NCBI GenBank assembly: GCA_040905445.1
Contig: JBBDRN010000043.1
Location: forward strand, 479-64,478
From: Phycisphaeraceae bacterium
GTDB taxonomy: Bacteria > Planctomycetota > Phycisphaerae > Phycisphaerales > Phycisphaeraceae
Reading direction: 5' to 3'
Length of the DNA: 64,000 nucleotides
Shown here: piece after piece, positions 1-64,000 of the stretch
Position numbering within the stretch: the stretch's first letter is position 1
Layout of the letters: every line of letters starts with the position of its first letter
The notes under the pieces: generated by a model
What the model saw: only the letters and a program-made list of their open reading frames with translations
What the model was told of the DNA's origin: nothing
Databases searched by the model: none
Made by a program: the position numbers and the translations under genes

Positions 1-891
1 TGGGCTGCCGCCAAGGAGTTGGGCGACATCGTCGCTGTCGACATCCCCCAGGCGGAGGGAGCCGTCAAAGGCCGCATGCTCGACCTCGCCCAGGCCATGC
101 CCATCGAGCTCGCCGACGCGACCATCACCGGCACGACCGACTACGCCGACATCACCGGCTCGGACGTGGTCGTCATCACGGCGGGTCTGCCCCGCAAGCC
201 CGGCATGAGCCGCGACGACCTCATCGAGAAGAACGTCCAGATCGTCAAGCAGGTCAGCGAGAACGTCAAAAAGCACGCCCCCGACTCGATCGTCATCGTC
301 GTTTCCAACCCGCTCGATGCGATGGTCTACACGGCGTGGAAGACGACCGGGTTCGACACAAAGCGCATCGTCGGCCAGGCCGGCGCCCTCGACGTCGCCC
401 GCTTCAAGACCTTCATCGCCATGGAGACCGGCTACAGCGTCGAGGACATCAACGCCCTGTTGCTCGGCGGCCACGGCGACGACATGGTCCCCCTGCCCCG
501 CTTCACCAACATCGCCGGCATCCCCATCACCCAGTTCATCAGCGAGGCGCGGCTTAACGAGCTCGTCGACCGGGCCAAGAAGGGCGGCGGCGAGATCGTC
601 GAGCTCATGGGCACCAGCGCCTACTACGCCCCCGCCGCCGGCGTCATCCAGATGGTCGAGGCCATCGTCCGCGACAAGAAGCGGATCATCCCCTCCGCCG
701 CCTACTGCGATACCGCGTACGGCGTGGGGGGGTACTTCGTCGGCGTCCCGGCGGTGCTGGGCAAGGGCGGCGTCGAGGACGTCATCGAGATCGACCTGAA
801 CGACGACGAGCGCGCCCTGATGGACGCCTCCGTCAGCCACGTCAAGGAACTCGTGGACAAGGTGCGGGCGAGGTTTCCCGAACTGAAGTAG
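1..891 (+). CDS. mdh: malate dehydrogenase (LDH-like NAD-dependent), 5' end cut by window edge
   Basis: Frame open from nt 1 (WAAAKELGD...). Motifs ITAGLPRKPGMSRDDL, VVSNPLD and GGHGDDMVP are typical of the LDH/MDH family. Confidence 0.9.
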   Translation, partial: WAAAKELGDIVAVDIPQAEGAVKGRMLDLAQAMPIELADATITGTTDYADITGSDVVVITAGLPRKPGMSRDDLIEKNVQIVKQVSENVKKHAPDSIVIVVSNPLDAMVYTAWKTTGFDTKRIVGQAGALDVARFKTFIAMETGYSVEDINALLLGGHGDDMVPLPRFTNIAGIPITQFISEARLNELVDRAKKGGGEIVELMGTSAYYAPAAGVIQMVEAIVRDKKRIIPSAAYCDTAYGVGGYFVGVPAVLGKGGVEDVIEIDLNDDERALMDASVSHVKELVDKVRARFPELK

Positions 892-963
892 CCCGGCATG
901 CGTTGAGATGGGGGCTGGGCACGTGCCCCGGGTGAAGCCCACGGATGCAGTCCGCGTTCCGCG

Positions 964-1059
964 TCAGCACAGGGCGGCGAAGGTCAGGAGCGTCAGCAGT
1001 GCCACGCGCCGGCGTTGGGGGAACCGCGTTGCGTCGAATGCGAAGATGGAAGCGATCAT
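964..1059 (-). CDS. possible 31-aa small hydrophobic peptide (MIASIFAFDATRFPQRRRVALLTLLTFAALC)
   Basis: ATG is preceded by GGAGAG at about 6 nt. One hydrophobic segment. Too short for the ORF track; no homology evidence. Confidence 0.2.
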   Translation of the reverse strand: MIASIFAFDATRFPQRRRVALLTLLTFAALC

Positions 1060-1241
1060 GGGCGTCTCTCCGTGCGGCTGCCTCTGCCCATGCATGTTCA
1101 ACCGGCGTGCCGGGGCGGCCATGACGGCCTCAAAATCGCCTAAGACCTTGTTTTAACAGGATTTTGCTTATGTCGCACCCCGGGCGAAGCGTTGGCCGAT
1201 CATGCCGCATGTGGTCGCGGGGCAACATCGCTCGGTGGGCG

Positions 1242-3218
1242 ATGTCGCTGCGAGGCATCATCGTGTTGCTCGCGGCCGCAGCCTGCAGCGCCCTCGGCAG
1301 CCCTGCCGCCGCCCAGGAGGGAGCGGGGGATGTGGCGGGGAGCGTGGCGGGGAGCGTGGCGGGGAGCGTGGCGGGGGGTGTGGCGGGGGAGCTGGAGGCG
1401 CCGCTCCTGGACCGGGCCCACGTCCGGGCAGCCCATCGGCAGGTGGAGCAGTGGCTGCTCGACGGCGGCGTCGACGTGGCCGAAGCCCCCCCCATCCGCG
1501 TCACGGGGGCGTACGGCGTACAGGTGACCCTCTGGCGCGACGGCATCGTCGTGGGCGTGGGCGAGGCGGCCCGTCCGGACGCCGACGCCGCCCGCAGAGA
1601 CGCCCCCGGGCCGGCGGTAGATCTGGCCACCCTGCTCGCCGAGGCCACGGAGCAGGCGGCGACGGGGCTGGAGCAGACTCTGCGCGAGGCCTACCGCCGC
1701 GCCGGCGAAGGCCATGCCGATGTCGCCGACCGCGACATCCCGGAACTGGCCCACGTCGCTCCCCACCTGCTCGTGGACCTGCAGGTCGCCCACAGCCTCG
1801 AGTCGATCCGCATCGAGCCCGGTGAGCCGGCGTCGGCGGTGTACGACCAGTTCGCCCCCGGGTACCACGGCCTGCGCCTGCCCGCGGGGGCGGGCCGCGC
1901 CGGCCTTGTCTGGCCGGGCACGTCCTTGGCGCGCAACATCCAGCCGCGCAGCCAGCTCACGCAGGCGCTCGCGTCGGTGGGCCTCCGCAGCGACGCGATC
2001 GAGGAGCTGGGCCGCCCGGGCGGCGTTGCGCTCGAGCGGTTCCGCGTCCAGCACGTCGTGCGCCCGTCGACGCAGCTCGGGCCGGTGGAGCTGGTGCGTG
2101 GCCACGTGTTGCTGCCCCCCTACGCCGTGGACACGCGCACGATCGACCAGCTCGGCCATCGCATCGCCGAGCACCTGCACAACCGCTTCACGCGCGAGGG
2201 GATGATCCGCGGCACGTACCTGCCCACGAGCGACCGGTACGGCGAGCCGCTCGTCGCCGAGCCGACGGATGCGGCGCTGGCGAGCTACGCGCTCTTGCGG
2301 CACGCGCGGCGCCAGGCTCGCCGGGGCCGGTACGGCCAGGCGTTCATCGACGCCAAGGTCGACGACGTGACCACCGTCCTGCACCTGCTCGCTGACGAGG
2401 TGCTGACGGACGACGCCGCGGTGCGCGAGCGGGCCGGCGCAGCCGCGCTCATCGTCCTGACGCTGACCGACCTGCCGCAGCGCGGCGCGCGCGAGCGGGA
2501 GCTGCGCGACCGGTTGGGCGGCGTGCTGGTCGAGCTCGCCGGCGAAGGCGCCGCCGACCAGGGGGCGACGGGGGCGCTGATTGTCGCCGCGCTGGCGGGG
2601 CTGTGGGAGCAGACGCGCGAGCCGGCGCTGGAGCCCATCCTTGCCGAGGGGCTGAAAGCGCTGCACCGGCGGCTGACGACGCGGGTGGACCTCGCGGCCC
2701 TGCCCTGGCTGATGGTCGCCCACAACCGGGCGGCCCACCTGCTCGCCGAGGAGGGCGAAACCCTTGGCGACGAGGCGGTCGCCCGCTGGGAGGACGGGCT
2801 CGGCACGCTCGGGGCGCGGCTGGCGGAGTTGCAGATCGTCGCCGAGCCGAGCCTCGGCCCCGGCGACGTGGTGGGCGGCTTCGATCTGACGGGCCGCGGG
2901 TCCGCCGCTCCGCCCACAGCGGATTGGCGTACGGCCCAGGTGCTCATGTTCCTCGCCGGCGCGATGCGGCAGCCGGCCATCATCGCCGACCACGATCCCA
3001 TGGGCTGGATGCTGACGACCGGCCTCGCCGCCCGCTTCCTCGGCCAGCTCACCTTCACCGAGACCAACAGCTACTACGTCCGCAACCCGAGCGAAGCGCA
3101 CGGCGGGGTGCGCCTGGCGCCATGGGACAACCGCCTGACCGTCGACACGCAGGGCGTCGCGCTCGTCGCGGTGGTGGAACTGCTTGAGGCCCTGGACGAG
3201 CTTGAAGGGCAGTGGTGA
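1242..3218 (+). CDS. secreted hypothetical protein with N-terminal (S/G)VAG repeat
   Basis: Signal-peptide-like MSLRGIIVLLAAAACSALGSPAAAQ at the internal Met. Long ORF with GC3-rich codons. Start 1164/1209/1242 is uncertain; function unknown. Confidence 0.7.
   Translation: MSLRGIIVLLAAAACSALGSPAAAQEGAGDVAGSVAGSVAGSVAGGVAGELEAPLLDRAHVRAAHRQVEQWLLDGGVDVAEAPPIRVTGAYGVQVTLWRDGIVVGVGEAARPDADAARRDAPGPAVDLATLLAEATEQAATGLEQTLREAYRRAGEGHADVADRDIPELAHVAPHLLVDLQVAHSLESIRIEPGEPASAVYDQFAPGYHGLRLPAGAGRAGLVWPGTSLARNIQPRSQLTQALASVGLRSDAIEELGRPGGVALERFRVQHVVRPSTQLGPVELVRGHVLLPPYAVDTRTIDQLGHRIAEHLHNRFTREGMIRGTYLPTSDRYGEPLVAEPTDAALASYALLRHARRQARRGRYGQAFIDAKVDDVTTVLHLLADEVLTDDAAVRERAGAAALIVLTLTDLPQRGARERELRDRLGGVLVELAGEGAADQGATGALIVAALAGLWEQTREPALEPILAEGLKALHRRLTTRVDLAALPWLMVAHNRAAHLLAEEGETLGDEAVARWEDGLGTLGARLAELQIVAEPSLGPGDVVGGFDLTGRGSAAPPTADWRTAQVLMFLAGAMRQPAIIADHDPMGWMLTTGLAARFLGQLTFTETNSYYVRNPSEAHGGVRLAPWDNRLTVDTQGVALVAVVELLEALDELEGQW
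1326..1388. repeat. 12-nt tandem repeat AGCGTGGCGGGG (about 4 copies)
   Basis: Encodes GDVAGSVAGSVAGSVAGGVAG just after the predicted signal peptide. Confidence 0.9.
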
Positions 3219-3225
3219 GAAGCGG

Positions 3226-3258
3226 AAAATTCAAAATTCAGAATTCAAAATTCAGAAA
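3226..3258. repeat. AT-rich heptamer array (AATTCAR), copy 1 of conserved 25-mer AAAATTCAGAATTCAAAATTCAGAA
   Basis: Read directly; starts 8 nt after the stop at 3218. Confidence 0.9.
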
Positions 3259-3355
3259 CCGCGAAGGCGCGAAGGAAGCGAAGTTGTTGTGATAAGACAG
3301 CTCGCCTCCTCAAGATCTTTCCTCGTGCCCTCGCCCCCTTCGCCCCTTCGCGGTT
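3257..3355. repeat. inverted repeat of the AACCGCGAAGGCGCGAAGG word family
   Basis: Arms 3257-3275 and 3337-3355 are complementary at 18/19 positions. Lies between convergent genes. Confidence 0.85.
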
Positions 3356-3383
3356 ATTCACAAATTCCAAATCAGAAATCAGT

Positions 3384-3806
3384 TCACGTTTTCTCATTCT
3401 TGAACAACTCCACCACCTCGCCGTCGGGCCCCTGGAAGAACGCCAGGCGCACGGGGGTCGGTTCCGGGCGTGACGCGATGGTGATCCCCTTGGGCTCGAC
3501 GGTGATCGTCGCCCCGGCGGCGCGGGCGCGTTCGACCACGGCGTCCGGGTCGTCGGTGCGCAGGGCGAAGTGGAGAATGCTGCCTTCGCCGGCCGCAGGC
3601 GCCTGGTCCGGCCGCTCGAAGATCTCCAGGTAGTTGCCGTCACCCGTGTCGAGCATGATCGCCCGCTTGGGCGGTTCGCCCCAGGCAATGCGCTCGGTGA
3701 AGCCGAGCGAGTCCTGGTAGAAGTGGACCGACTTGTCGAAGTCGCGGGCGCGGATGGCGACGTGGTGGAAGCCGCCGCCGCCGAGGGTGGGGTTGTGGTT
3801 GGGCAT
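3384..3806 (-). CDS. VOC family (glyoxalase/bleomycin-resistance/dioxygenase fold) protein
   Basis: GFHHVAIRARDFDKSVHFYQDSLGF ... HFAL ... GPDGEVVELF pattern of paired beta-alpha-beta-beta-beta modules. Confidence 0.85.
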   Translation of the reverse strand: MPNHNPTLGGGGFHHVAIRARDFDKSVHFYQDSLGFTERIAWGEPPKRAIMLDTGDGNYLEIFERPDQAPAAGEGSILHFALRTDDPDAVVERARAAGATITVEPKGITIASRPEPTPVRLAFFQGPDGEVVELFKNEKT

Positions 3807-3994
3807 GGGAACTCGGGGTTTGGGGTTTGGGTGCCACTGGCGGGCAAGCCGCCAGTGGCACCCCGTTGTCGGACGTTGTCAGACGGAGCCTGGGATTATC
3901 GTAACGGAGTCGGGCGCGCATGAGAAAGAGCCGACGGCATGGTGGATGCCGTCGACTCTTGAAGGAGGCCTGGGGCGTGCGTGCCGGCCGGGTG

Positions 3995-4333
3995 CTACAG
4001 CGCGTCGTCGTTCTGCTCGCCCGTGCGGATACGGACGACCTTGCCCAATTCGTAGACGAAGATCTTGCCGTCGCCCACCTCGCCGGAGCGGGCGGCGGAG
4101 GTCACGGCGTCGACCGCCTTGTCGAGGTCTTCGCTGCGGACGGCGATCTTGAGCTGGATCTTGGGCACGAAGCCGACGTCCATTCGGCCGCCGCGGTAGC
4201 GCTCGGTGTGGCCCTTCTGCTTGCCGAAGCCGCGGCATTCCATGGCCGTGCAGCCGAGGATGCCCAGGCTCGCGAGCCTGGCCTTGACGGGGTCGAGTGC
4301 GGCGGGCTTGATGATTGCTTCGATCATGTGCAT
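3995..4333 (-). CDS. glnK: nitrogen regulatory protein P-II
   Basis: 112 aa. IEAIIKP..., T-loop GFGKQKGHTERYRGG, GDGKIFVYEL..RIRTGE. Immediately downstream of amt. Confidence 0.93.
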   Translation of the reverse strand: MHMIEAIIKPAALDPVKARLASLGILGCTAMECRGFGKQKGHTERYRGGRMDVGFVPKIQLKIAVRSEDLDKAVDAVTSAARSGEVGDGKIFVYELGKVVRIRTGEQNDDAL

Positions 4334-4422
4334 GGTTTGGTTTCCAAGTCGAGGTCGTGGTGAGTTGGAGCGGCTGTCGCGCTCCGCCCCGCGTGGGCGC
4401 GGGGGCTAAACGGCGAACGCGC

Positions 4423-5829
4423 TCAGATTTCCCGCGTGTGGTAGCTCTTGATGTAGACGCGCGGGAAGTCGGGGTAGGCCGACATCTCGTGCTCGCCGAG
4501 GTCCAGCCCCTCGATCTCCTCCGCCTCGTCGACGCGGAAGCCGAGCGTGGCCTTGACGGCGAGCGCGACGATGAACGCGAAGGCGAGCGTGAACGCGGCG
4601 ATCGAGACGACGCCGATCACCTGGTAGCCGAGCTGCGTCACGCCGGCGCTGGCGCCGAAGATACCTGGGGCCAGCGTGCCCCACACGCCGCACGTGCCGT
4701 GGGCGCTGATCGCGCCGACGGGGTCGTCGATCCTGAGGCGGTCGAGCCCGATGATTGAGACGACCACGATGACGCCGCCGATGATGCCGATGATGATGGC
4801 CGTCATGGGCGTCTGGATGTTGGCGCTGGCGGTGATGGCGACGAGGCCGCCGAGGATGCCGTTGAGCGCCATGGTCAGGTCGGCGTTGCGGGTGACGAAG
4901 TAGGCGAGCAGGCCCGCGGCGACGGCGCCGGCCGCGGCGGCGAGCGCGGTGTTGGTCAGCACGAGCGACACGGCGGCTGCGTCGGCGGTCAGCACCGACC
5001 CGCCGTTGAACCCGAACCACCCGAACCAGAGCAGGAACACGCCGATCGTCGCCAGCGCCAGGTTGTGGCCGGGGATCGGGTTGACCGTGCCGTCGGCGGC
5101 GTACTTGCCCAGGCGCGGGCCGAGCACGATCACCGCGGCCAGCGCCGCCCACGCGCCCACGCTGTGCACCAGCGTCGAGCCGGCGAAGTCGATGAAGCCC
5201 GCGTCGTCACCGCCGAGCGTGCTCAGCCATCCGCCGCCCCACTGCCACGAGCCGGTGATCGGGTAGCTGATGGCGACGATCGGGATGATGAAGATGAGAA
5301 ACGGCCCGAGCTTGATGCGCTCGGCGACGGCGCCGGAGACGATGGTCGCGGCGGTGGCGGCGAACATGGCCTGAAAGAAGAAGTCGGTGTGGTAGGTGTA
5401 GCCCGCGTCGTACGCCGACGTCTGCCCGCCCGGGGGCAGCGGGATGCCCCAGCCCGTCCAACCCAGCACCCCGGCGACACCCCACTCGCCCGGGTACATG
5501 AGCGAGAAGCCGATCAGCGCGTAGGTCAGGATGCCGAGGCTGACGATCATCGTGTTCTTGAAGAGGATGTTGACGGTGTTCTTGGCCTGCGTCAGGCCGG
5601 ACTCCAGCGACGCGAAGCCAAGGTGCATGATGAAGACCATGCACCCAGCGATCATGATCCAGAGGTTGTTGACGGTGAACATCTCCGCGGAAACGCCTTC
5701 TTCCACGGCCTCGGCGGCGGCTTCGGCGGTGGTCGCGGCGTCCTGCGCCCATGCCGGGCTCGCGGCCGCCAGGCCGACCCATAGCGGCAGGCTCAGTGCC
5801 AGGCCCCATCTGATGCGTGTCGCGTTCAT
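4423..5829 (-). CDS. amt: ammonium transporter Amt
   Basis: Multi-TM protein with FASLESG, DFAGSTLVHSVGAWAALAAVIVLGPR and ISAHGTCGVWG motifs. Start set at the internal Met that gives signal peptide MNATRIRWGLALSLPLWVGLAAASPAWA. Confidence 0.93.
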   Translation of the reverse strand: MNATRIRWGLALSLPLWVGLAAASPAWAQDAATTAEAAAEAVEEGVSAEMFTVNNLWIMIAGCMVFIMHLGFASLESGLTQAKNTVNILFKNTMIVSLGILTYALIGFSLMYPGEWGVAGVLGWTGWGIPLPPGGQTSAYDAGYTYHTDFFFQAMFAATAATIVSGAVAERIKLGPFLIFIIPIVAISYPITGSWQWGGGWLSTLGGDDAGFIDFAGSTLVHSVGAWAALAAVIVLGPRLGKYAADGTVNPIPGHNLALATIGVFLLWFGWFGFNGGSVLTADAAAVSLVLTNTALAAAAGAVAAGLLAYFVTRNADLTMALNGILGGLVAITASANIQTPMTAIIIGIIGGVIVVVSIIGLDRLRIDDPVGAISAHGTCGVWGTLAPGIFGASAGVTQLGYQVIGVVSIAAFTLAFAFIVALAVKATLGFRVDEAEEIEGLDLGEHEMSAYPDFPRVYIKSYHTREI

Positions 5830-6514
5830 CTGCGAGTCTCCTATGAATGTCGGCGGACGCGCGTCCGCTCTCGTTGCGTCATGCGTGGCTGGCACGCGCC
5901 AGCGCGTTCGTCTCGGAAAACGGGCGAGCGCTCTATCGAGCGCCCGCCCTTAACCTCCGCGACCATCGCGAAGGCGGCCTGGTCTGCCCCCCCCAGCGCA
6001 CCCCGCCACACCCCGCCACACAACCAGCGCAGCGATCGCGCAAGGCGTGCCCGCCCGGGTCATCCGTGTTCGGCCGCGGGTTCGACCCCTCCCGGGTGCA
6101 TGGGCATAACGCAACCGCCGTGCCAGGTGGGGCCAGCCCCGATCGTTCGGCAGGTCGCGAACCCCCGTGACCGCCACTGTCGGGGGCGTGACGCGGGTTT
6201 GATGGTCGGCGCGACTATTTCCGGGCGTTGCCGCGGCCGCGACGCGCCGCGCGGAAAGTAGGCGGCCGACCCCGCGCCACGCGGGGCGTGCCTCATTTGC
6301 AGGCAGGTGCATGGGACAAGCGCAGGCGGTCGCCCGCCGCGGGAAAGGGGGTGGTTACGCATCGCGGTTTGGCGGGGTGCGGCGCGTCTGCGGTATAATG
6401 GCGGCATCTTCCACCGCCATCGGTGCGGTGCTCGCCGCTGGCGGCAGCCAGGGTTGGCCGGTGCGTTGGCGCTGGCGCCGCGATCTGATTCGGGACCAGC
6501 TAAGGAGCGTTCGC

Positions 6515-9500
6515 ATGAGCTTGCCTTTTCGCCATGCAGGGATGGGCCGGGACCTTCGACGTTGCCGCGCTTGCGCCGCGCCGCTGCTGGCGCTCATCGC
6601 CGCAGTGGGCATGGCGGCCGTGGCGGGGACGGCGGGGGTGGTGGCGGCGCAGCCAGGCGACGCGCCCCCGCCGCTGCGCCTGGACATCGAGACGCTGCTG
6701 CTGAGCGACGACGTGCTCGCCGAGCGCATCACTGACCCGGTCTGGGCGATCGAGGCGCGGCCGGAGCGGCAGTTGGTGCTCGTGCCCCTGCTCATCGGGC
6801 CGGTCGATCAACCGCTCGAGCTCGAGGAGCCGACCATCACGCTCCGCGGCGGGCGCTTCGTCGCCTGGCACGTCACCGAGGACGAGGTGCAGACTTCGTC
6901 GCGCGGACGTGGCGGGCGTGGCGGACGTGGCGGGGGTGGCGGGGGTGGCGGGGGCGACGACATGTACATGAACGACGATCTGTACATCGGCGGCTACGAC
7001 CGCCAGATGGGCGGCGGCCCGGTGCGCCGCGGGCCGGCGCTGCCCGCCGAGGCCGAGGTCGACGAGCATGGCGTGCCCGCCGACGCTCCGCGCCTTGCGC
7101 GCTCGATCACCCTCACGCCCGACGGGCGCATCCAGTGGGGCGTGGCGACGGCGATCAGCGGGGCGGAGATCGGCGACGGCGACGGGCGCTACGTCCTGCG
7201 CCTGAGGCCCGACCGCCTGCGCGAGCTGGCGCCGAGCCGCGACGACGGGTCGCAGCAGCAGATGACGGGTCGGCGCCAGGACGAGCCGATGACCGGCCGC
7301 GAGCGCGCCGAGCAGCGCCGCGAGCTGCGCGAGCAGTTCCAGGCCGAGCGCGAGGCGTTCATGGACCTGCGCGAAGCGGTGCAGGAACTGGACGAGACGT
7401 TCGACATGCCCGCCCCGACCCGCGTCTGGGCTGTCTTCGAGCTGCCCGCGGCGCAGCGCAGCCTGGCGTTCGACGGGGACGCCCCTTTGCCCTGGTCGAT
7501 CGGACTCGATGACTACGAAGCGGTCCGGCAGTTCGTGGGCACGCGCGGGCGCCGCGGCCGCGAAGCCGCGATGTCACTCAACGCGCTGACCACGCTCGCC
7601 CGCAGCGAGCACCCCTACACCCGGCAGATCGCGGCGCACGCGGCGGCGGCGGCGGACGTGGCGTCCAACGCCGAGCCGTTCAGCGACGAGTATCGCCTGC
7701 TCACCGCGCTGCTCGAGGCCGACGACGACACATCGCGCCACGCGGTGCTCGAGTCGCTGGCGTCGATGCGCCGCCCGAGCGAGGCCGGCACGCGGTTGCT
7801 CCGCGAGGTGGCGGACCACCCCAACGCCACGACACGCCTGCTGGCGCTGCGCGGGCTTCTGGCCGCCGACCCCGGTGCCGACGACCACCTCGCGCAACTG
7901 CTGGGCACGGTCAGCGACATGCTCGCCGACCCGTCGGGGCCGCCCGCCGACGTCGTGCTCGAGGAGATCATCGTCGGCATCGGCAGCGACCGCCGGATCG
8001 TCGACCAGGTCACCACCGCCATCGCGTTCGACCGGCTCAGCGGCGAGCGCCTTGACCAGGCGGTGCGCTACATCATCGACACCGCGCCGCGCGAGCCGCT
8101 CGCGGCGGCGTGGCTGGACGATGGCCTGCTCGCGTCTGGCAGCGACTCGCTCGTCCGCCAGACCCTCGCGGTGCTCGCCGAGGCGCAGCCCGACGCCAAC
8201 GGTGGCGACCGGCAATCCAGCGCGCTGGGCTGGGCGATCGGGCGCGTGCTCGGCGGCCGGGGCTCGACCGACAGCGCCGCCTCCGAACAGGGTCCGTCGC
8301 GGGGGCGCATCGTGATCGAGTCGGCGGACCACGCGATCTTCCCCGCCCTGGCGAGCGACGATCCGGCGACGCGGGAGCTGGCGTGGCAGGCGCTGGGGCG
8401 CTTCAGCTTCGTCGAGGAGGGCGACATGCCGCGCTTCGGCGGCGTCGGCCGCAGCGACGACCGGGTCGACTCGCTCGTCAGCGCGGCCCTGGCCCACGAG
8501 CCGACGCCCCCGCAGGCGGCGAGCTTCCTGGCGCGGCATGAGGGGTTCGGCGCCGGCGCTCCGGGGCTGGTCCGCCTGGCGGGGCAGGCCACGGGCGAGG
8601 CGGCGAGCATCGCGGGGCGGGCGCTGTGGGGCTCGCAGCAGAACCTCACCGGGCCGGTGGGCGAGCTGGAGCCGGCGGAGCGCTACGCGTTCGCGGCCGC
8701 GGTGTATGAAGGGCGGTTCGGGCGGGTGCCCGCGACGGCGGGGCTCATGCTCGCCGAGCCGCGCGACCGCCGCGACGACACCGCGTCCTGGTTCGCCGAT
8801 CAGGTCGCCGACGGACGCGACCCGCAGCCGGGCGACTGGGTGGCGGCGTTCGGCGGCGAGATGCGCCTCGCCCAGTTGCTGGGCGCCGATGAGCCCGAAC
8901 TCGCGGCGGGCGCGGCCGCGGCGCTTGTCGCCGCCGCCGGCGCCGACGACGACGAGGTCGAGTCGCTCGCCCGCGAGCTGGCCGGCGAGGAGGACCCGCG
9001 GGCGGCGTGGCGGCAGATGCGGCAGTCGATCCACGCCCGCCAACTCGCGCACATGGAGGGCGAGTACCGCATGGTCATGCTGCTCCGCGGCGAGGCGAAC
9101 CAGGAACTGGCGGAGATGAACGAGCAGCAGGCTCGGGCCTACCTCATGATGGCCCGGCAGCAGGCGCAGGAGATGACCCGCGAGGAAGCCCGGGCCATGG
9201 GCGTCCGCCGCGGGCCGGCAGCGGGCGACAAGCCCGTCACCGACCGTGTCAATCTCGGCGTCGTCGACGTGATCGTCGAGGACACCAACGTCCGCCTTGC
9301 CGGCGACATCGTGAGCGTCGAGATTCCCGAGACCCGCTTCGCGTTGCGGATCACGCAGCTCGCGGAGCTGCGCAACATTCCCGGCGCAGCCTTGGATCAC
9401 ATTCCGCTGGGCCGGACGATCGGCGACATGGACCTCACGCCGCAGCCGGACGGCGCCTGGGTCGGACAGGTCGACATGCTCGACACGCGCGTGCTGGAAC

Positions 9501-9523
9501 TGCGCCTCGAGCCGGTGCGGTAG
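6515..9523 (+). CDS. large secreted hypothetical protein (helical, HEAT/ARM-like repeats suspected)
   Basis: AAGGAG sits 8 nt upstream of ATG 6515. Signal-like N-terminus. 1002 aa; the ORF upstream of 6515 looks non-coding. No recognisable catalytic motif. Confidence 0.7.
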   Translation: MSLPFRHAGMGRDLRRCRACAAPLLALIAAVGMAAVAGTAGVVAAQPGDAPPPLRLDIETLLLSDDVLAERITDPVWAIEARPERQLVLVPLLIGPVDQPLELEEPTITLRGGRFVAWHVTEDEVQTSSRGRGGRGGRGGGGGGGGGDDMYMNDDLYIGGYDRQMGGGPVRRGPALPAEAEVDEHGVPADAPRLARSITLTPDGRIQWGVATAISGAEIGDGDGRYVLRLRPDRLRELAPSRDDGSQQQMTGRRQDEPMTGRERAEQRRELREQFQAEREAFMDLREAVQELDETFDMPAPTRVWAVFELPAAQRSLAFDGDAPLPWSIGLDDYEAVRQFVGTRGRRGREAAMSLNALTTLARSEHPYTRQIAAHAAAAADVASNAEPFSDEYRLLTALLEADDDTSRHAVLESLASMRRPSEAGTRLLREVADHPNATTRLLALRGLLAADPGADDHLAQLLGTVSDMLADPSGPPADVVLEEIIVGIGSDRRIVDQVTTAIAFDRLSGERLDQAVRYIIDTAPREPLAAAWLDDGLLASGSDSLVRQTLAVLAEAQPDANGGDRQSSALGWAIGRVLGGRGSTDSAASEQGPSRGRIVIESADHAIFPALASDDPATRELAWQALGRFSFVEEGDMPRFGGVGRSDDRVDSLVSAALAHEPTPPQAASFLARHEGFGAGAPGLVRLAGQATGEAASIAGRALWGSQQNLTGPVGELEPAERYAFAAAVYEGRFGRVPATAGLMLAEPRDRRDDTASWFADQVADGRDPQPGDWVAAFGGEMRLAQLLGADEPELAAGAAAALVAAAGADDDEVESLARELAGEEDPRAAWRQMRQSIHARQLAHMEGEYRMVMLLRGEANQELAEMNEQQARAYLMMARQQAQEMTREEARAMGVRRGPAAGDKPVTDRVNLGVVDVIVEDTNVRLAGDIVSVEIPETRFALRITQLAELRNIPGAALDHIPLGRTIGDMDLTPQPDGAWVGQVDMLDTRVLELRLEPVR
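6902..6955. repeat. CGTGGCGGR / GGTGGCGGG nonamer array, sense strand of the 6515 gene
   Basis: Encodes [18 protein letters not shown]. Confidence 0.9.
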
Positions 9524-11822
9524 CGATGGCGCCCGAGGCCGACGCACCGCGCCGCCTGCGCCCGACCAGCATCGCGCCGGCCAGGGTGAGGAGGGTCGTC
9601 GCGGCCGGCTCCGGCACCGGCGTCCCGGTCACGAGCAGGTGGACGAACGGCGCGACGTCCACCGCGTCGAACGCCCCGTCTTCGTTGATGTCGCCCACCA
9701 GCACCGGGTCGATGCCGTGCTGGCCTTCATAGGCGCCGGGATTGGTCAGCGCCAGCACGAACGGCGCCACGTCGACGGCGTCGACCGAGCCGTCGAGGTT
9801 CATGTCGCCCAGCAGCATCGCGCTGGCCGCACCGACCCGCCAGTACGTGCGCCCGGCGTCGTAGGTGGCGGCGAAGCTCGCCCCCGGATTGAACGAATCA
9901 ACCACGCGATCCGCCAGCGCGGTCCACGCGCTCACCTGGTCGCCGACGCCGATGAACCCGGCGACGATGTCGCCGGTGTCCAGCAGGCTGCCGGTGTTGA
10001 GATCGAGCGTGCCGGCGGGGTCGATCGCCAGCGAGCCGTGCACGACGGCCGTCTGCCCGTTGAGGTCGAGCACGCTGCCGGCAGCGATGGCGAGGTGGTT
10101 CGTGATGAGCACCTCGTCATCGCTCGTGCGCGAAGCGTCGCCGGCCGCATTGATCGCGACGCGGCCGTCGTTGATCCAGTCGTTGACGATCATGACGTGG
10201 GCCGCACCGTCCGGCGCGCCGATGCGCAGTCGACCCAGGGCGTAGGTGGCAGGCGCGATGGCGTCGTCGACGTGCGCCGCGGCCTCGATGCTCACCGGCG
10301 CGCCCGGCGTGCCGCCGAGCATGTTGAGCGTTGACGCGTGCAGACCGTCACCGAGCTGCGCCGGCGAGCGGGCATTGGTCGTGAAGCTGCCGCCGAGGTT
10401 GATGACGGTCTCCGCGTCGCCGTGGATGCCGACGCGTCGGCCCTCGCGCAGGACGTCGCCGCCGGCCGCGATGTCGAACACCGCGTGCCCGGCCGGAGCG
10501 CCGGCGTCGTGGTAGACGAGGTCGCCGGCAATGTTCAGCGTCGCGCCCTCGGCGCGGATGAATGCGACGGCGGCGTCATGCGCCGGGTCCGTGCCGCGGT
10601 GCTCGATCCGCACGCCGCGGTCGGCGGTGAAGCTGCGGCCGTCGACGAGCAACTGCCCGCCGGCCTGTCCCTCGTAGTTGAGCACGAGGCTGAACTTCCC
10701 CGGCGTGGCCTGCTGCGCGTCGATCGCGCCGTCGTCGCTCGCCGGGTGCCCGGGGCGCACGGCCCCGCCGGTGAGCTGCACATCGCCGACCAGCAGCAGG
10801 TCGTTGCGCCCCGCGGCGCCGGCCCGGCCGCGCAGCGTCAGCGCCTGCAGCGTGACGTGCGGGATGGTCGCGGTGTCGCCGTGGGTCCCGGTGTGGTCGA
10901 CTTCAAGCGCGACCTGGCCGAGGTTGTCGAGCGGCTGGCCGTCGATCGCGTGAACGACGGGCGCACCGGCCCGGGCCTGGAGGCGAATCACGCCGGTGCC
11001 TGCCTCGCTGACCCAGGTCTGGTCGCTGCGCAGGCGCAGGGCGTTGGCGCCGAGACTGATCGCGGCCGGCGTGAGCGGGCCGAGGTAGCGCACGCTGGCA
11101 TAGCCAAGCGGCTCGATTGTTTGCGGATCGTGGCTGTAGAAATGGGTGCCCGGGTGGCCGAGCGTGATGGTGCCGCCGGCGTGGGTGAACGCGACGACGC
11201 CATCGCCGCGCATCGCGTTGAACCCCGGGTGCAGTCCGTCGCGATCGTGCCAGTAGCCGGGGTTGAAGGCATCGAAGACGTGCTGCTCGCCGGCGAAGGC
11301 GAGCGTCGCGCCCGGGGCGAGCTCGAGCGCCGCCCAACCGCCCTGGTGGCCGGCGAAGCTCAAGGCGCGCTCGCCGGTGAGCGTGAGCGTGACGGGTGTG
11401 TCGGGCGCGTCGGCGGTGGACGGGCCGACGCTCACGCGGCCGCGGGCGCTGTCGGTCCAGCCGGTGGCGATGGCGAGGCTGCTGAGCTGGAAGTCGGCGA
11501 CGAAGCGCAGGTCGCCGCCCCAGCTTGAGAAGCCGAACGAGTCGTGGACGATGTGCGAAGGCGCGAAGCCACCCCCGCCACCCCCACCATCCCCGCCGAT
11601 ATGCACATCTCCGCGGTAGGCGGACCCGACGCCCGCCCAGTGAAAGACCGCGGTGTCGCCCGGGCCCGGCACTTGGCCGGTGTGCCAGTTCAGAGCGTCG
11701 CCGACGTTCGCGGCGACGGTCTCGGCGGCGTTGATGCCGGTCCAGTGCACGACCTGGTCGGCATCGGCGCCCACGACGGCGCCGGCCAGCAGCGCCGCGG
11801 CTGGAGCCCATCGCGCGGCCAT
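9435..11822 (-). CDS. PEP-CTERM exoprotein with dockerin-like EF-hand pair (large paralogue A), C-terminal read-through tail
   Basis: Signal peptide MAARWAPAAALLAGAVVGADA. GDMNLDGSVDAVDVAPF and GDINEDGAFDAVDVAPF loops. VPEPAATTLLTLAGAMLVGRRRR is followed by 37 extra residues. Confidence 0.8.
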   Translation of the reverse strand: MAARWAPAAALLAGAVVGADADQVVHWTGINAAETVAANVGDALNWHTGQVPGPGDTAVFHWAGVGSAYRGDVHIGGDGGGGGGGFAPSHIVHDSFGFSSWGGDLRFVADFQLSSLAIATGWTDSARGRVSVGPSTADAPDTPVTLTLTGERALSFAGHQGGWAALELAPGATLAFAGEQHVFDAFNPGYWHDRDGLHPGFNAMRGDGVVAFTHAGGTITLGHPGTHFYSHDPQTIEPLGYASVRYLGPLTPAAISLGANALRLRSDQTWVSEAGTGVIRLQARAGAPVVHAIDGQPLDNLGQVALEVDHTGTHGDTATIPHVTLQALTLRGRAGAAGRNDLLLVGDVQLTGGAVRPGHPASDDGAIDAQQATPGKFSLVLNYEGQAGGQLLVDGRSFTADRGVRIEHRGTDPAHDAAVAFIRAEGATLNIAGDLVYHDAGAPAGHAVFDIAAGGDVLREGRRVGIHGDAETVINLGGSFTTNARSPAQLGDGLHASTLNMLGGTPGAPVSIEAAAHVDDAIAPATYALGRLRIGAPDGAAHVMIVNDWINDGRVAINAAGDASRTSDDEVLITNHLAIAAGSVLDLNGQTAVVHGSLAIDPAGTLDLNTGSLLDTGDIVAGFIGVGDQVSAWTALADRVVDSFNPGASFAATYDAGRTYWRVGAASAMLLGDMNLDGSVDAVDVAPFVLALTNPGAYEGQHGIDPVLVGDINEDGAFDAVDVAPFVHLLVTGTPVPEPAATTLLTLAGAMLVGRRRRGASASGAIATAPARGAVPARACRACRPVRPRRRPAAA

Positions 11823-11920
11823 CGCCACCGGGCAGATTGCGCGTTTATCTCCCACAGGCTTGTTCTCCGCCCGGCGGGTGACGCTGGACGAGCCGGCATG
11901 ATATGCCGAACTGGTGCTGG

Positions 11921-11957
11921 ATTCAAAACAACAGGGGGCCGGTGGCCCGGCCCCCTG
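11921..11957 (-). terminator. Rho-independent terminator after the 11996 PEP-CTERM gene
   Basis: 11-bp stem CAGGGGGCCGG/CCGGCCCCCTG (11932-11942 / 11947-11957) with a 4-nt loop, followed on the minus strand by TTGTTTTG. Confidence 0.75.
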
Positions 11958-11995
11958 AGGGTGTGTGTGTCACGCGATCATCGGTTGTCAGCCGC

Positions 11996-13327
11996 TCACG
12001 CCGCGCGACGGCGCCGCAGCAGCAACAGGCCGCCCAGGCCCAGCAGCGCGAGGCTGCCCGGCTCAGGCACGCTCGCGACGGCGCCGCCACCGCCGACGAG
12101 CAACTGCACGAACGGCGCGACGTCGACCGCGTCGAAGACGCCGTCGCCGTTGATGTCACCGACCACGAGCAGATCGGCACCGAAGTCGATCTCGTACTGG
12201 GCCGGGTTCGTCAGCGCGAGCACGAACGGGGAGACGTCGACCGCGTCGACCACGCCGTCGAGGTTCATGTCGCCCAGCAGGAACTCGGGCACTTCGGCCG
12301 GGGTCCAGGCGATCGAGTCGACCCACAGGCCGGGCCCATCCTCGCCGGGATTGCGAAGGATCGTCTCGCCCCACTGACCCCATTCGCCCCACTCCTCGGT
12401 GTCCGGGTGCTGCACGGCGTTCTCGTCCGGCTCCTCCTGGTTCGGGTCAGGCAGGAACACGAAGTTGGGGTCGCCTTCGGCCGCCACCTGGTCGCCGGCG
12501 CGCTGCCAGACGTCGCCCACAGACGGATCCTCGCCCGCCCAGAACGTCGGGTTGGGCGCGCCGCCGAAGAGGTAGATGCCCTCGGCGCCGAAGCCTTCCG
12601 CGATGGCGTCCGGCCGCATGGCCGCGAGGCCGGAGCCGGCGGTCCAGGCGGTGTCGCGGCTGCCCGTGACGATCGTGCCCGTGCCGTCGTCATAGGAGAT
12701 CGACGCGTTCCACACGTCGACATCGGTGAAATCGAACGTCCAGGTGACCCACGTCGGCTCGTCGGGCCGGGGCAGCCCGCCGCCGAACGCCATCGTGAAC
12801 CATGAGCTGGCCGTCGCCGGGTTGTTCGTGTGCCCGGGCGAGATGCTGTAGAAATCGTTGACGTTGATGAACGTGCGGTACTCCAGGGCCGCGCCGTTGA
12901 CCAGGTCGCCTTCCAACGGGTCACCCTCGGCGTTCTCCCACTCGGCGTGGGCGTAGGCGCCCCAGCGCGGACCTCGGAGATTCACCGAGCCGTTTTCCTC
13001 GCCCGTGGCTGGGTCGGTGTGCTTCCACGCCGGGTCCCAGACGGTGATCTCGAGCGTGCCGGGGAACTGCGTGTCGAAGTCGTACTTGAACACGGTCAAC
13101 TCAGGCACGAAGTAGGCCCAGCCGTCGCCCGTCGGGGGCGGGATGATGCCCGAGGGGTTCTGGAACACGTCGCCGGGCAGTTCGGCGAACGACTCCTGGC
13201 CGCTGATCCAGTCGAAATTCGTGCTGAAGGGCTGATCCCCACCGGCCCCGAGGGCCGACGCCCCCGGCACGCCGAGCATCCCCGCCAGCAACACAATCGT
13301 TACTCTGTTCCGCTTTCGCACAGTCAT
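11996..13327 (-). CDS. PEP-CTERM exoprotein with dockerin-like EF-hand pair (mid-size paralogue 1)
   Basis: AGGAGG precedes ATG 13327. Signal peptide present. Ends VPEPGSLALLGLGGLLLLRRRRAA-stop. Confidence 0.85.
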   Translation of the reverse strand: MTVRKRNRVTIVLLAGMLGVPGASALGAGGDQPFSTNFDWISGQESFAELPGDVFQNPSGIIPPPTGDGWAYFVPELTVFKYDFDTQFPGTLEITVWDPAWKHTDPATGEENGSVNLRGPRWGAYAHAEWENAEGDPLEGDLVNGAALEYRTFINVNDFYSISPGHTNNPATASSWFTMAFGGGLPRPDEPTWVTWTFDFTDVDVWNASISYDDGTGTIVTGSRDTAWTAGSGLAAMRPDAIAEGFGAEGIYLFGGAPNPTFWAGEDPSVGDVWQRAGDQVAAEGDPNFVFLPDPNQEEPDENAVQHPDTEEWGEWGQWGETILRNPGEDGPGLWVDSIAWTPAEVPEFLLGDMNLDGVVDAVDVSPFVLALTNPAQYEIDFGADLLVVGDINGDGVFDAVDVAPFVQLLVGGGGAVASVPEPGSLALLGLGGLLLLRRRRAA

Positions 13328-13838
13328 GGCGCCTCCTTTGATGAAATGAAGCAAATGACAACGGCAAACACACGCAAGGACACGACCCAAGGCTGAAGCT
13401 GGACAGTCGTCGCACCGCTCGGCGACGCCACCGCGACCCACGCGAGTTCCGCCAAGCATGGCGACGATCCGCGCAAGGTCGCTCGGCCTGAAGCGCGACA
13501 TGGTTCGCTTCCCCCCTGGGTGTCACGCTGCCGAACGGCAACGCATCGGGTATCGACCCGCCGCACCTCCTTTCCGCCGCCGGCCCCATGGATCGTGGCG
13601 ACCGCTGGCCGGGGAATCTATCCTCCGACCCTCCGACCCCTTCACCGCGCGCGTCGACCGCGCCCGTTTGCCGCGACAACCTCCATAGAGCTGACACCGC
13701 ATCGGTCCTGCGTTATTGCAGCTCAATCGGATTCGAGCGGCCGAGCCCCAATCACCGCTCCAGAACATGCTCGGCCGCCAGGTTGCGCGATGCAAAGGCG
13801 GAGGCCGGGGCTTTCGACCCGGCTCCGCGATGGTTCAT

Positions 13839-15068
13839 TCAGGCCGCGCGACGACGCCGCAGCAGCAGCAGGCCGCCGATGCTCAGCAGCGCGAGGCTGC
13901 CGGGCTCCGGCACGACCGTCGCGCCGCTCCCGACGAGCAACTGCACGAAGGGCGAGACGTCCACGGCATCGAACACGCCGTCGCCGTTGATGTCGCCGAC
14001 CGTCAGCGGATCGATGCCGTACTGTGTCTCATACCCGGCCGGATCGGTCAGCCCGAGCACGAACGGCGAGACGTCGACGGCATCGATGACGCCGTCGAGG
14101 TTCAGGTCGCCGGGCAGGTACTCCGGCTCTTCGAAGGGGGTCCAGCTCAGCGAGTCGATGTAGAGCCCCGCCAGGCCAGGCGTCCGGTCGACCATCTCGC
14201 CCCACTGGCCCCACTCGTCCTCCTCTTCGTTGAAGACGTAGTCGGGGTCCTCGTCGAGGCCCTCCTGGTTGGTCGGAGCGTTCCAGACGCTGCCCACGGA
14301 GGGGTCTTCGCCGGCGTCGAACGCCGGGTTCAGGTGGCCGCCGAACAGGTAGATGCCCTCGGCGCCGTTCGCGAACGCGTTGCTGCTGTAGGCGAAGGCC
14401 CTCTCGCCGGTGTAGGTGCTCTCGCCGTCCGGATGCGTCCAGGTCATCGTGACGGAGAACTCGTCGGCGCCGTACTCGATGGTCCAGTCGACCCAGGTGG
14501 CCTCGGGCGGACGGGCCAGGCCGCCGCCGCCGCCGCCCCACGCGGCGGTGAACAGGGAGCTGGCGTCGGTCTGGTTGCTGTCGGCCGCCGGTGCGACGGC
14601 GTGGGCGACATTCGTGTCCAGGTAGGTGCGGTATTCGAGCGCGGGGCCGGCGTAGACCTGCCGCTGTACGGGCGTCTCGGCGATCACGAAATCGCCTGTG
14701 CCGAACGCGCCCCAGCGCTGGCCGCGCAGGTTGACATCGCTGACCGGGTCGCCGACGTCGTCGAGCAGGCGGTAGCCCGTGTCCCAGGTGGTGATCTCGA
14801 GCGTGCCGAGGTAGGGCGTGTCGAAGTCGTAGACGAACGCCTCGCCGGCGTCGAGGAAGTAGGCCCAGCCATCGCCGGTCGGCGCCGGGGCGCCCGGCAC
14901 GTCGGTGGTCACGTCGCCCACGAAGGAATCGAACGACTCCTGGCCGCTGATCCAGTCAAAGTTGGTACTGAAAGGTTGATCGCCGCCGAACGCGGCCGCC
15001 CCCGACGACAGGCCCACCGCGGCAAGCAGCGCACCAATCGCCGTCTTTCTCACGTGTCGCACAAACAT
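13839..15068 (-). CDS. PEP-CTERM exoprotein with dockerin-like EF-hand pair (mid-size paralogue 2)
   Basis: AGGAGG precedes ATG 15068. Shares the GGDQPFSTNFDWISGQESF N-terminus with the 11996 gene. Ends VPEPGSLALLSIGGLLLLRRRRAA-stop. Confidence 0.85.
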   Translation of the reverse strand: MFVRHVRKTAIGALLAAVGLSSGAAAFGGDQPFSTNFDWISGQESFDSFVGDVTTDVPGAPAPTGDGWAYFLDAGEAFVYDFDTPYLGTLEITTWDTGYRLLDDVGDPVSDVNLRGQRWGAFGTGDFVIAETPVQRQVYAGPALEYRTYLDTNVAHAVAPAADSNQTDASSLFTAAWGGGGGGLARPPEATWVDWTIEYGADEFSVTMTWTHPDGESTYTGERAFAYSSNAFANGAEGIYLFGGHLNPAFDAGEDPSVGSVWNAPTNQEGLDEDPDYVFNEEEDEWGQWGEMVDRTPGLAGLYIDSLSWTPFEEPEYLPGDLNLDGVIDAVDVSPFVLGLTDPAGYETQYGIDPLTVGDINGDGVFDAVDVSPFVQLLVGSGATVVPEPGSLALLSIGGLLLLRRRRAA

Positions 15069-15174
15069 GTCACCTCCTGGGCACAAATAAGGTTACGAAA
15101 CGAAGCATGGGGACGAAGTCCGAGGAAACCGCCGACGCCCGGAAGGAGTTGGACTCGCCTGGCTTCGCACCCCT

Positions 15175-15211
15175 CCAAAAAGGCAGGAGGCCGTTTCACC
15201 GGCCTCCTGCC
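15175..15211 (-). terminator. Rho-independent terminator after the 15239 PEP-CTERM gene
   Basis: Perfect 12-bp stem GGCAGGAGGCCG/CGGCCTCCTGCC (15182-15193 / 15200-15211) with a 6-nt loop, followed on the minus strand by TTTTT. Confidence 0.8.
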
Positions 15212-15238
15212 AAGGAAATCACACTTCAGGCCGTGCCA

Positions 15239-15964
15239 TTACGCACGACGCCGACGCAGCAGCGTCAGGCCGCCGAGGCCCAGCAGCACCAGGCTGCCCG
15301 GCTCGGGAACGACCGTGATGTTCGCCACGGCGCCCGCGCTGCGGTCACCAGCCAGCGAGCCGGTGGCTTCCGCATCAACACCGAAGATCGGGCTGAGCGG
15401 AGCGCCATCGACCACGATGCGGCCGGAGCCGACCGCCATCCAGAGATCGGTCGAGCCGATCCCCGTCGCCTGGATCTCGATCTGCGCGTGCAGGAACGCG
15501 CCCGTGCTCGCGTCGTACATCGGGTCGAGGTCGAACTCGCCGGCCTGGCTGTCGATGCCGACCGAGCTGGTCGCCGAGATAGCAGTGAGCGACTGAACGA
15601 GCGAGCCCTCGACGCTCAGGTCGTTGAGCGTGCCCTCACCGAGCGGCAGCGTCCAGCGGCCCTGCGGGGGGAACGGCACGACCTGCGGGTTGTAGATCTC
15701 CGCACCGGTCGCGGTGAGCAGGCCGGGGATATCCGCCCCGATGCTCAGCGAGAGGCCGCCCTCGCGGCCCACGTTCCCAGCCTCGCCCGGGATGACCCAG
15801 ATGTACAGGGTCGTCGACTCGCCCGGCTCCAGCATGACCGTCGGAGCAGAGATCGTCGGATCCTCATTCGAGGTCGACAGGTAAATCTGCGGGTTCGCCG
15901 ACGCACTACCTGCCATCGCGAGCACGGCCGCGGCGGCGATTCCAAACTTGAGTCCACGTCTCAT
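15239..15964 (-). CDS. small PEP-CTERM exoprotein (no dockerin-like loops)
   Basis: GGAGGA precedes ATG 15964. Signal peptide present. Ends VPEPGSLVLLGLGGLTLLRRRRA-stop. A strong terminator lies downstream. Confidence 0.85.
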   Translation of the reverse strand: MRRGLKFGIAAAAVLAMAGSASANPQIYLSTSNEDPTISAPTVMLEPGESTTLYIWVIPGEAGNVGREGGLSLSIGADIPGLLTATGAEIYNPQVVPFPPQGRWTLPLGEGTLNDLSVEGSLVQSLTAISATSSVGIDSQAGEFDLDPMYDASTGAFLHAQIEIQATGIGSTDLWMAVGSGRIVVDGAPLSPIFGVDAEATGSLAGDRSAGAVANITVVPEPGSLVLLGLGGLTLLRRRRA

Positions 15965-16080
15965 GATCAATCCTCCATTCGGTGTGACCTACGGGTCAAC
16001 AGGTTAAACGAGATCCCAATGCGGGTAAACATAAATAAACGGTGACACACACAAAATCCAATGTACCTGACGCCGGAGCG

Positions 16081-18504
16081 TCACGCAACCCTTTTTCGCC
16101 GCAGCAGCGCCAGCCCGCCGAGGCCCAGCAGCGCCAGGCTGCCCGGCTCGGGGATCGCCACCGCGCCGCCGCCGCCCACGAGCAACTGCACGAACGGCTG
16201 CACGTCCACGGCATCCAACGCGCCATCGTTGTTGATATCACCCACCAGCACGGGATCGATGCCATGCTGGTTCTGATACTCGCCGGGGTTCGTCAGCGCC
16301 AGCACGAACGGCGCCACGTCGACCGCGTCGACGACGCCGTCGAGGTTCATGTCGCCCAGCAGCGGGCCGGTGGCCTCACCAACCTGCCAGTAGGTGTTGT
16401 CGTTCTGGAAGATGGCGGAGAACTCGGCATCCGGGTTCGACGAGTCCATGACCTGACTCGCGACGGCGTTCCAAGCCGCGGCCTGGTTGCCGACGCCGAA
16501 GAAGCTGGTGACGATGTCCTCATCGTTGAGCGTCAGGCCGGTGTTGAGGTCGAGCGTGCCGGTGGCATCGATCGAGAGCGAGCCGTGGACGGCGACGCCC
16601 TGGCCGTTGACATCGAGCGTCGAGCCTGCGGCGATGGAGAGGTTGTTGGTGAGCAGGACTTCATCGTCGTTGATGCGCGTCTCGTTGCCCGAGCCGTCGA
16701 CGACGACCGAGCCATCGTTGACGGAATTGTTGACGAGCTGGATGCTCGCCGTATCGGACGAGGTGCCGACGTTGAAGTTGCCGATGGCGTAGGTCTGCGC
16801 GACGATCTCATCCGCGGCGTTGGCGGCGACCTCAAAGGTGTTGCCGGTACCGATCATGTTGACCGTCGACTCGAACAGGCCGCTGCCCTGGACCGTGGCC
16901 GAGCGGGCGTTGGTGGAGAAGCTGCCGTGCAGGTTGATCACGGTATCCATGTCGCCGTGCAGGCCGACGCGGCGGAACTCGTTGAGCAGGTTGGCGACGA
17001 CGGTGTCGCCCCACTGGCCCCACTCCTGGAGGTCTTCGTTGAAGACGTAGCCGTCTTCCTCGGCCGTGCCTTGGTTGGGAGCGGTCTGCCACTCCTCACC
17101 CTCGGGGTCGGGCAGGAAGGTGTTGCCCTCGCTGGTGGTGCCGGCGGGTGCGACGACCTCTTCGAGGACGATGTCACCACCGACGGTCAGCGTGCCGCCG
17201 CTGGCGTCCACGGCGATGGCCTGATTGGGGTGGTGGCTGCCGCCATCCTTGCGGATGAGGATGCCACGCGCGGTGGTCAGGTCGTGACCATCGAGACGGA
17301 TCACGTTGCCGTACACGCGGCCGTGGGCGAAGATGATGCTGTAATCGCTCTCGCTGGCGGGGGTGTCGGGGATCGTTTCGCCATCGCCGGCGATGCCGGG
17401 GATGATGGTGCCGCCGGTCAGCGACACGTCGCCGAGCAGGCGGGTGTTGTTGAGCCGACCGCTGGTGGCGTCACGGGTGAAGTAAAGGCTCTTGTAGGTG
17501 CCGCCTTCGAGGTAAACGTTCTCGTTGTTGCCCGAGTGGCTGATGACGAGGCCGATCTCGCCGAGGTTGTCGAGGCGACCGCCGTCGATCGAGCCGACGA
17601 TCGACTCGTTCCCGATGGCCTGAAGGGCGATCACGGCGTGGCCACTGGGGTTGAGCCAGGTCTGATCGCTGCGGACGCTGAACTGCTGGGCGCCGAGGCG
17701 GATGGCGCCGACGGCGGGCGGGCCGGACGTGGGCGCGTGGTGGGAAGTGCCGGGGTCGCCGAGGATGATCGTGGCGCCTTCACCGGTGATGGCGACCTCG
17801 CCGCCACCGGCCAGAGACCTGAAGCCGGCGTGACCCTGGGTGCCGTGGAAGTAGCCCGAGTAGTAGTTATCGAAGGTGTGGCTTGCGCCGGCGAACTCGA
17901 GCGTGGCGCCCGACTCGACGACGAGGCCGTGCCAGCCGCCCTGATTGCCACCGAACTCGAGCGGGTTCTCACCGGTCATGGTGAGCGTGAAGCCCGAGCC
18001 CACGACGAAGTCCGGCCCTTGGCCGGTCGTGTAGCCGCGGGAAACGAACAGCGTCTCGATCGTCAGGTCCTTGCCGAGGACGAGGTTTCCCAGGGGACGT
18101 TGCCAAGTGCCGGCCTCGAGTCGGATATGGCTGGCGGCGAAGGCGCCGTCAATGGTGATCGCGCCCTCGTAGTTGCCGGCGGGCACGGTGATGTACTGGG
18201 TCTCCGGGTCCGCGCCGTCCCAGTCGGGGTTCTCGATTTCAATCGTCGGGTAAGCGCGCTTGTCGTCGGTGTAATGAAAGATCGCCGTATCGCCGACGGT
18301 CGGGATGCCGAATTCCAACTCGGGCAGCCAGTTGAACTCGTCGTTCACATCGGCCGACTCGCTGTTGCCGGTGCTGGTGGTTTCGTCCACACCGTCACTA
18401 TTCAGCCCCGCCCATGTCCATTCGGTCTGCGCCATCGCGGGCGTCGCGAGCATACCGCTCGCCACAAACCCGGCCAGGAGCATTGTTCGTTTGCGTCTCA
18501 ACAT
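16081..18504 (-). CDS. PEP-CTERM exoprotein with dockerin-like EF-hand pair (large paralogue B)
   Basis: GGAGGG precedes ATG 18504. Collinear with the 9435 gene apart from an inserted acidic module. Ends IPEPGSLALLGLGGLALLRRKRVA-stop. Confidence 0.85.
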   Translation of the reverse strand: MLRRKRTMLLAGFVASGMLATPAMAQTEWTWAGLNSDGVDETTSTGNSESADVNDEFNWLPELEFGIPTVGDTAIFHYTDDKRAYPTIEIENPDWDGADPETQYITVPAGNYEGAITIDGAFAASHIRLEAGTWQRPLGNLVLGKDLTIETLFVSRGYTTGQGPDFVVGSGFTLTMTGENPLEFGGNQGGWHGLVVESGATLEFAGASHTFDNYYSGYFHGTQGHAGFRSLAGGGEVAITGEGATIILGDPGTSHHAPTSGPPAVGAIRLGAQQFSVRSDQTWLNPSGHAVIALQAIGNESIVGSIDGGRLDNLGEIGLVISHSGNNENVYLEGGTYKSLYFTRDATSGRLNNTRLLGDVSLTGGTIIPGIAGDGETIPDTPASESDYSIIFAHGRVYGNVIRLDGHDLTTARGILIRKDGGSHHPNQAIAVDASGGTLTVGGDIVLEEVVAPAGTTSEGNTFLPDPEGEEWQTAPNQGTAEEDGYVFNEDLQEWGQWGDTVVANLLNEFRRVGLHGDMDTVINLHGSFSTNARSATVQGSGLFESTVNMIGTGNTFEVAANAADEIVAQTYAIGNFNVGTSSDTASIQLVNNSVNDGSVVVDGSGNETRINDDEVLLTNNLSIAAGSTLDVNGQGVAVHGSLSIDATGTLDLNTGLTLNDEDIVTSFFGVGNQAAAWNAVASQVMDSSNPDAEFSAIFQNDNTYWQVGEATGPLLGDMNLDGVVDAVDVAPFVLALTNPGEYQNQHGIDPVLVGDINNDGALDAVDVQPFVQLLVGGGGAVAIPEPGSLALLGLGGLALLRRKRVA

Positions 18505-18988
18505 GCGTGTGCCCTCCTTTTAGATACAGAGCAAAGAAAGAAATTCCAAAACGTGTGAACCAACTGCACCCGGAGAACGTTTTAAACCGCGTCGCCGCAC
18601 GAGCCGGCGCCGGCGGACCTGTCAGAACAGGCGATGGTGCTTGAGAACCCGGCTGCACACGGGCCTGATTGATGAATGATGATCGGCGTCTCTCCCGACT
18701 CCGTGACCTGATCGCGTTCCGTCACGGTGGCATTGTGCATCATCTTGTCCACTCATGCAAGGGAAAAACCGGCGTTCGGTCAGGGAAAGTTCCCGGGTGA
18801 TCGCGCCTGCTGACCCAGCAGCCTCCAATCGGCGGCCGCGGCATGCCCTGGCGACCCGCGACGGCCGGAGCAAGGGCAATATTTTCTTGTCAGATAGGAT
18901 TTTAATGCCGATCTTTCCGCCTGCCGCCGTCGGGATTGCCCAGCTTGCCTCAGCGCTGCCGGCGGCGGGCGAGGAGCGTCGCGTGGAC

Positions 18989-19016
18989 GCGGCGGGGGTG
19001 GCGGGGGTGGCGGGGG
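18989..19016. repeat. GGTGGCGGG nonamer array abutting the LptD-like stop codon
   Basis: GCGGCGGGGGTGGCGGGGGTGGCGGGGG, then TCA (the stop on the minus strand). Confidence 0.9.
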
Positions 19017-22000
19017 TCAGTCGCCGAACTCGGCGAGGGGGATGGGGCCCGCGGCCAGGTCGCCGAAGCCTTCCGGAATGAACACGATGCCGATGACCTG
19101 CTCATCCTCGAGCTCGTCGATCGACGCCGTCAGCCGCACGCGCCACTGCGGCAGGCGGCGTTCCAGCTCAATACTGATGCTGCGCGATTCGTCGGCGCTC
19201 AGGTCCCACCGGTGCGTGGCGCTGATGCGGTACTTGCTGGTGAGCTGGTAGGCCCCGCCGTAGGTCAACAGCCGGCTGTCGAGGGCGCGGATGTCACGGT
19301 AGTTGACGAACGAGGTCAGCCGCGGCGTGTGGCGCAGCGACGCGCCGAGGACCCAGTCGGTGACCTGGTCGTGCTCGAAGCTGTAGGTCGCTTCGCCGAC
19401 GAAGCCGACGGCTTCACTGACGCGCCAGCGTGCGCGTGAGGCGAAGTGGGTCCCGCCTTGGCTGAACTCGGGTCGGTGCTCGACGAAGCGGGGCAGCCGT
19501 GCGTCCCCGTCGCGCTCGCCGCCGCGGAGGATGATGTCGGTTTCGAGGCTCAGCCAGTCGACGCTGCGCCAACGGCCGGGGCCGCCGCGCTGCGTCTGGA
19601 GGGTGTTGAGGAACCCGGCGCGGAGGGTCAGCCCCTCGTCGAGGCCTTCGACCTGTGGGTCGTACGTCGGCAGGGCGCTGGGTGAAATCGACGCGTCGGC
19701 GTAGAAAACGTCGACGCGCGGCTCGATCGTGTGACGCAGGCGATGCAGGTCGAGCATCTGGCTGTCGATGCCGTCGTAGCTGCGGTGAAGCGCGGTGGAC
19801 AGCCGCGTGCCCGCGCCGGCCCAGGCGCGGAACTGCTCTTCGTCGGGGTGAAAGTCGCTGAAACGTTCGTCATAAGCGGTGAATCGGCCAACGGCATAGG
19901 GCGTGACGTTGAGGGGGCCGACCGCCAGCGGAGCGGCGATCTCGTGACGCGTGTCGAAACGCGTGCGCCAGTCCTGGGGGAAGCCGGCATCGGCGGCGGC
20001 GGCGTGGAAGGCGGTGTCGGCGTCGATGCCGAGCGTGGCGAGCGCGGCGTTCTGGCGCAGGCCCCGGTCGGCGGGCGTGTCGCGGCCGAACACCGCCCGC
20101 AGCCGCGAGAGTTGCGTCTCGCTGAACCAGGTCAGCCGATCGCCGAGGAGGCTCGTGCCGGTTTGAAATATCCCGACCTCCGGCAGCCGCTCCACCTCGT
20201 AACCCGGTGCCTGGTAGCTCGTCAGTTGCGGCTGAAAGTCGGTGAGTTGTCCGGTCAGCAGCAGGTCGGCCGACCATTGGTGGTCGCGGCGGAGCAGGTG
20301 CAGCGCGGTTTCGTAAGGCCGGGCGTCAAACGCCTGGTCGCGGGCGAACTCCTCGAGGAATGTCTCGTCGGAGACGTAGGCGCCTTCAAGGCTGAGCTGC
20401 CAGGCATCCTGGATGGGCTGGCGGTGTTGAAAGCGGGCGTAGCCGCGGGTTTCGCCGTCGTGGTCGATGTCGCGGCGCAGCGAAAGGTAGTCGGTGCCGC
20501 GGTCGTAAGGCAGCAGGTAGCCCTCCAGGCGGCCGAACGTGGCGTCGAGGTCATAGTCGAGCTCGACGCCCACGGCCGGGCCGTGCCGGCCACGGTAATC
20601 GAGCCGGCCTTGCAGGTCGACGCCCTCGGGCGTTTGCCGGCCGGCGAGGGCGAACAGGTCCCACGCGGTCTGGACCTCCAGGCCCCGGCGGTCGGAGTAG
20701 CTCGCCCCCCAGGCGCGGAGCGGGCCCTCGCGCGTCTGGGCGGCGAGCCAGGGCCAATAGAGCACGGGCGTATCGAAGACGCGGAGCGTGCTGTGCGTCG
20801 CGGTGAACCGCTGGTGCATGCCGCCGTCCGGATCCTCGACCTGCCGCATCGTCACGCGCTGGGCGCCGATGGCGAAGTGGGGCTCGGCGAAGGCGCTGGT
20901 GGTCATGATCGCGTCGCGGGCCTCGAAGCTGCCGCGCGATATCTGGCGGACCATCGCCGCACGCAGGTAGAGCGGGATCTGCCGCTCCGGGTCGAAGGTG
21001 TAGACGACGGCTTCAAGCAGGACGGCGCGATCGCTGACGAGGTCGTAGTACATGCGCGGCGCGCGGACGGTGAACTGCCCGTCGCTGACGATGACGTTGT
21101 CCTCGAGGTAGACGCCGCGCACCCCGGCGGCCGAGACGCCATCCAGCGGCCCACGGGCGTCGGCGGGGGGCTCGGCGGGGGTAGTGGCGGGGGCGGCGTC
21201 GTCGCGGTCCAGGTAGAGCACCGCCCGCTCGGCCTGGAGCGTGACGCTCCGCCCGGGGCCAGACTCGTAGAGCAGCCGCACGTCGCCGATGAGCATGACC
21301 ACCTGCTCCTCCGGCGTGCGGTCGGCGACCACGCGGCGGGCGTGGAACGCCAGCGACCCAGTCGTCGGCAGCACGCCGCCCGACGCGCCGCGCTCCGCCG
21401 GGGTGGCCGGCGTCGCCGGGTCGGCGAGGTCGGCGGGCGTCGGTTCGGCCAGGTCGTCGAGCCCGCCCCTGTCGTGCCGAGCGTCGAGCGCGTCGCGACC
21501 CGCAGGCGCCTGAGCAAGCAGCACCGGCGCATCCGCATGGCCGGGCGCGGCCTGGCGGGCGGACCGCCCCCGGTCGTACGCGGCAACGCGACGCTGGGCG
21601 ACGGCAAGGAACGTATCGTCAGCGGCGCCGGCGAGAATGGGGGCGGCGGCGGGGTGGTGGGCGTCCGTCTGCAACTCGATCGGGCCGGTCGTCGCCGCGG
21701 TGACGAGCATCCGTGGCCCGGTCGCACGGACTGGGGCCTCGCCCACCGGCTGCGGGGTGTCGAGGTAAAGGGCGAGGGCGCGGTGGGTCATATCTGATGG
21801 CTGATCGGCATCATCCGGCGGCGCCGGCAGGGACTGCACGCGGACGAGCGCCCGCTCGGCGCGGAAGGCATGCGTGGTCAGGTCGACGTGGACGTCGTGC
21901 TCGAGCAGCAGCCATTGGGCACCCGCCTCGTCCTGCCAGGTCGTGGCCCGGCGGGCCGTGAGGGTGGCGGGGGTGGCGGGGGTGGCGGGGGATGGTGGCT

Positions 22001-22160
22001 GATTGCCGATCTCTAATGGCTGATCCGAGGCCGAGGCGAGCGTCGTAACCGGGGCGGCGGCCAGCAGCAGCGTGAGCCAGGCGAGGCGCGCTGCGCGGCG
22101 GCGGGGGCGCGGCGGGGCGGGGATGGGGGACGCCATCGCGCTGGCGTGGTCACCGCTCAC
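19017..22160 (-). CDS. LptD/OstA-like outer-membrane LPS-assembly protein (tentative)
   Basis: 1047 aa with a signal peptide. OstA-like N-terminal beta-jellyroll pattern (GDVRLLYESG...LQAERAVLYLD; GVYLEDNVIVSDGQFTVRAPRMYYD), then a long beta-rich C-terminus. Assignment rests on pattern memory only. Confidence 0.55.
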   Translation of the reverse strand: MSGDHASAMASPIPAPPRPRRRAARLAWLTLLLAAAPVTTLASASDQPLEIGNQPPSPATPATPATLTARRATTWQDEAGAQWLLLEHDVHVDLTTHAFRAERALVRVQSLPAPPDDADQPSDMTHRALALYLDTPQPVGEAPVRATGPRMLVTAATTGPIELQTDAHHPAAAPILAGAADDTFLAVAQRRVAAYDRGRSARQAAPGHADAPVLLAQAPAGRDALDARHDRGGLDDLAEPTPADLADPATPATPAERGASGGVLPTTGSLAFHARRVVADRTPEEQVVMLIGDVRLLYESGPGRSVTLQAERAVLYLDRDDAAPATTPAEPPADARGPLDGVSAAGVRGVYLEDNVIVSDGQFTVRAPRMYYDLVSDRAVLLEAVVYTFDPERQIPLYLRAAMVRQISRGSFEARDAIMTTSAFAEPHFAIGAQRVTMRQVEDPDGGMHQRFTATHSTLRVFDTPVLYWPWLAAQTREGPLRAWGASYSDRRGLEVQTAWDLFALAGRQTPEGVDLQGRLDYRGRHGPAVGVELDYDLDATFGRLEGYLLPYDRGTDYLSLRRDIDHDGETRGYARFQHRQPIQDAWQLSLEGAYVSDETFLEEFARDQAFDARPYETALHLLRRDHQWSADLLLTGQLTDFQPQLTSYQAPGYEVERLPEVGIFQTGTSLLGDRLTWFSETQLSRLRAVFGRDTPADRGLRQNAALATLGIDADTAFHAAAADAGFPQDWRTRFDTRHEIAAPLAVGPLNVTPYAVGRFTAYDERFSDFHPDEEQFRAWAGAGTRLSTALHRSYDGIDSQMLDLHRLRHTIEPRVDVFYADASISPSALPTYDPQVEGLDEGLTLRAGFLNTLQTQRGGPGRWRSVDWLSLETDIILRGGERDGDARLPRFVEHRPEFSQGGTHFASRARWRVSEAVGFVGEATYSFEHDQVTDWVLGASLRHTPRLTSFVNYRDIRALDSRLLTYGGAYQLTSKYRISATHRWDLSADESRSISIELERRLPQWRVRLTASIDELEDEQVIGIVFIPEGFGDLAAGPIPLAEFGD
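21963..21992. repeat. GGTGGCGGG nonamer array inside the LptD-like N-terminus
   Basis: Encodes [11 protein letters not shown] in frame. Confidence 0.9.
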
Positions 22161-22827
22161 CGTTGACGCCCTGGTCGACGGCAGCCCGCTGGCGTGTCAG
22201 GCCCGGCTCGTGCTCGGTCAGCACGACAATCTGCCACAAATCGACCGTGGCGAGCTTGAAACGGTAGGCCACGTGCAGGTCGGCGTCGCCGATGCAGTCC
22301 TCGAGCGACAGGTCGCTGCGCCAGCCGATCTTGACGCAGAGGGGGTTGACGAGCTTTTCGACGCTGCCGATGAGCGGATTGGCAGAGCGGAAGTGGTTGA
22401 GGACGACAATCTGGCCGCCGGGCTTGACGAGGCTGCGGGCCCAGCGCATGAGGCGAGGCGGGTCGGACACCACGCTGACCGTGTGCGTGATCATCAGGTG
22501 ATCGAACGACCGCGGGGCGAAGGGTGGATACATGGCGTCGGCCTGGACGAGGTGCGTGTGCTTCAGGCCGAGGCGCTGGCGCTTGTGGTTCGCCTTGTCG
22601 AGCATGCCCCAGGAGAGGTCGAGGCCGACGATGGTGACGTCGTCGGGGTAGTGCTCGAGGGTCATGCCGGTGCCGACGCCGAGGTCGAGGATGCGGTCGC
22701 CGGGCTTGGGCTGGAGCTGCTCGAGGGCGGCGCGCTGGCGCTTGTGGACAAGCGCGCCGAAGGTGCGGTCATAGATGCCCGCCCAGATGTCGTAGCAGCG
22801 GCTGGTGGCCGGCTCTTGCATGCGCAT
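22150..22827 (-). CDS. class I SAM-dependent methyltransferase, PmtA (phospholipid N-methyltransferase)-like
   Basis: [34 protein letters not shown] and C-terminal [11 protein letters not shown] resemble Rhodobacter-type PmtA. Stop overlaps the start of the LptD-like gene by 11 nt. Confidence 0.7.
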
Positions 22828-22998
22828 CGCAACGATATCCCTGGCGGTGGACGGTGCATGACGGCCCGCGCGAGGCCGGGGGCAGGATACCGGCGCGATC
22901 GAGGGGATGCCAGTTGCCGGGGCGGGTGCGGATTTCTCGCGGAGGTCGCCGTGAGCTGTGGATCGGGCGCCGGGCGATGCGTTACACTGTGGGGTGCC

Positions 22999-23196
22999 AT
23001 GGAAGTGACCGTCAACGGCCAAATGCGGCAGGTGCGGGCCGGGAGCGTCGGCGAGCTGCTGGCAGAGCTGGGCCTCGCCGGCCAGCCCGTGGCGGTGGAG
23101 CTCAACGAAGAGCTGGTGCCCAAGGCCCGGCACGAGGCGACGGGGCTGACGCCGGGCGACCGCCTGGAGCTGGTGACGCTGGTGGGCGGGGGCTAA
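22999..23196 (+). CDS. thiS: sulfur carrier protein ThiS
   Basis: 65 aa ending ...LVTLVGGG-stop, directly upstream of thiG. The 5' part of ORF 22072..23196 was rejected. Confidence 0.85.
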
Positions 23197-23288
23197 AGCA
23201 GGCCGTTCACGCGCGCTCGTGTATCCGCTGTGCGGACCTTCCCACGCCGCCTGCGTCGGAACCGTCCGATCGAGGCGAATTCACCCCG

Positions 23289-24152
23289 ATGAACATGACC
23301 AACACGACAACCACCCCGCCCGTCGAGCCCGCCGACGCCCCGCTGCAACTGGGCGGCATGACGCTCAGCTCGCGGCTGATCGTCGGCACGGGCAAGTACG
23401 CCGACTACGAAACCATGCAACAGGCGCTCGACGCGTCGGGGGCGCAGGTCGTGACCGTGGCGGTGCGCCGCGAGCGGCTGGTCGACGATCGCGGGCGCTC
23501 GCTGCTGGAGTTCATCGACACCGACCGCTACACGATCCTGCCCAACACGGCCGGGTGCTTCACCGCGGCGGACGCGGTGCGCGTCGCGCGGCTGGGTCGC
23601 GAGCTGCTCGAGCAGCTCAACAACGCGGGGAAGGTCTGGGTCAAGCTGGAGGTGCTCGGCGACAAGAAGACGCTGCTACCCGACCCGCAGGGGACGCTCG
23701 AGGCGTGTCGGGAGCTGGTGGCGGACGGCTTCAAGGTGCTGTGCTACACCAGCGACGACCCCATCATGGCCACGCGCATCAAGGAGGCGGGCGCGACGAG
23801 CGTCATGCCCGCCGGCTCGCCCATCGGCTCGGGGCAGGGCATCCTCAACCCGCACAGCATCATGCTCATCCTCGAGATGCTCAAGGAAGGCGACGCCGAC
23901 TACCCGGTCATCGTCGACGCGGGCGTGGGCACCGCCAGCGACGTGACGCAGGCGATGGAACTCGGCGCCGACGGCGTGCTGCTGAACACCGGCATCGCCC
24001 ACGCGGGCAGGCCGGTGGCGATGGCCCACGCGATGCGGCACGGACTCGAGGCGGGCCGGCTGGCCTACCTGGCGGGGCGGATCCCGAAGAAGCGGTACGC
24101 GACGGCGTCGAGCCCGTGGGAAGGCGTGCTGAGCTACATTCCGGGCGAGTGA
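23289..24152 (+). CDS. thiG: thiazole synthase ThiG
   Basis: [39 protein letters not shown] and VLLNTGIA motifs. Confidence 0.93.
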
Positions 24153-24159
24153 GCAGGGG

Positions 24160-24194
24160 AAATTAAAAATTCAGAATTCAAAATTCAGAATTGA
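24160..24194. repeat. AT-rich heptamer array, copy 2 of the same 25-mer
   Basis: Read directly; lies just after the thiG stop. Confidence 0.9.
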
Positions 24195-24245
24195 ACAAGG
24201 GCACCCGGCTGCGAGTCGGCGTTTCTGCATTTCAGGAGCCTGGCC

Positions 24246-24506
24246 ATGAGCACGCAAACCAGCGACGTGGCACGCACCAGCGGGCGGGCGATGGGCCCGA
24301 AGACCATCATCAAGCTCGTGGCGACAGCGATTGTGGCGCTGCTCGTGCTGATCGTGATCATTCAGAACACGGAGCACGTCGACACGCACGTGTTGTTCTG
24401 GGAATTCAACATGCCGCGCGTCGTGCTGCTGTTCCTGACGCTGGTCGTCGGCTTCGCGATGGGGATCACCGCCGCGGTGATGTACACATCGCCGCGGCGC
24501 CGTTGA
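24246..24506 (+). CDS. LapA-domain (DUF1049) small inner-membrane protein
   Basis: 86 aa with two TM segments flanking ...QNTEHVDTHVLFWEFNMP..., typical of the LapA domain. Confidence 0.6.
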   Translation: MSTQTSDVARTSGRAMGPKTIIKLVATAIVALLVLIVIIQNTEHVDTHVLFWEFNMPRVVLLFLTLVVGFAMGITAAVMYTSPRRR

Positions 24507-24546
24507 GGCAGGCCGCGCGGCCAACGCAATCGCCGGCGCCGGACTT

Positions 24547-24750
24547 CAGCCCCGGCAGGGGCTGCGGGCGGTAGCCACGGGTGAAGCGCAGCGGAACCCG
24601 TGGAACGTGGCGACGAAGTCCTCCTGCCCCGGCAGGGGCAGAGGCGACGTCCTCCGCCCCTGCCGGGGCGGGACGCTGCGGTCAACCCCTTTCCACGGGT
24701 TCCGCTGCGCTTCACCCGTGGCTACAGGCTGGTCGCCCCTCCGGGGCTGC
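24547..24750. repeat. composite structured element: two ~58-nt inverted units around a 13-bp hairpin
   Basis: CCACGGGTGAAGCGCAGCGGAACCCGTGG (24575-24603) and its exact reverse complement (24693-24721). Inner hairpin 24627-24639 / 24656-24668. Confidence 0.9.
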
Positions 24751-24829
24751 AACGAAGGCTCGGCTCGACCGTGTTTTGTCGTCCCCGGAAATCGCGGGCG
24801 CCGCGGACCCGCCGACGCGGCAGGCGGCG

Positions 24830-26230
24830 TTATGACGCGACGGGGGCCGGCGATGTCTTGAGCCGGCTTACCACGGCGCGGAGCTTGCCGCTGCTGGTGC
24901 GCGGGATACTTTCGACATATTCCACATCGATGGCGATCGCGTCGCCCAGCCTGGCGCGGAACTCGTGCATGAGCTGGCGCTCGTCGGCGTCGGTATAGTC
25001 CGCCCGGCGGACGACGAGCACGCGGAGGCGGTCCTCCTGCTCCTGGATGACCTGGCTCTCGGCGATGTGCACCATGTCCTTGAAACAGTGGTCCAGCCGC
25101 CCGATCCGCCTGCCGTCGGGCGTCACGACGTAATCCTCGACGCGTCCGTCGATGTAGCTGGCGACAGGGCCCGCCCGGCCGCAATCGCACGGCGTATCGC
25201 TGAACGTCGCCAGGTCGCCCGTGTCGTAGCGGATGAACGGCTGGGCGTAGTTGTGCAGCGAGGTGCCGACGAGGCTGCAGACCCGGCCCTCGTCGCTGCG
25301 CTGCCGCTCGATGGGCTCGACCGCGGCGAACTCCATGTCCACGTGGTAGTTGAGCTTCTCGCACCGGCTGAGGTTGGCGCAGCCCTCGGCTTGGCCGTAT
25401 TGGTCGGTCACGTCGGCGCCGATCCACTGGCGCATGTCGCGCACCTGCACGGGCAGCAGCGATTCGGCGCCGGTGATGATCCACCGTGGCGGATGTGCCA
25501 GCGGCCGCCCGCGCTGGCGCAGGTGGTCGGCGACGAGGGCGATGGCCGACGGGTAGCCGATGAAGTAGGGGAAGCGGCGCTCCTCGAGCATGCGCACGTA
25601 GGCGGGCATGTTCGCGGGCGTCATGTGGTAAAGCGAGACGTACGTCTGGCGCAGCGGGCGCACCTCGCGCCAGAAGGGCGGCCGCGACTGCCGCAGCGGG
25701 ACGACCGACTGGCCGCTGAAGTTGACGTGCGGATCGCCGAGGTGGAACCCGAACCGACCGCGGTGACGCCACCAGACGGCCCACTGCATGGCGAACGACC
25801 GCGACGAGACGACGAACCGGAGCCCCGCTCCGGTCGTGCCGCTGGTGTGGCAGTGCACGACGGAGCGGCCGGCGACATCGCGGCTGACGAGCTCGTCGCC
25901 GGCGTCGCGGACGATGGCCTTGTTGAGCACCGGGAGGCTGGGCAGGTCGTCGACGCACTGAATATCGTCGGGCTTGAGCTGCCGGGCCTTCATCACCTCG
26001 CGGTAGTAAGGCACCTGCTCGTAGGCATGGGCGATCAGCGCGCGGAGGCGGCTGTCCTGCTCGGTGCGGAGCTTCTCCTGGGGCCACCACTGCGAGTCCT
26101 CAAGCGAGGCCAGCGCCTGGCGAAACACCGGGCCGTAGCGCGTGCGCAGGGTGCGCCGGCCATACAGGCCGCAGAGCATGTTCTGCATCGCGACGGGGGC
26201 CAGCTCGTACAACGTTTTTCCGTAGCCCAT
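24830..26230 (-). CDS. adenylate-forming enzyme, phenylacetate-CoA ligase / coenzyme F390 synthetase (CapK-like) family
   Basis: 466 aa. HTSGTTG AMP-binding motif, YGQAEG, DTGD, SSGKLR. Only the 3' part of ORF 24830..28279 is coding. Confidence 0.8.
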   Translation of the reverse strand: MGYGKTLYELAPVAMQNMLCGLYGRRTLRTRYGPVFRQALASLEDSQWWPQEKLRTEQDSRLRALIAHAYEQVPYYREVMKARQLKPDDIQCVDDLPSLPVLNKAIVRDAGDELVSRDVAGRSVVHCHTSGTTGAGLRFVVSSRSFAMQWAVWWRHRGRFGFHLGDPHVNFSGQSVVPLRQSRPPFWREVRPLRQTYVSLYHMTPANMPAYVRMLEERRFPYFIGYPSAIALVADHLRQRGRPLAHPPRWIITGAESLLPVQVRDMRQWIGADVTDQYGQAEGCANLSRCEKLNYHVDMEFAAVEPIERQRSDEGRVCSLVGTSLHNYAQPFIRYDTGDLATFSDTPCDCGRAGPVASYIDGRVEDYVVTPDGRRIGRLDHCFKDMVHIAESQVIQEQEDRLRVLVVRRADYTDADERQLMHEFRARLGDAIAIDVEYVESIPRTSSGKLRAVVSRLKTSPAPVAS

Positions 26231-26262
26231 GTTTCGTTTCGCCGTGGCCGCGATCCCCGTGG

Positions 26263-28476
26263 TCAGCGTGTCGTCGCGCGGTCGAGCGTCGCGTCGACCG
26301 GGGTCGCGGCGCTGCCGGCGTCGGCGTCGCGGCGGCCGGCGAGCCGGGCGTAGAGCTGCTCGTATTGCGGGATGACATTGTTGACGGTCAGGTTCCGCAC
26401 AACCCAGCGCCGCGCTTCGCGTCCGGCCTCGGGCAGGGCGGCTCGCCGCTCGGCGTCGACCAGCCGCTCGATCGCGTCCGCAAACGCCACCGGGTCGCGG
26501 TCGACGATCAGCGCACCGGCCTCTTCGAGCTCGCGCCAGATCGCCACACCCCGCGTCGTGATCACCGGCGTGCCGCATGCCATCGCCTCGACCTGCACCA
26601 GCCCGAAGTTCTCCATGTACGTCGGCAGGGCGAAGACGTCGGCGGCTTCGTAGAGCGAAAGCTTCACGTCGCCGCGCACCATCCCGAGCCGGAGGACGCG
26701 CTGCGCCAGGTTGTAGCGCTCGATGCGGTCGATCAGGTCGCGGGCGTAGTCGCGCTCGCTCTCGGGGCCGGCGAGGAACAGCTTGGCCTTGACGCCGCGC
26801 TCCGTGAGGATACGCATCGCCTCGACGAGCACGTCGGCCCCCTTCTTCGGGTGCAGGCGGCTGAGGTAGAGGATGCGAAAGTCGTCGCCCGCCAGCGCCG
26901 GGAAGGTCTGCTCCGCCAACGCCGGGCCCGGCAGGTGCTGGAACTGCGTCAGGTCGCAGATCAGGGGGATCGCCGCGAGGCGGGCGTACGGAATGATCGT
27001 CTGCGACTCGCGCAGCTCCTCGCTGGCGGTGCACAGCACGCAGGCGGCCCGGTCGAGGTAGCGCCGGCCGCCGGCCACGAGATACGCCCGCTTCTTCAGC
27101 CACTTCTGCTCCATCGGCCACTCCGAGAGCGTGCCGTGGGGCGAGACGACGTAAGGCACGCCGGCTCGCCGGGCGCTGGCGGCGAGTTGCAGGTTCGGCA
27201 GGTGCCAGACCTCGTGCAGGTGCAGCACGTCGGCGTCGCGCAGCATCGCCTCGACGCTGCGCCGGGCGGTGCGCGAGATCGGGCCCCCCACCACCGCGGG
27301 CGGGTCGATGACGATCACGCGCGGCCGGCCGGGCGTGTGGTGACGCCAATCCTCCGGCACGTCGGCGGCGGTGTGCGTCAGGATGGTCACACGGTGCCCG
27401 CGGGCGGCGGAGGCGGCGGCGATGTCCAGCACCGCCCGCACCACGCCGCCACGCTCGAGCTCCAGGTACGCCAGGTAGTGCACGATGTGCAGCCGGTCGC
27501 CCGGCGGCACGGGCTCGACCTCGAAGCGGTGAGCCGTCTCCACCAGCGCCTGCTCGGCCTGCTGCTGGCCCCGGGCGGCACGATCGGCGGCGAAGGCCTG
27601 CCTCTGCGCCTCGGAGTCGATGACGCGCGGGTGGTAGTCGCCCACCTCCGGGTCCGTGGGCGCGAGCACGCGGCCGGTGGTCTGCATCTCCCAGACCTTC
27701 AGCGCATGCCAGCGCGACAGCCCGGCGCGCAGCCAGGCCCACGATCGGCCGACGTAGCCGTCGAAAATCGCCCCCTGAGCGAACATGAGGTAGCACCACA
27801 TCCACCAGTGCGACGCGGGCAGCTTGGAGTAGAGCCACTTGAAGAACATCCGCCGCTCCAGGCGCTTGCCGAACAGCCGCGGCTCCAGCGCGTAGCGGTT
27901 GCCCTGGTGGGCCTCGATCGCCCGCATGGTGGTGTAGCGGTTCTGCTTGCGGAGCCAGTGGTCGAGGTCGGGGCTGTCGTAGTGCTCGAGCAGGGCGTTG
28001 AGCTTGCCCTCGCGCCCTTCGACGATCGGGTGCTCGTTGACGAGCAGGTCGGAGAAGCGGCAAGTGCCCGTGCGCCACAGGCGCGTGACCCACTGGGTCT
28101 GGCGCATCGGCTTGCCGAGAAACCAGAGCCGTCGGCGGAAGCCGTAGACGTCGCAGGACGGGGGTGTCTTGAACAGCTCGCGCAGCTCGTGCTCCAGCGC
28201 CGGCGTGACGCGCTCGTCCGGGTCGAGCTTCATCACCCAGTCGGTCGTGATCGGCAGGTTGTCGAGCGCCCAGTTCCACTGGTCGCCGAAGTTGGTGAAC
28301 GGCCGCTGAACGACCGTCGCGCCGTGGTCGAGGGCGATATCGACCGTGCGGTCGGTCGAGAGGCTGTCGACGACGAAGACGTGCTCCACCCAGCCCTGGA
28401 CGTTCTCCAGCAGCCCCGGCAGGTAGTGCTCCTCGTTGAGCGTGAGGATGATCAGTGAGATGGGCAGCTTGGGCAT
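26263..28476 (-). CDS. bifunctional glycosyltransferase (N-terminal GT2 fused to C-terminal GT4/GT1)
   Basis: N-terminus ISLIILTLNEE...VVDSLSTDRT...DPDE (GT2). C-terminus ILYLSRLHPKKG...PTYMENFGLVQVEAMACGTPVI (GT4 EX7E region). Confidence 0.85.
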   Translation of the reverse strand: MPKLPISLIILTLNEEHYLPGLLENVQGWVEHVFVVDSLSTDRTVDIALDHGATVVQRPFTNFGDQWNWALDNLPITTDWVMKLDPDERVTPALEHELRELFKTPPSCDVYGFRRRLWFLGKPMRQTQWVTRLWRTGTCRFSDLLVNEHPIVEGREGKLNALLEHYDSPDLDHWLRKQNRYTTMRAIEAHQGNRYALEPRLFGKRLERRMFFKWLYSKLPASHWWMWCYLMFAQGAIFDGYVGRSWAWLRAGLSRWHALKVWEMQTTGRVLAPTDPEVGDYHPRVIDSEAQRQAFAADRAARGQQQAEQALVETAHRFEVEPVPPGDRLHIVHYLAYLELERGGVVRAVLDIAAASAARGHRVTILTHTAADVPEDWRHHTPGRPRVIVIDPPAVVGGPISRTARRSVEAMLRDADVLHLHEVWHLPNLQLAASARRAGVPYVVSPHGTLSEWPMEQKWLKKRAYLVAGGRRYLDRAACVLCTASEELRESQTIIPYARLAAIPLICDLTQFQHLPGPALAEQTFPALAGDDFRILYLSRLHPKKGADVLVEAMRILTERGVKAKLFLAGPESERDYARDLIDRIERYNLAQRVLRLGMVRGDVKLSLYEAADVFALPTYMENFGLVQVEAMACGTPVITTRGVAIWRELEEAGALIVDRDPVAFADAIERLVDAERRAALPEAGREARRWVVRNLTVNNVIPQYEQLYARLAGRRDADAGSAATPVDATLDRATTR

Positions 28477-28638
28477 GGCGGCTGTCGCGGGGGCGCGTGT
28501 CTCAAGCGCCGGTTTTTCATCGAGTTAGGGGGCGGGGCCGAATGCCGGGATTTTATCAGGGCTGGGACGCGCGGACAACGCGGGGGGCGCGGGCCGGCCA
28601 CGCCCCCGCCGCTGGCAATTGCATCGGCAGATGGTGCG

Positions 28639-29367
28639 TTGGGGTTGACGCCCGCGCCCACCGGTAAGATGCCCGCCATGCCCCAGCCGCCGACACCCCC
28701 GCCCACACCCCCGCCGCTGGCGCCCGCCCCGCTGGAGCTGACCGGGCGCGACCGCGCCTGGTGGCTGGAGATGGAAGAGCGCGTCATCGCCTCGCTGGTG
28801 GACCTCGAGCCGCTCGGCTTCATCATCGCCCCGCTGCCCTATGAGCGCGGCTGGACGCAGGACGCGACGTGTCGGCTGCGGGCCGGCGTTGCGGCCGCAC
28901 TCGTCCGCGCCCGCGACCACCTGCCCACCGGCTGCAATTTCAAGATCCTCGACGCCCATCGCCCGTGGGCGCTGCAGCAGCTCTACGCCGAGCGCTCCGA
29001 GCAGCGCATCCGCGAGGCCCACCCGGACTGGAGCGACGCCGAGGTCACGGCCCACCTCTGGCGCATGGCGCCGCCGGCGCGCGTCGTGCCGCGGCTGGGC
29101 TCGCACCGCTACGGCGGGGCGGTCGACGTCGCGGTCGTCGACGACGCGGGCAAAGAGCTCGACATGGGCGTGCCGGCGGGATACGTCGCGGGACCGGAGT
29201 CGTACCTGCTGCATTACGAACTCAATGAGCCACCCGCGGCCGCGGACGCGTCGGCGTGGGCGGCGCGGGAGAATCGGCGGGTGCTGATGCGCGCGATGCA
29301 GGCGGGCGGGTTTGACCCATACCTGCCCGAGTGGTGGCACTGGAGCTGCCAGCGCGATGTGGTGTGA
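28639..29367 (+). CDS. D-alanyl-D-alanine dipeptidase-like M15 peptidase (VanX/DdpX family); start uncertain
   Basis: ILDAHRP, GSHRYGGAVDV and PEWWHW motifs match zinc ligands and the catalytic region of VanX-type enzymes. Confidence 0.65.
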   Translation: MGLTPAPTGKMPAMPQPPTPPPTPPPLAPAPLELTGRDRAWWLEMEERVIASLVDLEPLGFIIAPLPYERGWTQDATCRLRAGVAAALVRARDHLPTGCNFKILDAHRPWALQQLYAERSEQRIREAHPDWSDAEVTAHLWRMAPPARVVPRLGSHRYGGAVDVAVVDDAGKELDMGVPAGYVAGPESYLLHYELNEPPAAADASAWAARENRRVLMRAMQAGGFDPYLPEWWHWSCQRDVV

Positions 29368-29403
29368 CGCGGCGGGGGGCGCCACCGCCCGCCACCGCGC
29401 CCG

Positions 29404-29793
29404 CTACTGCCGCGGGGCGGCGCCGGGCAGGCGGCTGCGGATCTGGTTGAAGACCTCGAGGCGCAGGCCCTCGGCATCGCGGTCGGCGCGGACGCCGACG
29501 CGCGTGCTCGCCTCGCCGGCGGGCTCGACCGTGATGCGCACGTGGGTGTCGAAGGCGTTGCGCGTCTCGAAGCGCGTCTCGCCGCCGCGCGTCCGCTCCT
29601 CGATGAGCTGGAGGTTCATGGCGGTGATCGCCTCGCGCGTCGCCTCGACGACCTCGTCGGCCGAGGCGCCCATGTGCTCGCGGTGCGTGCCCCATCGCAT
29701 GTCAATGCCCGGCTCGCGCCGACACGCCGGCGCCAGCGCGAAGCTGAAGATGAGCAGGGCGAACACGACAACGGCAGCAATTCGATGAGACAT
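29404..29793 (-). CDS. small lipoprotein, function unknown
   Basis: Lipobox FALAPAC after a hydrophobic signal. Start set at the internal Met (MSHRIAAVVVF...). Confidence 0.55.
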   Translation of the reverse strand: MSHRIAAVVVFALLIFSFALAPACRREPGIDMRWGTHREHMGASADEVVEATREAITAMNLQLIEERTRGGETRFETRNAFDTHVRITVEPAGEASTRVGVRADRDAEGLRLEVFNQIRSRLPGAAPRQ

Positions 29794-29846
29794 GGCGTGG
29801 CTCCGGTGGCTGATGGCTGGTGGGTAATGGCTGGTGGCTACGCAAC

Positions 29847-31790
29847 TCACTCCGCGTCGGCGAGCGGGTCCGTCAGGCGCAGGCTCAGGCTGTCGCGCGT
29901 CGAGCCGGTGGCGTCGACACGCAGCGGCAACTGGTCGGCCTGGGCGTTGATCGCGCCGACGAGCTGCTCGTAGCTGCCCGTGTAGCGCAGGTTGAAGCGG
30001 CCGGTGTCCTCCTCGTGACGGTCGAAGTCGACGCTCACGATGGTGTCCACCTGCTCATCGAGCGCGTTCATCACGGCAAAGACATCGCGCTGATCGCGCG
30101 CCCCGGTCACGCTCACGCTGATGCGCTGCGGCGGCTGCCAGAAGCTCAGCGCCTGGTCGAGCATCGAGCCCGCGGCGTAGGCGGCCGCGAATTCCATCGT
30201 GCCCCGCCGGAACGCCGAACCCGAGAAAACCGGCAGGTCGCTGGACCAGCTATCGGCCGCGAGCACGCTGCCGTCGTTCAGCCGCACCGTGCGGAACGTG
30301 TACCGGACGCTGCCCGCGGCGTCGATGCGGCCGACGCCGTGGACCAGGATGTCGATGTCCGCGCTTTGGCCCACGAGGCGCATCAGCTCGTCCTCGCGGA
30401 ACAGCTCGCGCTCGGCGTCGACCTGCTCGGCGAGGCTGGAGCGGACGCGTGCCGGGTCGACCATGACGAGGCCCAGGTCGAGCATCCGCTTGTAGAGCGT
30501 GTCCTCCATCTGGCGCGTGTCGAGCAGGGCGCGGGCCTCGGCGTCGAGGTCGAGCGCGGGCTCGCCGGGCCGCGGCCGCCGGCTCGTCGTGGCGATGTTG
30601 ACGGTCACGACGCTGCCGGCTTCGTTGTCGGCCTCGCCATCGAGACCCGCAAGGTCGTCGCGGTAGCGCGGGTGGCGGCGCTCCGCCTCGGACAGCGCGC
30701 GGCTGATGACGATGCCGACGCGCGGCCGACCCTGCGCTTCGTACTGCTCGGCCAGTTCGGCGCGGGCCTGCTCGTGTTCGCGATGCGTGGGCACGACCAG
30801 CCGCGTCCAGCGCGGCAGGCGCGAGACCGCCGGCTCGGCGACGAGCGTGATCGTCCCGGCGCTGCCGTCCGTCGCGTCGATGCGCATGCCCAGCTCGTCG
30901 CGCGCCGCCTGCTGCAGGCCCAGCATCAGGTCGAGCGGTCGCCCGCCGTGGTCGATCGTCAGCGACGCGATGGAGCGCAGGCCGTCCGCGCTCATCCCGC
31001 CGTCGCGCACGCGCTGGACGTGGTCGATCTGCTCGAAGGCGTTGCGGGCCTTGACGAGTTGCTCGACGTCGTCGACGCCGACGAGCCGGACGGTGTAGCG
31101 CCTTGCGGGCGCCTGCCCGTCGGGGCGGACGTACCAGTTGGCGAGCTGCTCGACGAACCGGCGGGTGATCTGCTCGGCGTAGGCGTTGATGGTGCGCGCG
31201 TCGTTGCCCTGCATCCAGTCGAAGCCGAAGCCCCCGATGCTGCGCGCCCGCGGCACGTCGATGATCTCGACGCTCACGCGGTAGCGCGCCCCGTGGCCGG
31301 CGACCTGCGGCGACTGGAGCATGCGGATGACGACGGCGAGCTCCGCGTTGATCTCGCTGCCCAGCAGGTCCAGGGCGCGGCGCTCGTCGCGCATGTTCAT
31401 CTGCTGCGCCTCGCGGCGAGCGCGTTCGCTCAGCGCGTCGAGGCTCACGAGCTCGACGCCCGGGCGCTGCCGCAGCAGACGCTCGATCTCCAGCCGAAGC
31501 TGCTGCGCGTCGCCCGCGTTGTCGAGCAGATTGATGCCGGCGCCGGCGTGGCGGTCGGCGCCCGGACGACCGGCGACGGCGCGCTCCTGGCCCGTCGACG
31601 ACGTGCGCCCGGCGAGAATGAGAATCGTCGGCTCGCCCGCGGCCTCATACGCCCGCTCGAAGAGGGCGATGTCCGGAGCGTCGACGTCCGCGTCAAGCCG
31701 CGGCGGGTCGGGCCGGCCCTGTGCGTGCGCCACACCGCCCGCGGCGGCGAAGCCCAGCGAAGCGGCGAGCAGTAGCGTGGCGATGCGCAT
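29847..31790 (-). CDS. secreted hypothetical protein with internally duplicated two-domain architecture
   Basis: Signal peptide MRIATLLLAASLGFAAAGGVAHAQG. 647 aa. The two halves share the same order of segment types (see findings). Confidence 0.7.
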   Translation of the reverse strand: MRIATLLLAASLGFAAAGGVAHAQGRPDPPRLDADVDAPDIALFERAYEAAGEPTILILAGRTSSTGQERAVAGRPGADRHAGAGINLLDNAGDAQQLRLEIERLLRQRPGVELVSLDALSERARREAQQMNMRDERRALDLLGSEINAELAVVIRMLQSPQVAGHGARYRVSVEIIDVPRARSIGGFGFDWMQGNDARTINAYAEQITRRFVEQLANWYVRPDGQAPARRYTVRLVGVDDVEQLVKARNAFEQIDHVQRVRDGGMSADGLRSIASLTIDHGGRPLDLMLGLQQAARDELGMRIDATDGSAGTITLVAEPAVSRLPRWTRLVVPTHREHEQARAELAEQYEAQGRPRVGIVISRALSEAERRHPRYRDDLAGLDGEADNEAGSVVTVNIATTSRRPRPGEPALDLDAEARALLDTRQMEDTLYKRMLDLGLVMVDPARVRSSLAEQVDAERELFREDELMRLVGQSADIDILVHGVGRIDAAGSVRYTFRTVRLNDGSVLAADSWSSDLPVFSGSAFRRGTMEFAAAYAAGSMLDQALSFWQPPQRISVSVTGARDQRDVFAVMNALDEQVDTIVSVDFDRHEEDTGRFNLRYTGSYEQLVGAINAQADQLPLRVDATGSTRDSLSLRLTDPLADAE

Positions 31791-31924
31791 GGCGTGATCT
31801 CCAGGGGAAAATTGACGATGGACAAGTGACAATGCACCAACGCGAGCCGGCATCGGCCAACGGTCATCCGCCTCGCGTTGTCCCTTGTGCATTGTGCATT
31901 GGGCATTGTGCGTTCTGCCTCGCC

Positions 31925-32350
31925 TTACCGCTCCGGGCGGATCTCGAGGCGCCAGTCCGCGGCGGCGGTCTGCCGGGCGTTCGCCTCCAGGTTCGCCTGC
32001 AGCCGCGGCTCCAGTCGCTCCAGGCGCCAACCGCTGTCGTGCAGGTCCCGGCCGCGCTCATCCAGGAACCGGAAGCGGTATTGCAGCGACAGTGGCTCAT
32101 CCACGACCGAGCGCACGGGCACCGTCACGCTCATCGGCCGCGTGGCGGTCGACGCGTCGACGATCGGCTCCTCGACGACCAGCGCATGGTCGAGCCCCGC
32201 GATCGCGACGTGCCGCGGATAGTTGCCGCCCAGCGGATCCTGCCGCATGGTCGGCGGCGCCTGCGTGGTGTCGCGGCAGCCCGCGCCCGCGGCAAGGACG
32301 ACAACGAGAACAAGCAGGCCGGGGCGGACGATGCGTCGGGGTGTGTGCAT
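31925..32350 (-). CDS. YcfL-like (DUF1425) lipoprotein (tentative)
   Basis: 141 aa with lipobox LAAGAGC. LSLQYRFRFLDERGRDL resembles the YcfL Y-x-F-x-W-x-D-x-x-G region. Confidence 0.5.
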   Translation of the reverse strand: MHTPRRIVRPGLLVLVVVLAAGAGCRDTTQAPPTMRQDPLGGNYPRHVAIAGLDHALVVEEPIVDASTATRPMSVTVPVRSVVDEPLSLQYRFRFLDERGRDLHDSGWRLERLEPRLQANLEANARQTAAADWRLEIRPER

Positions 32351-32401
32351 GATGGGGCCTCAACAGGTGGTGTGCATGATGCGGTCTTGGACAGGTGAAG
32401 G

Positions 32402-34147
32402 TCACGGGCCCGCCAGGGTCGCCGCTTCGGGCGCCGGGTTCAACTGCTGGCGGACGTGCTCGGCCAGCTCGCGCACTTCGAGGCTGCCGGGCTCATAGGG
32501 CGGGTGCTCGCGATAGAACAGTCGGGCATAGCCCATGGTACCGCGCGCGGGGGTGACGAGCGTGTCGCCACCTTCGAGCACGTGTCGGCCCGGGTAGGTG
32601 CCGCGCTCGTAGTCGACCTCGATGCCCTCGAGCTCGTAGAGCACGCGCAGGTCGGTCAGGGTGAGGCCTTCGAGGAAGCCGTCACGCTGGTAGGAGGCGA
32701 GCACCTCGGCACTGGGCGGGCGGACGCATCGGCCGCCGAGGATGTAGGGCAGGTTCGGCCCGACGTCGGCCTGGCCATCGGGGTCCGAGTAGTAGCGCGT
32801 CGCGCTGACGGCCCACGCGGGCGGGCCCGGCTGGGCGTGGGTGCCGACGCCCGCGAGCAGGCGGAGGTAGCGGACCTGGACGCTGCGGCCCTCGCCGTCG
32901 ACGCCGCGCAGGATGAAGCGCGAGCGTGCGTCGCCGACGACCTGGACCTCGAGCGGGCGGTTCGGGTCGTCGACCCGCAGCGGCGCGACGTAGACCCGCT
33001 GGGGCAGGTATTCGAGCTGCCGGGTGTCGGCCGCGGCGGCGGCTCGGGCGGCCGCGCCGCCCGCCTGCATCAACAGGCCGCCGATCTGCATGTACGTGTT
33101 GTCCGACGCCGCGCCGACCACCGTCACCACCTGCCCGGCGGCCTGAACGGCCCGGCCCATCTCGGCACGCGCCCGGCGCATGTCTTCGATGCTGTTCCAC
33201 CGGTGGTCGCGCGCCATCGTGTTCACGTCGCAGACAACCGGGAACAGGTGCTCGGCGCCATCCGCGACGACGCGCAGCGGGCGCGGGTCGCTCGGCCCGC
33301 GATGGACGAAGCGGGCGACCGTGTTGTCCGGCCCGGTCGCGATCTTGCGCGGCGCCATGCCGTAGTCCACCACCAGCAGCGTGTTGTAGTCGCCGGCCCG
33401 CAGTTCATCGACCAGCGACCCGAGCCCGGGGTCGATCGTCAGCACCTTGCTGAAGTGCTCCTCCGCTTCGCCGTCGCGCCCGATCTGCTGGTTCGCCACC
33501 GCGCTCATGAGGTACCCGAGCGTGAAATCTGACTCGACCGCTTCGTAGTCCTCGAAGTATTCCTCGCCCTCGTCGGCGTCGACGGCATCACGGACGACGG
33601 CCTCGGCCTCGCGCGGCTGGCCGTCCTCGTCCGTCCCGAAGTCGCGCAGGTGGAACATCGCGTTGCTCAGCGCCGCGCGCGTGTTGTCCCACGAGCCCTG
33701 CATCGCGTAGTGCAGCCCCACGTAGTGGTATGCCAGCGCCTGCTCGAACGGCTCGCCCTTCCAGATCCGCCCGCCCTCGCTCTCGAAGATCGACATCGTC
33801 GTGCGGTCGGGGTTGAGCCCCTGCATGCGGAGCATCTCGTAGATTTCCTCGTAGAGGATGTCCGCGTCGTGCGGGTACCCGTCCGCGAGCGTCACGAGCG
33901 CCAGGCGGAGCCGCGCGAGGATGTAGTCGCGGTCGCTCTTCTCGAGCCGGCGGTCGCCGTCCTCCGTGGGCGTGACGTTGGCGGGCACGCGCTGCTGCAG
34001 GTGCGTGCGCACGATGCCGTACTCGCCTTCGCCGAACTTCTGGTCGAGGTGGACGCGAGGCCCCTGGCAGCCGGCGAGCGCGGCGGCGAGCAGGCCCATC
34101 GCGGGCAGCAGCAGCAGGCGTCGACGGGCGGGGGGCTGCAAGCTCAA
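32402..34147 (-). CDS. large lipoprotein, function unknown (COG3014-like suspected)
   Basis: Lipobox AALAGC. 581 aa. Helical TPR-like N-terminal half. Confidence 0.65.
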   Translation of the reverse strand: MSLQPPARRRLLLLPAMGLLAAALAGCQGPRVHLDQKFGEGEYGIVRTHLQQRVPANVTPTEDGDRRLEKSDRDYILARLRLALVTLADGYPHDADILYEEIYEMLRMQGLNPDRTTMSIFESEGGRIWKGEPFEQALAYHYVGLHYAMQGSWDNTRAALSNAMFHLRDFGTDEDGQPREAEAVVRDAVDADEGEEYFEDYEAVESDFTLGYLMSAVANQQIGRDGEAEEHFSKVLTIDPGLGSLVDELRAGDYNTLLVVDYGMAPRKIATGPDNTVARFVHRGPSDPRPLRVVADGAEHLFPVVCDVNTMARDHRWNSIEDMRRARAEMGRAVQAAGQVVTVVGAASDNTYMQIGGLLMQAGGAAARAAAAADTRQLEYLPQRVYVAPLRVDDPNRPLEVQVVGDARSRFILRGVDGEGRSVQVRYLRLLAGVGTHAQPGPPAWAVSATRYYSDPDGQADVGPNLPYILGGRCVRPPSAEVLASYQRDGFLEGLTLTDLRVLYELEGIEVDYERGTYPGRHVLEGGDTLVTPARGTMGYARLFYREHPPYEPGSLEVRELAEHVRQQLNPAPEAATLAGP

Positions 34148-34185
34148 AGCGGTCCTTCTTCACGCACGACGCCGGGGCAGCGCGG

Positions 34186-34785
34186 TCAATCGATCGCCAG
34201 GCCCGCGGCCTCGCGGCTGAACTCGAACGTCTCCATCCACTCGACCTGCCGCGTGTCGAGCTCCGTGATGGAGTACTCAAGATAGTAGTGGTCGGTTCGC
34301 CGGCCGACGAACCGCTCGTCGGCGCGGCGCTGCTGCTCGCTGCCGGTGCGCGGGGCGGACATGAACACGGCGTGCATGACGTGCGTGGTGCGGGGCAGCT
34401 CGTGCAGCGTCTGGCCGTAGCCGCGGTCGCGGAGCATCTGCTGCCGCTCGGGCGGGATCTGGAAGTGGATGTTGTGCTGCTGCGAAAGCTGCTGCAGCGA
34501 CATCGCCCCCTGCACGCGGGCCATCAGCATCCACTGCTCGGGCATCGGGATGATGTCGGTCGTCAGGTTCTCGACCCGGTTGATCGTGATGTAGATGGGC
34601 TCCGACTCGGGCGTGCGCCCGGCGAGGAAGCTGCTGCCGGCGAGGCTGTCGGCCATGCGGGCGACCGTCTCGTCGAAGTCCTCGGGCTGAATGCGCGTCG
34701 TCGTGGGCGTCGCGCCACCCGCGCAGCCGCCGACGAGAAGCGCGGCAGCGATCGCGATGCTGAGCCCCATCGTTCGCACGGGCAT
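34186..34785 (-). CDS. LpoB-like (COG3417) lipoprotein (tentative); start 34815/34785/34770 uncertain
   Basis: Lipobox LLVGGC. PIYITINRVENLTTD matches the LpoB-type x-N-x-T core. Confidence 0.5.
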   Translation of the reverse strand: MPVRTMGLSIAIAAALLVGGCAGGATPTTTRIQPEDFDETVARMADSLAGSSFLAGRTPESEPIYITINRVENLTTDIIPMPEQWMLMARVQGAMSLQQLSQQHNIHFQIPPERQQMLRDRGYGQTLHELPRTTHVMHAVFMSAPRTGSEQQRRADERFVGRRTDHYYLEYSITELDTRQVEWMETFEFSREAAGLAID

Positions 34786-34835
34786 CGCTCCTTGCCGGAC
34801 CAAGGTCATTGTCATGGGACGCGCACCGACGGCGG

Positions 34836-35477
34836 CTACCGGGTCTGGGCGAGGTCGAAGTCGCTGGAGAGGATGATCTCGCGGCTGCCGACGTGCAGCA
34901 GGCGGAACTCGAACCAGTACTGCCGCCGATCGCCGCGCCGCGACTCGTAGAAGTCGCCCGAAAGCATGTACGTATGCTCCGGGTCGTACCGCGTGCCGGA
35001 CGTGCCGCTGCCCTCCTGGAGCAGGTCGTTGTCGCCGGCCCCGATGCGCTCGAGCTCGCGGTCGACGCGGCGCAGATCCTCGACGATGACGAAGTGGTTG
35101 CGCATCACGTCGCTGTTGATCAGGCGCGAGCGCAGGCGGCGCTGGATCTGCTCGAAGTCGCGCGTGGGCGTGCGCGTCTGGTTGTCGATCGTGCCCAGCT
35201 CCAGCAGCAGGCGATGATCCGCCGCCGCGATGCGCGGCAGGTCGGCGATCTCCAGCGCCAGGCGGTCGGCGGTCTGGTCGGAGAACTCCAGCATCGCCGG
35301 GATGCTGGCGCTGGTGGACTCGCGGTCGGCGCGGGTGGTCTCATACGAGTCGATCCGGTCCGATGCCCGTGGCGCGATCGGGTCGGACTGGCAGCCGACC
35401 ATCGCCAGCAGGCCCAGGGTGAAAGCGAAGGTGGCCGTCGAACGTGCGAGCGTATGGCAGCGAGCAGATCGGTACAT
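34836..35477 (-). CDS. LpoB-like (COG3417) lipoprotein (tentative)
   Basis: Lipobox LLAMVGC. LLLELGTIDNQTRTPT core. C-terminal YMLSGDF...beta segment. Confidence 0.5.
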   Translation of the reverse strand: MYRSARCHTLARSTATFAFTLGLLAMVGCQSDPIAPRASDRIDSYETTRADRESTSASIPAMLEFSDQTADRLALEIADLPRIAAADHRLLLELGTIDNQTRTPTRDFEQIQRRLRSRLINSDVMRNHFVIVEDLRRVDRELERIGAGDNDLLQEGSGTSGTRYDPEHTYMLSGDFYESRRGDRRQYWFEFRLLHVGSREIILSSDFDLAQTR

Positions 35478-35688
35478 GCCGTTTCCTCGTGAGCAATGGA
35501 CAACGCCGGCGGAAGCGCCGCCGCGCGGCCCGATTCTATGACCACCCCCGCCAGCGATGCAAGAAGTCCGCCCTCGCTACACCGGTTCATCGGCCAATCG
35601 TGCCACCGACGCTGAATGGAAATTGCGATCGCCGCCACCCGGTAAAATACCCGTCGCGAACGACACATCCTTAGAAAGGAGCCGCCCC

Positions 35689-36168
35689 GTGTCCACGATC
35701 GACACCCGCCGCGTCGTCGACGCCATGCTCAGAATGCTCAGCGAAGCCTTCGAAGGTTGCGACGGCTGGACCTGGTTCATCAGCCACGACGTGCCGGACG
35801 CCGCCCTGTTCGCCGCCCTGGCGAATCTCACGCCGGAACAGGCCTCCACGCCCGCCGCCCCGGGCGGCCGCTCCATCGCCGCCCACGTCGAGCACCTGCG
35901 CTGGGCCCTGCACTTCGCCAGCACCTTCCTCCAAGGCGACACGCCTGACCGCAACTGGGACAACAGTTGGACTGTCCAGGTCGTCGACAAAAAGCAGTGG
36001 CGCGACCTCCAGGCCGCCCTGCGCGAGCAGTACGAGACGCTGCGCGACCTCATCGACACCCGCGAGGACTGGTCCGATGATGTCCTCTTCCGCGGCACGA
36101 TGGCGCAGCTTCCGCACACGGCCTACCACCTCGGCGCCATCCGCCAGCTCGTGCGCGTCGTCATGTAA
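35689..36168 (+). CDS. DinB-family (DinB_2) four-helix metal-binding protein
   Basis: AGGAG precedes GTG 35689. SIAAHVEHLRWAL and HTAYHLGAIRQL supply the His triad pattern. Confidence 0.75.
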   Translation: MSTIDTRRVVDAMLRMLSEAFEGCDGWTWFISHDVPDAALFAALANLTPEQASTPAAPGGRSIAAHVEHLRWALHFASTFLQGDTPDRNWDNSWTVQVVDKKQWRDLQAALREQYETLRDLIDTREDWSDDVLFRGTMAQLPHTAYHLGAIRQLVRVVM

Positions 36169-37897
36169 GGCCGTGCTCACCAACCGATTCGATCGCCCGC
36201 AACCCGTGGGCTGCTCGCGTCGGCGTCGCGCCGGCGGCGACGCCGGCGTCGCAGGACGGCTCATACCGCCCCGGGCTGATGACCCCGTCCGGGTCCAGCG
36301 TCGCCTTGAGCTGCGCCACCACGTCCCAGTAGGACCAGCCCGACCCGCGCCCAAGCTTGCCATACCCCGCCGGCCCCGTGCGGTACGGCGGATACCCCGC
36401 GTCCATCAGCCGCGTCGTCAACTCGTCGTAGCACGCCCGTGCCCGCTCAGCCTCGTCCGGCTCGCGGCGATCGAAATAGAGGTTCGACACGCAGATCATC
36501 GCCCGCTCGTTGATCATCGTGTACGTCGAAAACGCCTCGAAGCCGTGCGCGGCGTATACCGGCTCCATGATGCGCCGCACCTGCTGCGCCGCCTCGCCGG
36601 TCATCGGCAGCACGGGCGAACACCACATCAACCCGGCGTGGCGATCCAGCGGATCGGTCACCGCCTCGCGTGATCGCGCATCGCGCACGCGCCACAGCGT
36701 CCCCGCCAGCGCGTGGCCGTTGGGCTCGCCGCGCAGGAGCGCGTAGACGCCCTTGAGCCCGGCGAGCTGTTCGCGCAGCCCCTCGCCCCGACCCACCGCG
36801 CCCAGCCCGCGCCCCACGCGGTCCAGCCATGCCAGGCGACGGTCGGTAAAGAACATCACCCGCTGGCCACGCAGCGCGCGCTTGACGAGCTTGCGCGTCG
36901 CCGCGACGACGCCCGCCGGCCCGGCGATCGCGCCGGCGCCCGTCCACGCGCTGACCCCCAGCTCCCGCGCCATCGCCTGGCGCACGTCGTCGGGCAGCGG
37001 TGTACGGCCGCCGGCGCGGTCCCACGGGTAGCGGGCGCGGGCGGAGATGAGACGCAGGTCGTTGGCGATGTGCACCGCGCTGGTGATGACGCCCTGTCGG
37101 CGAAGCGGGGCAAGGCGCTCGACCATCTCGGCCAAGCCATGCTCCGCGTCGCTGCTCTGGAAGAAGAAGGCGCAGAAGGCTTCCGGCTCCGGCGCCAGCC
37201 AGACGCCGAGGCGCGTGACGATGCCGAGGTTGGACTGGGCGAACAGCCCGTCGAGGAACGGCCCGACGCCATAGGGGTAAACATGCTGGGCGCGGGCGTT
37301 GTCGTAGTGGGCGAAGCCGGTGCGGAGGATGCGGCCGTCGCCAAGGACGATCTCCATGCCGCAGGCGGTCAGGAAGTGGTCGCCATAGCGCGTGTGCCCG
37401 AAGCCGCGGTCCAGCGTGTTGCCCACGAAGCTGGCCCCGGGGCCGGCGCCGGTGGCGTCGATGGTGTAGGGCAGGCCGCGGTCCTTGAGGTATTGCCAGA
37501 GCTGGCCCTGGCTCACGCCGGGCTCGATGACGGCGTAGCCGAGCTCGGCGTTCACCTCGAGGATGCGGTTCATGCTGCTGAGGTCCAGCACCGCCTGGCC
37601 GGGGCCCGGGGGCGCGGCGTCGCCATAGCCCCAGTTGCACCCGCGCGAGACGGGGTGGAGCTTGAGCCCCGCCTCGCGGGCGACGCGCACCGCCGCCTGC
37701 ACCTGCTCACTGGTGCGCGGCTGCAGGACCGCCATCGGCGCGCGGCAGGCCGCGCCCGAGCCGTCGGGCCCGGTGCTGCGGCCGAAGCGCTGCGTCATCG
37801 CGTCGTCGACGTGCACCGTCACGCCCAGCGCGCTGAGCTGGCGCAGGGCGGCGAAGACGGCGCCGTTGTTCACGTTCTCGGGCTGCGCAGCGCGCAT
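36161..37897 (-). CDS. FAD-binding oxidoreductase (PCMH-type FAD_binding_4, vanillyl-alcohol oxidase/cresol dehydrogenase-like)
   Basis: PVSRGCNWGYGDA, ILEVNAELGYAVIEPGVSQGQL and the C-terminal VAO-type cap. The 3' end overlaps DinB by 8 nt (convergent). Confidence 0.85.
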   Translation of the reverse strand: MRAAQPENVNNGAVFAALRQLSALGVTVHVDDAMTQRFGRSTGPDGSGAACRAPMAVLQPRTSEQVQAAVRVAREAGLKLHPVSRGCNWGYGDAAPPGPGQAVLDLSSMNRILEVNAELGYAVIEPGVSQGQLWQYLKDRGLPYTIDATGAGPGASFVGNTLDRGFGHTRYGDHFLTACGMEIVLGDGRILRTGFAHYDNARAQHVYPYGVGPFLDGLFAQSNLGIVTRLGVWLAPEPEAFCAFFFQSSDAEHGLAEMVERLAPLRRQGVITSAVHIANDLRLISARARYPWDRAGGRTPLPDDVRQAMARELGVSAWTGAGAIAGPAGVVAATRKLVKRALRGQRVMFFTDRRLAWLDRVGRGLGAVGRGEGLREQLAGLKGVYALLRGEPNGHALAGTLWRVRDARSREAVTDPLDRHAGLMWCSPVLPMTGEAAQQVRRIMEPVYAAHGFEAFSTYTMINERAMICVSNLYFDRREPDEAERARACYDELTTRLMDAGYPPYRTGPAGYGKLGRGSGWSYWDVVAQLKATLDPDGVISPGRYEPSCDAGVAAGATPTRAAHGLRAIESVGEHGLT

Positions 37898-38214
37898 CGG
37901 GTGGGTCTCCTGTCGGGAAGGCCGCTCGCGGTCGCGACGTCGCGACGTCGATTAAGTGAAACCAACCGACGGTATCGCCCGGCGTGCCCGCCACCGTCAT
38001 CGGCCGGAGCGGCGGCCACCATCGGTCCGCACCCGCGGCCGCGCGGCAAGGCGGGGCGGTCGTGCCGGTCGCGCCGCCGGGCGCGGCTGGGCAAGGGGCA
38101 ACTTCTGGTTAAGCGGGCCGGCGCATCCAGCGAAGCCGCGATCGGGCCGAAATCCAGCGATGGATCGTTGACGCCTGGGCGCACCTGCCCGGCCGATCCC
38201 GAGGAGGGTTTCCG

Positions 38215-38997
38215 ATGGTTGCACCTGCATCCGGCCCGCATGCGCAGTCAAAAACGCCGGCCCCCGCCCCCGCCGCTGCCCCCGCCGCCAACCGCGGCGA
38301 GATCAGCAAGCCGAGCACGGGCCTCGTCTACAGCGTCGCGCGCTCGCTCGCCGACATCGAGGCCGCCTGGGGCCTGGTCTACCGGGCCTACATGCGATCG
38401 GGGTTGATCTCGCCCAACCCGGCGCGGCTGCACACCCAGCCCCAAGCCGTGGGCCCGCACACGATGGTCGTCGCCGGCCGGATCGGCCCCGTGGCGGTCA
38501 GCACGCTCAGTGCCTACCTCGACACCGAGGCGGGCCTGCCGCTGGACGCTGTCTACCCCGACGAGATGCGCGCCCGCCGCGACGCGGGGCGCAAGCTCGC
38601 CGAGGGCGGGCTCTTCGCCGACCGCCGCGCCCGCCTGACGCGGTCGGCGGACAGCCTCTTCGACCTCATGCGCTTCGTCGTGCTGTTCGCCTACTGCTTC
38701 GGCGCCGACGACCTGATGATCGGCGTGCACCCGCGGCACGCGCCGTTCTACCGCCGGTTCCTCGGCTTCGAGGTCGCCGGTCCGGAGAAGTCCTACAGCG
38801 TCGTCAACGACAACCCGGTCGTGCTCATGGAGATGAACCTCGCCGCCCGCTTTGCCGACGAGCCGCGCCGGCGCGGCATCGCCTACTTCGAGCAGCACCC
38901 GCTCACGGCCGACGACTTCGCCCAGCGCTACACGTTTCCGCCCGCGGAGGTCGAGGCCTCGGCGCTCGGCGAGTTCCTGCAAATGAAACCTGCGTGA
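38215..38997 (+). CDS. FeeM-like long-chain N-acyl amino acid synthase (autoinducer-synthase fold, GNAT-related); tentative
   Basis: ARSLADIEAAWGLVYRAYMRSGLI..., LAEGGLFADRR and VHPRHAPFYRRFLGFE resemble the FeeM / PEP-CTERM-associated N-acyltransferase family. Confidence 0.55.
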   Translation: MVAPASGPHAQSKTPAPAPAAAPAANRGEISKPSTGLVYSVARSLADIEAAWGLVYRAYMRSGLISPNPARLHTQPQAVGPHTMVVAGRIGPVAVSTLSAYLDTEAGLPLDAVYPDEMRARRDAGRKLAEGGLFADRRARLTRSADSLFDLMRFVVLFAYCFGADDLMIGVHPRHAPFYRRFLGFEVAGPEKSYSVVNDNPVVLMEMNLAARFADEPRRRGIAYFEQHPLTADDFAQRYTFPPAEVEASALGEFLQMKPA

Positions 38998-39009
38998 CGT
39001 CGAGGGTGC

Positions 39010-39090
39010 CACTGACAAGCGGAGTCCGCGGAGCTTGTCAGTGCGAACGACGGCAAGCCCTGACAAGGCCGAAGACGCCCTTGTCAGGGC
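39010..39090. repeat. two tandem hairpins built on the word CTGACAAG
   Basis: Stem 1 is 11 bp (39010-39020 / 39033-39043). Stem 2 is 12 bp (39057-39068 / 39079-39090). Both are perfect. Confidence 0.85.
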
Positions 39091-39166
39091 ACCCGCGACA
39101 AATCAACGAGAGGCACTCTAGCCGGCGGCTCTTTAGGAACCCTGGAACCCGACGAACAGCTCACTG

Positions 39167-39248
39167 AACCGCGAAGAGGCGAAGGACGCGAAGTGCGCGA
39201 AGAAACAGAAACCACCATCCCTCCGCACTCTTCGCTGCTTCGCGGTTT
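39167..39248. repeat. inverted repeat of the AACCGCGAAG word family
   Basis: Left arm GAACCGCGAAGAGGCGAAGGACGCGAAG, right arm CTTCGCTGCTTCGCGGTT; imperfect. Confidence 0.75.
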
Positions 39249-39302
39249 TTCAGAGATCGCATCGGCAATCCCCCAATCCGCACCCCCTGAAGGATCCCCC
39301 TG

Positions 39303-40202
39303 ATGGTCGCCCCCTGGACACTTGGCCGCATCATCCTCGCCGAGACGCTGCACCGCCGCCCGCCGGCGCGCGTGCCTGAGCCGGCGATGGTCATGGACGA
39401 CGTCGAGCACGTCGCCGACTATGCCAGCGCCGGCGACGACGCGGGCACCATGACGCCAACGCACCTGCTGCACTCGGCGCAGGCGGCGGCGATCATCAAG
39501 CCGGGCGACCGCGTGCTCGACCTCGGCTGCGGGCCCGGGGCGCAGCTCATGCAGCTCGCGTCGCTCTGCCCCGAGGCACGCTTCGTCGGCGTCGACCTCT
39601 CCGAGCCGATGCTCGAACGCGCCCGCACGCGCGCCCGCCAGGCCGGTCTCACCAATCTCCACTGGTTCCAGGCCGACATCACCGCCCTTGATCGCTTCGG
39701 CGACGCCTCGTTCGACGTGATCGTCTCCTCAATGACCCTCCACCACCTGCCCGAGACGCGCGACCTGCGCCGCTGCTTCGTCCACGCCCGGCGGGTGCTC
39801 AAGCGCGGCGGGCGCATCTACTTCGCCGACTTCGCCCGCCTGCGCTCGGCGTGGGCGATGCGGGCGCTGGCCCACATGCGCGCCGCCACGCAGCCGCCCG
39901 CGTTCACCGAGGACTACCACAACTCGCTGCGAGCGGCCTTTTCGACCCAGCAGTTCCACGACACCGCCGACGCCAGCGGGCTGACCGACCTGGCGCGGGC
40001 ACGCCAGTACGTGACCCGGCCTCTGGGGATCATGCAGATCATCCAGAGCCAGGCGCCGGCGGAACTCGACCCCAACCTCGTCCATCGCCTCGCCGAGCGC
40101 TGCCGCGTCCTGACGAACACCGCCCGCAGCGACCTCGACACGCTCCTGGCCCTCTTCCGCCGTGGCGGCCTCGAGACGGTGCTTGGGGGGGTTCGCGGGT
40201 AA
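39303..40202 (+). CDS. class I SAM-dependent methyltransferase
   Basis: VLDLGCGPGAQ (motif I), VGVDLSEPML, DVIVSSMTLHHL, LKRGGRIYFADF. Confidence 0.85.
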   Translation: MVAPWTLGRIILAETLHRRPPARVPEPAMVMDDVEHVADYASAGDDAGTMTPTHLLHSAQAAAIIKPGDRVLDLGCGPGAQLMQLASLCPEARFVGVDLSEPMLERARTRARQAGLTNLHWFQADITALDRFGDASFDVIVSSMTLHHLPETRDLRRCFVHARRVLKRGGRIYFADFARLRSAWAMRALAHMRAATQPPAFTEDYHNSLRAAFSTQQFHDTADASGLTDLARARQYVTRPLGIMQIIQSQAPAELDPNLVHRLAERCRVLTNTARSDLDTLLALFRRGGLETVLGGVRG

Positions 40203-40369
40203 AAGGTTCCGGAGCCAGGGTTCGGGGTTCCGGGATCCGGCAGGCTGTGGATTTACCCCCTGTTGCGGCTGCCCCCTTTCCTCGCGCCCCCTGCCGCCGC
40301 CCGCTAACGCTCGTGGCCGGGCCTGCCCGACATAATTGAGACGCCACCCCGCGCGTCGAGCCCCCTGCC

Positions 40370-40609
40370 ATGCCCCACCGACGTCGCGATATCGTCGACA
40401 TCACCGGCCTGCGGCCATCCCGCGAGCGGGCCGGGCTGCGCGGCCGGCCCTGGATCGCCGTCCGGTGGGACTGCTGCTCGGCCTACAGCCGGGTCTACCG
40501 CAACCAGGCCGGCACTGCCTACGAGGGCCGATGCCCGCGCTGCATGCGGGCGATCCGCGTGCGCGTCGGCCCCGGTGGCACCAACCACCGTTTCTTCATC
40601 GCCCAGTAG
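40370..40609 (+). CDS. small Cys-rich (zinc-ribbon-like) hypothetical protein
   Basis: 79 aa with GC3-rich codon usage. WDCCSAY ... GRCPRCMR gives four Cys spaced like a zinc ribbon. No known family recalled. Confidence 0.45.
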   Translation: MPHRRRDIVDITGLRPSRERAGLRGRPWIAVRWDCCSAYSRVYRNQAGTAYEGRCPRCMRAIRVRVGPGGTNHRFFIAQ

Positions 40610-41074
40610 TCCCCCCCGCCACACCCCGCCACACCGCGCCGCACCCCGCCGGGGGCATCGTCATCGACGCCCAATCCGCGTTCCTGCTCCTGATCCTCGT
40701 CCTGGTTCCTAATCGCGGTCCAGGATTCTGATTAGGGTTTAGTCCATTCACCAAGGCCTCCCCCCACGGCGTGACGGGGCTGTGCCGGGCGGATCGGTGC
40801 GGGACAGGTGGAATCCGGCATGCCCGTGCGGGCGCGGGACGGGCGTTGACGCCGATCACGCCGCGTTTAGCCCACCCCGTCAAGCCGGGCAGGCAAACAG
40901 CCGATCGTTGACAACCGGAGACGCGGGGGCTGCGGTTGTGTCCGGGCAGCGGGGGCGGTAAAGTCTGGGCATACTTTATTCGTTTATCCGGGAAGAAGTT
41001 GGTGCGTAAAAAAGTGGACACCCGTCGCAGAACCCGCGTCAGCGGCCTCCGGGTTGGGTGCGCCAGCCGACCCT

Positions 41075-41980
41075 ATGAGTGAACTCCACGAGATCGCGGG
41101 CTATGAGATCGTCGCCACGCTCGGTCACGGGGCGCGGAGCACGATCTATCACGTGCGAGATCGCCGGCGGGAGCAGTACGCGCTCAAACGCGTCGTCAAG
41201 GCCACCGCCAGCGACCAGCGCTACCTCGACCAGGCGATCCGCGAGCACCAGATCGCCCGCCGCTTCGACCACCCCTCCATCCGCAAGAGCCACCGCCTGC
41301 TCCGGCAGCGCAACTTCATCCGCACCAGCGAGGTGCTCGTGCTCATGGAGCTCGTCCTGGGCAAGACCCTTGAGCAACACCAGCCAAAACGGTTGGCAGA
41401 TCTTGTGCTGACCTGCCGCCACGCCGCCGAGGGGCTCGCCGTCATGCACGAGCAGGGCTACGTCCACGCCGACATCAAGCCCAACAACATCATGATCAAC
41501 CAGGACGGGGCTGTGAAGATCATCGACTTCGGCCAGAGTTGCCCTTCGGGGACGATCAAGAACCGCATCCAGGGCACGCCCGACTACATCGCCCCCGAGC
41601 AGGTCCAGCGCAAGCGCATCATCCCCCAGACCGACATCTTCAACCTCGGCGCCACCATGTACTGGCTGCTGACCCGCCAGCACGTGCCGACCATGATGCC
41701 CAAGGGACAGGCGGGCATGGCGCTGAAGACCGAGACGCGTTGCGCGCCGCCGATCGAGCATAACCCGGAGGTGCCGCCGGCCCTTTCGTCGCTGGTGATG
41801 GACTGCATCGAGCGTCACCCGTCCGAGCGGCCGGACACCATGGTCCACGTCATCGACCGGATCGATATCGCCTTGGCACAACTCCAGCGCCGCGACGTGA
41901 GCGGCGGGGGGAGTGGCGGGCGGAGCGGCGGGAGTGGTGGGGTCGCCGAGACGCAGGTGCCGCGCCGCAATGCGTCGTAA
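41075..41980 (+). CDS. serine/threonine protein kinase (kinase domain only, Gly/Ser-rich tail)
   Basis: GHGARSTIY...YALKRV (VAIK-like), HADIKPNNIM, DFGQS, GTPDYIAPEQ. Confidence 0.9.
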   Translation: MSELHEIAGYEIVATLGHGARSTIYHVRDRRREQYALKRVVKATASDQRYLDQAIREHQIARRFDHPSIRKSHRLLRQRNFIRTSEVLVLMELVLGKTLEQHQPKRLADLVLTCRHAAEGLAVMHEQGYVHADIKPNNIMINQDGAVKIIDFGQSCPSGTIKNRIQGTPDYIAPEQVQRKRIIPQTDIFNLGATMYWLLTRQHVPTMMPKGQAGMALKTETRCAPPIEHNPEVPPALSSLVMDCIERHPSERPDTMVHVIDRIDIALAQLQRRDVSGGGSGGRSGGSGGVAETQVPRRNAS

Positions 41981-42066
41981 GCAGGCCTTCGCCATGCGAG
42001 CCGACCGTCCATCGGCCCCCGCACGCAGCATCCCGCGGCGAGCTCTGATATTCCGTCACACCCGCT

Positions 42067-43050
42067 TTACGTCAACGCCTGGCGCAGCACATGCCGCAGG
42101 GCGTCGATGGCCGGGCGATCGGTGCGCGCCAGCGCGTAACGCGCGTGCTGCTGGCGACATCCCGAGGCCAGGGCGGCGAGGTGGCGGCTGATGCCGCGCG
42201 CGTACGCCCCGGCCACCTGGCGGGGGTCCGCGGCGTGGGTCCGCCCGGTCTCCGGGTCGCGCAGGCGGTGGGGCCCGGGCGGCAGGCGGGCGATGTCGAG
42301 CTCCGCCGGGCTGAGCACCTGCAACACGATCACCCCCCCACCACCTCCCCCGCCACCGGCTGGGCGGCCGCGCCCCGGCCCGCCGCGCCGGTGACGTGCG
42401 AACGCGTCGAGGCATGCGGCCGGGTCATCGAGGAGGTCGGAGACGACGGCGAGCACCGTGCCCGCCCGCAGACGGCCGGCCAACTCGCGCAGCGCCCGTG
42501 GCAGGTCGCCCGGGCCGGGTGGGTCGTCGGCCTGCTCGATGGCCCGGCAGAGGCGGTGGGCGTGGGGCCAGCCGGGGCCGGGCGGCAGGTGGTCGACGAG
42601 TCCATCACCCGCCAGCGCCAGCCCCGCTCGATCGCCCTGGCGCGCGGCGATCAGGACGAGGGCGGCCGCGAGCTCGCGGGCGTGGGTGAGTTTCGATTTC
42701 GGATTTCGGATTTCGGATTTCGGATGGGAGCGGGCGGGAGTGGCGGGGGTGGCGGGGGCGGGGTAGGCCATGGAGGCGGAGATGTCGAGCAGGACGAGGA
42801 GGGTGAGGTCCGACTCGCGGCGATGACGGCGGAGGTAGAGGCGGTCGGTGCGGGCGTAGCGCTTCCAGTCGATGCCCGCCGCGTCGTCGCCGGGGCTGTA
42901 GGGGCGGTAGTCATGGAACTCGGCGCCGGGGCCGAGGTGGCGCGAGCGATGCTCGCCGGTGAGCAGGGTGTCGACGAGACGGTGGGCGGTGAGGGTGAGG
43001 CCGGCGAGGCCGTGGAGGCGGGGGAGGATTTCTGATTTCTGATTTCTCAT
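42067..43050 (-). CDS. DUF58 (vWA-like, MoxR-associated family) protein with in-frame repeat insertions
   Basis: GEHRSRHLGPGAEFHDYRPYSPGDDAAGIDWKRYART and LLVLLDISASM motifs. Start (43050 or 43083) lies in or next to a heptamer array. Confidence 0.8.
   Translation of the reverse strand: MRNQKSEILPRLHGLAGLTLTAHRLVDTLLTGEHRSRHLGPGAEFHDYRPYSPGDDAAGIDWKRYARTDRLYLRRHRRESDLTLLVLLDISASMAYPAPATPATPARSHPKSEIRNPKSKLTHARELAAALVLIAARQGDRAGLALAGDGLVDHLPPGPGWPHAHRLCRAIEQADDPPGPGDLPRALRELAGRLRAGTVLAVVSDLLDDPAACLDAFARHRRGGPGRGRPAGGGGGGGGVIVLQVLSPAELDIARLPPGPHRLRDPETGRTHAADPRQVAGAYARGISRHLAALASGCRQQHARYALARTDRPAIDALRHVLRQALT
42691..42723. repeat. ATTTCGG heptamer array (about 4.5 copies) inside DUF58 coding sequence
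   Basis: Encodes [11 protein letters not shown] in frame. Confidence 0.9.
42736..42762. repeat. GGTGGCGGG nonamer array inside DUF58 coding sequence
   Basis: Encodes [10 protein letters not shown] in frame. Confidence 0.85.
43027..43050. repeat. ATTTCTG heptamer array at the DUF58 start codon
   Basis: GATTTCTGATTTCTGATTTCTCAT; the CAT is candidate start Met-12. Confidence 0.85.
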
Positions 43051-43203
43051 GGCTGATGATTGGGGGACGGGGCGGCGGGGCATGCGGGGATTTTAGGTTG
43101 CGTCCGAAAAGGAGTGCCTTGGTTTGAGCGGCGGGCAAGGCGCGTGCGCGCACCCGTGACAGCCCCGCGTCGGTCAAGGCCGACCGCTAACGGCGGCGTG
43201 GTT

Positions 43204-43995
43204 ATGATCCCGCGCATGATCGATACGCACTGTCACCTGACATTTCCGCAACTGCATCGGCAGCTCGATGACGTGCTGGCGCGCGCGGCGGCGCGGGGCG
43301 TCGACGAGATGATCTGCGTCGGCACAAACGGCGGCGACGCCGTCGCGGCCGCGGCGCTGGCGGAGCGCTACGCCCACATCCACGCCACCGCCGGACTGCA
43401 CCCGCTGTACGTCACGCCGGAGACGGACCTGGACGCGGCGGGCGAGCTGCTGCGCTGGGCGGCGGCGCGGCGCGAGGTCGTGGCGTTTGGCGAGATGGGG
43501 CTCGACTACCACTACGACGAGCCGGCGCGCGAGCTTCAGCATGCCGCGTTCGCCCGTCAGCTCGAGGTGATCGCGGCGATGGACAGCGCGCGGCCGATCA
43601 TCATCCACAACCGCAAGGCGACGGATGACGTGCTGGCGATGATCGCCGAGGCCGGCCTTGCGGGTGAGCGCTTCGTGTTTCACTGTTTCACCGGCGATCG
43701 CGCAGAGGTCGAGCGCGTCCTCGCCGCCGGGGCGATGGTCAGCTTCACGGGGATCGTGACGTTCCCCAACGCGCGAGACGTGGCGGAGGCGTCGGACGCC
43801 GTGCCGATCGAGCGGCTGATGGTGGAGACGGATTCGCCGTTCCTGACGCCCGAGCCGAACCGGAAGGTGCGGCCGAACGAGCCGGCGTACGTCGTGGACG
43901 TGGCGCGGTTTCTGGCCGACCGCCGGGGGATGGCGTTCGAGGCGTTCGTCGAGGCGGTCGACGCGAACGCCCGGCGGTTCTTCTCGCTTGCTTGA
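43204..43995 (+). CDS. tatD: TatD-family metal-dependent hydrolase
   Basis: MIDTHCHL, GEMGLDYHY, IIHNR, FHCFTG, ETDSPFL motifs. Confidence 0.9.
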   Translation: MIPRMIDTHCHLTFPQLHRQLDDVLARAAARGVDEMICVGTNGGDAVAAAALAERYAHIHATAGLHPLYVTPETDLDAAGELLRWAAARREVVAFGEMGLDYHYDEPARELQHAAFARQLEVIAAMDSARPIIIHNRKATDDVLAMIAEAGLAGERFVFHCFTGDRAEVERVLAAGAMVSFTGIVTFPNARDVAEASDAVPIERLMVETDSPFLTPEPNRKVRPNEPAYVVDVARFLADRRGMAFEAFVEAVDANARRFFSLA

Positions 43996-44012
43996 TCGCC
44001 GCGATGCCGGGA

Positions 44013-44229
44013 TAACCGCGAAGGCGCGAAGAAGGCGAAGAGGGCACGAAGGAAGGCGGAGAGGCGGGGGGCGGGCAGGGCCACAAAGACACAGAGGCGG
44101 AGGGGAGTGAAGCGGAGGACGGCCCCCGCCTCCTTCCTGCTTTGCCCTCTGCCTCCGGCCTCTGTGCCTCTGTGGTTTCTTGTCCCCCTCCCGCCTTCGT
44201 GCCCTCTTCGCTTCGCGCCTTCGCGGTTA
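44013..44229. repeat. 217-nt composite imperfect palindrome (AACCGCGAAGG / GAGGGCACGAAGG / CACAGAGGC words)
   Basis: The outer 19 nt are perfectly complementary (44013-44031 / 44211-44229), followed by a further 17-nt perfect block. Lies between convergent tatD and purB. Confidence 0.9.
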
Positions 44230-44233
44230 ACCG

Positions 44234-45682
44234 TCACACGCTCAGCGCCGGCTCGTAGCCCATCACCTCGGCGTAGCGCTGGCGGATCGGCCCGGCGACC
44301 TCCTCGATGAAGGTGTCGACCTGCTGCGGGGCGCGGCCGATGAACTGCGCGGGTTCCGCGACGGCGTACACGTCCACTCCCGCAAACGCCGGGTCGGCCG
44401 CGAGGCGGTCGAGCAGGTCGTTGGGCTGCGCTTCTTCCTTGACGCGCTGGGCGGCGGCCTGGCTGTGCGTGCGGATCACCTCGTGCAGCGTCTGCCGATC
44501 CCCCCCCTGCTGCACCGCGGCCATGAGGATGTTCTCCGTGGCCATGAAAGGCAGCTCGGCGCGAAGGTTGTTCTCGACGGTCTTCTCGTAGACGACCAGG
44601 CCCGAACTGACGTTGACGAGCAGGTCGAGCACGCCGTCGAGCGCGAGGAAGGGCTCGGGCAGCGTCAGCCGGCGGGCGCTCGAGTCGTCAAGCGTGCGCT
44701 CCATCCACTGCTCGGCGGCGGTGACGAAGGGGGTCTGTGTCATGCCGATGACGAAGCGGGACAGGCCGCAGATCCGCTCGCAGCGCATCGGGTTGCGCTT
44801 GTAGGCCATCGCCGACGAGCCGATCTGGCTCTCCTCGAATGGCTCCTCGAGCTCCTTGCGCGACGCGAGCAGGCGCACGTCGGTGGCGAACTTCTGCGCG
44901 GCGGCGGCGGCGGCGGCGAGGCTGGCGGCGACCAGGCCGTCGACCACGCGCGGGTAGGTCTGTCCGGTGACGATGAATCGGCGGTCCGGGTCCCAGCCCA
45001 TTTTTTCGGTGACGAGGCGATCGAGCTGCTCGACTTTCGCGTGCGACGCGGGCGTGTTGCCGCCGAAGAGGGCGAGGAAGGAGGCCTGCGTGCCGGTGGT
45101 GCCCTTGACGCCGCGGAAGCGGAGCGAATCGAGGCGATGCTCGAGCTCCTCGAGGGCGAGCGACAGGTCGTAGGCCCACAGCGCCGCCCGCTTGCCGACG
45201 GTTGTGGGCTGGGCGGGCTGGAGGTGGGTGAACGCAAGCGTGGGCAGGTGCTTGTGCCGGTCGGCGAACGTCGCGAGGCGGTCGATGGCGGTGGCGAGCT
45301 TCTGCGTCACGAGCTTGAGCGCGTCGCGGATCTGGATCAGCTCGGTGTTGCAGTTGACGAACTGGCTGGTCGCGCCGAGGTGGATGATGGGGCGGGCACC
45401 GGGCGCGGCGTCGCCCAGAGCGTGGACGTGGGCCATCACGTCGTGGCGCAGCTTCTTTTCGTAGTCGGCCGCCACCTCGTAGTCGATGTCCTGCTGGTGG
45501 TCGCGCAGGGCGGCAAGCTGCTCGTCGGTGATGGTCAGGCCCAGTTCCTGCTGCGCCTCGGCCAGCGCGAGCCAGAGCCGGCGCCAGGTGGTGAACTTGG
45601 TGCGCGGCGAGAAGATGCGCTGCATCTCGGGCGAGGCGTTGCGCTGGGCGAGCGGGGAGGTGTATCGCTGGTCGTCTTGCAT
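44234..45682 (-). CDS. purB: adenylosuccinate lyase
   Basis: 482 aa. YTSPLAQRNASPEM, HLGATSQFVN, GSSAMAYKRNPMRCE signature. The upstream part of ORF 44234..46921 was rejected. Confidence 0.93.
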   Translation of the reverse strand: MQDDQRYTSPLAQRNASPEMQRIFSPRTKFTTWRRLWLALAEAQQELGLTITDEQLAALRDHQQDIDYEVAADYEKKLRHDVMAHVHALGDAAPGARPIIHLGATSQFVNCNTELIQIRDALKLVTQKLATAIDRLATFADRHKHLPTLAFTHLQPAQPTTVGKRAALWAYDLSLALEELEHRLDSLRFRGVKGTTGTQASFLALFGGNTPASHAKVEQLDRLVTEKMGWDPDRRFIVTGQTYPRVVDGLVAASLAAAAAAAQKFATDVRLLASRKELEEPFEESQIGSSAMAYKRNPMRCERICGLSRFVIGMTQTPFVTAAEQWMERTLDDSSARRLTLPEPFLALDGVLDLLVNVSSGLVVYEKTVENNLRAELPFMATENILMAAVQQGGDRQTLHEVIRTHSQAAAQRVKEEAQPNDLLDRLAADPAFAGVDVYAVAEPAQFIGRAPQQVDTFIEEVAGPIRQRYAEVMGYEPALSV

Positions 45683-45964
45683 GGGGCAGGTCCGGAGGCG
45701 GGGCGGCACGGTGAGGGGGTTGGTAGGCGGGTGGGTGTTGGCCTTGGCCGACGCGGGGGGGGGGGCGCGGACGGTGCATCGTACGCCCCGCGGCGCTCGC
45801 GCGCCCGCGGCGCCCGGAGCGGGGAAATTCAACCTACCAGGGCGACGGCTAACGGGCGGTGGCGCGCTTCGTGGCCCGCGTCTTGACCCTGCGCGTCGGG
45901 GGGGCCATATTACACCCTTGGCCCTTCTGGTTGGACGCGCAGGCTCGGAGGATCCGAGGCGGAG

Positions 45965-46585
45965 ATGGCACAGGACGCCGACGCTCAATTGCTGGATCGT
46001 GCCCGGGCCGGCGACCGCCAGGCGCTGGGGGCGCTGCTGACGCGTCATGAGCGGCGGCTGTACAACGTGATCCTGCGCATGGTCCGCCAGCGCGACGACG
46101 CGGCCGAGCTGACCCAGCAGGCGCTGACGAAGATCATCGAGCACCTGCCGAGCTTCCGCGGTGACGCGGCGGTGGGCACGTGGATGACGCGCATCGCCAT
46201 GAACGAGGCCCTGGCGCACGTCAGGCGGGGGGCGCTGCGGCGGACGACGAGCCTGGATGCGCCGATCGGGGGCAACGGCGACGGGCGGCAGACGGCGGCG
46301 GGCGATTATCTGGTCGACAGGCGGGAACCGCCGCCGGCGCGGGGCATCGAAATGAAGGAGGAGCGCGAGCGGCTGGAGGCGGCGATTGCCGGGCTCGAGC
46401 CCGAGTTCCGCGCGGTGCTGGTGCTGCGGGATGTCGCCGGGATGGACTACGGGCAGATCGCGGCCGTGCTGGAGCTGGCGCTGGGGACGGTCAAGAGCCG
46501 GCTGTTCCGGGCGCGGCTGGCGCTGCGGGAGCAGTTGAGCGAGCAGACGAGCGGCGGGGAGATCGCCACGGATGAACACAGATGA
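45965..46585 (+). CDS. ECF-type RNA polymerase sigma factor
   Basis: Region 2 (YNVILRMVRQRDDAAELTQQALTKI) and region 4 (LVLRDVAGMDYGQIAAVLELALGTVKSRLFRAR). Confidence 0.9.
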   Translation: MAQDADAQLLDRARAGDRQALGALLTRHERRLYNVILRMVRQRDDAAELTQQALTKIIEHLPSFRGDAAVGTWMTRIAMNEALAHVRRGALRRTTSLDAPIGGNGDGRQTAAGDYLVDRREPPPARGIEMKEERERLEAAIAGLEPEFRAVLVLRDVAGMDYGQIAAVLELALGTVKSRLFRARLALREQLSEQTSGGEIATDEHR

Positions 46586-46676
46586 GCACGGATGGGAGAT
46601 GGGAAATGGCTGTCGATAGCAACCGGCATCGGTGTTCCGTCTCCATCTGCGGCTCAAGTTCCGGGCGAGGTGTTTG

Positions 46677-48332
46677 ATGAGTGACCGGTATGACCATGAG
46701 CTGCTGCTGGCGTACATCGAGGGTGAGCTCGATGCGCAGCGGGCGCGGGCGCTGGAGGCGGAGCTGGCGGACGACGCGAAGCTGTGCGCGCTGATCGAGC
46801 AGTTGCGTGCGGATCGGCAGGCGGTGCGGGCGATGGGCGAGCAGGAACCGCCGGGCCCGCTGACGGAGGATGCGATCGCGCAACTCGAGCGGCGGATGCT
46901 GCTGGACGCGCCGCATCGCACGGCGCCGGCCGGGGCGCCCCTCGCGGCCGGAGGCGGGGGGGGTCGAACCGCGGGGGCCGGTCGACGGCTGCGACGCGTG
47001 CTCGTCTACAGCAGCGTCGCCGCGGCGGTCGGCATCAGCGCGCTGGTGGTCGCCATCACGCTCGTCGATCGCACCGCGCAGCACGAGGTGCAACGCTATG
47101 GCGAGATGGCGCAGCGCTACCGGCAGAGCAACGGCGGCGCGGCGGGCGACGCCGACGCGGCCCGCGAGGCCGACGGCGCGATCGCCGCCGCCCAGCCCGC
47201 CGACGCCACCCCGGCCAGCGATGCCGATGCCAGCGCGCTCGCCGCCGCGGACGACACGCAGGCGGAGGCGCAGGTGCGCGCGGGGGGCGGTGTCGACACC
47301 GCGGCGAATCGCCTGGCGCGGGTGGAGGCGGTGGCGCGGGCGCTGGCGGAGGCGGACGAGACGGCTGCGGACGGGCGTTCGGGCGGGGGCGGGCGGACGG
47401 TTCGGCTGGATCGCGACCCGGAATCGCCCGGCGTGGAGTGGTTTGGCCAGCGGAGCCCGGAACTGGCGGGGGAGGTCGGACCGCTCGGCGATGCCGACCC
47501 AGCCGCGCCGCAACGAGCACGATTCGGGACGCCGAGGGCGGCAGGGGATGACGCGGTGGCCGGGGCGGGGGATGGCGACGACGGGCTGCCGCATGCGCTG
47601 GCGCCGCACGTGTTGACCCTGCCGAGCGCGCGGACCGCCGACGCGCGGCCCGCGCGGCTGAGCCGCGAGCGCGAGAGCGTCGAACTGCTCGCGGGCGAAG
47701 CGGACATGTTGATGCGGGACGCGGTCGAGGCGCGGGCGGACGCGGCGGGGACGGCGGGGACGGCGGGGGCGAATGTAACGATGGCGTGGCGGCTGGTCGT
47801 GGATGACGTCGAGCGCGTCGAGGGCGAGTTGATGCGCTGGGTGATGGGGCGCGGGCCGGCGGTGGCGCTGCTGCCCGGCATGCCGCGCCAGACGGAGCCG
47901 GTCGGCGAAGAGGCAACGCGCGGCGTGGGTGGGGACCTCGCCGACGTGGGGCAGGCGCTGATGCTGCGTGCCTCGGAGGCGGAGGCGGGGTCGAACCTGG
48001 CGCTCGACGTGGACGCGGCGGGGGTGGCGAGGGTGGCGGGGGCCGGCGGGCGGCGGGTCGTGGTGCTCGCGGGGCGCGAGCAGGTGCCGGGCCTGCTGGC
48101 ACACCTTTACAGCCTGGGCGACGTGACGCCGACGGCCGCGCCGATGGTCTGGGGGCTGGACCTGCACGTCGCGCCGCCGGCGGTCGAAGGACGGTCGAGG
48201 CCGATCGCGGATTGGTTTCGCTTGCACCTGCGCGGCGGACGGGGCGACGACGAACTGATGGTGGACGCGCCGGCCGAGGATGGGACGCGATGGCGCGTCG
48301 TGGTGGAGATCGTGGCGGGCGAGGGGCGGTAG
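46677..48332 (+). CDS. anti-sigma factor (single-pass membrane protein, low-complexity periplasmic region)
   Basis: N-terminal anti-sigma-like helix (LLLAYIEGELDAQRARALEAELADDAKLCALIEQLRAD). TM segment VLVYSSVAAAVGISALVVAITLV. Lies directly downstream of the ECF sigma gene. Confidence 0.65.
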   Translation: MSDRYDHELLLAYIEGELDAQRARALEAELADDAKLCALIEQLRADRQAVRAMGEQEPPGPLTEDAIAQLERRMLLDAPHRTAPAGAPLAAGGGGGRTAGAGRRLRRVLVYSSVAAAVGISALVVAITLVDRTAQHEVQRYGEMAQRYRQSNGGAAGDADAAREADGAIAAAQPADATPASDADASALAAADDTQAEAQVRAGGGVDTAANRLARVEAVARALAEADETAADGRSGGGGRTVRLDRDPESPGVEWFGQRSPELAGEVGPLGDADPAAPQRARFGTPRAAGDDAVAGAGDGDDGLPHALAPHVLTLPSARTADARPARLSRERESVELLAGEADMLMRDAVEARADAAGTAGTAGANVTMAWRLVVDDVERVEGELMRWVMGRGPAVALLPGMPRQTEPVGEEATRGVGGDLADVGQALMLRASEAEAGSNLALDVDAAGVARVAGAGGRRVVVLAGREQVPGLLAHLYSLGDVTPTAAPMVWGLDLHVAPPAVEGRSRPIADWFRLHLRGGRGDDELMVDAPAEDGTRWRVVVEIVAGEGR

Positions 48333-48382
48333 CCGCGGGCCCGGTGGGTTTCGCTTCGCTGCACCCATCTACGCGCCGCGCA

Positions 48383-50947
48383 TCACCGGCGGCGGAAGGT
48401 GCTCCAGTGGACGCGGCCGTCGCGTTCGATGGTGATCGTTGCCTTGCCGTCGCGCGGCGTGACAAGACGATCCGGCGCGCGCGGCATCGTGTCGAGCGCG
48501 TCGGCCCATGCGTCGCGGTTGAACTGCCCGACCGACGAGGACTGCACAACGACCATCGGCTGGACGCGCGCGAGCAGCGCGACGGTGCGCGGCGTGTGCT
48601 CGCCATGGTGCGGCAGGGTCATCACCTCGGCGGCGAGATCGGGGTGATCGGCCAGCAGGCGGTCGATCCCGTCGCGCTGGATGTCGCCGGTCATGAGAAG
48701 CGTGCGGTCGCCAGCGCGGACGCGGGCGACGAGGCCGGCGTCGTTGCGCCCGGGCGGCGGGTCGCGCGCGGGGGGCCAGAGCAGCTCGATCCGGGCGTCG
48801 CCGAGCGTCGTGCGATGGCCGCGCACCGCGTGCTCGACGGGAACGTCGGCGGCGTCGAGGATGTCGAGCAGCATGGCCACCGGCCCCACGGGCTCAGCGT
48901 CGGCGAGCCTGGTGAAGTGCGGCGGGACGACGACGCGGTCGACGCGGAGGGCGGCGACGATCGCGGGCACGCCGTTGTAGTGGTCGATGTCGGCGTGGGT
49001 GAGGTAGATGGCCTCCAGCCGCGTGACGCCGAGGCGGCGCAGGCCGGGGACGATCGTCCGCTGGCCGGCTTCGGGGAAGGAGTGTGACCCGGCGTCCCAG
49101 AGGATGTGGCGGTCGCCGCTGCTGATCAGGTGAGCGGCGCCGTGGCCGACGGCGAAGGTGCGCAGGAGGAGGACGGGGCGGGCGCGGGTGGCGCTGGCGA
49201 GCAGGTTCGGGCGGTCGTGGACGAGCCCCCAGGCGGCCAGGGTGACGAGGCTGGCGGCGAGCGCGGCGCGGCGGCGGTGAAATCGCCCGGCGAAAAGGGC
49301 GCCGGCGAAGGCGACCGCGGCGCCGGCCCACAGCGGCGACGCCGGCCGGGCCAGCTCGATGCCCGCGCCCGGCCAGGCCGCGGCCGCCTCGACGAGCCAG
49401 AGGCTGGCGCCGGCCGCACCGTCGGCGAGCGGGGCGAGCGATGCGCCGAGGGGCGGGACGATGAGCCCGATCGCCATCTTGAGATACCCCACCGCCAGCA
49501 GCAGGACGAATGGAACGACGGAGGCGATGGAGAAGACGATGGCGTAAGGGTTGACCAGCTCGAAGTGACACGCAACCAGCGGCAGCGCGGTGACGCCGGC
49601 AACGAGGCTGACGGCCGTGACGTCGGCGGCGCGGCGGGGCAGCCAGGCGCGCCAGGGCAGCGGCGGCAACTCCTCGTGCGGATGGCGCGGCCAGAGCGCG
49701 TAGGAGACGCGGCGGGTGAAGAGGATGAGCATGGCAACGATAGCGAAGCTGAGCTGGAAGCCGGGCGAGGCGACGTCCGCGGGTCGCCAGAGCAGCACGC
49801 CGATCGCGGCGATGGCCAGCAGCGCGATGGCGGGCATGGCGCGGCCGGTGGCCCAGGCGATGCAGAACGCGGCGGCCATCATCGAGGCGCGCAGGATCGG
49901 GACGCGGCCGGGCAGGGCGAAGGCGTAGATGAGCAGGACGAGCAGGACGATGATGGCGCAGGCGCGCGGGGGCAGGCCCGTGAATCGCGCGGCGGTCCAG
50001 ACGAGGCCGAGCAGGATGGCGAGGTGGGCGCCGCTGATGGCCATGAGGTGGGCGAGACCGGTGACGCGGAAGTGGTCGTAGGTGTTTCGGAAGGAGTCGC
50101 CGCGCTCACCGAGGATAAGGGCTTCGAGCAGTTCGACTCGCTCGCCGGGCGGCATGCCGGCGCGGAGGGCGTCGAGCATGGACTGACGGAGGGCGTAGCG
50201 GGCGTCGCGGAGGGCACTGGTGGGCAAGCCACCCGTGGCACCCGAGGCGGTGGCGGGGGTGGCGGAGAGATCGTGCCAGTGGCGGATGGTGGGGACGATG
50301 AGCTGACCGGGGATGCCGCGGTCGGCGAGGTGGGCGCGGTAGTCGAAGCTGCCGGGGTTGCCCGGGCGGGCGACGGGTTGGAGCCAGCCGGCGGCGCGGA
50401 TGCGCTGGCCCTGGGTCAGGCGATGCTCGTGCTGGTTGATGCGGACGCTGAGTGCGCCGCTGGCGGGGCGCGGCTGGCCGGCGAGGGTGACGGTGTCGAC
50501 GTCGATCTCGAAGAGCGTGGCGTCGGGGCGGTAACTGAAGCGGGCCAGGCCCGCCTCGTCGCGCGGCGGGTGCGACAGCTCGCTGCGCACCGTGCCAGTG
50601 ACCTCGGCGAGTTGGCGCTCGTCGGTGACGTAATGGGCGATGTGGTCGTGGCGGACATGCTCGACGCTGAGGACGTGGTACGCCCCCGCCAGAGCGACGA
50701 CGGCCAGGAGTGTCAGGCGGCCGGCGGTGGCGGCGCGGCGACGGCGCGAACCGGTGACGAGCGCAGCCAGGATGAAGGCGGCGGCGATGGCGAGCCAGAG
50801 GGGCGCGGAGGGAATCGCGCGGCCGAGCGTCAGGCCGACGATCGTTGCGAGCGCGCAGGCGACGTAGGGGCGGGCGATGCGCCAGGACTGGGCGTACGGC
50901 ACAACATCCCCGGGTACGCCCGGATCGTCGGGTCGAGCCGGGGGCAT
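48383..50947 (-). CDS. comEC: DNA internalisation competence protein ComEC/Rec2 (with MBL-fold domain)
   Basis: Polytopic competence domain (GLAHLMAISGAHL) plus C-terminal metallo-beta-lactamase motif YLTHADIDHYNG. Confidence 0.85.
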   Translation of the reverse strand: MPPARPDDPGVPGDVVPYAQSWRIARPYVACALATIVGLTLGRAIPSAPLWLAIAAAFILAALVTGSRRRRAATAGRLTLLAVVALAGAYHVLSVEHVRHDHIAHYVTDERQLAEVTGTVRSELSHPPRDEAGLARFSYRPDATLFEIDVDTVTLAGQPRPASGALSVRINQHEHRLTQGQRIRAAGWLQPVARPGNPGSFDYRAHLADRGIPGQLIVPTIRHWHDLSATPATASGATGGLPTSALRDARYALRQSMLDALRAGMPPGERVELLEALILGERGDSFRNTYDHFRVTGLAHLMAISGAHLAILLGLVWTAARFTGLPPRACAIIVLLVLLIYAFALPGRVPILRASMMAAAFCIAWATGRAMPAIALLAIAAIGVLLWRPADVASPGFQLSFAIVAMLILFTRRVSYALWPRHPHEELPPLPWRAWLPRRAADVTAVSLVAGVTALPLVACHFELVNPYAIVFSIASVVPFVLLLAVGYLKMAIGLIVPPLGASLAPLADGAAGASLWLVEAAAAWPGAGIELARPASPLWAGAAVAFAGALFAGRFHRRRAALAASLVTLAAWGLVHDRPNLLASATRARPVLLLRTFAVGHGAAHLISSGDRHILWDAGSHSFPEAGQRTIVPGLRRLGVTRLEAIYLTHADIDHYNGVPAIVAALRVDRVVVPPHFTRLADAEPVGPVAMLLDILDAADVPVEHAVRGHRTTLGDARIELLWPPARDPPPGRNDAGLVARVRAGDRTLLMTGDIQRDGIDRLLADHPDLAAEVMTLPHHGEHTPRTVALLARVQPMVVVQSSSVGQFNRDAWADALDTMPRAPDRLVTPRDGKATITIERDGRVHWSTFRRR

Positions 50948-50964
50948 GGGGGGATTGTAATGGG

Positions 50965-50995
50965 GAATTCAAAATTCAGAATTCAAAATTCAGAA
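50965..50995. repeat. AT-rich heptamer array, copy 3 of the same 25-mer
   Basis: Read directly; lies between the DUF255 gene stop and the comEC start. Confidence 0.9.
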
Positions 50996-51027
50996 TGCGG
51001 GGAAATGGTGAGCAGCGCGCGCCGACG

Positions 51028-53379
51028 CTAGGCCGTGCGGATCGACAACGGCAGCTCGATCGTGCGCGGCTGGTGGCAGGCGGTGTCGGTGCAGGGTTGG
51101 CAGTGGAGGATCAGCCGCGGGTGGGCGTCCGCGGGGAGCGGGCGCGTCGGGTCCGTGCGGCGGAGGTGGGCGCGCAATGTGATCTCGCCCTGGTAGATCG
51201 GCAGCGGGGCGTCGGCGAAGGCGGGCTGATGCTCGACGGGGGCCGGGTAGTCGACGTCGATCGCGAGGGCGCCATTGATGCCGACGAGCTCGACGGCGGT
51301 GGGTGTGAGTGTCGCGTCGCGCGGCTCGTGGCTGTTGAGGTGGAAGCCGGGCTCGATGCGGATGTGGATGTCGACGTCGGCCACGCCGATGCCGAGATCG
51401 ATGACGTCAGGATCAACGGCGGCGGCGACGGGCGCGAATGATGGCTGATCTGTCGCGGGGGTGGTGGGGGTGGTGGGGTGTTCGACGCGGTCGGGGGCGA
51501 TCTCGAGGGCGCGCAGAAGGGCATGCTGCATGTGGACGTGCACGATGCCCTGCTCGGCGAGCGCCTTGCCGACGCTTTGCAGGTCGCGCAGCGCGCGGTC
51601 GAGGTACGCGTCATCGTGTGTGAGCTCGTGGAGATCGAGCAGGTTGTGGACCATCTGGCTGTTGGCCGACGGGATCACGCCGTCGTAGGTCGATCGCAGG
51701 CGGACGAGGAGGTCGGCCTGGTCGGGCAGCGTGTCGTAGTAGCCGCCCTGCTCGCCTGCGACGGCGAAGCGGTCGATGGCGGCCTGGGTGCAGGTGCGTG
51801 CGGCGGCGAGCCAGCGGTCGTTGCCGGGTTGGGCGCGGTGCAGCTCGATGAGGCCGTGCGCGAGTGCGGCGTAATCTTCGAGGAACGCGGGAACGCTGAC
51901 CTGGCGCTGGCGCATCGCACGGTGGAGGCTGCCATCGTCGGCGGCAAGATGGTCGAGGACGGCGCTGGCGGCGCGGGCGGCCGCGCCGATGTAGCGCGGC
52001 TCGTCGAGCAGGCGCCCGGCGCGGGCGAGCGCGGCGATCATCAAGCCATTCCAGCTCGTGAGCACCTTGTCGTCGGTCGCGGGCTGCGGGCGCGTGTCGC
52101 GCACGGCCTTGAGGCGCGCGTTGATCTGCCGGCGTTGGGTGAGCAGCTCATCGAGCGGCACGCCGCGCTCCCGCGCGAGCGCGTCGAGCGGCTCGGGCAG
52201 GTAGAGGACGTTGACCGGCTCGGCGTGGGGATGGTGCGGGTCGCGGAAGTTGGTGCCCCGGTCGAGGCCATACATCCGCACCGCGAGCTCGCGCTGCGAT
52301 GGGTCATCGACGAACACGCGCTCGACCTCACCCCGCGTCCAGAGATAGTTGCCGCCCTCGCGGCCGTCGACCTCGGCGTCCTGGGCGCTGTAGAACGCGC
52401 CGGTGTCGTCGAGCATCTCGCGCAGGACGTAGTCGCACGTCTCGCGGACGATGCGGGCGTAGAGCCCTGCCTGCTCGCCGCGCGGCTCGCGGGCCCACGC
52501 GTCGGTATAGACCTCGACGAGCTGGGCGTTGTCATAGAGCATTTTTTCGAAGTGGGGCACGAGCCATTCGGCGCCGACGCTATAGCGGTGGAAGCCGCCG
52601 GCGACCTGGTCGTAGACGCCGCCGCGGGCCATGCGGTCGAGCGTGTGGGCGAGCGCGGCGGCGAGCTGATCGGTGTGGTCGTGGCGGAGCAGGGCCTGGA
52701 GGAACTGGAGGTTGGCGGGGTGGGGGAACTTGGGGGCGCCGCCGAAGCCGGCGTGCTCGCGGTCGTAGGTGCCAAGGAGCTGCCCCGCGGCGCGCTCGAC
52801 GTGCTCGCGAGAGAGCTCGCCGCCCGTGTCGCGGTGGGTCAGGTGCGCGGCGACGGCGTCGGCGACCTTGCCCGCCTGGTCGAGGACGTTGTCGCGATCG
52901 TCGCGCCAGGCGGCGGCGATGCCCTCAATGAGCTGCGCGAAGCCCGGCATGCCGTGCATCGGCTGCGGGGGGATGTAGGTGCCGGCCCAGAAGGGGCGCA
53001 ATCCCGCGCTGCCGTCGGTGGCGGGCGGGGTGAGGAAGACGTTCATCGGCCAGCCGCCGCGGCCGGTCAGCAGTTGCGTGGCAGTCATGTAGAGGTCGTC
53101 GACGTCGGGGCGCTGCTCGCGGTCGACCTTGATGCTGATGCAGTGCTCGTTCATGAGCGCGGCAAGCTCGGCGTTCTCGAAGACCTCGCGCTCCATGACG
53201 TGGCACCAGTAGCAGGTGGCGTAGCCGACGCTGAGGAGGATGGGCTTGTCCTGCTCGCGGGCGGCGGCGAAGGCCTCGTCGCCCCAGGGGTACCAGTCGA
53301 CCGGGTTGTGGGCGTGCTGGAGCAGGTAGGGGCTGGTCTCGTGGATGAGGCGGTTGGCGGGGTGCGCGGGCGGCGGCAT
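51028..53379 (-). CDS. thioredoxin-domain DUF255 protein (YyaL-like) with extra C-terminal DsbD-N-like domain
   Basis: [22 protein letters not shown]...[13 protein letters not shown], then an (alpha/alpha)6-like middle. Alternative start at 53415. Upstream ORF extension rejected. Confidence 0.85.
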
Positions 53380-53439
53380 GGGAGGCTCCGGTGTGTGGGT
53401 TGGCCGGAGTGGCATGCTAGGCGGGAGGCGGGGGGGGGT

Positions 53440-53465
53440 GATTTCGGATTTCGGATTTCGGATTG
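53440..53465. repeat. ATTTCGG heptamer array (about 3.5 copies), intergenic flhG / DUF255 gene
   Basis: Read directly. Confidence 0.9.
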
Positions 53466-53519
53466 GAGAGGCGGCGCGGGTTGGGCGTACGGCGGCACGA
53501 AGCCTGATCCGCTGCGGAC

Positions 53520-54458
53520 CTACGTGGTGCGGCGGAGCCAGGCGGTCATGCGGTTGAGCAGTGAGCCGGTGCGCGGGGCGACGGCGTGACGGTCGATGCG
53601 GTGGGCGAGCCGGTGCATGCAGACGCCGGCGGGGCTGCGCGGCTGCTCGAGGACGAAGAGCTGTCGCTGGCGCACGGCCGCGGGCACCACCGGGTCGTGC
53701 GGGATGTAGCCGGCGAAGCGCGGCGTGAAGCCGAGGAACCGCCGGCAGACGGCGGCGACGCGCTCGTAGACGGAGCGGGCCTCGCGCTCGTCGGCGGCCT
53801 GGTTGACCAGGATGCGCGCGGCGGGCGGGTCCTGGCCGGCCTGGGCACGCTTGCGCGTGAGCGTCTTGATCAGCGCGTAGGCGTCGGTGATGGCGGTCGG
53901 CTCCGGCGTCGTGACGACGATGACTTCGTCGACGGCGACCAGGAAGCCGAGCACGTTGGGCCCGATGCCGGCACCGGTATCGATGATGAGCAGGTCGGCG
54001 GCCTGTTCGAGCAGGTGGAGCTGGTCGAGGAGGCGGTCGCGTTCGCTGTCGTTGAGCGCCGCCATCTGCGCGAGGCCCGACGCGCCGGGGATGAGGTGGA
54101 AGCCGCCGGGCGCGGGCGTGAGGACCTGGTGCAGTGACTTGCGGCCGGCGACGACGTGGGCGAGGTGGCCGGTGGGCGTGATGTTGCACAGGACGTCGGC
54201 ATTGGCGGTGCCGAGGTCGGCGTCGAGGAGAACGACGCGCCGGCCCATGGCGGCGAGCTGGGCGGCGAGGTTGACGCTGAGGGTGGTCTTGCCCACGCCA
54301 CCCTTGCCGCTGGTGATGGCGAGGGTGCGGGCGCCGGCGGGGGTGGATTTCGGATTTCGGATTTCGGATTTCGGAGGGGGCGCGGGGTCGGCGATGGCGG
54401 CGCGGGGTTGCGCCTGCTCGACCATTGCTCGAAGGGCGGTGGCCTGGTCGGTGGTCAT
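53520..54458 (-). CDS. flhG: flagellar number regulator FlhG/FleN (MinD/ParA ATPase)
   Basis: N-terminal DQATALR activator motif. Deviant Walker [13 protein letters not shown]. 4-nt overlap with the flhF stop. Confidence 0.88.
54345..54374. repeat. ATTTCGG heptamer array (about 4 copies) inside flhG coding sequence
   Basis: Encodes [10 protein letters not shown] in frame. Confidence 0.9.
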
Positions 54459-55936
54459 GACTTAAGGACTCCCTCTCCGAGCATCAGGGCGGCGAGGCGG
54501 TCGGCGCGGCCGGGCTCGATCTCGTGTGGTACTTCCTGCCCCGTGGTGACGTAGCTGAGGCGTTTGCGAACCTTGCGCATGACATTGAGCACCACGCCGA
54601 ACGTCACCGCCTCGTCGAGCTTCGTGAAGATGACGCGGTCCGCGGGGATACGGGCGAAGCGCTCGATGGTGTCTTCGAGGACCGACTGGGTGCAGGTCGA
54701 GGAGAGGACGAGGTGGACTTCGTCGGCGTCAGCGGCCTTGATGAAGCGGGCCAGCTCGTCCAGCCGCGGGTCGTCACGCTGCGACCGCCCGGCCGTATCG
54801 ATGAGCACCGCGTCGCAGTCGGCGAACTCCTGCACCGCCCGCTGCATCTCGTCGGGGCTCGTGACGACGCGCAGCGGCACGCCGATGATCCCCGCGTAGG
54901 TGCGGAGCTGGTCCACGGCGGCGATGCGGTAGGTGTCGATGGTGATCAGCGCGACCTTGAGTTGGCGCTTGAGCTTGAAGGTGGCGGCGAGCTTGGCGAT
55001 GGTGGTCGTCTTGCCCACGCCGGTCGGGCCGATCAGCGCGATCGTGCGCGGGCCTCGCTTGACGGCGGGGGTGGCGGCGGCGGCGTCGGACTCCGGATCG
55101 TCGGTGGGCATGAGCTGGGCGACGGCCTTCATGACGGCGCGGCGGCAGGCGTGCGCGTCCTCGAGTTCGCTCTGCTCCAGGCTCTGACGCACGTTGTCGA
55201 CGATTTCGCCCGCGAGTTCCTCGGCGACCTCCTGCTCGAGCAGTGACAGGTATTGATCGAACAGCTTATCAGGCATGTCGGAACGCGCCGCCGTGTCGCC
55301 GGTGGTGCGCTGCCGGCGGTCCTGGCTCATGCGGGCGACCATGCGCTTGATGGCGCGCATCTCGTCGGTGATCTGCCGGGGGTCGAAGAGGGCGGGCGAT
55401 TGTTGGTTGCTGGCTTCTGATTGCTGATTGGGGGCGACCGCGGGGGGGGACTCATTGCCCGGAGCGCTGACGTGCTGCGCCTCGCGGACACGGACGGGGT
55501 GGGGGGTGGGATCCGCGTCCGTCGAGGCCAGGGTCCACGGATTGGCATCCGTGGGCTTTGGCGTACTGACATCAGCGCGCGCGGCGGCGTAGGTGCGGCG
55601 GATGAGGTCGCCGGCGAGCTCGGGCCGTGCAGGTTGCGAGGCGGTTGAAGCCCATGGGTCGGCCTCCATGGGCTTGGCCGGCGACCGGCGCTGCTGGGCG
55701 CGCCGCGCCTCGGCGAGCAGCTCGCGGCGGCGGTCGTCCTGGGTCTTGCGCTGCTTGCGGCCGAGCTCGCGGCCGTCGGCGGCCGTGACCTCGACGTACG
55801 TGCGTGCCCCGACGCCGAGGATCCCGCCATGCTTGTAGCTGCGCGTGTGCAGGATCACGGCGTTGGCGCCGAGCAGGCGACGGACCTCGCCCAGCGCCTC
55901 GTGCATGGTCCTGGCGGTGACGGTCTTCAGGTTCAA
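54455..55936 (-). CDS. flhF: flagellar biosynthesis GTPase FlhF (SRP-type)
   Basis: B-domain N-terminus ([19 protein letters not shown]). G-domain [27 protein letters not shown]. Confidence 0.9.
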
Positions 55937-58188
55937 ATCTGCACCCCTTCTCGTCGTGGCATGTTGACTTCCGTGTCCTCACCAAGCTGGACCAGGCCCA
56001 GCGACTCGACCTCCACACCCTTGCTCACCTCGTTGTACCCGAGCACCGCGGCCGTCGGGAGGTGCGGCTCGATGAGCTTGCGCAGGGCGGCGCGGACCTG
56101 CGGCGAGGCGAGCACGACGGGGTGGTGCCCGGCGCCGATCAATCGCTCGAGCTCGCCGAGCACCGCCCGCGTGATGCGGTTGCCGACGGCGGGCGGCATG
56201 GTCATGCTCGTGCCCTGGTCGCTGCGTTCAATATAACCGCTGATGCGATCCTCGATGGCGGGGTCGAGGCTGACGCAGTACAGCCGGGTCGTTGGCATCC
56301 CCCCCCCACCGCCACCGGCTGCGTGGCCGTTGCCGTTGCCGTTGCCGTGCATGTCGCCCTCGGTGGGCTGCTCGGTGACGATGTACTGGCTGCAGATGGT
56401 GCGGCGGAGCGCGTTGCGCACGTATTCGGTGAGCACGTCGAGGTCCCGGGTGCGTGACGTCCAGTCGCCGAGCGTCTCGACGACGGTTTCGAGGTCGCGG
56501 ATGGGCACGCGTTCGCGCAGCAGGTTCTGGAGCACCTTCTGCATCTCGGCGGGACGCAGGGCGGGGCTGTCGCCGCCGAGCACCTCTTCGCAGAGCTTGG
56601 GGGCCTTGTCCTTGAGCTGGGCGATGAGGTTGTTGGTCTCCTCCCGGGAGAGCAGTTCGTGGGCGTGGCTGCGGACAAGCTCGGTGAGGTGGGTGGCGAG
56701 CACGCTGGCGGCGTCGACGACGGTGTAGTTGAGCGCCTCGGCGCGCTGCTTCTGGCCGGCGTCGATCCAGACGGCCTCGAGTCCGAATGCCGGCTCGCGC
56801 GTGCGCGTGCCGGGCAGGGGCTCGGAGGCGAGGCCGCTGTCCATGGCCATGAACTGCCCGGGGAAGACCTGGCCGGAGGCGATGGCGTTGCCGCGGAGCT
56901 TGACGCGGTATTCGTGGGGGGCGAGCTGCATGTTGTCGCGGATGCGCACCGGGGGCATGACGCAGCCGAGCTCGCCGGCAAGCTGGCGCCGGATGGCGCT
57001 GATGCGGTCGAGCAGGTCGCCGCCCTGGGATTGATCGACGAGGCGGACCAGGGCGTAGCCGACCTCGAGCTCGAGCGTGTCGACCTGGATGGCCTGCTCG
57101 ATGGGGGCAGGCTCGGCGGCGTCGGCGTCGGCCTGGTCCTTGTCGCGCTTGGCCTGGGAGGCGTCGGCGTCGCGGCGGTCGCCGGCCCGTTTGAGGATGA
57201 GACTGAGCACGCCGAGGCACCCGGCGAGCAGGAGCATCGGGAGCATCGGGAGCCCGGTGAACGCCATGAGCACGAGGAAGCCGGCGGTGATGGCGAGCGC
57301 CGCGTGGCGGGCGGTGAGCTGGCGGGTGATCTCGGTGCCGAGGTCCTGGCGGCTGGAGGAGCGGGTGACGATCAGGCCCGCGGCGAGCGAGACGACGAAC
57401 GCGGGCAACTGCGAAACCAGCCCGTCGCCGATCGTGAGCATCGTGAAGACCTGGACGGACTCGACGAAGGACCAGCCCTTGATGGCCATGCCGATGGCGA
57501 AGCCGCCGATGAGGTTGATGACGGTGATGATGATGCCGGCGATGGCGTCGCCACGGACGAACTTGGCGGCACCGTCCATGGCGCCGTAGAAGTCGGCCTC
57601 CTGGGAGATGCGTTCGCGTCGCCCCTTGGCCTCCTGCTCGTTGATGAGCCCGGCGTTCAAGTCCGCGTCGATGGCCATCTGCTTGCCGGGCATCGCATCG
57701 AGGGTGAAGCGCGCGGCGACTTCGCTGATGCGCGTCGCACCCTTGGTGATGACGACAAACTGCACGATGATGAGGATGACGAACAGGATGCCGCCGACGA
57801 CGGGCGACGCGCCGGCGACGAACTCGGCGAAGGCCTCGATGACCCGGCCGGCGACGGCGGTGGCCTGCTCGGGCGTCGCGGCGTCGGCGGTGAGGATCAT
57901 GCGCGTGGTGGCGATGTTGAGCACGAGACGGAAGAGCGTCGTGGCCAGCAGCAGCGAGGGGAAGCCGGAGAAATCGAGCGGGCTCTCGACGAACAGCGTG
58001 GTCAGCAGAATGACGGCCGCGAGAGCGAGGTTGGCGGCGATGAGCACGTCCATGACGGCCGGCGGCATGGGCACGACGATGACGCCGAGCAGCCCGATGC
58101 AGACGATGGGCAGCAGCAGCGACCGGTAACGGCGCGCGCGCTCGGCCCAGGCGGGGGTGAGCAGCGGGTTGTTGTTGGCGGTGGGCAT
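55933..58188 (-). CDS. flhA: flagellar export apparatus protein FlhA
   Basis: Conserved FlhA TM region (PSLLLATTLFRLVLNIATTRMIL, GAMDGAAKFVRGDAIAG) and cytoplasmic domain. ATG 58188 is preferred because TTG 58209 lies inside a repeat. Confidence 0.95.
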   Translation of the reverse strand: MPTANNNPLLTPAWAERARRYRSLLLPIVCIGLLGVIVVPMPPAVMDVLIAANLALAAVILLTTLFVESPLDFSGFPSLLLATTLFRLVLNIATTRMILTADAATPEQATAVAGRVIEAFAEFVAGASPVVGGILFVILIIVQFVVITKGATRISEVAARFTLDAMPGKQMAIDADLNAGLINEQEAKGRRERISQEADFYGAMDGAAKFVRGDAIAGIIITVINLIGGFAIGMAIKGWSFVESVQVFTMLTIGDGLVSQLPAFVVSLAAGLIVTRSSSRQDLGTEITRQLTARHAALAITAGFLVLMAFTGLPMLPMLLLAGCLGVLSLILKRAGDRRDADASQAKRDKDQADADAAEPAPIEQAIQVDTLELEVGYALVRLVDQSQGGDLLDRISAIRRQLAGELGCVMPPVRIRDNMQLAPHEYRVKLRGNAIASGQVFPGQFMAMDSGLASEPLPGTRTREPAFGLEAVWIDAGQKQRAEALNYTVVDAASVLATHLTELVRSHAHELLSREETNNLIAQLKDKAPKLCEEVLGGDSPALRPAEMQKVLQNLLRERVPIRDLETVVETLGDWTSRTRDLDVLTEYVRNALRRTICSQYIVTEQPTEGDMHGNGNGNGHAAGGGGGGMPTTRLYCVSLDPAIEDRISGYIERSDQGTSMTMPPAVGNRITRAVLGELERLIGAGHHPVVLASPQVRAALRKLIEPHLPTAAVLGYNEVSKGVEVESLGLVQLGEDTEVNMPRREGVQI

Positions 58189-58202
58189 GGTGCGGGAGCC
58201 GG

Positions 58203-58245
58203 GAGTCAAGGAAGTCAGGAGTCAGGGAAGTCGGGGAAGTTGGAG
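58203..58245. repeat. left inverted repeat flanking the four-helix-bundle gene (GGAAGTCAGG words)
   Basis: AAGTCAGGAGTCAGGGAAGTCG plus about 9 more nt recur inverted at 58671-58727. Confidence 0.85.
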
Positions 58246-58262
58246 TGGTTGCGGAAGGTTGG

Positions 58263-58664
58263 TTAGCGGCTGGCGCGGATGGCGGAGGCGTAACGGTGGA
58301 GCAGGCGGCTGATTTCCTCCAAGTCGCCCATGGGTGAAGTCTCGTTGAGGTAGCCGAGGTCCTGCGCGAGAATGAAGTAGTAGCGCACTTCCTCGAGTGA
58401 GCCTTCGGCAATGTTGAGGAAGCGGGCTTTGTCGGCGCGGCTCTGCTTGCGAAATCCCTCGGCGATGTTGGCGGGGATGGAGACGGCGGCGCGTCGCAAC
58501 TGAGCGGTGAGGCCATACATCTCGTGCTTTGGGAAGCTCGCGGTGAATCGGTAGATGCAAAGTGCCATGGCGTGAGCCTTTCGCCACACCACGAGGTCCT
58601 GAAAGCTACGCGCGGCGCGCCTTTCCGATCCGCTGCTGGTCTGACTCGCCTTCTCATCGTTCAT
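58263..58664 (-). CDS. four-helix-bundle protein (TIGR02436; 23S rRNA intervening-sequence protein / Avd-like family)
   Basis: 133 aa. FQDLVVWRKAHAMALCIYRFTASFPKHEMYGLTAQLRRAAVSIPANIAEGF...FLNIAEGSLEEVRYY is the family hallmark. Confidence 0.85.
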   Translation of the reverse strand: MNDEKASQTSSGSERRAARSFQDLVVWRKAHAMALCIYRFTASFPKHEMYGLTAQLRRAAVSIPANIAEGFRKQSRADKARFLNIAEGSLEEVRYYFILAQDLGYLNETSPMGDLEEISRLLHRYASAIRASR

Positions 58665-58670
58665 CGTCAA

Positions 58671-58727
58671 CTCCTGACTCCCCACTTCCTCGACTTCCCT
58701 GACTCCTGACTTCCCTGACTTCCGTCT
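58671..58727. repeat. right inverted repeat flanking the four-helix-bundle gene
   Basis: The reverse complement contains the same 22-mer AAGTCAGGAGTCAGGGAAGTCG. Confidence 0.85.
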
Positions 58728-58732
58728 CCCCT

Positions 58733-59803
58733 TCACGCGCTGCGGCGTTCGCCGAGGCGATACACGTAGGCGAGGATCTCGGCGACGGCGGTGTAGTGCT
58801 CGGGTGGGACCTCCTGGCCGATCTCCACGCCAGCGTAGAGCGCCTGGGCCAGGGGCTTGCGCTCGACGATCGGGATGCCGTGCGTCGCGGCGATCTGTCG
58901 GATGCGCATCGCCAGGAAGTCCGCCCCCTTGGCGATGACCTTCGGGGCCCGCATCGTCTCGCTGTCGTAACGCAGCGCCACGGCATAATGCGTCGGGTTG
59001 GTGACGATGACGTCGGCGGAAGGCACCTGCTGAGCGATGCGCTGCATGGCGATCTGTCGCGCGACCCGCGTGCGGCGCTGCTTGACGAGCGGATCGCCTT
59101 CCATGCGCTTCATCTCCTCCTTGACCTCCTGCTTGCTCATCTTGAGGTCTCGCTCGTGCTGCCAACGCTGGAAGAGGTAGTCAAGGATGGCGAGCACGAT
59201 CAACAGGATCACGAGCTGGATCGTGACCGCGAAGACGATCTCACTCGCGGCGGTGAACGCGGGCGCGGTATCGAGCTGCCCGAGGCGCATGATGCGCGGC
59301 AGCTCCTGGTAGATGAGAATCACCGCCAGGCCGAGAATCACCGCGACCTTGGCCATGCTCATGACGAAGCGCATGCCGGCCCGCGCGTTGACGAGGTTCT
59401 TGACGCCCTTGAGCGGCGAGAGCTTGCTGAACTTGGGCGTGAGCGGCTCGAGCGTGATCATGAAGCCGACCTGCGCGACGTTGATCAACAGCACCACGGC
59501 GAAGATGGTGAGCATGACGGGCATGAGCGTGCCCGCCACGAGGCGCAGCGCGAAGTGCGTGATCGCCTCGAGCTCATCGAGGCGCGCGAGGTTGGACGCG
59601 TGCGCGCCGGTGAGCATGGCGTGCGCGGCGACGTGCAGCGAGTCCCAGACACGCCGGCCGAGGAAGAAGAACATCACGACCGCCGCGAGCAGCGCGAAGG
59701 CCGCGGTCAGGTCAGTGGATCGCGCCACCTGCCCCTGCTCGCGCGCCTGCTCGCGCTTGCGCGGCGTCGCCGGCTCGGTTTTTTCGAAGTTGTCTTCAGC
59801 CAT
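58733..59803 (-). CDS. flhB: flagellar export apparatus protein FlhB
   Basis: EKTEPATPRKREQAREQGQVARS N-terminus, four TM segments, NPTHYAVAL autocleavage motif. Confidence 0.93.
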   Translation of the reverse strand: MAEDNFEKTEPATPRKREQAREQGQVARSTDLTAAFALLAAVVMFFFLGRRVWDSLHVAAHAMLTGAHASNLARLDELEAITHFALRLVAGTLMPVMLTIFAVVLLINVAQVGFMITLEPLTPKFSKLSPLKGVKNLVNARAGMRFVMSMAKVAVILGLAVILIYQELPRIMRLGQLDTAPAFTAASEIVFAVTIQLVILLIVLAILDYLFQRWQHERDLKMSKQEVKEEMKRMEGDPLVKQRRTRVARQIAMQRIAQQVPSADVIVTNPTHYAVALRYDSETMRAPKVIAKGADFLAMRIRQIAATHGIPIVERKPLAQALYAGVEIGQEVPPEHYTAVAEILAYVYRLGERRSA

Positions 59804-59832
59804 GGATCCGGGTCGTCATGGAAGCAGTCACC

Positions 59833-59911
59833 AATGAACACGCATGGACACGAATATGGAGAGGACTATCCCCGTGTTTTTCCCGAATTTTGTGTTCGTT
59901 CGTGTTCATTT
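59833..59911. repeat. inverted repeat (AATGAACACG word) in the fliR-flhB spacer
   Basis: 10-bp perfect outer stem 59833-59842 / 59902-59911, with partial complementarity further in. Confidence 0.7.
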
Positions 59912-59914
59912 TTG

Positions 59915-60724
59915 TTAGGACATTGCAAAAAAGCTGTAGACGCGTCGGAGCATGAACTGGACGGCGTCCTGGTAAAGGTAGACGATCAGGCCGACGCAGA
60001 TGACGAGCATGAGGCCGCCGACGACGGAGCGCAGGGCGAAGCCGACGCTGAGGATGTTGAGCCCGGGGACAGTTCGCGCGACGAAGCCGAGGGCGAGTGT
60101 CTCGAGGAAGATGAGGCAGATGATCGGCAGGGCGATGCGGATGGCGATTTCGAAGGCGGCGGTCAGCAGGCCGAGCATGAGCTGGAGCAGCGAAGCGAAG
60201 GCTTCGAAGCCACCAAGGGGGATGTGATCGAAGCTGCCGACGAGGGTCATGAGCATGACGCGATGGCCGCCGAGGATGACGAAGACGACGGTGGCGGTGA
60301 TGAAGAAGAACTCGCCGACGACGGTGGACTCCTCGTTCAGGTCGGGGTTGAAGACGCCGGCCGAGCCGGGGAAAACCTGCTGGTCGAGCAGTTGCCCGCC
60401 GACCTGCATGGCGATGAGCGGGAGCGTGGCGGCATAGCCGATGGCGAGGCCGATGAGCAGCTCGAGCCCGACGGCGGCACCGAGGGTCCAGAGGTTCATC
60501 GACGCGCCGAGCGCGCTGCCGAGATGGGTCGCAGCCTCACGGCCGGGTTCGAGGAGCATGGGGTAGATGCAGAACGAGAGGCCGACGACGAGAAAGACCT
60601 TGGCATGGCGCAGGATGGCCGGGCTGCCGAGCACAGGCGCGAGCAGGAAGATGCCGGTGAGGCGGAAGAGGACCATCAGCCAGATGGGCAGGTGGTCGAG
60701 CAGTGGTCGGAGGTCGGCGGGCAT
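59915..60724 (-). CDS. fliR: flagellar export apparatus protein FliR
   Basis: 269-aa polytopic protein. WLMVLFRLTGIFLLAPVLGS is a typical FliR start. Position between fliQ and flhB fits. Confidence 0.9.
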   Translation of the reverse strand: MPADLRPLLDHLPIWLMVLFRLTGIFLLAPVLGSPAILRHAKVFLVVGLSFCIYPMLLEPGREAATHLGSALGASMNLWTLGAAVGLELLIGLAIGYAATLPLIAMQVGGQLLDQQVFPGSAGVFNPDLNEESTVVGEFFFITATVVFVILGGHRVMLMTLVGSFDHIPLGGFEAFASLLQLMLGLLTAAFEIAIRIALPIICLIFLETLALGFVARTVPGLNILSVGFALRSVVGGLMLVICVGLIVYLYQDAVQFMLRRVYSFFAMS

Positions 60725-60734
60725 GGGGGCGTCT

Positions 60735-60779
60735 TGATTTCTGATTGCTGATTTGGAATTCGGATTTCGGATTTGGAAC
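60735..60779. repeat. degenerate heptamer array (GATTTCT GATTGCT GATTTGG AATTCGG ATTTCGG ATTTGGA) in the fliQ-fliR spacer
   Basis: Read directly. Confidence 0.85.
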
Positions 60780-60793
60780 GGTGGAAGGTTGTG

Positions 60794-61048
60794 CTAATAC
60801 CCGCCGAACATTCGTTCGGCGAAGTCGAGGATTTTCATGCATATCCACGGCATGACGAAAATGGCGACGATGCCCATGCCGAGGATTTTGGGGACGAAGC
60901 TGAGCGTCTGCTCCTGCACCTGCGTGACCGCCTGCAGCACGCTGACCACCAGGCCGATCGTGAGCGCGGCCGCGAGGATCGGGAAGCTCAGCACGAGCAT
61001 GAGCCCGAGCGACTCGCGGAGCATGTCGATGGCTTGTTCAATGGTCAT
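60794..61048 (-). CDS. fliQ: flagellar export apparatus protein FliQ
   Basis: 84 aa with two TM segments. LVVSVLQAVTQVQEQTLSFVPKI motif. Start set at the internal Met MTIEQAIDML. Confidence 0.9.
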   Translation of the reverse strand: MTIEQAIDMLRESLGLMLVLSFPILAAALTIGLVVSVLQAVTQVQEQTLSFVPKILGMGIVAIFVMPWICMKILDFAERMFGGY

Positions 61049-61077
61049 GGGTGCGGATCCGCAAGGCGTTACCAAAG

Positions 61078-61245
61078 ATGCACAGAGACACGGAGGGGAC
61101 GGCGGAGCTGGCTTGGCGTGTTATTCGGGTTTTTTTGTGTGTATCGGGGCTGCGCGAAGCCGCGAGCGGCCGCCCGGCATCGATCTGTGTTCATCCGTGT
61201 TCATCTGTGACTGCTTTCTTCGTCCTCTCTGTGTCTCTGTGTCTC
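61078..61245. repeat. inverted repeat (CACAGAGACAC word) plus GTGTTCATC word in the fliP-fliQ spacer
   Basis: Arms at about 61078-61101 and 61222-61245, 11 nt perfect then partial. GTGTTCATCCGTGTTCATCTGTG at 61183-61211. Confidence 0.75.
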
Positions 61246-61251
61246 GCGCTT

Positions 61252-62193
61252 CTATCCGCTGCCGACGACGGCGAAGCTGTTGAGCAGGTTGCCCGCGACG
61301 AGGTTCCAGCCGTCGACCATCACGAACAGCAGCAGCTTGAACGGAAGACTTATGAGGATGGGTGGCAACATCAGCATGCCCATGGAGATGAGAATGCTGG
61401 CGACGACCATATCGATGATGAGGAACGGCAGGTAGAGCCGGAAGCCGATGAGGAAGGCCACCTTGAGCTCGCTCAAGACGAAGGCGGGGATGAGGGTGAG
61501 CATGTCGACGTCGGCGCGTGTCAGGTCGCCGGGGCTGGTCGTGTCGACGCCGCGGTAGTTGAGGATCATGTAGACGTCGTCCCAGTTGCCCGCGTGCTCG
61601 ATCTGGGCGAACATGAAGTCGCGCACCGGCTGCTTGGCCTGGGTCCATGCCTGGAGCTGGGTGATGCTGCCGGCCTGGAGAGGTTGGATGGCCTCGGTGT
61701 TGACGCGTTCGATGGTGGGCGCCATGACGAGGAAGGTCATGAACAGCGACAGGCCGACGATGACCTGCGACGGCGGCAGGGACTGCGTGCCCATCGCCTG
61801 CCGCAGCAGGGCCAGGACGACGACGATGCGCGTGAAGCTCGTGCACATCACGAGAATCGCGGGCGCGAGCGAAAGAATCGTCAGCAGCAGGATGATCGAC
61901 AGCGAAGCGCTCAGCGCTGGCCCACCATCGTCGGCCCCCGCGCCCGCCGCCTCGCCGTCGCCGCCCATCGGCAGCGCCCGGCTGGCGTGCTCGAGGATCG
62001 ACAGCGGGTTGGTGAGGTCGACGGCCTCGGCGCGCTGCTCGACGGCCTGCGCGTGCGCGAGGCCCGGCGCGGCAAGAAGCACGCCCGCCAGCAGCGCGAT
62101 GAGCAGCAGCACCGGCGGACAGGCCGAGCGCGGCGCGCGGGCTTCGCGACGCTCAAGCCATGGCCGCGACACGTTGTGAGCTGACCCGGTCAT
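61252..62193 (-). CDS. fliP: flagellar export apparatus protein FliP
   Basis: LTILSLAPAILVMCTSFTRIVVVLALLRQAMG and LPFKLLLFVMVDGW motifs. Long signal/N-terminal region. Confidence 0.93.
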   Translation of the reverse strand: MTGSAHNVSRPWLERREARAPRSACPPVLLLIALLAGVLLAAPGLAHAQAVEQRAEAVDLTNPLSILEHASRALPMGGDGEAAGAGADDGGPALSASLSIILLLTILSLAPAILVMCTSFTRIVVVLALLRQAMGTQSLPPSQVIVGLSLFMTFLVMAPTIERVNTEAIQPLQAGSITQLQAWTQAKQPVRDFMFAQIEHAGNWDDVYMILNYRGVDTTSPGDLTRADVDMLTLIPAFVLSELKVAFLIGFRLYLPFLIIDMVVASILISMGMLMLPPILISLPFKLLLFVMVDGWNLVAGNLLNSFAVVGSG

Positions 62194-63068
62194 GGGTTCG
62201 TGCCCCCCTTCCCGGCGGCGGTGCGCAGGCGCGAGAGAAGGCTGGAGAGGGAATCGCGGGCGCGATCGACGAGGTGCTCGCTGTTGTCGCCGCCGAGCTC
62301 CGGGTCATAGGCGTGGGCGTCGTGCTCGGCGCTGAAGCGGTCGAGCGTGCGGGAAAAGCTGCGGCCGTGGTGGGCGGCGGTGACGGCCTGGAGCAGGTCG
62401 GCGACCTCGTCGGGCTCGTCGACGTTGGCGAGCGTGCGCAGGCCGGCCGCGGAGTCGCCGACGACGAGGATGCGCGGGCCGACGCGGACGAGCAGGATGT
62501 GGTTGCGCGGCGCGACGGCCGTGCGGGAGAGAACCTCGACGACGGGGCTGTGGCCGGCCGCGGCGGGTTGGCCGCCGACTTTCTGCCACGCCCAGCGGAT
62601 GGCGAGGATGAGGCCGATGACGACCGCCAGCGATCCGAGCGTGTTGAGCATCCACGACCCATCGGTCGCCGAGCCGGCGGGCACGTCGTCGCCGGGGCCG
62701 AGTGGGCGGGTCTCGCTGGCGGGGGTGCCGAGCGGCTCGTCGTCGCGCGAAGGATGGGCGGCAGCGGTATCGCCTTCAGACGCGGTAGCCGTGGTGGTGT
62801 CGGGGGCGGGGGTGTTGAGGCGGGCGAGCGAGGCGGTGTCGCGGTCGGCGGGTGCGGCGGGGGACGCGGGGGGATTGGGAGTGGCGGCGGCCGCGGAGGT
62901 GGCGGGGATGGCGGGGATGGCGGGGGTGCGGAGCTCGATGGCTCGCTCGTTGGAGAGCGCGGCCGGGGCCGCGGGCGGCGTCGACGCGGCGCTGGTGGCG
63001 GGGGCGGGGCTGGCGATCAGCGGCAGGGCCAAGGCGACGGCGGCGGCGGCCTGGCGGAGGATGCGCAT
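62190..63068 (-). CDS. FliO-like flagellar protein with long Pro/Ala/Thr-rich N-terminal region (tentative; start uncertain)
   Basis: Single TM LGSLAVVIGLILAIRWAWQKV, then VEVLSRTAVAPRNHILLVRVGPRILVVG as in FliO. 4-nt overlap with the fliP start. Confidence 0.5.
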   Translation of the reverse strand: MRILRQAAAAVALALPLIASPAPATSAASTPPAAPAALSNERAIELRTPAIPAIPATSAAAATPNPPASPAAPADRDTASLARLNTPAPDTTTATASEGDTAAAHPSRDDEPLGTPASETRPLGPGDDVPAGSATDGSWMLNTLGSLAVVIGLILAIRWAWQKVGGQPAAAGHSPVVEVLSRTAVAPRNHILLVRVGPRILVVGDSAAGLRTLANVDEPDEVADLLQAVTAAHHGRSFSRTLDRFSAEHDAHAYDPELGGDNSEHLVDRARDSLSSLLSRLRTAAGKGGTNP

Positions 63069-63301
63069 CGACCGGGGCCGCCCGGCGGCGGCGCGCGGGC
63101 TGACCGGCGCGCGGGAGTGCGAGCGCGGGACAGGGGCCGGATTTGTTGCCGCGGTCGCCGTTGCCGGCGTGGAACGCGTGCTGGGTGGTCGCACCTTCGG
63201 GCCCTCCATGGCCACTGGATTGTCGCCGGCGCATCCTGCGCCGCCCCCGCCCCTTCCGTTTCCCCCGCAATGCAATGCCGCTCGCCACAACAGTGCGCCG
63301 G

Positions 63302-63925
63302 CTACTCGGCCTTCGCGTCGCCGCCGGACTCCGCGGCAGGCTTCGCCCGGGCCTCCTCGCCAACCCCGGCACCAGCGCCACCCCCACCACTCGTGCCGGC
63401 GCCATCGCTCGCAACGGCGGCGACGGGCTGGGCGGGTTCGCCCGGGTGGGTGCCGGCGAGCGCCTGGGCCTCCTCTTCGAGGTCGGCGAGGACTTCGCTG
63501 ATCCGGATGCAGAAATTGTCGTTGAGGACGAGGACCTCGCCGCGGGCGACGAGTCGGCCGTTGACGCGCACGTCGACCGGGTCGCCGGCAAGCTTGTCGA
63601 GCTCGACGACGCTGCCGGAGGCGAGCTTGAGCACATCCTCGACAAGCATCTCGGTGCGGCCGAGCTCGATGACAACGTCGAGATCGACATCGCCAAGCAG
63701 GTCGATGCCCCCCGCCACTCCCGCCACTCCCGCCACATCCGCGACGTCCGTGCCAGCCTCCGGCACGACGTCGGCGACAGCGTCGGCGAGCTCGCGCATC
63801 GAAGCCTCGGTCGCGTCAAGCACCTGGTCGACGTTGGCGGCGGGGTCGGGCTGAGCTGCGGCGTCCGGTGTGCCGGGGTCGCGGGGCGCATCGCCCGCTT
63901 CAGATTCTGGCTTCTGCTCTGCCAT
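63302..63925 (-). CDS. fliN: flagellar motor switch protein FliN/FliY (SpoA domain)
   Basis: C-terminal [58 protein letters not shown]. Confidence 0.85.
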
Positions 63926-63948
63926 GAGCACCTTTCAGACTTCCATGT

Positions 63949-64000
63949 CTACATGTCGCCGCGGAAGCGTGTCAACTGCCCGATCAAGGCGTCGCGCACG
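63949..64000 (-). CDS. 3' end of an upstream minus-strand gene (possibly fliM), cut by window edge
   Basis: Open frame ...VRDALIGQLTRFRGDM-stop ending about 63949. Only 17 codons are visible; identity not supported. Confidence 0.25.
   Translation of the reverse strand, partial: VRDALIGQLTRFRGDM

What the first reader, a model, noticed from the sequence alone, without database searches (positions are those of the whole stretch)
9435..18504. Tandem array of five co-oriented PEP-CTERM exoprotein genes, four carrying dockerin-like EF-hand pairs
Five consecutive minus-strand genes each have a signal peptide and a C-terminal (V/I)PEP-hydrophobic-RRRR sorting signal. Four also have two DxNxDGxxDxxD calcium-loop repeats of dockerin type directly before the PEP-CTERM motif. 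PEP-CTERM proteins need an exosortase (EpsH/XrtA family), and dockerins need cohesin-like partners. Neither is recognisable in this window. A dockerin module placed just before a membrane or cell-surface sorting signal suggests a calcium-dependent assembly of surface proteins that is not a classical cellulosome. The N-terminal domains have no recognisable catalytic motifs.
Basis: partly seen in the sequence, partly recalled or inferred. Interest (0 to 1): 0.6.

Follow-up and report, generated by a model that had tools for sequence, protein, structure and literature searches.

The report
Dockerin-tagged exosortase surface proteins plus candidate socket
An uncultured sediment planctomycete (Phycisphaeraceae) carries five neighbouring genes for exported surface proteins: four end in a calcium-binding "dockerin" plug just before an exosortase sorting tail, and the fifth belongs to an undescribed family that lies beside such plug-bearing genes in several genera, so it may be their missing docking partner.

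Summary
Five minus-strand genes (g1 to g5) all pass the PEP-CTERM model TIGR02595. Four carry a double calcium-loop module 6-13 residues before the PEP motif.

- **Sorting system.** The genome has two exosortases on other contigs and no Pfam cohesin.
- **Dockerin relationship.** The module is a divergent dockerin. Pfam scores are just below threshold, almost all PDB sequence hits are dockerins, and AlphaFold2 models it at pLDDT 92-96.
- **Spread.** It is a C-terminal cassette with 28 copies here and 79 in a congener, on unrelated passenger domains. Elsewhere in Planctomycetota the same module is the extreme C-terminus. In Phycisphaeraceae it is fused to PEP-CTERM.
- **Specificity positions.** The four columns that are most uniform within a genome and most different between genomes are loop positions 10 and 11 of both repeats. 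These positions set cohesin specificity in cellulosomes.
- **The fifth gene.** g4 is not a paralogue lacking the cassette. Its family has no Pfam, NCBIfam or PDB match. In 7 of 10 loci from six genera it lies directly after a dockerin/PEP-CTERM gene whose passenger domain differs each time.

Best reading: exosortase-sorted proteins that dock through calcium on a shared partner, with g4 the leading candidate. Neither binding nor g4's fold was tested.

The parts
16081..18504 (-). g5: 807-aa secreted protein with signal peptide, beta-solenoid passenger, dockerin-like cassette and PEP-CTERM
   Evidence: ORF. TIGR02595 23.2 bits. AlphaFold2 pLDDT 69.7, pTM 0.70, all-beta over residues 25-713. Foldseek gave only weak beta-helix matches, E >= 0.019. 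41% identical to g1.
16972..17157 (-). Acidic Trp-rich EWGQWG insert in g5 (residues about 450-511)
   Evidence: pLDDT is 35-42 here. The motif occurs only in g2, g3 and g5 in the whole genome. It is present in relatives P0002 and P0003 and absent from g1 and P0004-P0009.
16168..16365 (-). Dockerin-like cassette of g5 (two calcium loops, AV at positions 10-11 of both)
   Evidence: 127.9 bits to the cassette profile. Word depth is several-fold above the flanks at 16123-16584. A 98.5% identical copy lies at the end of contig C38.
16090..16155 (-). PEP-CTERM sorting signal of g5
   Evidence: Six-frame TIGR02595 match, 27.2 bits.
15239..15970 (-). g4: 243-aa secreted PEP-CTERM protein without dockerin. 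It belongs to an undescribed ~180-aa domain family and is the candidate docking partner.
   Evidence: TIGR02595 23.8 bits. Single copy in the genome. Full-length homologues in eight other genomes. 7 of 10 loci lie next to dockerin/PEP-CTERM genes. No Pfam, NCBIfam, PDB or cohesin sequence similarity.
15182..15211 (-). Intrinsic-terminator-like hairpin after g4
   Evidence: 12-bp stem with 10 G-C pairs, followed by a T run.
13839..15068 (-). g3: 409-aa secreted protein with orphan beta-rich N-domain, EWGQWG insert, dockerin-like cassette and PEP-CTERM
   Evidence: The N-domain finds only 3 proteins among 1.84 billion cluster representatives. In the AlphaFold2 model the N-domain is below 50 pLDDT, the cassette is 92-96 and the transmembrane helix is about 90.
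13926..14123 (-). Dockerin-like cassette of g3
   Evidence: 124.2 bits to the cassette profile. Pfam Dockerin_1 17.7-21.1 bits. Helices at residues 330-341, 343-350, 354-358 and 372-379.
11996..13327 (-). g2: 443-aa paralogue of g3 (50% identity) with the same architecture
   Evidence: The cassette lies at 12086-12286 and the PEP-CTERM at 12005-12070.
11932..11957 (-). Terminator-like hairpin after g2, followed by a promoter-like site at 11898-11926 for g1
9435..11855 (-). g1: 806-aa paralogue of g5 without the EWGQWG insert. It has a dockerin-like cassette (9624-9821), a PEP-CTERM (9549-9617) and a 39-residue tail after RRRR.
   Evidence: TIGR02595 17.1 bits. Pfam Dockerin_1 20.9 bits by hmmscan, and 22.8 (24.9 with neighbouring stretches) in the six-frame search.

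Best explanation
The locus encodes five Sec-exported cargo proteins of the PEP-CTERM/exosortase sorting system in a Phycisphaeraceae (Planctomycetota) bacterium.

**Cargo.** Four proteins carry lineage-specific passenger domains. g1 and g5 have a long beta-solenoid that looks adhesin-like or lyase-like. g2 and g3 have an orphan beta-rich domain. In each, a divergent planctomycete-type dockerin follows, then a 6-13 residue linker, then the PEP-CTERM signal.

**Proposed mechanism (inferred).**
1. The PEP-CTERM helix holds the precursor in the inner membrane.
2. One of the two exosortases cleaves at or near the PEP motif.
3. The mature protein then ends with the dockerin, the arrangement that other Planctomycetota encode directly.
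4. The dockerin, folded around two calcium ions, docks the protein on a shared partner that is specific to each genome, in the cell envelope or the exopolysaccharide matrix.

**Partner.** The best candidate is the g4 family: small, secreted, PEP-CTERM-anchored, encoded between dockerin-bearing genes, single-copy here against 27 plugs.

**Shown:** the domain architecture, the presence of exosortases, the dockerin relationship, the cassette expansion, the genome-specific residues at positions 10 and 11, and the conserved neighbourhood. **Inferred:** calcium binding, exosortase cleavage, docking and the identity of the partner.
For: **PEP-CTERM and exosortases**
- All five genes pass TIGR02595.
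- The genome holds 40 PEP-CTERM matches.
- Two exosortases lie beside EpsI-like, Wza-like and chain-length genes.
- Exosortases occur in 21 of 21 related genomes.

**Dockerin relationship**
- D/N/D/G/D/D ligand columns are invariant in both repeats.
- About 20 of 22 PDB sequence hits of the cassette profile are dockerins; the best is 5m2s_B at E = 1.9e-4.
- Pfam Dockerin_1 scores 15-21 bits, and 24.9 for g1 in the six-frame search.
- AlphaFold2 gives pLDDT 92-96 with loop-helix pairs.

**Mobile cassette**
- There are 28 copies here, 26 of them followed at once by PEP-CTERM.
- The congener has 79 copies.
- Passengers include trypsin-like and aspartyl proteases, GH16 and beta-helix proteins. In relatives they include SGNH, subtilase and M28 domains.
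- Distant homologues of both passenger families join the passenger directly to PEP-CTERM.

**Terminal dockerin elsewhere**
- 53 of 58 modules outside Phycisphaeraceae end within 6 residues of the stop codon.
- 27 of 29 inside the family are followed by PEP-CTERM.

**Shared partner**
- Of 68 columns, the four with the highest between-genome minus within-genome entropy are loop positions 10 and 11 of both repeats.
- They are AV/AV here and TG/TG in the congener. Position 10 is the only near-fixed difference between the two.
- These positions are the established cohesin-specificity determinants (PMC8063739, PMC3413522).

**g4 as partner**
- 7 of 10 g4-like loci in six genera have a dockerin/PEP-CTERM gene directly upstream, and 4 also have one downstream.
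- The passengers of these neighbours are unrelated between genomes.
- The background is 2-35 Pfam dockerin hits per genome.
- The family also occurs as two tandem domains in one protein and fused to a dockerin-like module, as cohesins do in scaffoldins.
- Two paralogues in G065 sit beside different 10/11 codes (VD and NQ). The only close cross-genome pair, G011 and G065b at 54% identity, shares the NQ code.
Against: - No binding, calcium or localisation data exist, and no RNA data were found.
- g4-like proteins show no sequence similarity to cohesins or to any solved structure.
- The congener with 79 cassettes shows no full-length g4-like gene. That genome is only 72% complete.
- Three of 10 g4-like loci have no dockerin neighbour.
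- The window's own dockerin scores lie below Pfam's and NCBIfam's curated cut-offs.
- Both plug and candidate socket carry PEP-CTERM, so a plain tethering role is not obviously needed.
- Within-genome uniformity could partly reflect gene conversion. There is a 98.5% identical copy of g5's 3' end on C38, and a mosaic relative, P0004.
- Eight of the ten genomes in the entropy test contribute only 3-5 modules each.
- PEP-CTERM genes tend to cluster, which inflates adjacency in this genome, where about two thirds of them carry the cassette.
Confidence: 0.55

Rival explanations
1. The dockerin-like module is only a calcium-stabilised spacer or folding unit between passenger and anchor and has no specific partner. 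Its uniformity within a genome comes from concerted evolution (gene conversion) of a 3' cassette. g4 is simply another PEP-CTERM cargo that happens to sit in PEP-CTERM gene arrays.
For: - The cassettes are direct repeats 2-4 kb apart with 72-82% DNA identity.
- One copy is 98.5% identical, and P0004 is a mosaic.
- No Pfam cohesin is present in 31 genomes.
- g4 has no cohesin similarity.
- PEP-CTERM genes cluster elsewhere in this genome.
Against: - Gene conversion would homogenise all columns. Yet other variable columns (33, 41, 62) stay variable within genomes, and only positions 10/11 of both repeats, then position 14, are both uniform within and different between genomes.
- Most cassette pairs are only 72-82% identical in DNA, so conversion is not recent.
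- g4-like adjacency holds in genomes with few dockerins, such as G018 with 2 Pfam hits, one of them (C26:8325-8498) in a gene flanking g4-like. The cassette profile's two G018 hits are the two flanking genes.
- The adjacency holds with unrelated passengers.
Confidence: 0.2
2. The module is part of an extended sorting signal. It would be a 'pre-PEP' domain recognised in the periplasm by one of the two exosortases or its EpsI domain, comparable to the PGF-pre-PGF domain before archaeal PGF-CTERM. Its genome-specific residues would match that enzyme.
For: - The spacing to the PEP motif is fixed and short at 6-13 residues.
- There are two exosortases, one fused to an EpsI-like domain, and roughly two classes of PEP-CTERM cargo: 26 with the cassette out of 40.
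- The fusion is confined to Phycisphaeraceae.
Against: - The same module is the free C-terminus of proteins without PEP-CTERM in 53 of 58 cases elsewhere in the phylum, so its ancestral role does not depend on exosortase.
- PEP-CTERM sequences with and without the cassette look alike.
- This reading does not explain the g4-like neighbourhood.
Confidence: 0.1
3. The module binds acidic exopolysaccharide or lipopolysaccharide through calcium bridges. This would glue exosortase cargo into the EPS matrix, and no protein partner would be involved.
For: - Both exosortases sit in polysaccharide-export loci.
- PEP-CTERM systems are associated with EPS and floc formation, by established knowledge (Haft 2006) and the NCBIfam floc_PepA model.
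- No cohesin is present.
Against: A genome-specific code at the protein-recognition positions, kept symmetrical in both repeats, is the signature of protein-protein docking and is not expected for polysaccharide binding. The conserved g4-like neighbour is also left unexplained.
Confidence: 0.1

Closest known systems
Type I dockerin of cellulosomes (Pfam PF00404), for example Ruminococcus flavefaciens group 1 dockerins (PDB 5m2s, 5m2o) and Clostridium thermocellum dockerins
   Same: - Two tandem 12-residue EF-hand-like calcium loops, each followed by a helix.
- Internal two-fold symmetry.
- C-terminal position on varied secreted proteins, including hydrolases.
- Organism-specific residues at loop positions 10/11.
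- The best sequence matches in the PDB are dockerins.
   Different: - Scores fall below Pfam's cut-off for the window's copies.
- No Pfam cohesin occurs in the genome or in 30 relatives.
- The host is a diderm planctomycete.
- The module is followed by a PEP-CTERM membrane sorting signal and is not the free C-terminus.
- Most passengers are not carbohydrate-active enzymes.
PEP-CTERM/exosortase (EpsH/Xrt) protein sorting system (Haft et al. 2006; TIGR02595, TIGR02602)
   Same: - Signal peptide plus a C-terminal PEP motif, hydrophobic helix and Arg cluster.
- Many paralogous cargo proteins per genome (40 here).
- Exosortases encoded in EPS-type loci with EpsI.
   Different: - Two thirds of the cargo carry a dockerin-like module directly before the signal. 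This architecture appears in precomputed Pfam annotations but in no paper of the searched library.
- Neither exosortase reaches the cut-off of a named Xrt subtype.
GC-type dockerin domain-anchored proteins (NCBIfam NF041540) and the Cys-containing terminal dockerin-like modules of other Planctomycetota
   Same: A dockerin-like double calcium-loop module used as a C-terminal anchoring domain on diverse secreted proteins of Planctomycetota. The module found phylum-wide with this cassette's profile is usually the extreme C-terminus.
   Different: - The window's cassettes score only 11.7-13.1 bits against a cut-off of 29, and the genome's best is 19.
- They lack the 2-4 cysteines.
- They are followed by PEP-CTERM.
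Single-cohesin anchoring scaffoldins (for example R. flavefaciens ScaE, sortase-anchored) and the hypothetical 'planctosome' of freshwater Planctomycetes (PMC6461901)
   Same: The logic is the same: a small anchored receptor encoded near proteins that carry the plug. The g4 family also occurs as tandem domains and fused to a dockerin-like module, as cohesins do.
   Different: - g4-like proteins have no detectable cohesin sequence similarity, and their fold is unknown.
- The anchor is PEP-CTERM, not LPXTG or SLH.
- The planctosome model uses Pfam-recognisable cohesins, which are absent here.

Membership tests
PEP-CTERM exosortase cargo (TIGR02595 / PF07589) | C-terminal PEP motif, hydrophobic helix and basic cluster that score above the curated cut-off | tested here: met
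   TIGR02595 gives 17.1, 23.3, 22.6, 23.8 and 23.2 bits against a cut-off of 16. PF07589's cut-off of 20.7 is met by g2, g4 and g5, narrowly missed by g3 (19.7) and missed by g1 (14.9).
PEP-CTERM exosortase cargo (TIGR02595 / PF07589) | Signal lies at the extreme C-terminus | tested here: met
   g2 to g5 stop 1-2 residues after the Arg cluster. g1 is the exception, with 39 further residues. Similar tails occur in several other paralogues of the genome.
PEP-CTERM exosortase cargo (TIGR02595 / PF07589) | An exosortase (EpsH/Xrt) is encoded in the same genome | tested here: met
   Two PF09721 matches, 161 and 160 bits, on contigs C25 and C9. TIGR02602 scores 118 and 104 bits.
PEP-CTERM exosortase cargo (TIGR02595 / PF07589) | N-terminal Sec signal peptide | tested here: inconclusive
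   Read by eye: a basic n-region, a hydrophobic core and an AxA-like site in all five. No predictor was available.
Dockerin (PF00404) | Two tandem segments, each a 12-residue calcium loop (D1, N3, D5, D9, D12) followed by a helix | tested here: met
   Invariant G6, D7, D11, G12, D15, D18 and G44, D45, N47, D53, D56, with N9 and D49 nearly invariant, in 24 copies. AlphaFold2 helices follow each loop at pLDDT 92-96.
Dockerin (PF00404) | Score above Pfam's gathering cut-off (22.9 bits) | tested here: inconclusive
   hmmscan gives 20.9 (g1), 15.4 (g2) and 17.7 (g3), with g5 not listed. The isolated cassettes score 21.1 and 20.0. The six-frame search gives g1 22.8, or 24.9 with neighbouring stretches. 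Nine of 23 paralogues match at E < 0.001. The PDB hits of the profile are nearly all dockerins.
Dockerin (PF00404) | A cohesin partner (PF00963) in the same organism | tested here: not met
   No PF00963 match at E <= 1 in this genome, and none at E <= 0.01 in 30 relatives.
Dockerin (PF00404) | Calcium-dependent binding to the partner | not testable with these tools
   This needs biochemistry.
GC-type dockerin (NCBIfam NF041540) | Score above 29 bits | tested here: not met
   The window's cassettes score 11.7 and 13.1 bits. The genome's best is 19 bits.
Cohesin (PF00963), considered for g4 | Sequence match to the cohesin profile or to solved cohesins | tested here: not met
   No Pfam hit at E <= 10, and none at E <= 1 for any of 11 family members. 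hhalign probability against CipA cohesin is 0.1-0.2%. The PDB profile search found nothing.
Cohesin (PF00963), considered for g4 | Nine-stranded beta-sandwich (jelly-roll) fold | not tested

The most novel reading that the evidence does not exclude
The g4-like family would be an undescribed, non-Pfam functional equivalent of cohesin, possibly a hidden cohesin fold. Together with the planctomycete-type dockerin it would form an exosortase-dependent plug-and-socket system. In this system one PEP-CTERM-anchored socket per specificity type displays tens of interchangeable cargo proteins. A genome-specific recognition code at dockerin loop positions 10/11 would keep each species' or each paralogue's set private.
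Probability: 0.35. Interest if true: 0.75.

Novelty: new variant of a known kind. Interest (0 to 1): 0.6.

Why it matters
Dockerin-like modules without cohesins are common outside cellulolytic bacteria, and their function is an old open question (Peer et al. 2009, cited in PMC6461901 and PMC5244752). The fate of PEP-CTERM proteins after exosortase action is also poorly understood. This locus joins the two and yields concrete tests.

- It gives a small soluble pair to test: the g4 domain and a 70-residue cassette.
- It gives a two-residue code (AV against TG) predicted to set specificity between sister species.
- It predicts that exosortase cleavage exposes a terminal dockerin.

If confirmed, this would describe how Planctomycetota assemble proteases, glycosidases and adhesin-like proteins on their surface or in their matrix. 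It would also offer orthogonal docking pairs for protein display.

Tried and rejected
- **Foldseek on the g3 model.** The matches are meaningless because the N-domain is below 50 pLDDT and the 65-residue dockerin is too small. It therefore gives no structural confirmation of the dockerin fold.
- **Foldseek on the g5 model.** Only weak beta-helix matches came up (Ag43, PL6 lyases, E >= 0.019). No family or catalytic assignment is made.
- **Homologue searches.** g5 has 9 relatives. The g2/g3 N-domain has 3 in 1.84 billion representatives. g4 finds only PEP-CTERM-level hits in the word-indexed search. A first alignment of those hits (A5) showed that they are not homologous in the N-domain, so it was dropped.
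- **Cohesin tests on g4.** phmmer and profile searches against the PDB, Pfam at E <= 10 and hhalign against a CipA cohesin were all negative.
- **GC-type dockerin (NF041540).** Rejected as the family, because scores fall below the cut-off.
- **Recent gene conversion as the sole cause of cassette similarity.** Rejected for most copies, which are 72-82% identical in DNA. It is kept for the g5/C38/P0004 copy.
- **Single operon.** Rejected, because terminator-like hairpins follow g4 and g2.
- **Expression data.** Only DNA runs from sediment metagenomes hold the locus.
- **Literature.** No paper holds both 'dockerin' and 'PEP-CTERM', and none holds 'GC-type dockerin'.
Full report
**Observation**

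The region holds five co-oriented minus-strand ORFs:
- g1, 9435-11855
- g2, 11996-13501 (likely start 13327)
- g3, 13839-15086 (likely start 15068)
- g4, 15239-15970
- g5, 16081-18504

All five reach the curated cut-off of TIGR02595 PEP_CTERM. Three also reach Pfam PF07589's cut-off. g1, g2, g3 and g5 each carry two DxNxDGxxDxxD loops just before the PEP motif, and g4 has none. g1 and g5 are paralogues at 41% identity, and g2 and g3 are paralogues at 50%.

In g1 the frame runs 39 residues past the Arg cluster and overlaps the convergent gene by 89 nt. Similar tails occur in other paralogues. They would lie in the cytoplasm and be lost with the anchor.

Terminator-like hairpins follow g4 and g2, and a promoter-like site precedes g1, so there are several transcription units. 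The neighbours are housekeeping genes: Amt, an LptD-like protein, ThiS/ThiG and a methyltransferase.

Logan contigs of two sediment metagenomes tile the array without differences. The breaks fall only at the cassette repeats.

**Whole-genome context**

The window is contig C43 of a 3.27-Mb assembly that is 91% complete. Homologues are labelled Phycisphaeraceae bacterium.

The genome has two exosortases. One is a 756-residue fusion with an EpsI-like domain, next to a Wza-like export gene. The other is a 292-residue enzyme followed by a separate EpsI-like gene and a chain-length-determinant-like gene. Neither reaches the cut-off of a named Xrt subtype. Exosortases occur in 21 of 21 related genomes. 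The genome has 40 six-frame PEP-CTERM matches. Pfam cohesin is absent here and in 30 relatives.

**The calcium-loop module is a divergent dockerin**

- A profile of 24 copies has invariant ligand columns in both repeats and 77% mean column identity.
- Against PDB sequences, about 20 of its 22 hits are dockerins. The best is R. flavefaciens Doc8 (5m2s_B, E = 1.9e-4), and the match includes the inter-repeat 'L(S/T)NPxxY' segment.
- Pfam Dockerin_1 scores lie just under the cut-off for the window's copies and over it for some paralogues.
- NCBIfam's GC-type dockerin model scores only 11.7-13.1 bits against a cut-off of 29.
- AlphaFold2, given the paralogue alignment, models g3 residues 318-380 at pLDDT 92-96. 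Helices follow each loop, and a confident C-terminal transmembrane helix comes after.
- Foldseek on that model was uninformative.

**The module is a cassette**

My HMM finds 28 copies in the genome. Twenty-six are followed at once by PEP-CTERM, with 6-13 residues between the last helix and the PEP motif. The same-genus genome has 79 copies, and other genera of the family have 0-2 strong matches.

Passengers in this genome include three trypsin-like proteases, an aspartyl protease, a GH16, a beta-helix protein and a CAP domain. Most have no Pfam domain. In metagenomic relatives the passengers include SGNH, subtilase, M28 and LamG domains.

Distant homologues of the g1/g5 passenger (P0006-P0009) and of the g2/g3 passenger (P0038) join the passenger directly to PEP-CTERM. 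The module was therefore inserted between passenger and signal in this lineage.

DNA identity between cassettes is mostly 72-82%. The exception is a 98.5% identical copy of g5's 3' end at the end of contig C38.

**Phylum-wide view**

A scan of one genome per species found 110 confirmed relatives of the module, almost all in Planctomycetota MAGs.
- Outside Phycisphaeraceae, 53 of 58 end within six residues of the stop codon. They usually contain 2-4 cysteines.
- Inside Phycisphaeraceae, 27 of 29 are cysteine-free and followed by PEP-CTERM.

So the ancestral state is a terminal dockerin-like anchor. This family placed an exosortase signal after it. If exosortase cleaves at the PEP motif, as generally proposed, the mature protein regains a near-terminal dockerin. 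That step is an inference.

**Specificity positions**

I aligned modules from ten genomes with at least three copies each. For each of the 68 columns I compared within-genome and between-genome entropy. The top four columns are 16, 17, 54 and 55, which are loop positions 10 and 11 of repeats 1 and 2.

This genome has A-V in both repeats: A in 24/27 and 26/27 copies, V in 18/27 and 18/27. The congener has T-G: T in 20/20 and 19/20, G in 18/20 and 17/20. Position 10 in each repeat is the only near-fixed difference between the two species. Other genomes have their own pairs (NF, NG, FF, FD, AF, GA), usually the same in both repeats.

Positions 10 and 11 of each repeat are the established cohesin-recognition and specificity determinants (PMC8063739; PMC3413522). 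Other fast-evolving columns stay variable within genomes. Plain gene conversion therefore does not explain the pattern, and selection for a shared partner does. Caveats: eight genomes contribute only 3-5 modules each, and the loci were chosen by similarity to g5's cassette.

**g4**

To my eye g4 resembled a cohesin, and earlier notes of this scan describe PEP-CTERM 'sockets' beside dockerin genes in other genomes. I treated both as leads.

Sequence tests for cohesin were all negative, and no NCBIfam model covers the domain. Even so, g4 has full-length homologues in eight other genomes of the order. They form a clean family of about 180 residues with conserved NP, RW and DPxYDAxxGAFL motifs.

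- **Adjacency.** In 7 of 10 loci, from six genera and two families, a dockerin-like/PEP-CTERM gene lies directly upstream on the same strand. In four loci another lies directly downstream, as in the window, where the order is g5, g4, g3.
- **Unrelated passengers.** The passenger domains of these neighbours are unrelated between genomes. The conserved link is therefore to the dockerin/PEP-CTERM tail.
- **Background.** Pfam dockerin hits number 2-35 per genome. G018 has two, and one of them lies in a gene flanking g4-like. The cassette profile's only two hits in G018 are the two flanking genes.
- **Scaffoldin-like variants.** The family also occurs as two tandem domains in one 787-residue protein, and fused to a dockerin-like module plus PEP-CTERM. 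These architectures are typical of cohesin-bearing scaffoldins.
- **Matching codes.** In G065, two g4-like paralogues that share 23% identity sit beside dockerins with different 10/11 pairs (VD/VD and NQ/NQ). The only close cross-genome pair, G011 and G065b at 54% identity, shares the NQ code. This is a single anecdote in the predicted direction.
- **Against.** g4 is single-copy here, and no full-length copy was found in the 72%-complete congener. Three loci lack a dockerin neighbour.

**Passenger domains**

g5 is modelled as a long all-beta solenoid (pLDDT 69.7, pTM 0.70). Its only matches are weak ones to autotransporter passengers and polysaccharide lyases. The g2/g3 domain is essentially an orphan and could not be modelled. 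No catalytic assignment is possible.

**Verdict**

The locus is best read as exosortase cargo tagged with a planctomycete-type dockerin, plus a conserved candidate partner.

The architecture appears in precomputed Pfam annotations, and curators know related anchoring dockerins (NF041540). I found no paper that describes it. I rate it a new variant of a known kind. The decisive experiments are set out in the next-steps field.

Noticed in passing
window 16972-17157 (g5), about 14181-14267 (g3), about 12353-12475 (g2): An acidic, Trp-rich segment (…YVFNE…EWGQWG…) occurs only in these three genes in the whole genome. It is inserted in two unrelated passenger folds. In g2/g3 it interrupts the last strands of the N-domain, as the comparison with P0038 shows. 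In g5 it is modelled as disordered. Relatives P0002 and P0003 have it, while g1 and P0004-P0009 lack it.
   Followed up: partly
window 9435-9546: g1 continues 39 residues past the RRRR cluster and overlaps the convergent 1070-aa HEAT-repeat-like gene (6311-9523) by 89 nt. Several other cassette proteins in the genome also have tails of 9-70 residues after the Arg cluster.
   Followed up: partly
window 16081-16626; genome contigs C38:22889-23149 and C20:6-526: The end of contig C38 holds a 98.5% identical copy of g5's last 261 nt. The start of contig C20 holds a partial third paralogue of g1/g5 (P0003). Word depth is several-fold above the flanks (roughly 3-7x) at 16123-16584. The assembly breaks at this repeat, so the link between g5's N-terminal part and the rest of the array rests on the assembler's path through it. 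P0004 (NCBI, Phycisphaeraceae MAG) is a mosaic: 44% identical to g5 overall, but with 3 differences in the last 110 residues.
   Followed up: partly
L148 (G113:C3:173500-181500) 3249-5609; L152 (G119:C45) 3025-3957: The g4-like family has variants. One 787-residue ORF carries two tandem g4-like domains. One 311-residue protein has a g4-like domain followed by a dockerin-like double loop and PEP-CTERM.
   Followed up: partly
L051 (JAVYLV010000028.1, labelled Thermoplasmatota archaeon MAG): A 61% identical copy of the planctomycete-type module, at the extreme C-terminus of an ORF, lies on a contig binned as an archaeon. This is probably a binning error, or possibly a transfer.
   Followed up: no
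L001 (G000:C25) 1171-3441; L002 (G000:C9) 1450-2328 and 751-1443: The two exosortases differ in build. One is fused to an EpsI-like domain (756 aa, best to XrtW/XrtD models). The other is short (best to XrtA) and has a separate EpsI-like gene. Both fall below every named subtype's cut-off. Whether they divide the cargo with and without the cassette is unknown.
   Followed up: no
L032-L050 (SLDI01…, Phycisphaeraceae bacterium CSSed162cmB_538): The congener with the TG code and the largest cassette expansion has an isolate name that, from my memory only, points to soda-lake sediment. Free calcium is very low in such water, which would be odd for a calcium-dependent module. I did not verify this.
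   Followed up: no
window 12000-20000: G+C content is slightly lower across the array (0.66-0.69) than in the flanks (0.70-0.74).
   Followed up: no

Follow-up and report, generated by a model that had tools for sequence, protein, structure and literature searches.

Tandem repeats of seven-nucleotide units are known from several groups of bacteria. The heptamer simple sequence repeats (SSRs) GGGAATC of Xanthomonas and GGGGAYT of Nostoc are mostly intergenic and vary between close species; about 7–11% of the Xanthomonas repeats are intragenic, and about four units are preferred (PMC4692102). The units of both are G-rich and capable of forming G-quadruplexes. TAACTGA direct repeats, which occur in Beggiatoaceae, Cyanobacteria and Bacteroidetes, comprise 2–6 copies, with a minority located in ORFs at the periphery of the encoded protein (PMC4679880). 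TAACTGA carries stop codons in all three frames of one strand, and its repeats lie mostly just upstream of start codons.

Heptamers also form contingency loci, as does the (AAGACTC)n tract of neuO in Escherichia coli K1. In Haemophilus influenzae, the promoter repeats of hmw1A and hmw2A and an (AACAACC)n tract in an HI1369 homologue are heptanucleotide contingency loci of about 8–38 units (PMC2651432). The tracts of these loci are long, they are found in host-adapted bacteria, in genes for surface structures or for interaction with the host, and their switching is proven. A different kind of in-frame repeat is represented by the Rickettsia palindromic elements (RPEs) and intragenic REPs, palindromic mini-elements that are discrete, conserved in sequence and able to form a hairpin. 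In Campylobacter, motility is phase variable through homopolymer tracts (poly-G/C or poly-A/T) in flhA, flgR and flgS, for which switching has been measured. To our knowledge, FlhG is not a reported target of phase variation of the Campylobacter type. The Campylobacter phasome has been surveyed (PMC6321876). Our literature search for heptamer or microsatellite repeats in planctomycetes, including Phycisphaerae, returned nothing relevant.

Here we describe a heptamer array inside the coding sequence of flhG in a Phycisphaeraceae metagenome-assembled genome (MAG; GCA_040905445.1; 3.27 Mb, 49 contigs, 69.4% GC), located in a 64,000-nt stretch of contig JBBDRN010000043.1 (the window, to which coordinates refer unless stated otherwise). 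The arrays of this MAG resemble the Xanthomonas and Nostoc repeats in being tandem heptamers dispersed over many loci, mostly intergenic, with a preference for about four units, and variable in length and sequence between close relatives; however, ATTTCGG, the unit found in flhG, contains merely a GG and cannot form a G-quadruplex, and several AT-rich unit types coexist in the MAG. With the TAACTGA repeats they share the heptamer unit, the range of 2–6 copies, the presence at more than 100 loci, a patchy phylogeny and a minority share in ORFs, mostly outside domains, but ATTTCGG is free of stop codons on both strands and shows no placement at start codons. As at the neuO, hmw and HI1369-homologue loci, a 7-nt unit stays in frame only at every third copy number and an out-of-frame allele exists in nature, although the flhG array has four units and lies in the gene for a cytoplasmic regulator of an environmental bacterium. 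A frameshift-prone simple repeat in a flagellar regulatory or export gene is what the locus has in common with those of Campylobacter, and with RPEs and intragenic REPs it shares the in-frame survival of short repeated DNA where housekeeping proteins have a permissive loop, but the heptamer arrays have neither a shared flank nor a hairpin.

A heptamer array in the FlhG linker

The gene at 53520–54458 on the minus strand encodes a 312-aa MinD/ParA-type ATPase (FlhG/FleN/YlxH) with Pfam matches to AAA_31, CbiA and ParA. Its matches in the PDB included FleN (5j1j, E 3.6e-55) and Geobacillus FlhG (4rz2, E 6e-47), the alignments starting at query residue 37–44. The N-terminal DQAxxLR motif is present as DQATALR (residues 4–10; codons at 54429–54449, minus strand) in a predicted helix; D4, Q5, A6, L9 and R10 are nearly invariant among 44 homologues, and this start is kept in all 33 orthologues inspected. 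Following the literature, we take the motif to be an activator of the FlhF GTPase. The deviant Walker A sequence SGKGGVGKT occupies residues 50–58 (54285–54311, minus strand), with S50 to K57 invariant in the 44 homologues. The gene order is flhA–flhF–flhG: a FHIPEP (FlhA) gene lies upstream of flhF (54455–55936, minus strand), which encodes an SRP-type GTPase (Pfam SRP54, E 1.5e-43) and whose stop codon overlaps the flhG start (ATGA). DQAxxLR, the deviant Walker A, the FleN/FlhG structure matches and the gene order together identify the gene as FlhG, as the initial annotation had proposed. FlhG regulates flagellar number and placement, and flhG/fleN mutants of other polar flagellates have too many or misplaced flagella and swim more poorly.

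Between the DQAxxLR helix and Walker A, the plus strand carries four tandem copies of ATTTCGG without a mismatch (54347–54374), which bears out the original description of the array. Tandem Repeats Finder (TRF) delimited it to 54345–54375 (period 7, 4.4 copies, 100% matches), that is, (CCGAAAT)x4.4 on the coding minus strand. ATTTCGG occurs 13 times in the window against 3.95 expected, a count that was reached in none of 100 shuffles. The head-to-tail 7-nt copies place the array among bacterial heptanucleotide SSRs, which typically have 2–6 copies (here 4.4). Read on the minus strand, FlhG codons 29–38 correspond exactly to 54345–54374. Because the ATG overlaps the flhF stop codon and the DQAxxLR start is conserved in the orthologues inspected, the array is translated and does not lie in a spacer; the translation given earlier for these residues is correct. 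All six reading frames of the unit are free of stop codons. As 7 nt is not a multiple of 3, changes in unit number at codons 29–38 of 312 alter the reading frame. At the array, RNA folding was no better than in shuffled sequences (z = +0.55) and an Rfam search gave no match at E ≤ 1, on which grounds an RNA element was rejected.

The AlphaFold model of FlhG, built with 44 homologues (mean pLDDT 85.4), has a helix at residues 5–16, coil at residues 17–43 and the first ATPase-domain strand at residues 44–50. The coil (54330–54410, minus strand), which joins the activator helix to this first strand, has a mean pLDDT of 47–51 over residues 21–40 and no alignable conservation across the family. The model therefore predicts that the array encodes ten residues of a disordered tether.

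Other arrays lie nearby. The initial annotation had reported the same array at two non-coding sites, one of which held up: the stretch between the flhG stop codon and the next gene contains (GATTTCG)x3.6 on the plus strand (53440–53464 by TRF), with three ATTTCGG units at 53441–53461. The other site, 60735–60779, proved to be a degenerate mix of related heptamers in which ATTTCGG accounts for only about 2.3 units. A further perfect four-unit ATTTCGG array is found at 42696–42723. In flhF, a degenerate array of the AGCAATC type (55398–55430, minus strand; TRF period 7, 4.7 copies, 73% matches) is translated in the FlhF variable region, and the sister species described below has a perfect (AGCAATC)x4 at the same site.

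A genome-wide family of AT-rich heptamers

The MAG contains 138 perfect tandem arrays of AT-rich heptamers, of which 33 have at least three copies. At the same copy threshold, AT-rich tandem repeats numbered 0, 4, 0, 0 and 0 at periods 5, 6, 8, 9 and 10, respectively, against the 33 at period 7. Copy numbers of the AT-rich heptamer arrays range from 2 to 5.9. The AAATCCG family, equivalent to ATTTCGG, accounts for 32 arrays of 14–32 nt; other units include AATGCAC, AATTCAG, AAAATTC, AAATCAG and AATCAGC. The loci are dispersed and far more numerous than expected by chance. Why the period is seven, and why these units, are questions that lie outside an account of the arrays as tolerated SSRs.

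We assigned arrays of at least 18 nt to genes by a reading-frame test based on codon usage, for which 857 long ORFs served as the training set. By this purpose-made classifier, whose sensitivity is only about 68%, 7 of 66 arrays (11%) fell in the in-frame coding class, compared with 2,987 of 5,000 random positions (60%). The arrays are strongly depleted in genes, like the published heptamer families, and the intragenic share of about 11% is similar to the 7–11% of Xanthomonas, whose genome is likewise high in GC.

Oriented on the ATTTCGG strand, the array flanks are 47–48% G. Beyond this G-richness, a comparison of 25 arrays revealed no shared flank sequence, and a mobile element with defined ends was accordingly rejected. 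An RPE- or REP-like in-frame mini-element was also set aside, as the array has neither conserved ends nor a palindrome (flanks only G-rich, folding z of +0.55). With respect to the genes on either side, the arrays favour one orientation only slightly (32 to 17), and a strong orientation with transcription was dropped from consideration on that ratio. Array lengths show a shoulder at 29–33 nt and a drop above about 33 nt, but the distribution is broad overall, which led us to reject a sharp 33-nt module.

Arrays in other genes

The proteins with in-frame arrays are MutS, PriA (twice), a class I/II aminotransferase, alanine racemase, a small cysteine-rich protein and FlhG, and FlhF is a further host by virtue of its degenerate array. 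The mutS array is located at C41:23291 and the priA arrays at C41:24760 and C41:25153 of the MAG. The two PriA arrays encode the peptides …TSEIRNPKF… and …ANQKSEIRNQQP…, between helicase motifs I and Ia, and both arrays are missing from the sister species. The PriA of a member of another genus (G010) has the same loop filled with heptamer arrays of the GGGTATC and CGAAACC types. Since other heptamer arrays occupy the same PriA loop there, tolerant loops have been colonised repeatedly, in line with the earlier suggestion that these elements settle in tolerant linkers, which is the best supported part of that interpretation. The presence of the arrays in housekeeping genes weighs against a role peculiar to FlhG.

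Distribution among relatives

Three tandem copies of ATTTCGG were found in 22 of 121 genomes and 16 of 70 genera of Phycisphaeraceae, the richest genomes having about 90 matches; the reversed sequence, used as a control, gave 0 matches in all genomes. The distribution is patchy even within one genus, three members of which had 0, 91 and 0 matches. No heptamer array was present in the FlhG linker of 31 other Phycisphaerales (13 rich in (ATTTCGG)n and 18 further relatives), and with 0 of 31 carrying an array there, recurrent colonisation of this linker was rejected.

A congeneric sister species (G001), whose FlhG is 82% identical, has an array at the same place, reading AAATCCG AAATCCG AAATTCG AAATCCG AAATCC. 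As it is common to two species with FlhG diverged to this extent, the array is genus-specific and old rather than recent, and its distribution suggests a single colonisation in the ancestor of the genus, kept since.

The initial annotation had viewed the array as an insertion into the linker, which the orthologue alignment contradicts. The distance from DQA to GKGG is 47 residues here and 49 in the sister species. The two nearest relatives that lack an array, P0004 and P0006, which share 65% and 62% identity with P0001, respectively, also have 49; across 43 homologues the median distance is 42 residues, with extremes of 29 and 85. In P0004 and P0006 the array-coded residues align with unrelated low-complexity residues. 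A net insertion was rejected given that the linker is as long as in the nearest outgroups; judging from the alignment, the array is lineage-specific and substitutes for linker residues without adding length.

Allelic variation in the sister species

Clustering at 90% protein identity yielded five sister-species members, whose flhG genes we aligned at the DNA level. Among these five sequences we distinguished three array haplotypes, all equally long: in L002, the AAATCCG type; CAATCAG AGATCAG CAGTCAG CAATCAG CAATCC in L103; and CAATGAG CAATCGA AGATCGG CAATCAG CAATCC, shared by L104 and L105. Between L002 and L104, 12 of 34 array bases differ, as do 7 more within 25 nt, against 3 of 852 elsewhere in flhG. 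The 19 differences thus fall in a patch of ~60 nt, a clustering for which the binomial p is about 1e-15 even when the background rate is tripled. The array is the most variable part of flhG in the sister species. A diversity-generating retroelement was considered and dropped, the substitutions between array haplotypes not being adenine-specific by eye.

The fifth sequence, L102, differs in length. It is known from a single assembled contig of the sister species (1,067 nt, MEGAHIT, ENA ERZ27301261; ENA ERZ27301263 is another of the source samples), is 2.4% diverged from L002 and has one extra unit, AAATGCG, ahead of an L002-like array. From the start codon to the array there is no compensating indel, and the frame that begins MTDQAHALRE is out of register past the array. 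The gene call on this contig is a 289-aa product that starts at an ATG made inside the extra unit, in register with the ATPase domain. The array, at 41 nt, is far shorter than the assembler k of 141, which makes a repeat-collapse artefact unlikely. The prediction that a change of one unit would frameshift flhG is thereby supported by a natural +7-nt allele.

The four full-length in-frame alleles of the sister species all encode 317 aa, although their arrays differ by 26–35%, and no 7-residue length change was seen among them. This constancy is a poor fit to simple slippage in three-unit steps. The swap of AAATCCG for CAATCAG-type units at constant length is better matched by short-patch recombination or ectopic conversion than by simple slippage, and the flhF array, about 900 nt upstream, has the same unit as the incoming one. 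The alleles are recombination mosaics: L104 and L105 agree throughout 319 alignment columns, after which 31 sites distinguish them. Given this pattern, a short recombination patch explains the differences between haplotypes as well as local hypermutation does. 

In the source species, FlhG forms a singleton protein cluster represented by two contigs. A second MAG of this species, GCA_040879345.1, is 100% identical over 6,939 nt including three arrays, and may stem from the same population. Pattern scans of JGI metagenome contigs for the conserved flank, or for array plus flank, found no further alleles, and a search with FlhF found no further members of the genus.

Discussion

The reading that we favour, with a probability of roughly 60%, is that the flhG array is a tolerated heptanucleotide SSR: a hotspot of mutation and recombination that belongs to a lineage-specific family of AT-rich 7-base repeats spread over the whole genome and that is, at the protein level, a passenger. 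On this account, an array would have become fixed in frame in the FlhG linker in the common ancestor of the genus, and would have been tolerated if the linker need only tether the FlhF-activating helix to the ATPase domain. Its survival in a coding region would follow from such a merely tethering linker together with a unit that is free of stops in all frames on both strands; a unit of this kind can persist in any gene at a site where additional hydrophilic residues do no harm. The PKSEIRN peptide would be a passenger with no role of its own, presumably neutral. The tract itself would act as a local hotspot at which units may be gained or lost, probably by slippage, or exchanged. Gain or loss of one or two units would shift the frame after about codon 38, uncoupling the activator helix from the ATPase and leaving a null or N-terminally truncated FlhG. 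Selection would keep in-frame alleles common, and cells with off-frame alleles may bear too many or misplaced flagella, to judge from the flhG/fleN mutants of other polar flagellates.

The initial annotation had raised the possibility of a phase-variation switch for flagellar number, and a selected contingency locus, in which reversible gain and loss of units switches FlhG and generates subpopulations differing in flagellar number or placement, would share several features with what we observe. The unit length is not divisible by 3 and the tract is close to the 5′ end, where a frameshift leaves hardly any of the protein intact; the tract has outlasted speciation, and its copies in the source species are still free of mismatches; an off-frame +1-unit allele exists in nature, its extra unit supplying an ATG in frame with the ATPase domain; and the adjoining flhF has a second array. 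Over-enrichment of SSRs near N termini has been read as phase-variation tuning in some species (PMC3315296). However, the tract has four units, probably short of a hypermutable length, against about 8–38 in the described heptanucleotide switches (PMC2651432), and the same arrays occur in mutS, priA, aminotransferase and alanine racemase genes, where switching off would be harmful. None of 13 other (ATTTCGG)n-rich genomes has an array in the FlhG linker, and the two source-species MAGs are identical over 6.9 kb including three arrays. We consider a dedicated switch unlikely on these grounds.

The most curious point is the constant-length swap to the unit of the flhF array. It could reflect an active process of writing or conversion, working in a 7-nt register irrespective of the unit, that overwrites about 30–35 nt at tolerant sites with an array of a single unit, or swaps arrays at constant length. 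Template switching among neighbouring arrays, or some repair pathway, would be a candidate, and the FlhG and FlhF linkers would be two of the targets. Such a process would account for a change of unit type without a change of length in the sister species, for the concentration of 19 differences in ~60 nt against 3 in 852 nt and for an incoming unit that matches an array about 900 nt away; the fall-off of array lengths above about 33 nt, the confinement of AT-rich repeats to period 7 and the patchiness of ATTTCGG among genera, and within one genus (0, 91 and 0 matches), would also suit it. Ordinary homologous recombination of an old linker allele could nevertheless give the same picture, the alleles being mosaics (L104/L105), and the broad length distribution does not suggest a sharp module; we regard active writing as improbable. 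Similarly doubtful is a more specific form of it, in which the flhF and flhG linkers are both rewritten at constant length (~30–35 nt, 7-nt register), possibly by template switching over 900 nt, and shed frameshifted flhG alleles as they are.

It is very unlikely that the repeats are functional DNA or RNA elements, such as regulator binding sites, whose flhG copy acts on the flhF–flhG mRNA or DNA: the arrays are strongly enriched outside genes, have flanks of 47–48% G on the ATTTCGG strand and recall a proposal made for another heptamer family, TAACTGA upstream of Beggiatoaceae start codons (PMC4679880), but they show only a slight preference in orientation with respect to neighbouring genes (32 to 17), neither RNA structure nor an Rfam match was found, the array is missing from the FlhG genes of other genera and close strains differ freely in the unit sequence at the flhG site, as would not be expected if that sequence were specifically recognised.

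What sets the flhG repeat apart is the combination of a hypervariable patch of constant length with a natural frameshift allele in a regulator of flagellar number. With these arrays, Phycisphaeraceae join Xanthomonas, cyanobacteria and Beggiatoaceae as bacteria in which families of heptamer microsatellites are known. Such microsatellites enter housekeeping proteins at disordered loops, where a tract can vary about 100 times more than the rest of the gene. For the annotation of these MAGs, this means that frameshifted or split flhG, mutS and priA genes may be real repeat-length alleles rather than errors of assembly. Should the constant-length swap turn out to be actively driven, it would be relevant to the over-representation of 7-nt repeats that has been reported in bacteria and still lacks an explanation. 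Rewriting in a 7-nt register, if true, would leave natural populations of an environmental planctomycete with a permanent share of cells whose flagellar number is altered, and would amount to contingency-like behaviour outside host-adapted pathogens by way of an undescribed repeat-writing mechanism. For an uncultured sediment planctomycete, a frameshift-prone tract just behind the FlhF-activating helix would offer a simple route to heterogeneity in motility.

Period and distribution of the heptamer arrays

Across the whole genome of this Phycisphaeraceae bacterium (G000), AT-rich tandem repeats of at least three copies are nearly confined to a period of 7 nt, with 33 arrays at that period, four at period 6 and none at periods 5, 8, 9 or 10, and array length drops beyond approximately 33 nt. 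The (ATTTCGG)x3 sequence is patchily distributed in the family, occurring in 22 of 121 Phycisphaeraceae genomes and reaching a maximum of approximately 90 matches per genome; within a single genus (g8), the genomes carry 0, 91 and 0 matches. In the window, a perfect (ATTTCGG)x4 array at 42696–42723, which the stricter frame test, based on codon usage, did not class as coding, is adjoined by a GGCGGGGGT nonamer array at 42733–42758.

Arrays in flagellar genes

One frameshifted flhG allele of the congeneric sister species (contig L102) carries an additional unit that reads AAATGCG instead of AAATCCG (nucleotides 155–160), creating a new ATG in the same frame as the ATPase domain. Judged from this sequence, an FlhG protein without its activator helix could still be produced from the frameshifted allele. 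In an FlhG homologue with 63% identity (P0010), the linker has a short peptide repeat of another kind, TERPA TERPT TERLA, and thus FlhG linkers of other lineages have acquired repeats too. Gene order breaks immediately downstream of flhG (window 53380–53520 versus 1684–2130 of the sister-species contig L104), where the next gene encodes a thioredoxin-domain protein in this species and a GFO/IDH/MocA oxidoreductase on the sister-species contig.

On the minus strand, flhF contains a degenerate heptamer array of the AGCAATC type (55398–55430, 73% matches), and the equivalent flhF site of the sister species holds a perfect (AGCAATC)x4 array. The AGCAATC unit is the one that substitutes for AAATCCG in some flhG alleles. 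The flhF array is translated and lies within the variable region of FlhF.

Arrays in priA and mutS

Two in-frame heptamer arrays are located in priA (contig C41 of G000, 24760–24782 and 25153–25180), both of which are missing from the sister species. The PriA loop that carries the arrays lies between helicase motifs I and Ia, and in another genus (g10) heptamer arrays with different units, GGGTATC-type and CGAAACC-type, fill the same loop (genome G010, priA sequence L122). On the same contig, an (AAATCCG)x4.4 array is found in frame in mutS (23291–23321), where a slip of one unit would result in a mutator.

Follow-up and report, generated by a model that had tools for sequence, protein, structure and literature searches.

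The 64 kb stretch of DNA analysed here (the window) carries, between the flagellar export genes flhB and flhA, a four-helix-bundle (4HB) gene bracketed by inverted arms that consist of short tandem units. We regard this insert as probably an intervening sequence (IVS)-type hairpin cassette in an mRNA operon, made up of a conserved 4HB gene of the pentamer type and inverted arms of short, mostly Shine–Dalgarno (SD)-like tandem units. The cassette is small and selfish in appearance, and belongs to a widespread, barely described set of hairpin-flanked mini-cassettes in the gene gaps of operons.

The window has a G+C content of 70% and matches a contig of the Phycisphaeraceae metagenome-assembled genome (MAG) GCA_040879345.1. 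The list of open reading frames (ORFs) and the called genes give the minus-strand operon order fliO-fliP-fliQ-fliR-flhB-(133-aa ORF)-flhA-flhF-flhG. The placement of the 4HB ORF between flhB and flhA, which the initial annotation had read from the sequence, is borne out by matches to PF01312 in the upstream gene and PF00771 in the downstream gene, both on the same strand (Table 1). Over some 4 kb on the upstream side and 10 kb on the downstream side, the genes called around the cassette all belong to flagellar export, apart from one with a thioredoxin domain and one of competence type (ComEC-like). The flhB–flhA spacer is 544 nt in length and is entirely taken up by the cassette: the TGA stop codon of flhB (58735–58733) lies 2 nt ahead of the 5′ arm, and the end of the 3′ arm is separated by 5 nt from the ATG of flhA, upstream of which no SD-like sequence is visible.

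Table 1. Features of the flhB–flhA region in window coordinates.
Feature	Position	Strand	Evidence
flhB, 356 aa	58733–59803	−	PF01312 on called gene; ORF listing
5′ (upstream, mRNA sense) arm, purine-rich	58681–58730	−	Inverted-repeat search; TRF; paired in MFE structure
Presumed SD sequence AGGAG, last in the array, 6 nt before the ORF ATG	58671–58675	−	Presumptive reading of the sequence
4HB gene, 133 aa, 23S_rRNA_IVP/TIGR02436 family	58263–58664	−	Profile searches
3′ (downstream) arm, pyrimidine-rich, complement of the 5′ arm	58194–58243	−	Inverted-repeat search; both folds
flhA, 751 aa, ATG at 58188	55933–58188	−	PF00771 on called gene (L001 4661–6916 = window 58188–55933)
Whole predicted transcript stem-loop	58178–58746	−	ViennaRNA MFE and independent fold

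The two arms are each 50 nt in length and are 90% complementary; they are thus longer than the inverted repeats of 22 nt (perfect) and about 31 nt that had been described as flanking the ORF. The exact 22-mer occurs at only two sites in the 64 kb, 58212–58233 on the plus strand and 58691–58712 on the minus strand, and the GGAAGTC arms recur nowhere else in the window. The 5′ arm is composed of irregular 7–9 nt tandem units (GGAAGTCA/GGGAAGTCA/GGAGTCA/GGGAAGTCG). TRF reported periods of 7, 9 and 16 at 58670–58723, and a simple period-7 detector misses the arms of the window because their units are irregular. Units of the types GGAAGTCA and GGAGTCA continue up to the AGGAG that precedes the 4HB start codon, and the same AGGAG-to-ATG spacing is found in the Nostoc and Trichormus cassettes described below. 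A scan of genome contigs for AAGTCRGGAGTCRGGGAAGTC returned four matches in unrelated MAGs, none of which adjoins a 4HB ORF and one of which lies inside miaB. The 4HB gene is the sole ORF of the cassette, which contains no transposase, and no target-site duplication is visible at the arm ends. Elsewhere, the window holds many tandem arrays and hairpins without an ORF.

Low-complexity tandem units of this kind are prone to mis-assembly, and the structure could in principle be a product of chance or of faulty assembly. To this explanation we assign practically no probability. Chance matches to the 22-mer are not expected (0 in 100 shuffles with up to three mismatches allowed), a 591 nt region of the locus is 100% identical in four independent records (the window, the contig of the MAG at NCBI and two Logan assemblies made independently), and the same architecture is present in finished plasmids of isolates.

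The minus-strand RNA corresponding to 58180–58745 was folded with a minimum free energy (MFE) of −238.6 kcal mol−1 (z = −5.25; none of 100 shuffles was as good), giving a terminal stem that encloses the whole ORF. A second fold, calculated in ViennaRNA, had an MFE of −240.0 kcal mol−1, with 66 pairs enclosing the ORF and pairing that reaches 58178. Both folds agree with the earlier proposal that the arms could pair into a long stem around the ORF. The AGGAG before the 4HB ORF is paired within the predicted stem, and in the 66-pair fold the stop codon of flhB and the start codon of flhA are placed side by side at its base. Stem mismatches were counted in 37 loci, with 49 G·U versus 41 A·C (p = 0.46); the related locus L088 alone has seven G·U versus one A·C. 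Since G·U is not favoured over A·C, there is no strand-specific sign of RNA-level selection on pairing; judged from the sequences, the arms could be kept purely as DNA inverted repeats. A rule by which the purine-rich arm lies upstream (`R-first') was considered as a sign of ORF-linked polarity and was rejected, because any such hairpin reads in the same order whichever strand is taken and because an ORF-less, pyrimidine-first hairpin is present between fliP and fliQ in locus L097.

A consensus scan of 58000–59000 found no sigma-70-like promoter (the promoter part being limited to the sigma-70 consensus) and no intrinsic terminator, which points to co-transcription of the cassette with the flagellar export genes. 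According to the predictions, pairing in the sense transcript yields a stem of about 50–66 bp that would enclose the ORF, mask the AGGAG and set the flhB stop codon beside the flhA start codon. By analogy with the IVSs of Coxiella, Leptospira and Salmonella, host RNase III may cut this stem; such processing has been demonstrated experimentally for the Leptospira and Salmonella elements as well as for that of Coxiella. Cleavage would excise the ORF-bearing loop and part the flhB and flhA halves, and a stem left uncut would leave only a brief interval, until the 3′ arm has been synthesized, for translation of the 4HB gene. The arms would restore the RNA-level adjacency of the host flanks, and insertions could thereby be tolerated in rRNA helices as well as at operon junctions with tight coupling. 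Rather than in flagellar export, the 4HB protein (a nucleic-acid-binding relative of Avd) probably functions in the maintenance or spread of the element itself.

Several other identities of the cassette were considered and rejected. A phage origin was set aside because the viral contigs searched for 4HB relatives yielded no close relative, and a defence system because the PADLOC search gave no match for the 4HB ORF. A known RNA family was dismissed because no Rfam family, rRNA included, matched in the window and because a single tRNA was the only match in 40 related loci.

Profile searches placed the 133-aa product firmly in the family to which it had been assigned from its translation. It matches TIGR02436 with an E value of 1.1 × 10−34 (119 bits; cutoff 24) and PF05635, its sole Pfam match, with an E value of 2 × 10−36 (124.8 bits; cutoff 33.8), both scores being far above the cutoffs. 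More than 7700 4HB homologues were obtained at E < 10−10. The core motif of the family, R-x3-S-x3-N-x2-E (PMC3936711), is present in the translation as RRAAVSIPANIAEG. The 4HB gene of the window and its copy in L088 were compared, giving a pN of 0.23 and a pS of 0.79, the latter being saturated (the pS of flhB is 0.43, near its own ceiling at a GC3 of about 0.92); on this comparison, the protein is under purifying selection. The GC3 of the 4HB ORF is 0.79, compared with 0.89–0.93 for flhB, flhA and flhF, and its codon composition is therefore foreign.

The closest solved relative of the protein is XCC0516 (PDB entry 2gsc; E = 3.6 × 10−22), a pentameric bundle that is not part of a diversity-generating retroelement (DGR). 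This relationship bears on the reading of the ORF as a remnant or accessory gene (Avd) of a DGR, which we reject as highly improbable. The protein does show weak similarity to NF033474 (29.4 bits) and to PHROG 3206 (E = 4 × 10−8), but the former score falls under the equivalog cutoff of 80 bits, the called neighbours, which span about 4 kb on the upstream side and 10 kb on the downstream side and are flagellar, include no reverse transcriptase (RT), and the window has no Rfam match. The initial annotation had likewise found a DGR to be unsupported.

The flhB–flhA junction was then compared across relatives. FlhB homologues were listed (120, with identities of 56–100%) and the contigs of chosen ones were read at the junction, giving nine distinct junctions with the window included. 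Two of these are empty, with spacers of 13 nt in L089 (FlhB 65% identical) and 28 nt in L099 (FlhB 64% identical). By virtue of these empty sites, the window cassette is shown at the sequence level to be an insertion into an otherwise 13–28 nt stop-to-start spacer, a result in line with the small mobile cassette that had been suggested as a possibility. Two other relatives also carry a 4HB gene: that of L088 (FlhB 83% identical) encodes 134 aa, is 65% identical to that of the window and has arms of the (GGGGAAGTC)n type, and that of L100 (FlhB 63% identical; 5.5 Mb contig) is bracketed by (GCCATTA)n and (TAATGGC)n, the downstream array providing the 4HB stop codon and the flhA start codon as a TAATG overlap. 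The junctions of L097 and L098 contain a GxxExxY/PDDEXK_3 gene (TIGR04256; E = 10−40) between inverted arms whose units are of the CACAGATGAA or ACGCAAATG type, and those of L091 and L092 contain hairpins without an ORF that are unrelated in sequence. With the window counted, seven of the nine junctions are occupied. Among the occupants there are five or more arm sequences unrelated to one another and cargo of three kinds, and on these comparisons the flhB–flhA junction is an insertion hotspot.

Occupation of the junction in seven of nine distinct genomes would also be expected if the stem, with or without the protein, were a domesticated regulator, selected by the host to set the flhB:flhA expression ratio or to stabilize the transcript. 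The juxtaposition of the flhB stop and flhA start codons in the predicted stem fits such a role, and for STRR-type heptamer hairpins between cyanobacterial hupS and hupL a role in stability or translational coupling has been proposed (PMC2670836). What occupies the junction is not conserved, however, but varies between 4HB genes, GxxExxY genes, unrelated ORF-less hairpins and nothing, with unrelated arm sequences, and we therefore judge a domesticated flagellar regulator to be improbable. The same cassettes also lie between unrelated genes elsewhere, and the foreign codon composition of the ORF argues in the same direction.

On the sequences compared, the bracket is a property of the 4HB family and not of the flhB–flhA locus alone. 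A total of 80 metagenomic 4HB loci were fetched and flank-duplex statistics were calculated for 54 of them. The flank-to-flank duplex energy gave z < −3 in 31 of the 54 loci and z < −5 in 20 when compared with dinucleotide shuffles, which were used instead of a cross-locus control (upstream flank of locus i versus downstream flank of locus j) because the latter is inflated by units shared between loci. Full folds produced stems of 30–76 bp around the ORF in all ten loci folded, the window counted. Tandem arrays make up the arms in the family, and most have a period of 7. The array upstream of the ORF typically has SD-like units (AGGAGTT, AGGAGTC and AGAAGTT), and the downstream array is its reverse complement, with a start that often falls inside the final codons of the ORF. 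Seven or more unit types (AGGAGTY, GGAAGTC, GAAGCTG, GGTAGAT, GGTAGGT, AGCCNTC, ACTGAGA and GCCATTA) each occur with a complementary partner array. The same layout is found between co-directional genes on finished plasmids of two isolates, pNPUN02 of Nostoc punctiforme PCC 73102 and plasmid C of Trichormus variabilis ATCC 29413, where the arms are (AGGAGTC/AGAAGTC)n and thus near the units of the window; RGRAGTC arms accordingly flank 4HB relatives in cyanobacterial plasmids too. GxxExxY genes, which are PD-(D/E)XK-like, are bracketed similarly: on a Bacteroides finegoldii plasmid, one such gene lies between radA and the gene for an FAD-dependent protein, with arms of CACAGAGGA units that match at 27 of 30 positions. 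The GxxExxY cassette of locus L103 has direct flanking repeats of about 45 nt.

The earlier view that an IVS-type module inside an mRNA operon is an undescribed arrangement is overstated. The arrangement itself is not exceptional for the family, since none of 40 related 4HB loci is located in rRNA, the bracket surrounds relatives that lie between protein genes, and family members within cas operons have been reported (PMC3936711). The bracket architecture and the junction hotspot do appear to be undescribed. In the literature searched, no description was found of inverted tandem-unit arms around non-rRNA 4HB or GxxExxY genes (absence from that literature not being proof), of a link between heptamer hairpins (STRR) and either gene, or of alternative cargo at one site.

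The arms could have a history separate from that of the gene. STRR-like tandem-unit hairpins would then arise alone in spacers, and 4HB or GxxExxY genes would home into their loops later, the arms belonging to the hairpin. Hairpins of this type without an ORF are indeed present at many junctions within the same operons and also at other places in the window, and nested hairpins occur at 44008–44234 of the window and between fliR and flhB in L097. The GxxExxY gene of L097 shares its arm family with an ORF-less nested hairpin 1.1 kb away (26 of 29 and 28 of 35 positions identical), and a 22-mer from the 5′ arm of the L100 4HB cassette recurs exactly in an L088 array that has no ORF. Against such homing, the arm unit type co-varies with 4HB phylogeny, pairs of 4HB proteins with the same unit being 72% identical and those with different units 52% identical; (AGGAGTY)n arrays lie almost only next to 4HB ORFs in 96 loci; and related 4HB genes from Cyanobacteria, Planctomycetota and other contigs have closely similar RGRAGTC arms on either side, which argues that ORF and arms travel together. 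Entry into pre-existing hairpins is unlikely. The comparison of arm units with the protein tree shows, as far as sequences can, that the arm unit type tracks that tree and that ORF and arms form one evolving unit. Homing and the reading preferred here, that of an IVS-type cassette whose arms travel with its gene, may coexist, like autonomous and non-autonomous copies of an element.

A broader generalization can be put forward only tentatively, as we hold it to be somewhat less probable than its negation. ORF-bearing rRNA IVSs may be the rRNA-resident subset of general, cross-phylum, transcript-resident hairpin cassettes. The arms of these would be inverted arrays of 7–10 nt tandem units that come from a small common repertoire (AGGAGTC, CACAGAG, CACAGATGAA, GCCATTA, AGCCNTC and others), and the loop would have exchangeable cargo, being empty or holding a 4HB gene, a nuclease-like GxxExxY gene or a further hairpin. 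Stop-to-start spacers of operons would be preferred, given that the stem brings the flanks back together in the RNA, and the 4HB and GxxExxY proteins would maintain or spread the arm families. If this were true, the relation of the 4HB and GxxExxY genes to their arms would resemble that of RAYT to REPIN, and the long-orphan S23p/IVP family would gain a function.

The origin and mobility of rRNA IVSs have been in question since the early 1990s, as has the function of the abundant S23p/IVP proteins, and the present locus allows both to be approached by comparison: a single operon junction occurs empty, with a hairpin only, with a 4HB gene and with a GxxExxY gene, the arms fall into recognisable unit families, and the architecture is that of an experimentally processed IVS. 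The locus makes testable the excision of such cassettes from mRNAs by RNase III, the coupling of flanking genes through the stem, and the binding or propagation of tandem-unit arms by the protein. It also advises caution, since 4HB genes occur as passengers in cas, conjugation and flagellar operons, where guilt-by-association may misread them as functional partners. The inverted tandem-unit bracket outside rRNA and the flhB–flhA hotspot appear to be new, whereas 4HB genes in operons (PMC3936711) and heptamer hairpins (PMC2670836) were known already.

The window cassette was compared with the known systems that it resembles. In cas operons, 23S_rRNA_IVP genes have been described (one Pleurocapsa example lies between cmr3 and cmr2) and were read as functional associations (PMC3936711). 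As in the window, a family member is wedged into an unrelated operon; flanking inverted arrays and empty sites, in contrast, are absent from that description. Avd is distantly homologous to the window protein and belongs to the same pentameric four-helix-bundle superfamily (PMC10053308), but the window protein has no RT, TR or VR, scores under the Avd cutoff and lies in a different genomic context. The STRR-type hairpins of hupS–hupL (PMC2670836) and the arrays of TAACTGA heptamers that precede start codons in Beggiatoaceae (PMC4679880) share with the cassette their 7 nt tandem units, intra-operon intergenic sites, capacity to form hairpins and arrays that end by start codons; unlike the cassette, these heptamer elements carry no gene. 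REP/REPIN elements with RAYT are alike in that one small gene lies between inverted hairpin-forming repeats and in that ORF-less copies are found nearby (as in L097). They differ in the gene, RAYT being a HUH/Y1 transposase and the cassette gene encoding a 4HB or small PD-(D/E)XK-like protein, and in the repeats, REP having a fixed sequence and the cassettes tandem short units.

The closest counterparts are the ORF-bearing 23S IVSs of Coxiella and Leptospira. These and the window cassette encode a PF05635 protein, are about 430–540 nt in size and have terminal inverted repeats that form a long stem around the ORF. They differ in location, the IVSs lying in a 23S rRNA helix (25 or 45) and the window cassette in the flhB–flhA stop-to-start spacer; because the latter is an mRNA operon and not rRNA, the strict label `23S rRNA IVS' fails. 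The Coxiella IVS is 428 nt in length and encodes S23p, a member of the 4HB family, between terminal inverted repeats that form a 28 bp stem (PMC4990558). An AG-rich SD sequence (AGAAGA) is followed by tandem GACAGAT heptamers, of strain-variable copy number, before the S23p start codon, and RNase III was shown experimentally to cut within the stem, thereby removing the SD sequence; the S23p ORF is decaying and probably untranslated (PMC4990558). The window cassette has 50 nt arms that consist wholly of tandem units in place of the 28 bp stem, its ORF is intact and conserved, and its cleavage by RNase III is proposed by analogy. The two are alike in that the start codon is immediately preceded by short tandem repeats and a purine-rich SD-like sequence, the SD sequence lying inside the stem. 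The initial comparison of the geometry with rRNA IVS elements is thus matched in the Coxiella stem, SD sequence and tandem repeats before the ORF (PMC4990558). As the window cassette shares the sequence features of the Coxiella IVS except for the host transcript, we read it as IVS-like.

The elements that occupy the flhB-flhA junction in four relatives differ in content: two carry GxxExxY, a PD-(D/E)XK-like gene (L097 and L098), one carries a four-helix-bundle (4HB) gene (L100) and one is an ORF-less hairpin (L091). Their outermost termini are alike, (TT)AGCCRY ... RYGGCT(AA), whereas their internal units are unrelated. The likeness of the ends might reflect a motif used for targeting or recognition. 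Two other spacers of the operon that holds the window's 4HB cassette, fliP-fliQ and fliR-flhB, also bear hairpins. One of these hairpins has CACAGAGACACGGAG arms, a unit type that recurs around a Bacteroides GxxExxY gene (L104), and both spacers contain ATGAACAC-type units, from which the arms of the L097 cassette are built.

Hairpins and tandem arrays of the window and of related or unrelated loci.
Feature	Location	Remarks
flhB-flhA element, GxxExxY	L097 3588-4022
flhB-flhA element, GxxExxY	L098 3585-4030
flhB-flhA element, ORF-less	L091 6088-6225
flhB-flhA element, 4HB	L100 3578-4004
fliP-fliQ spacer	window 61076-61251	hairpin-bearing
fliR-flhB spacer	window 59804-59914	hairpin-bearing
ORF-less hairpins	window 3257-3355, 39167-39247, 44010-44232
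Longest inverted repeat of window	window 24547-24610 / 24686-24749	64-nt arms, 83% complementarity
Solo GACTCCTGACTTCC-type arrays	L004 1960-2000, L005 2760-2920, L007 830-950	intergenic, unrelated MAGs
GxxExxY gene	L103 600-1130	direct-repeat flanks; Fusobacteria bacterium ZRK30 plasmid
AT-rich period-7 arrays	window 3226-3254, 24161-24192, 29805-29840, 31885-31911, 42691-42725, 43027-43047, 50965-50996, 53440-53464	units AAAATTC, AATTCAG, TGGCTGA, TTGTGCA, TTTCGGA, GATTTCT, AATTCAA, GATTTCG
(GAAATCC)x4.4 array	window 54345-54375	inside flhG coding region

The L091 hairpin (AGCCACGAAG...) looks like a member of the same family as three ORF-less hairpins of the window, which have the termini AACCGCGAAG...CTTCGCGGTT and CGCGAAGG-type tandem units in common; the last of the three is 227 nt long, nested or composite, with an MFE of -161.5 kcal/mol. 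The longest inverted repeat of the window contains an inner 23-nt palindrome and had no match in Rfam. It follows, at a short distance downstream, a gene for a small membrane protein (24246-24506).

The unit of the solo arrays in L004, L005 and L007 is identical to that of the window's 4HB arms, and no 4HB ORF adjoins any of the three; these arrays might be derivatives that lack the ORF, or remnants. The L103 GxxExxY gene has ~45-nt direct repeats (CAGATTTAATCCGTGTACCTAT...) on both sides in place of inverted arms, which may represent a target duplication.

AT-rich period-7 tandem arrays are numerous in the window despite the 70% G+C content of the genome. The array inside flhG encodes ten residues of the linker that joins the ATPase domain to an N-terminal helix of the DQAxxLR type. 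On a crude gene map the majority of the AT-rich arrays are intergenic, and for several a start codon follows 13-60 nt downstream of the array end. Similar to these AT-rich arrays are the TAACTGA arrays known from Beggiatoaceae and the STRR elements, the heptamer repeats of cyanobacterial operon junctions.
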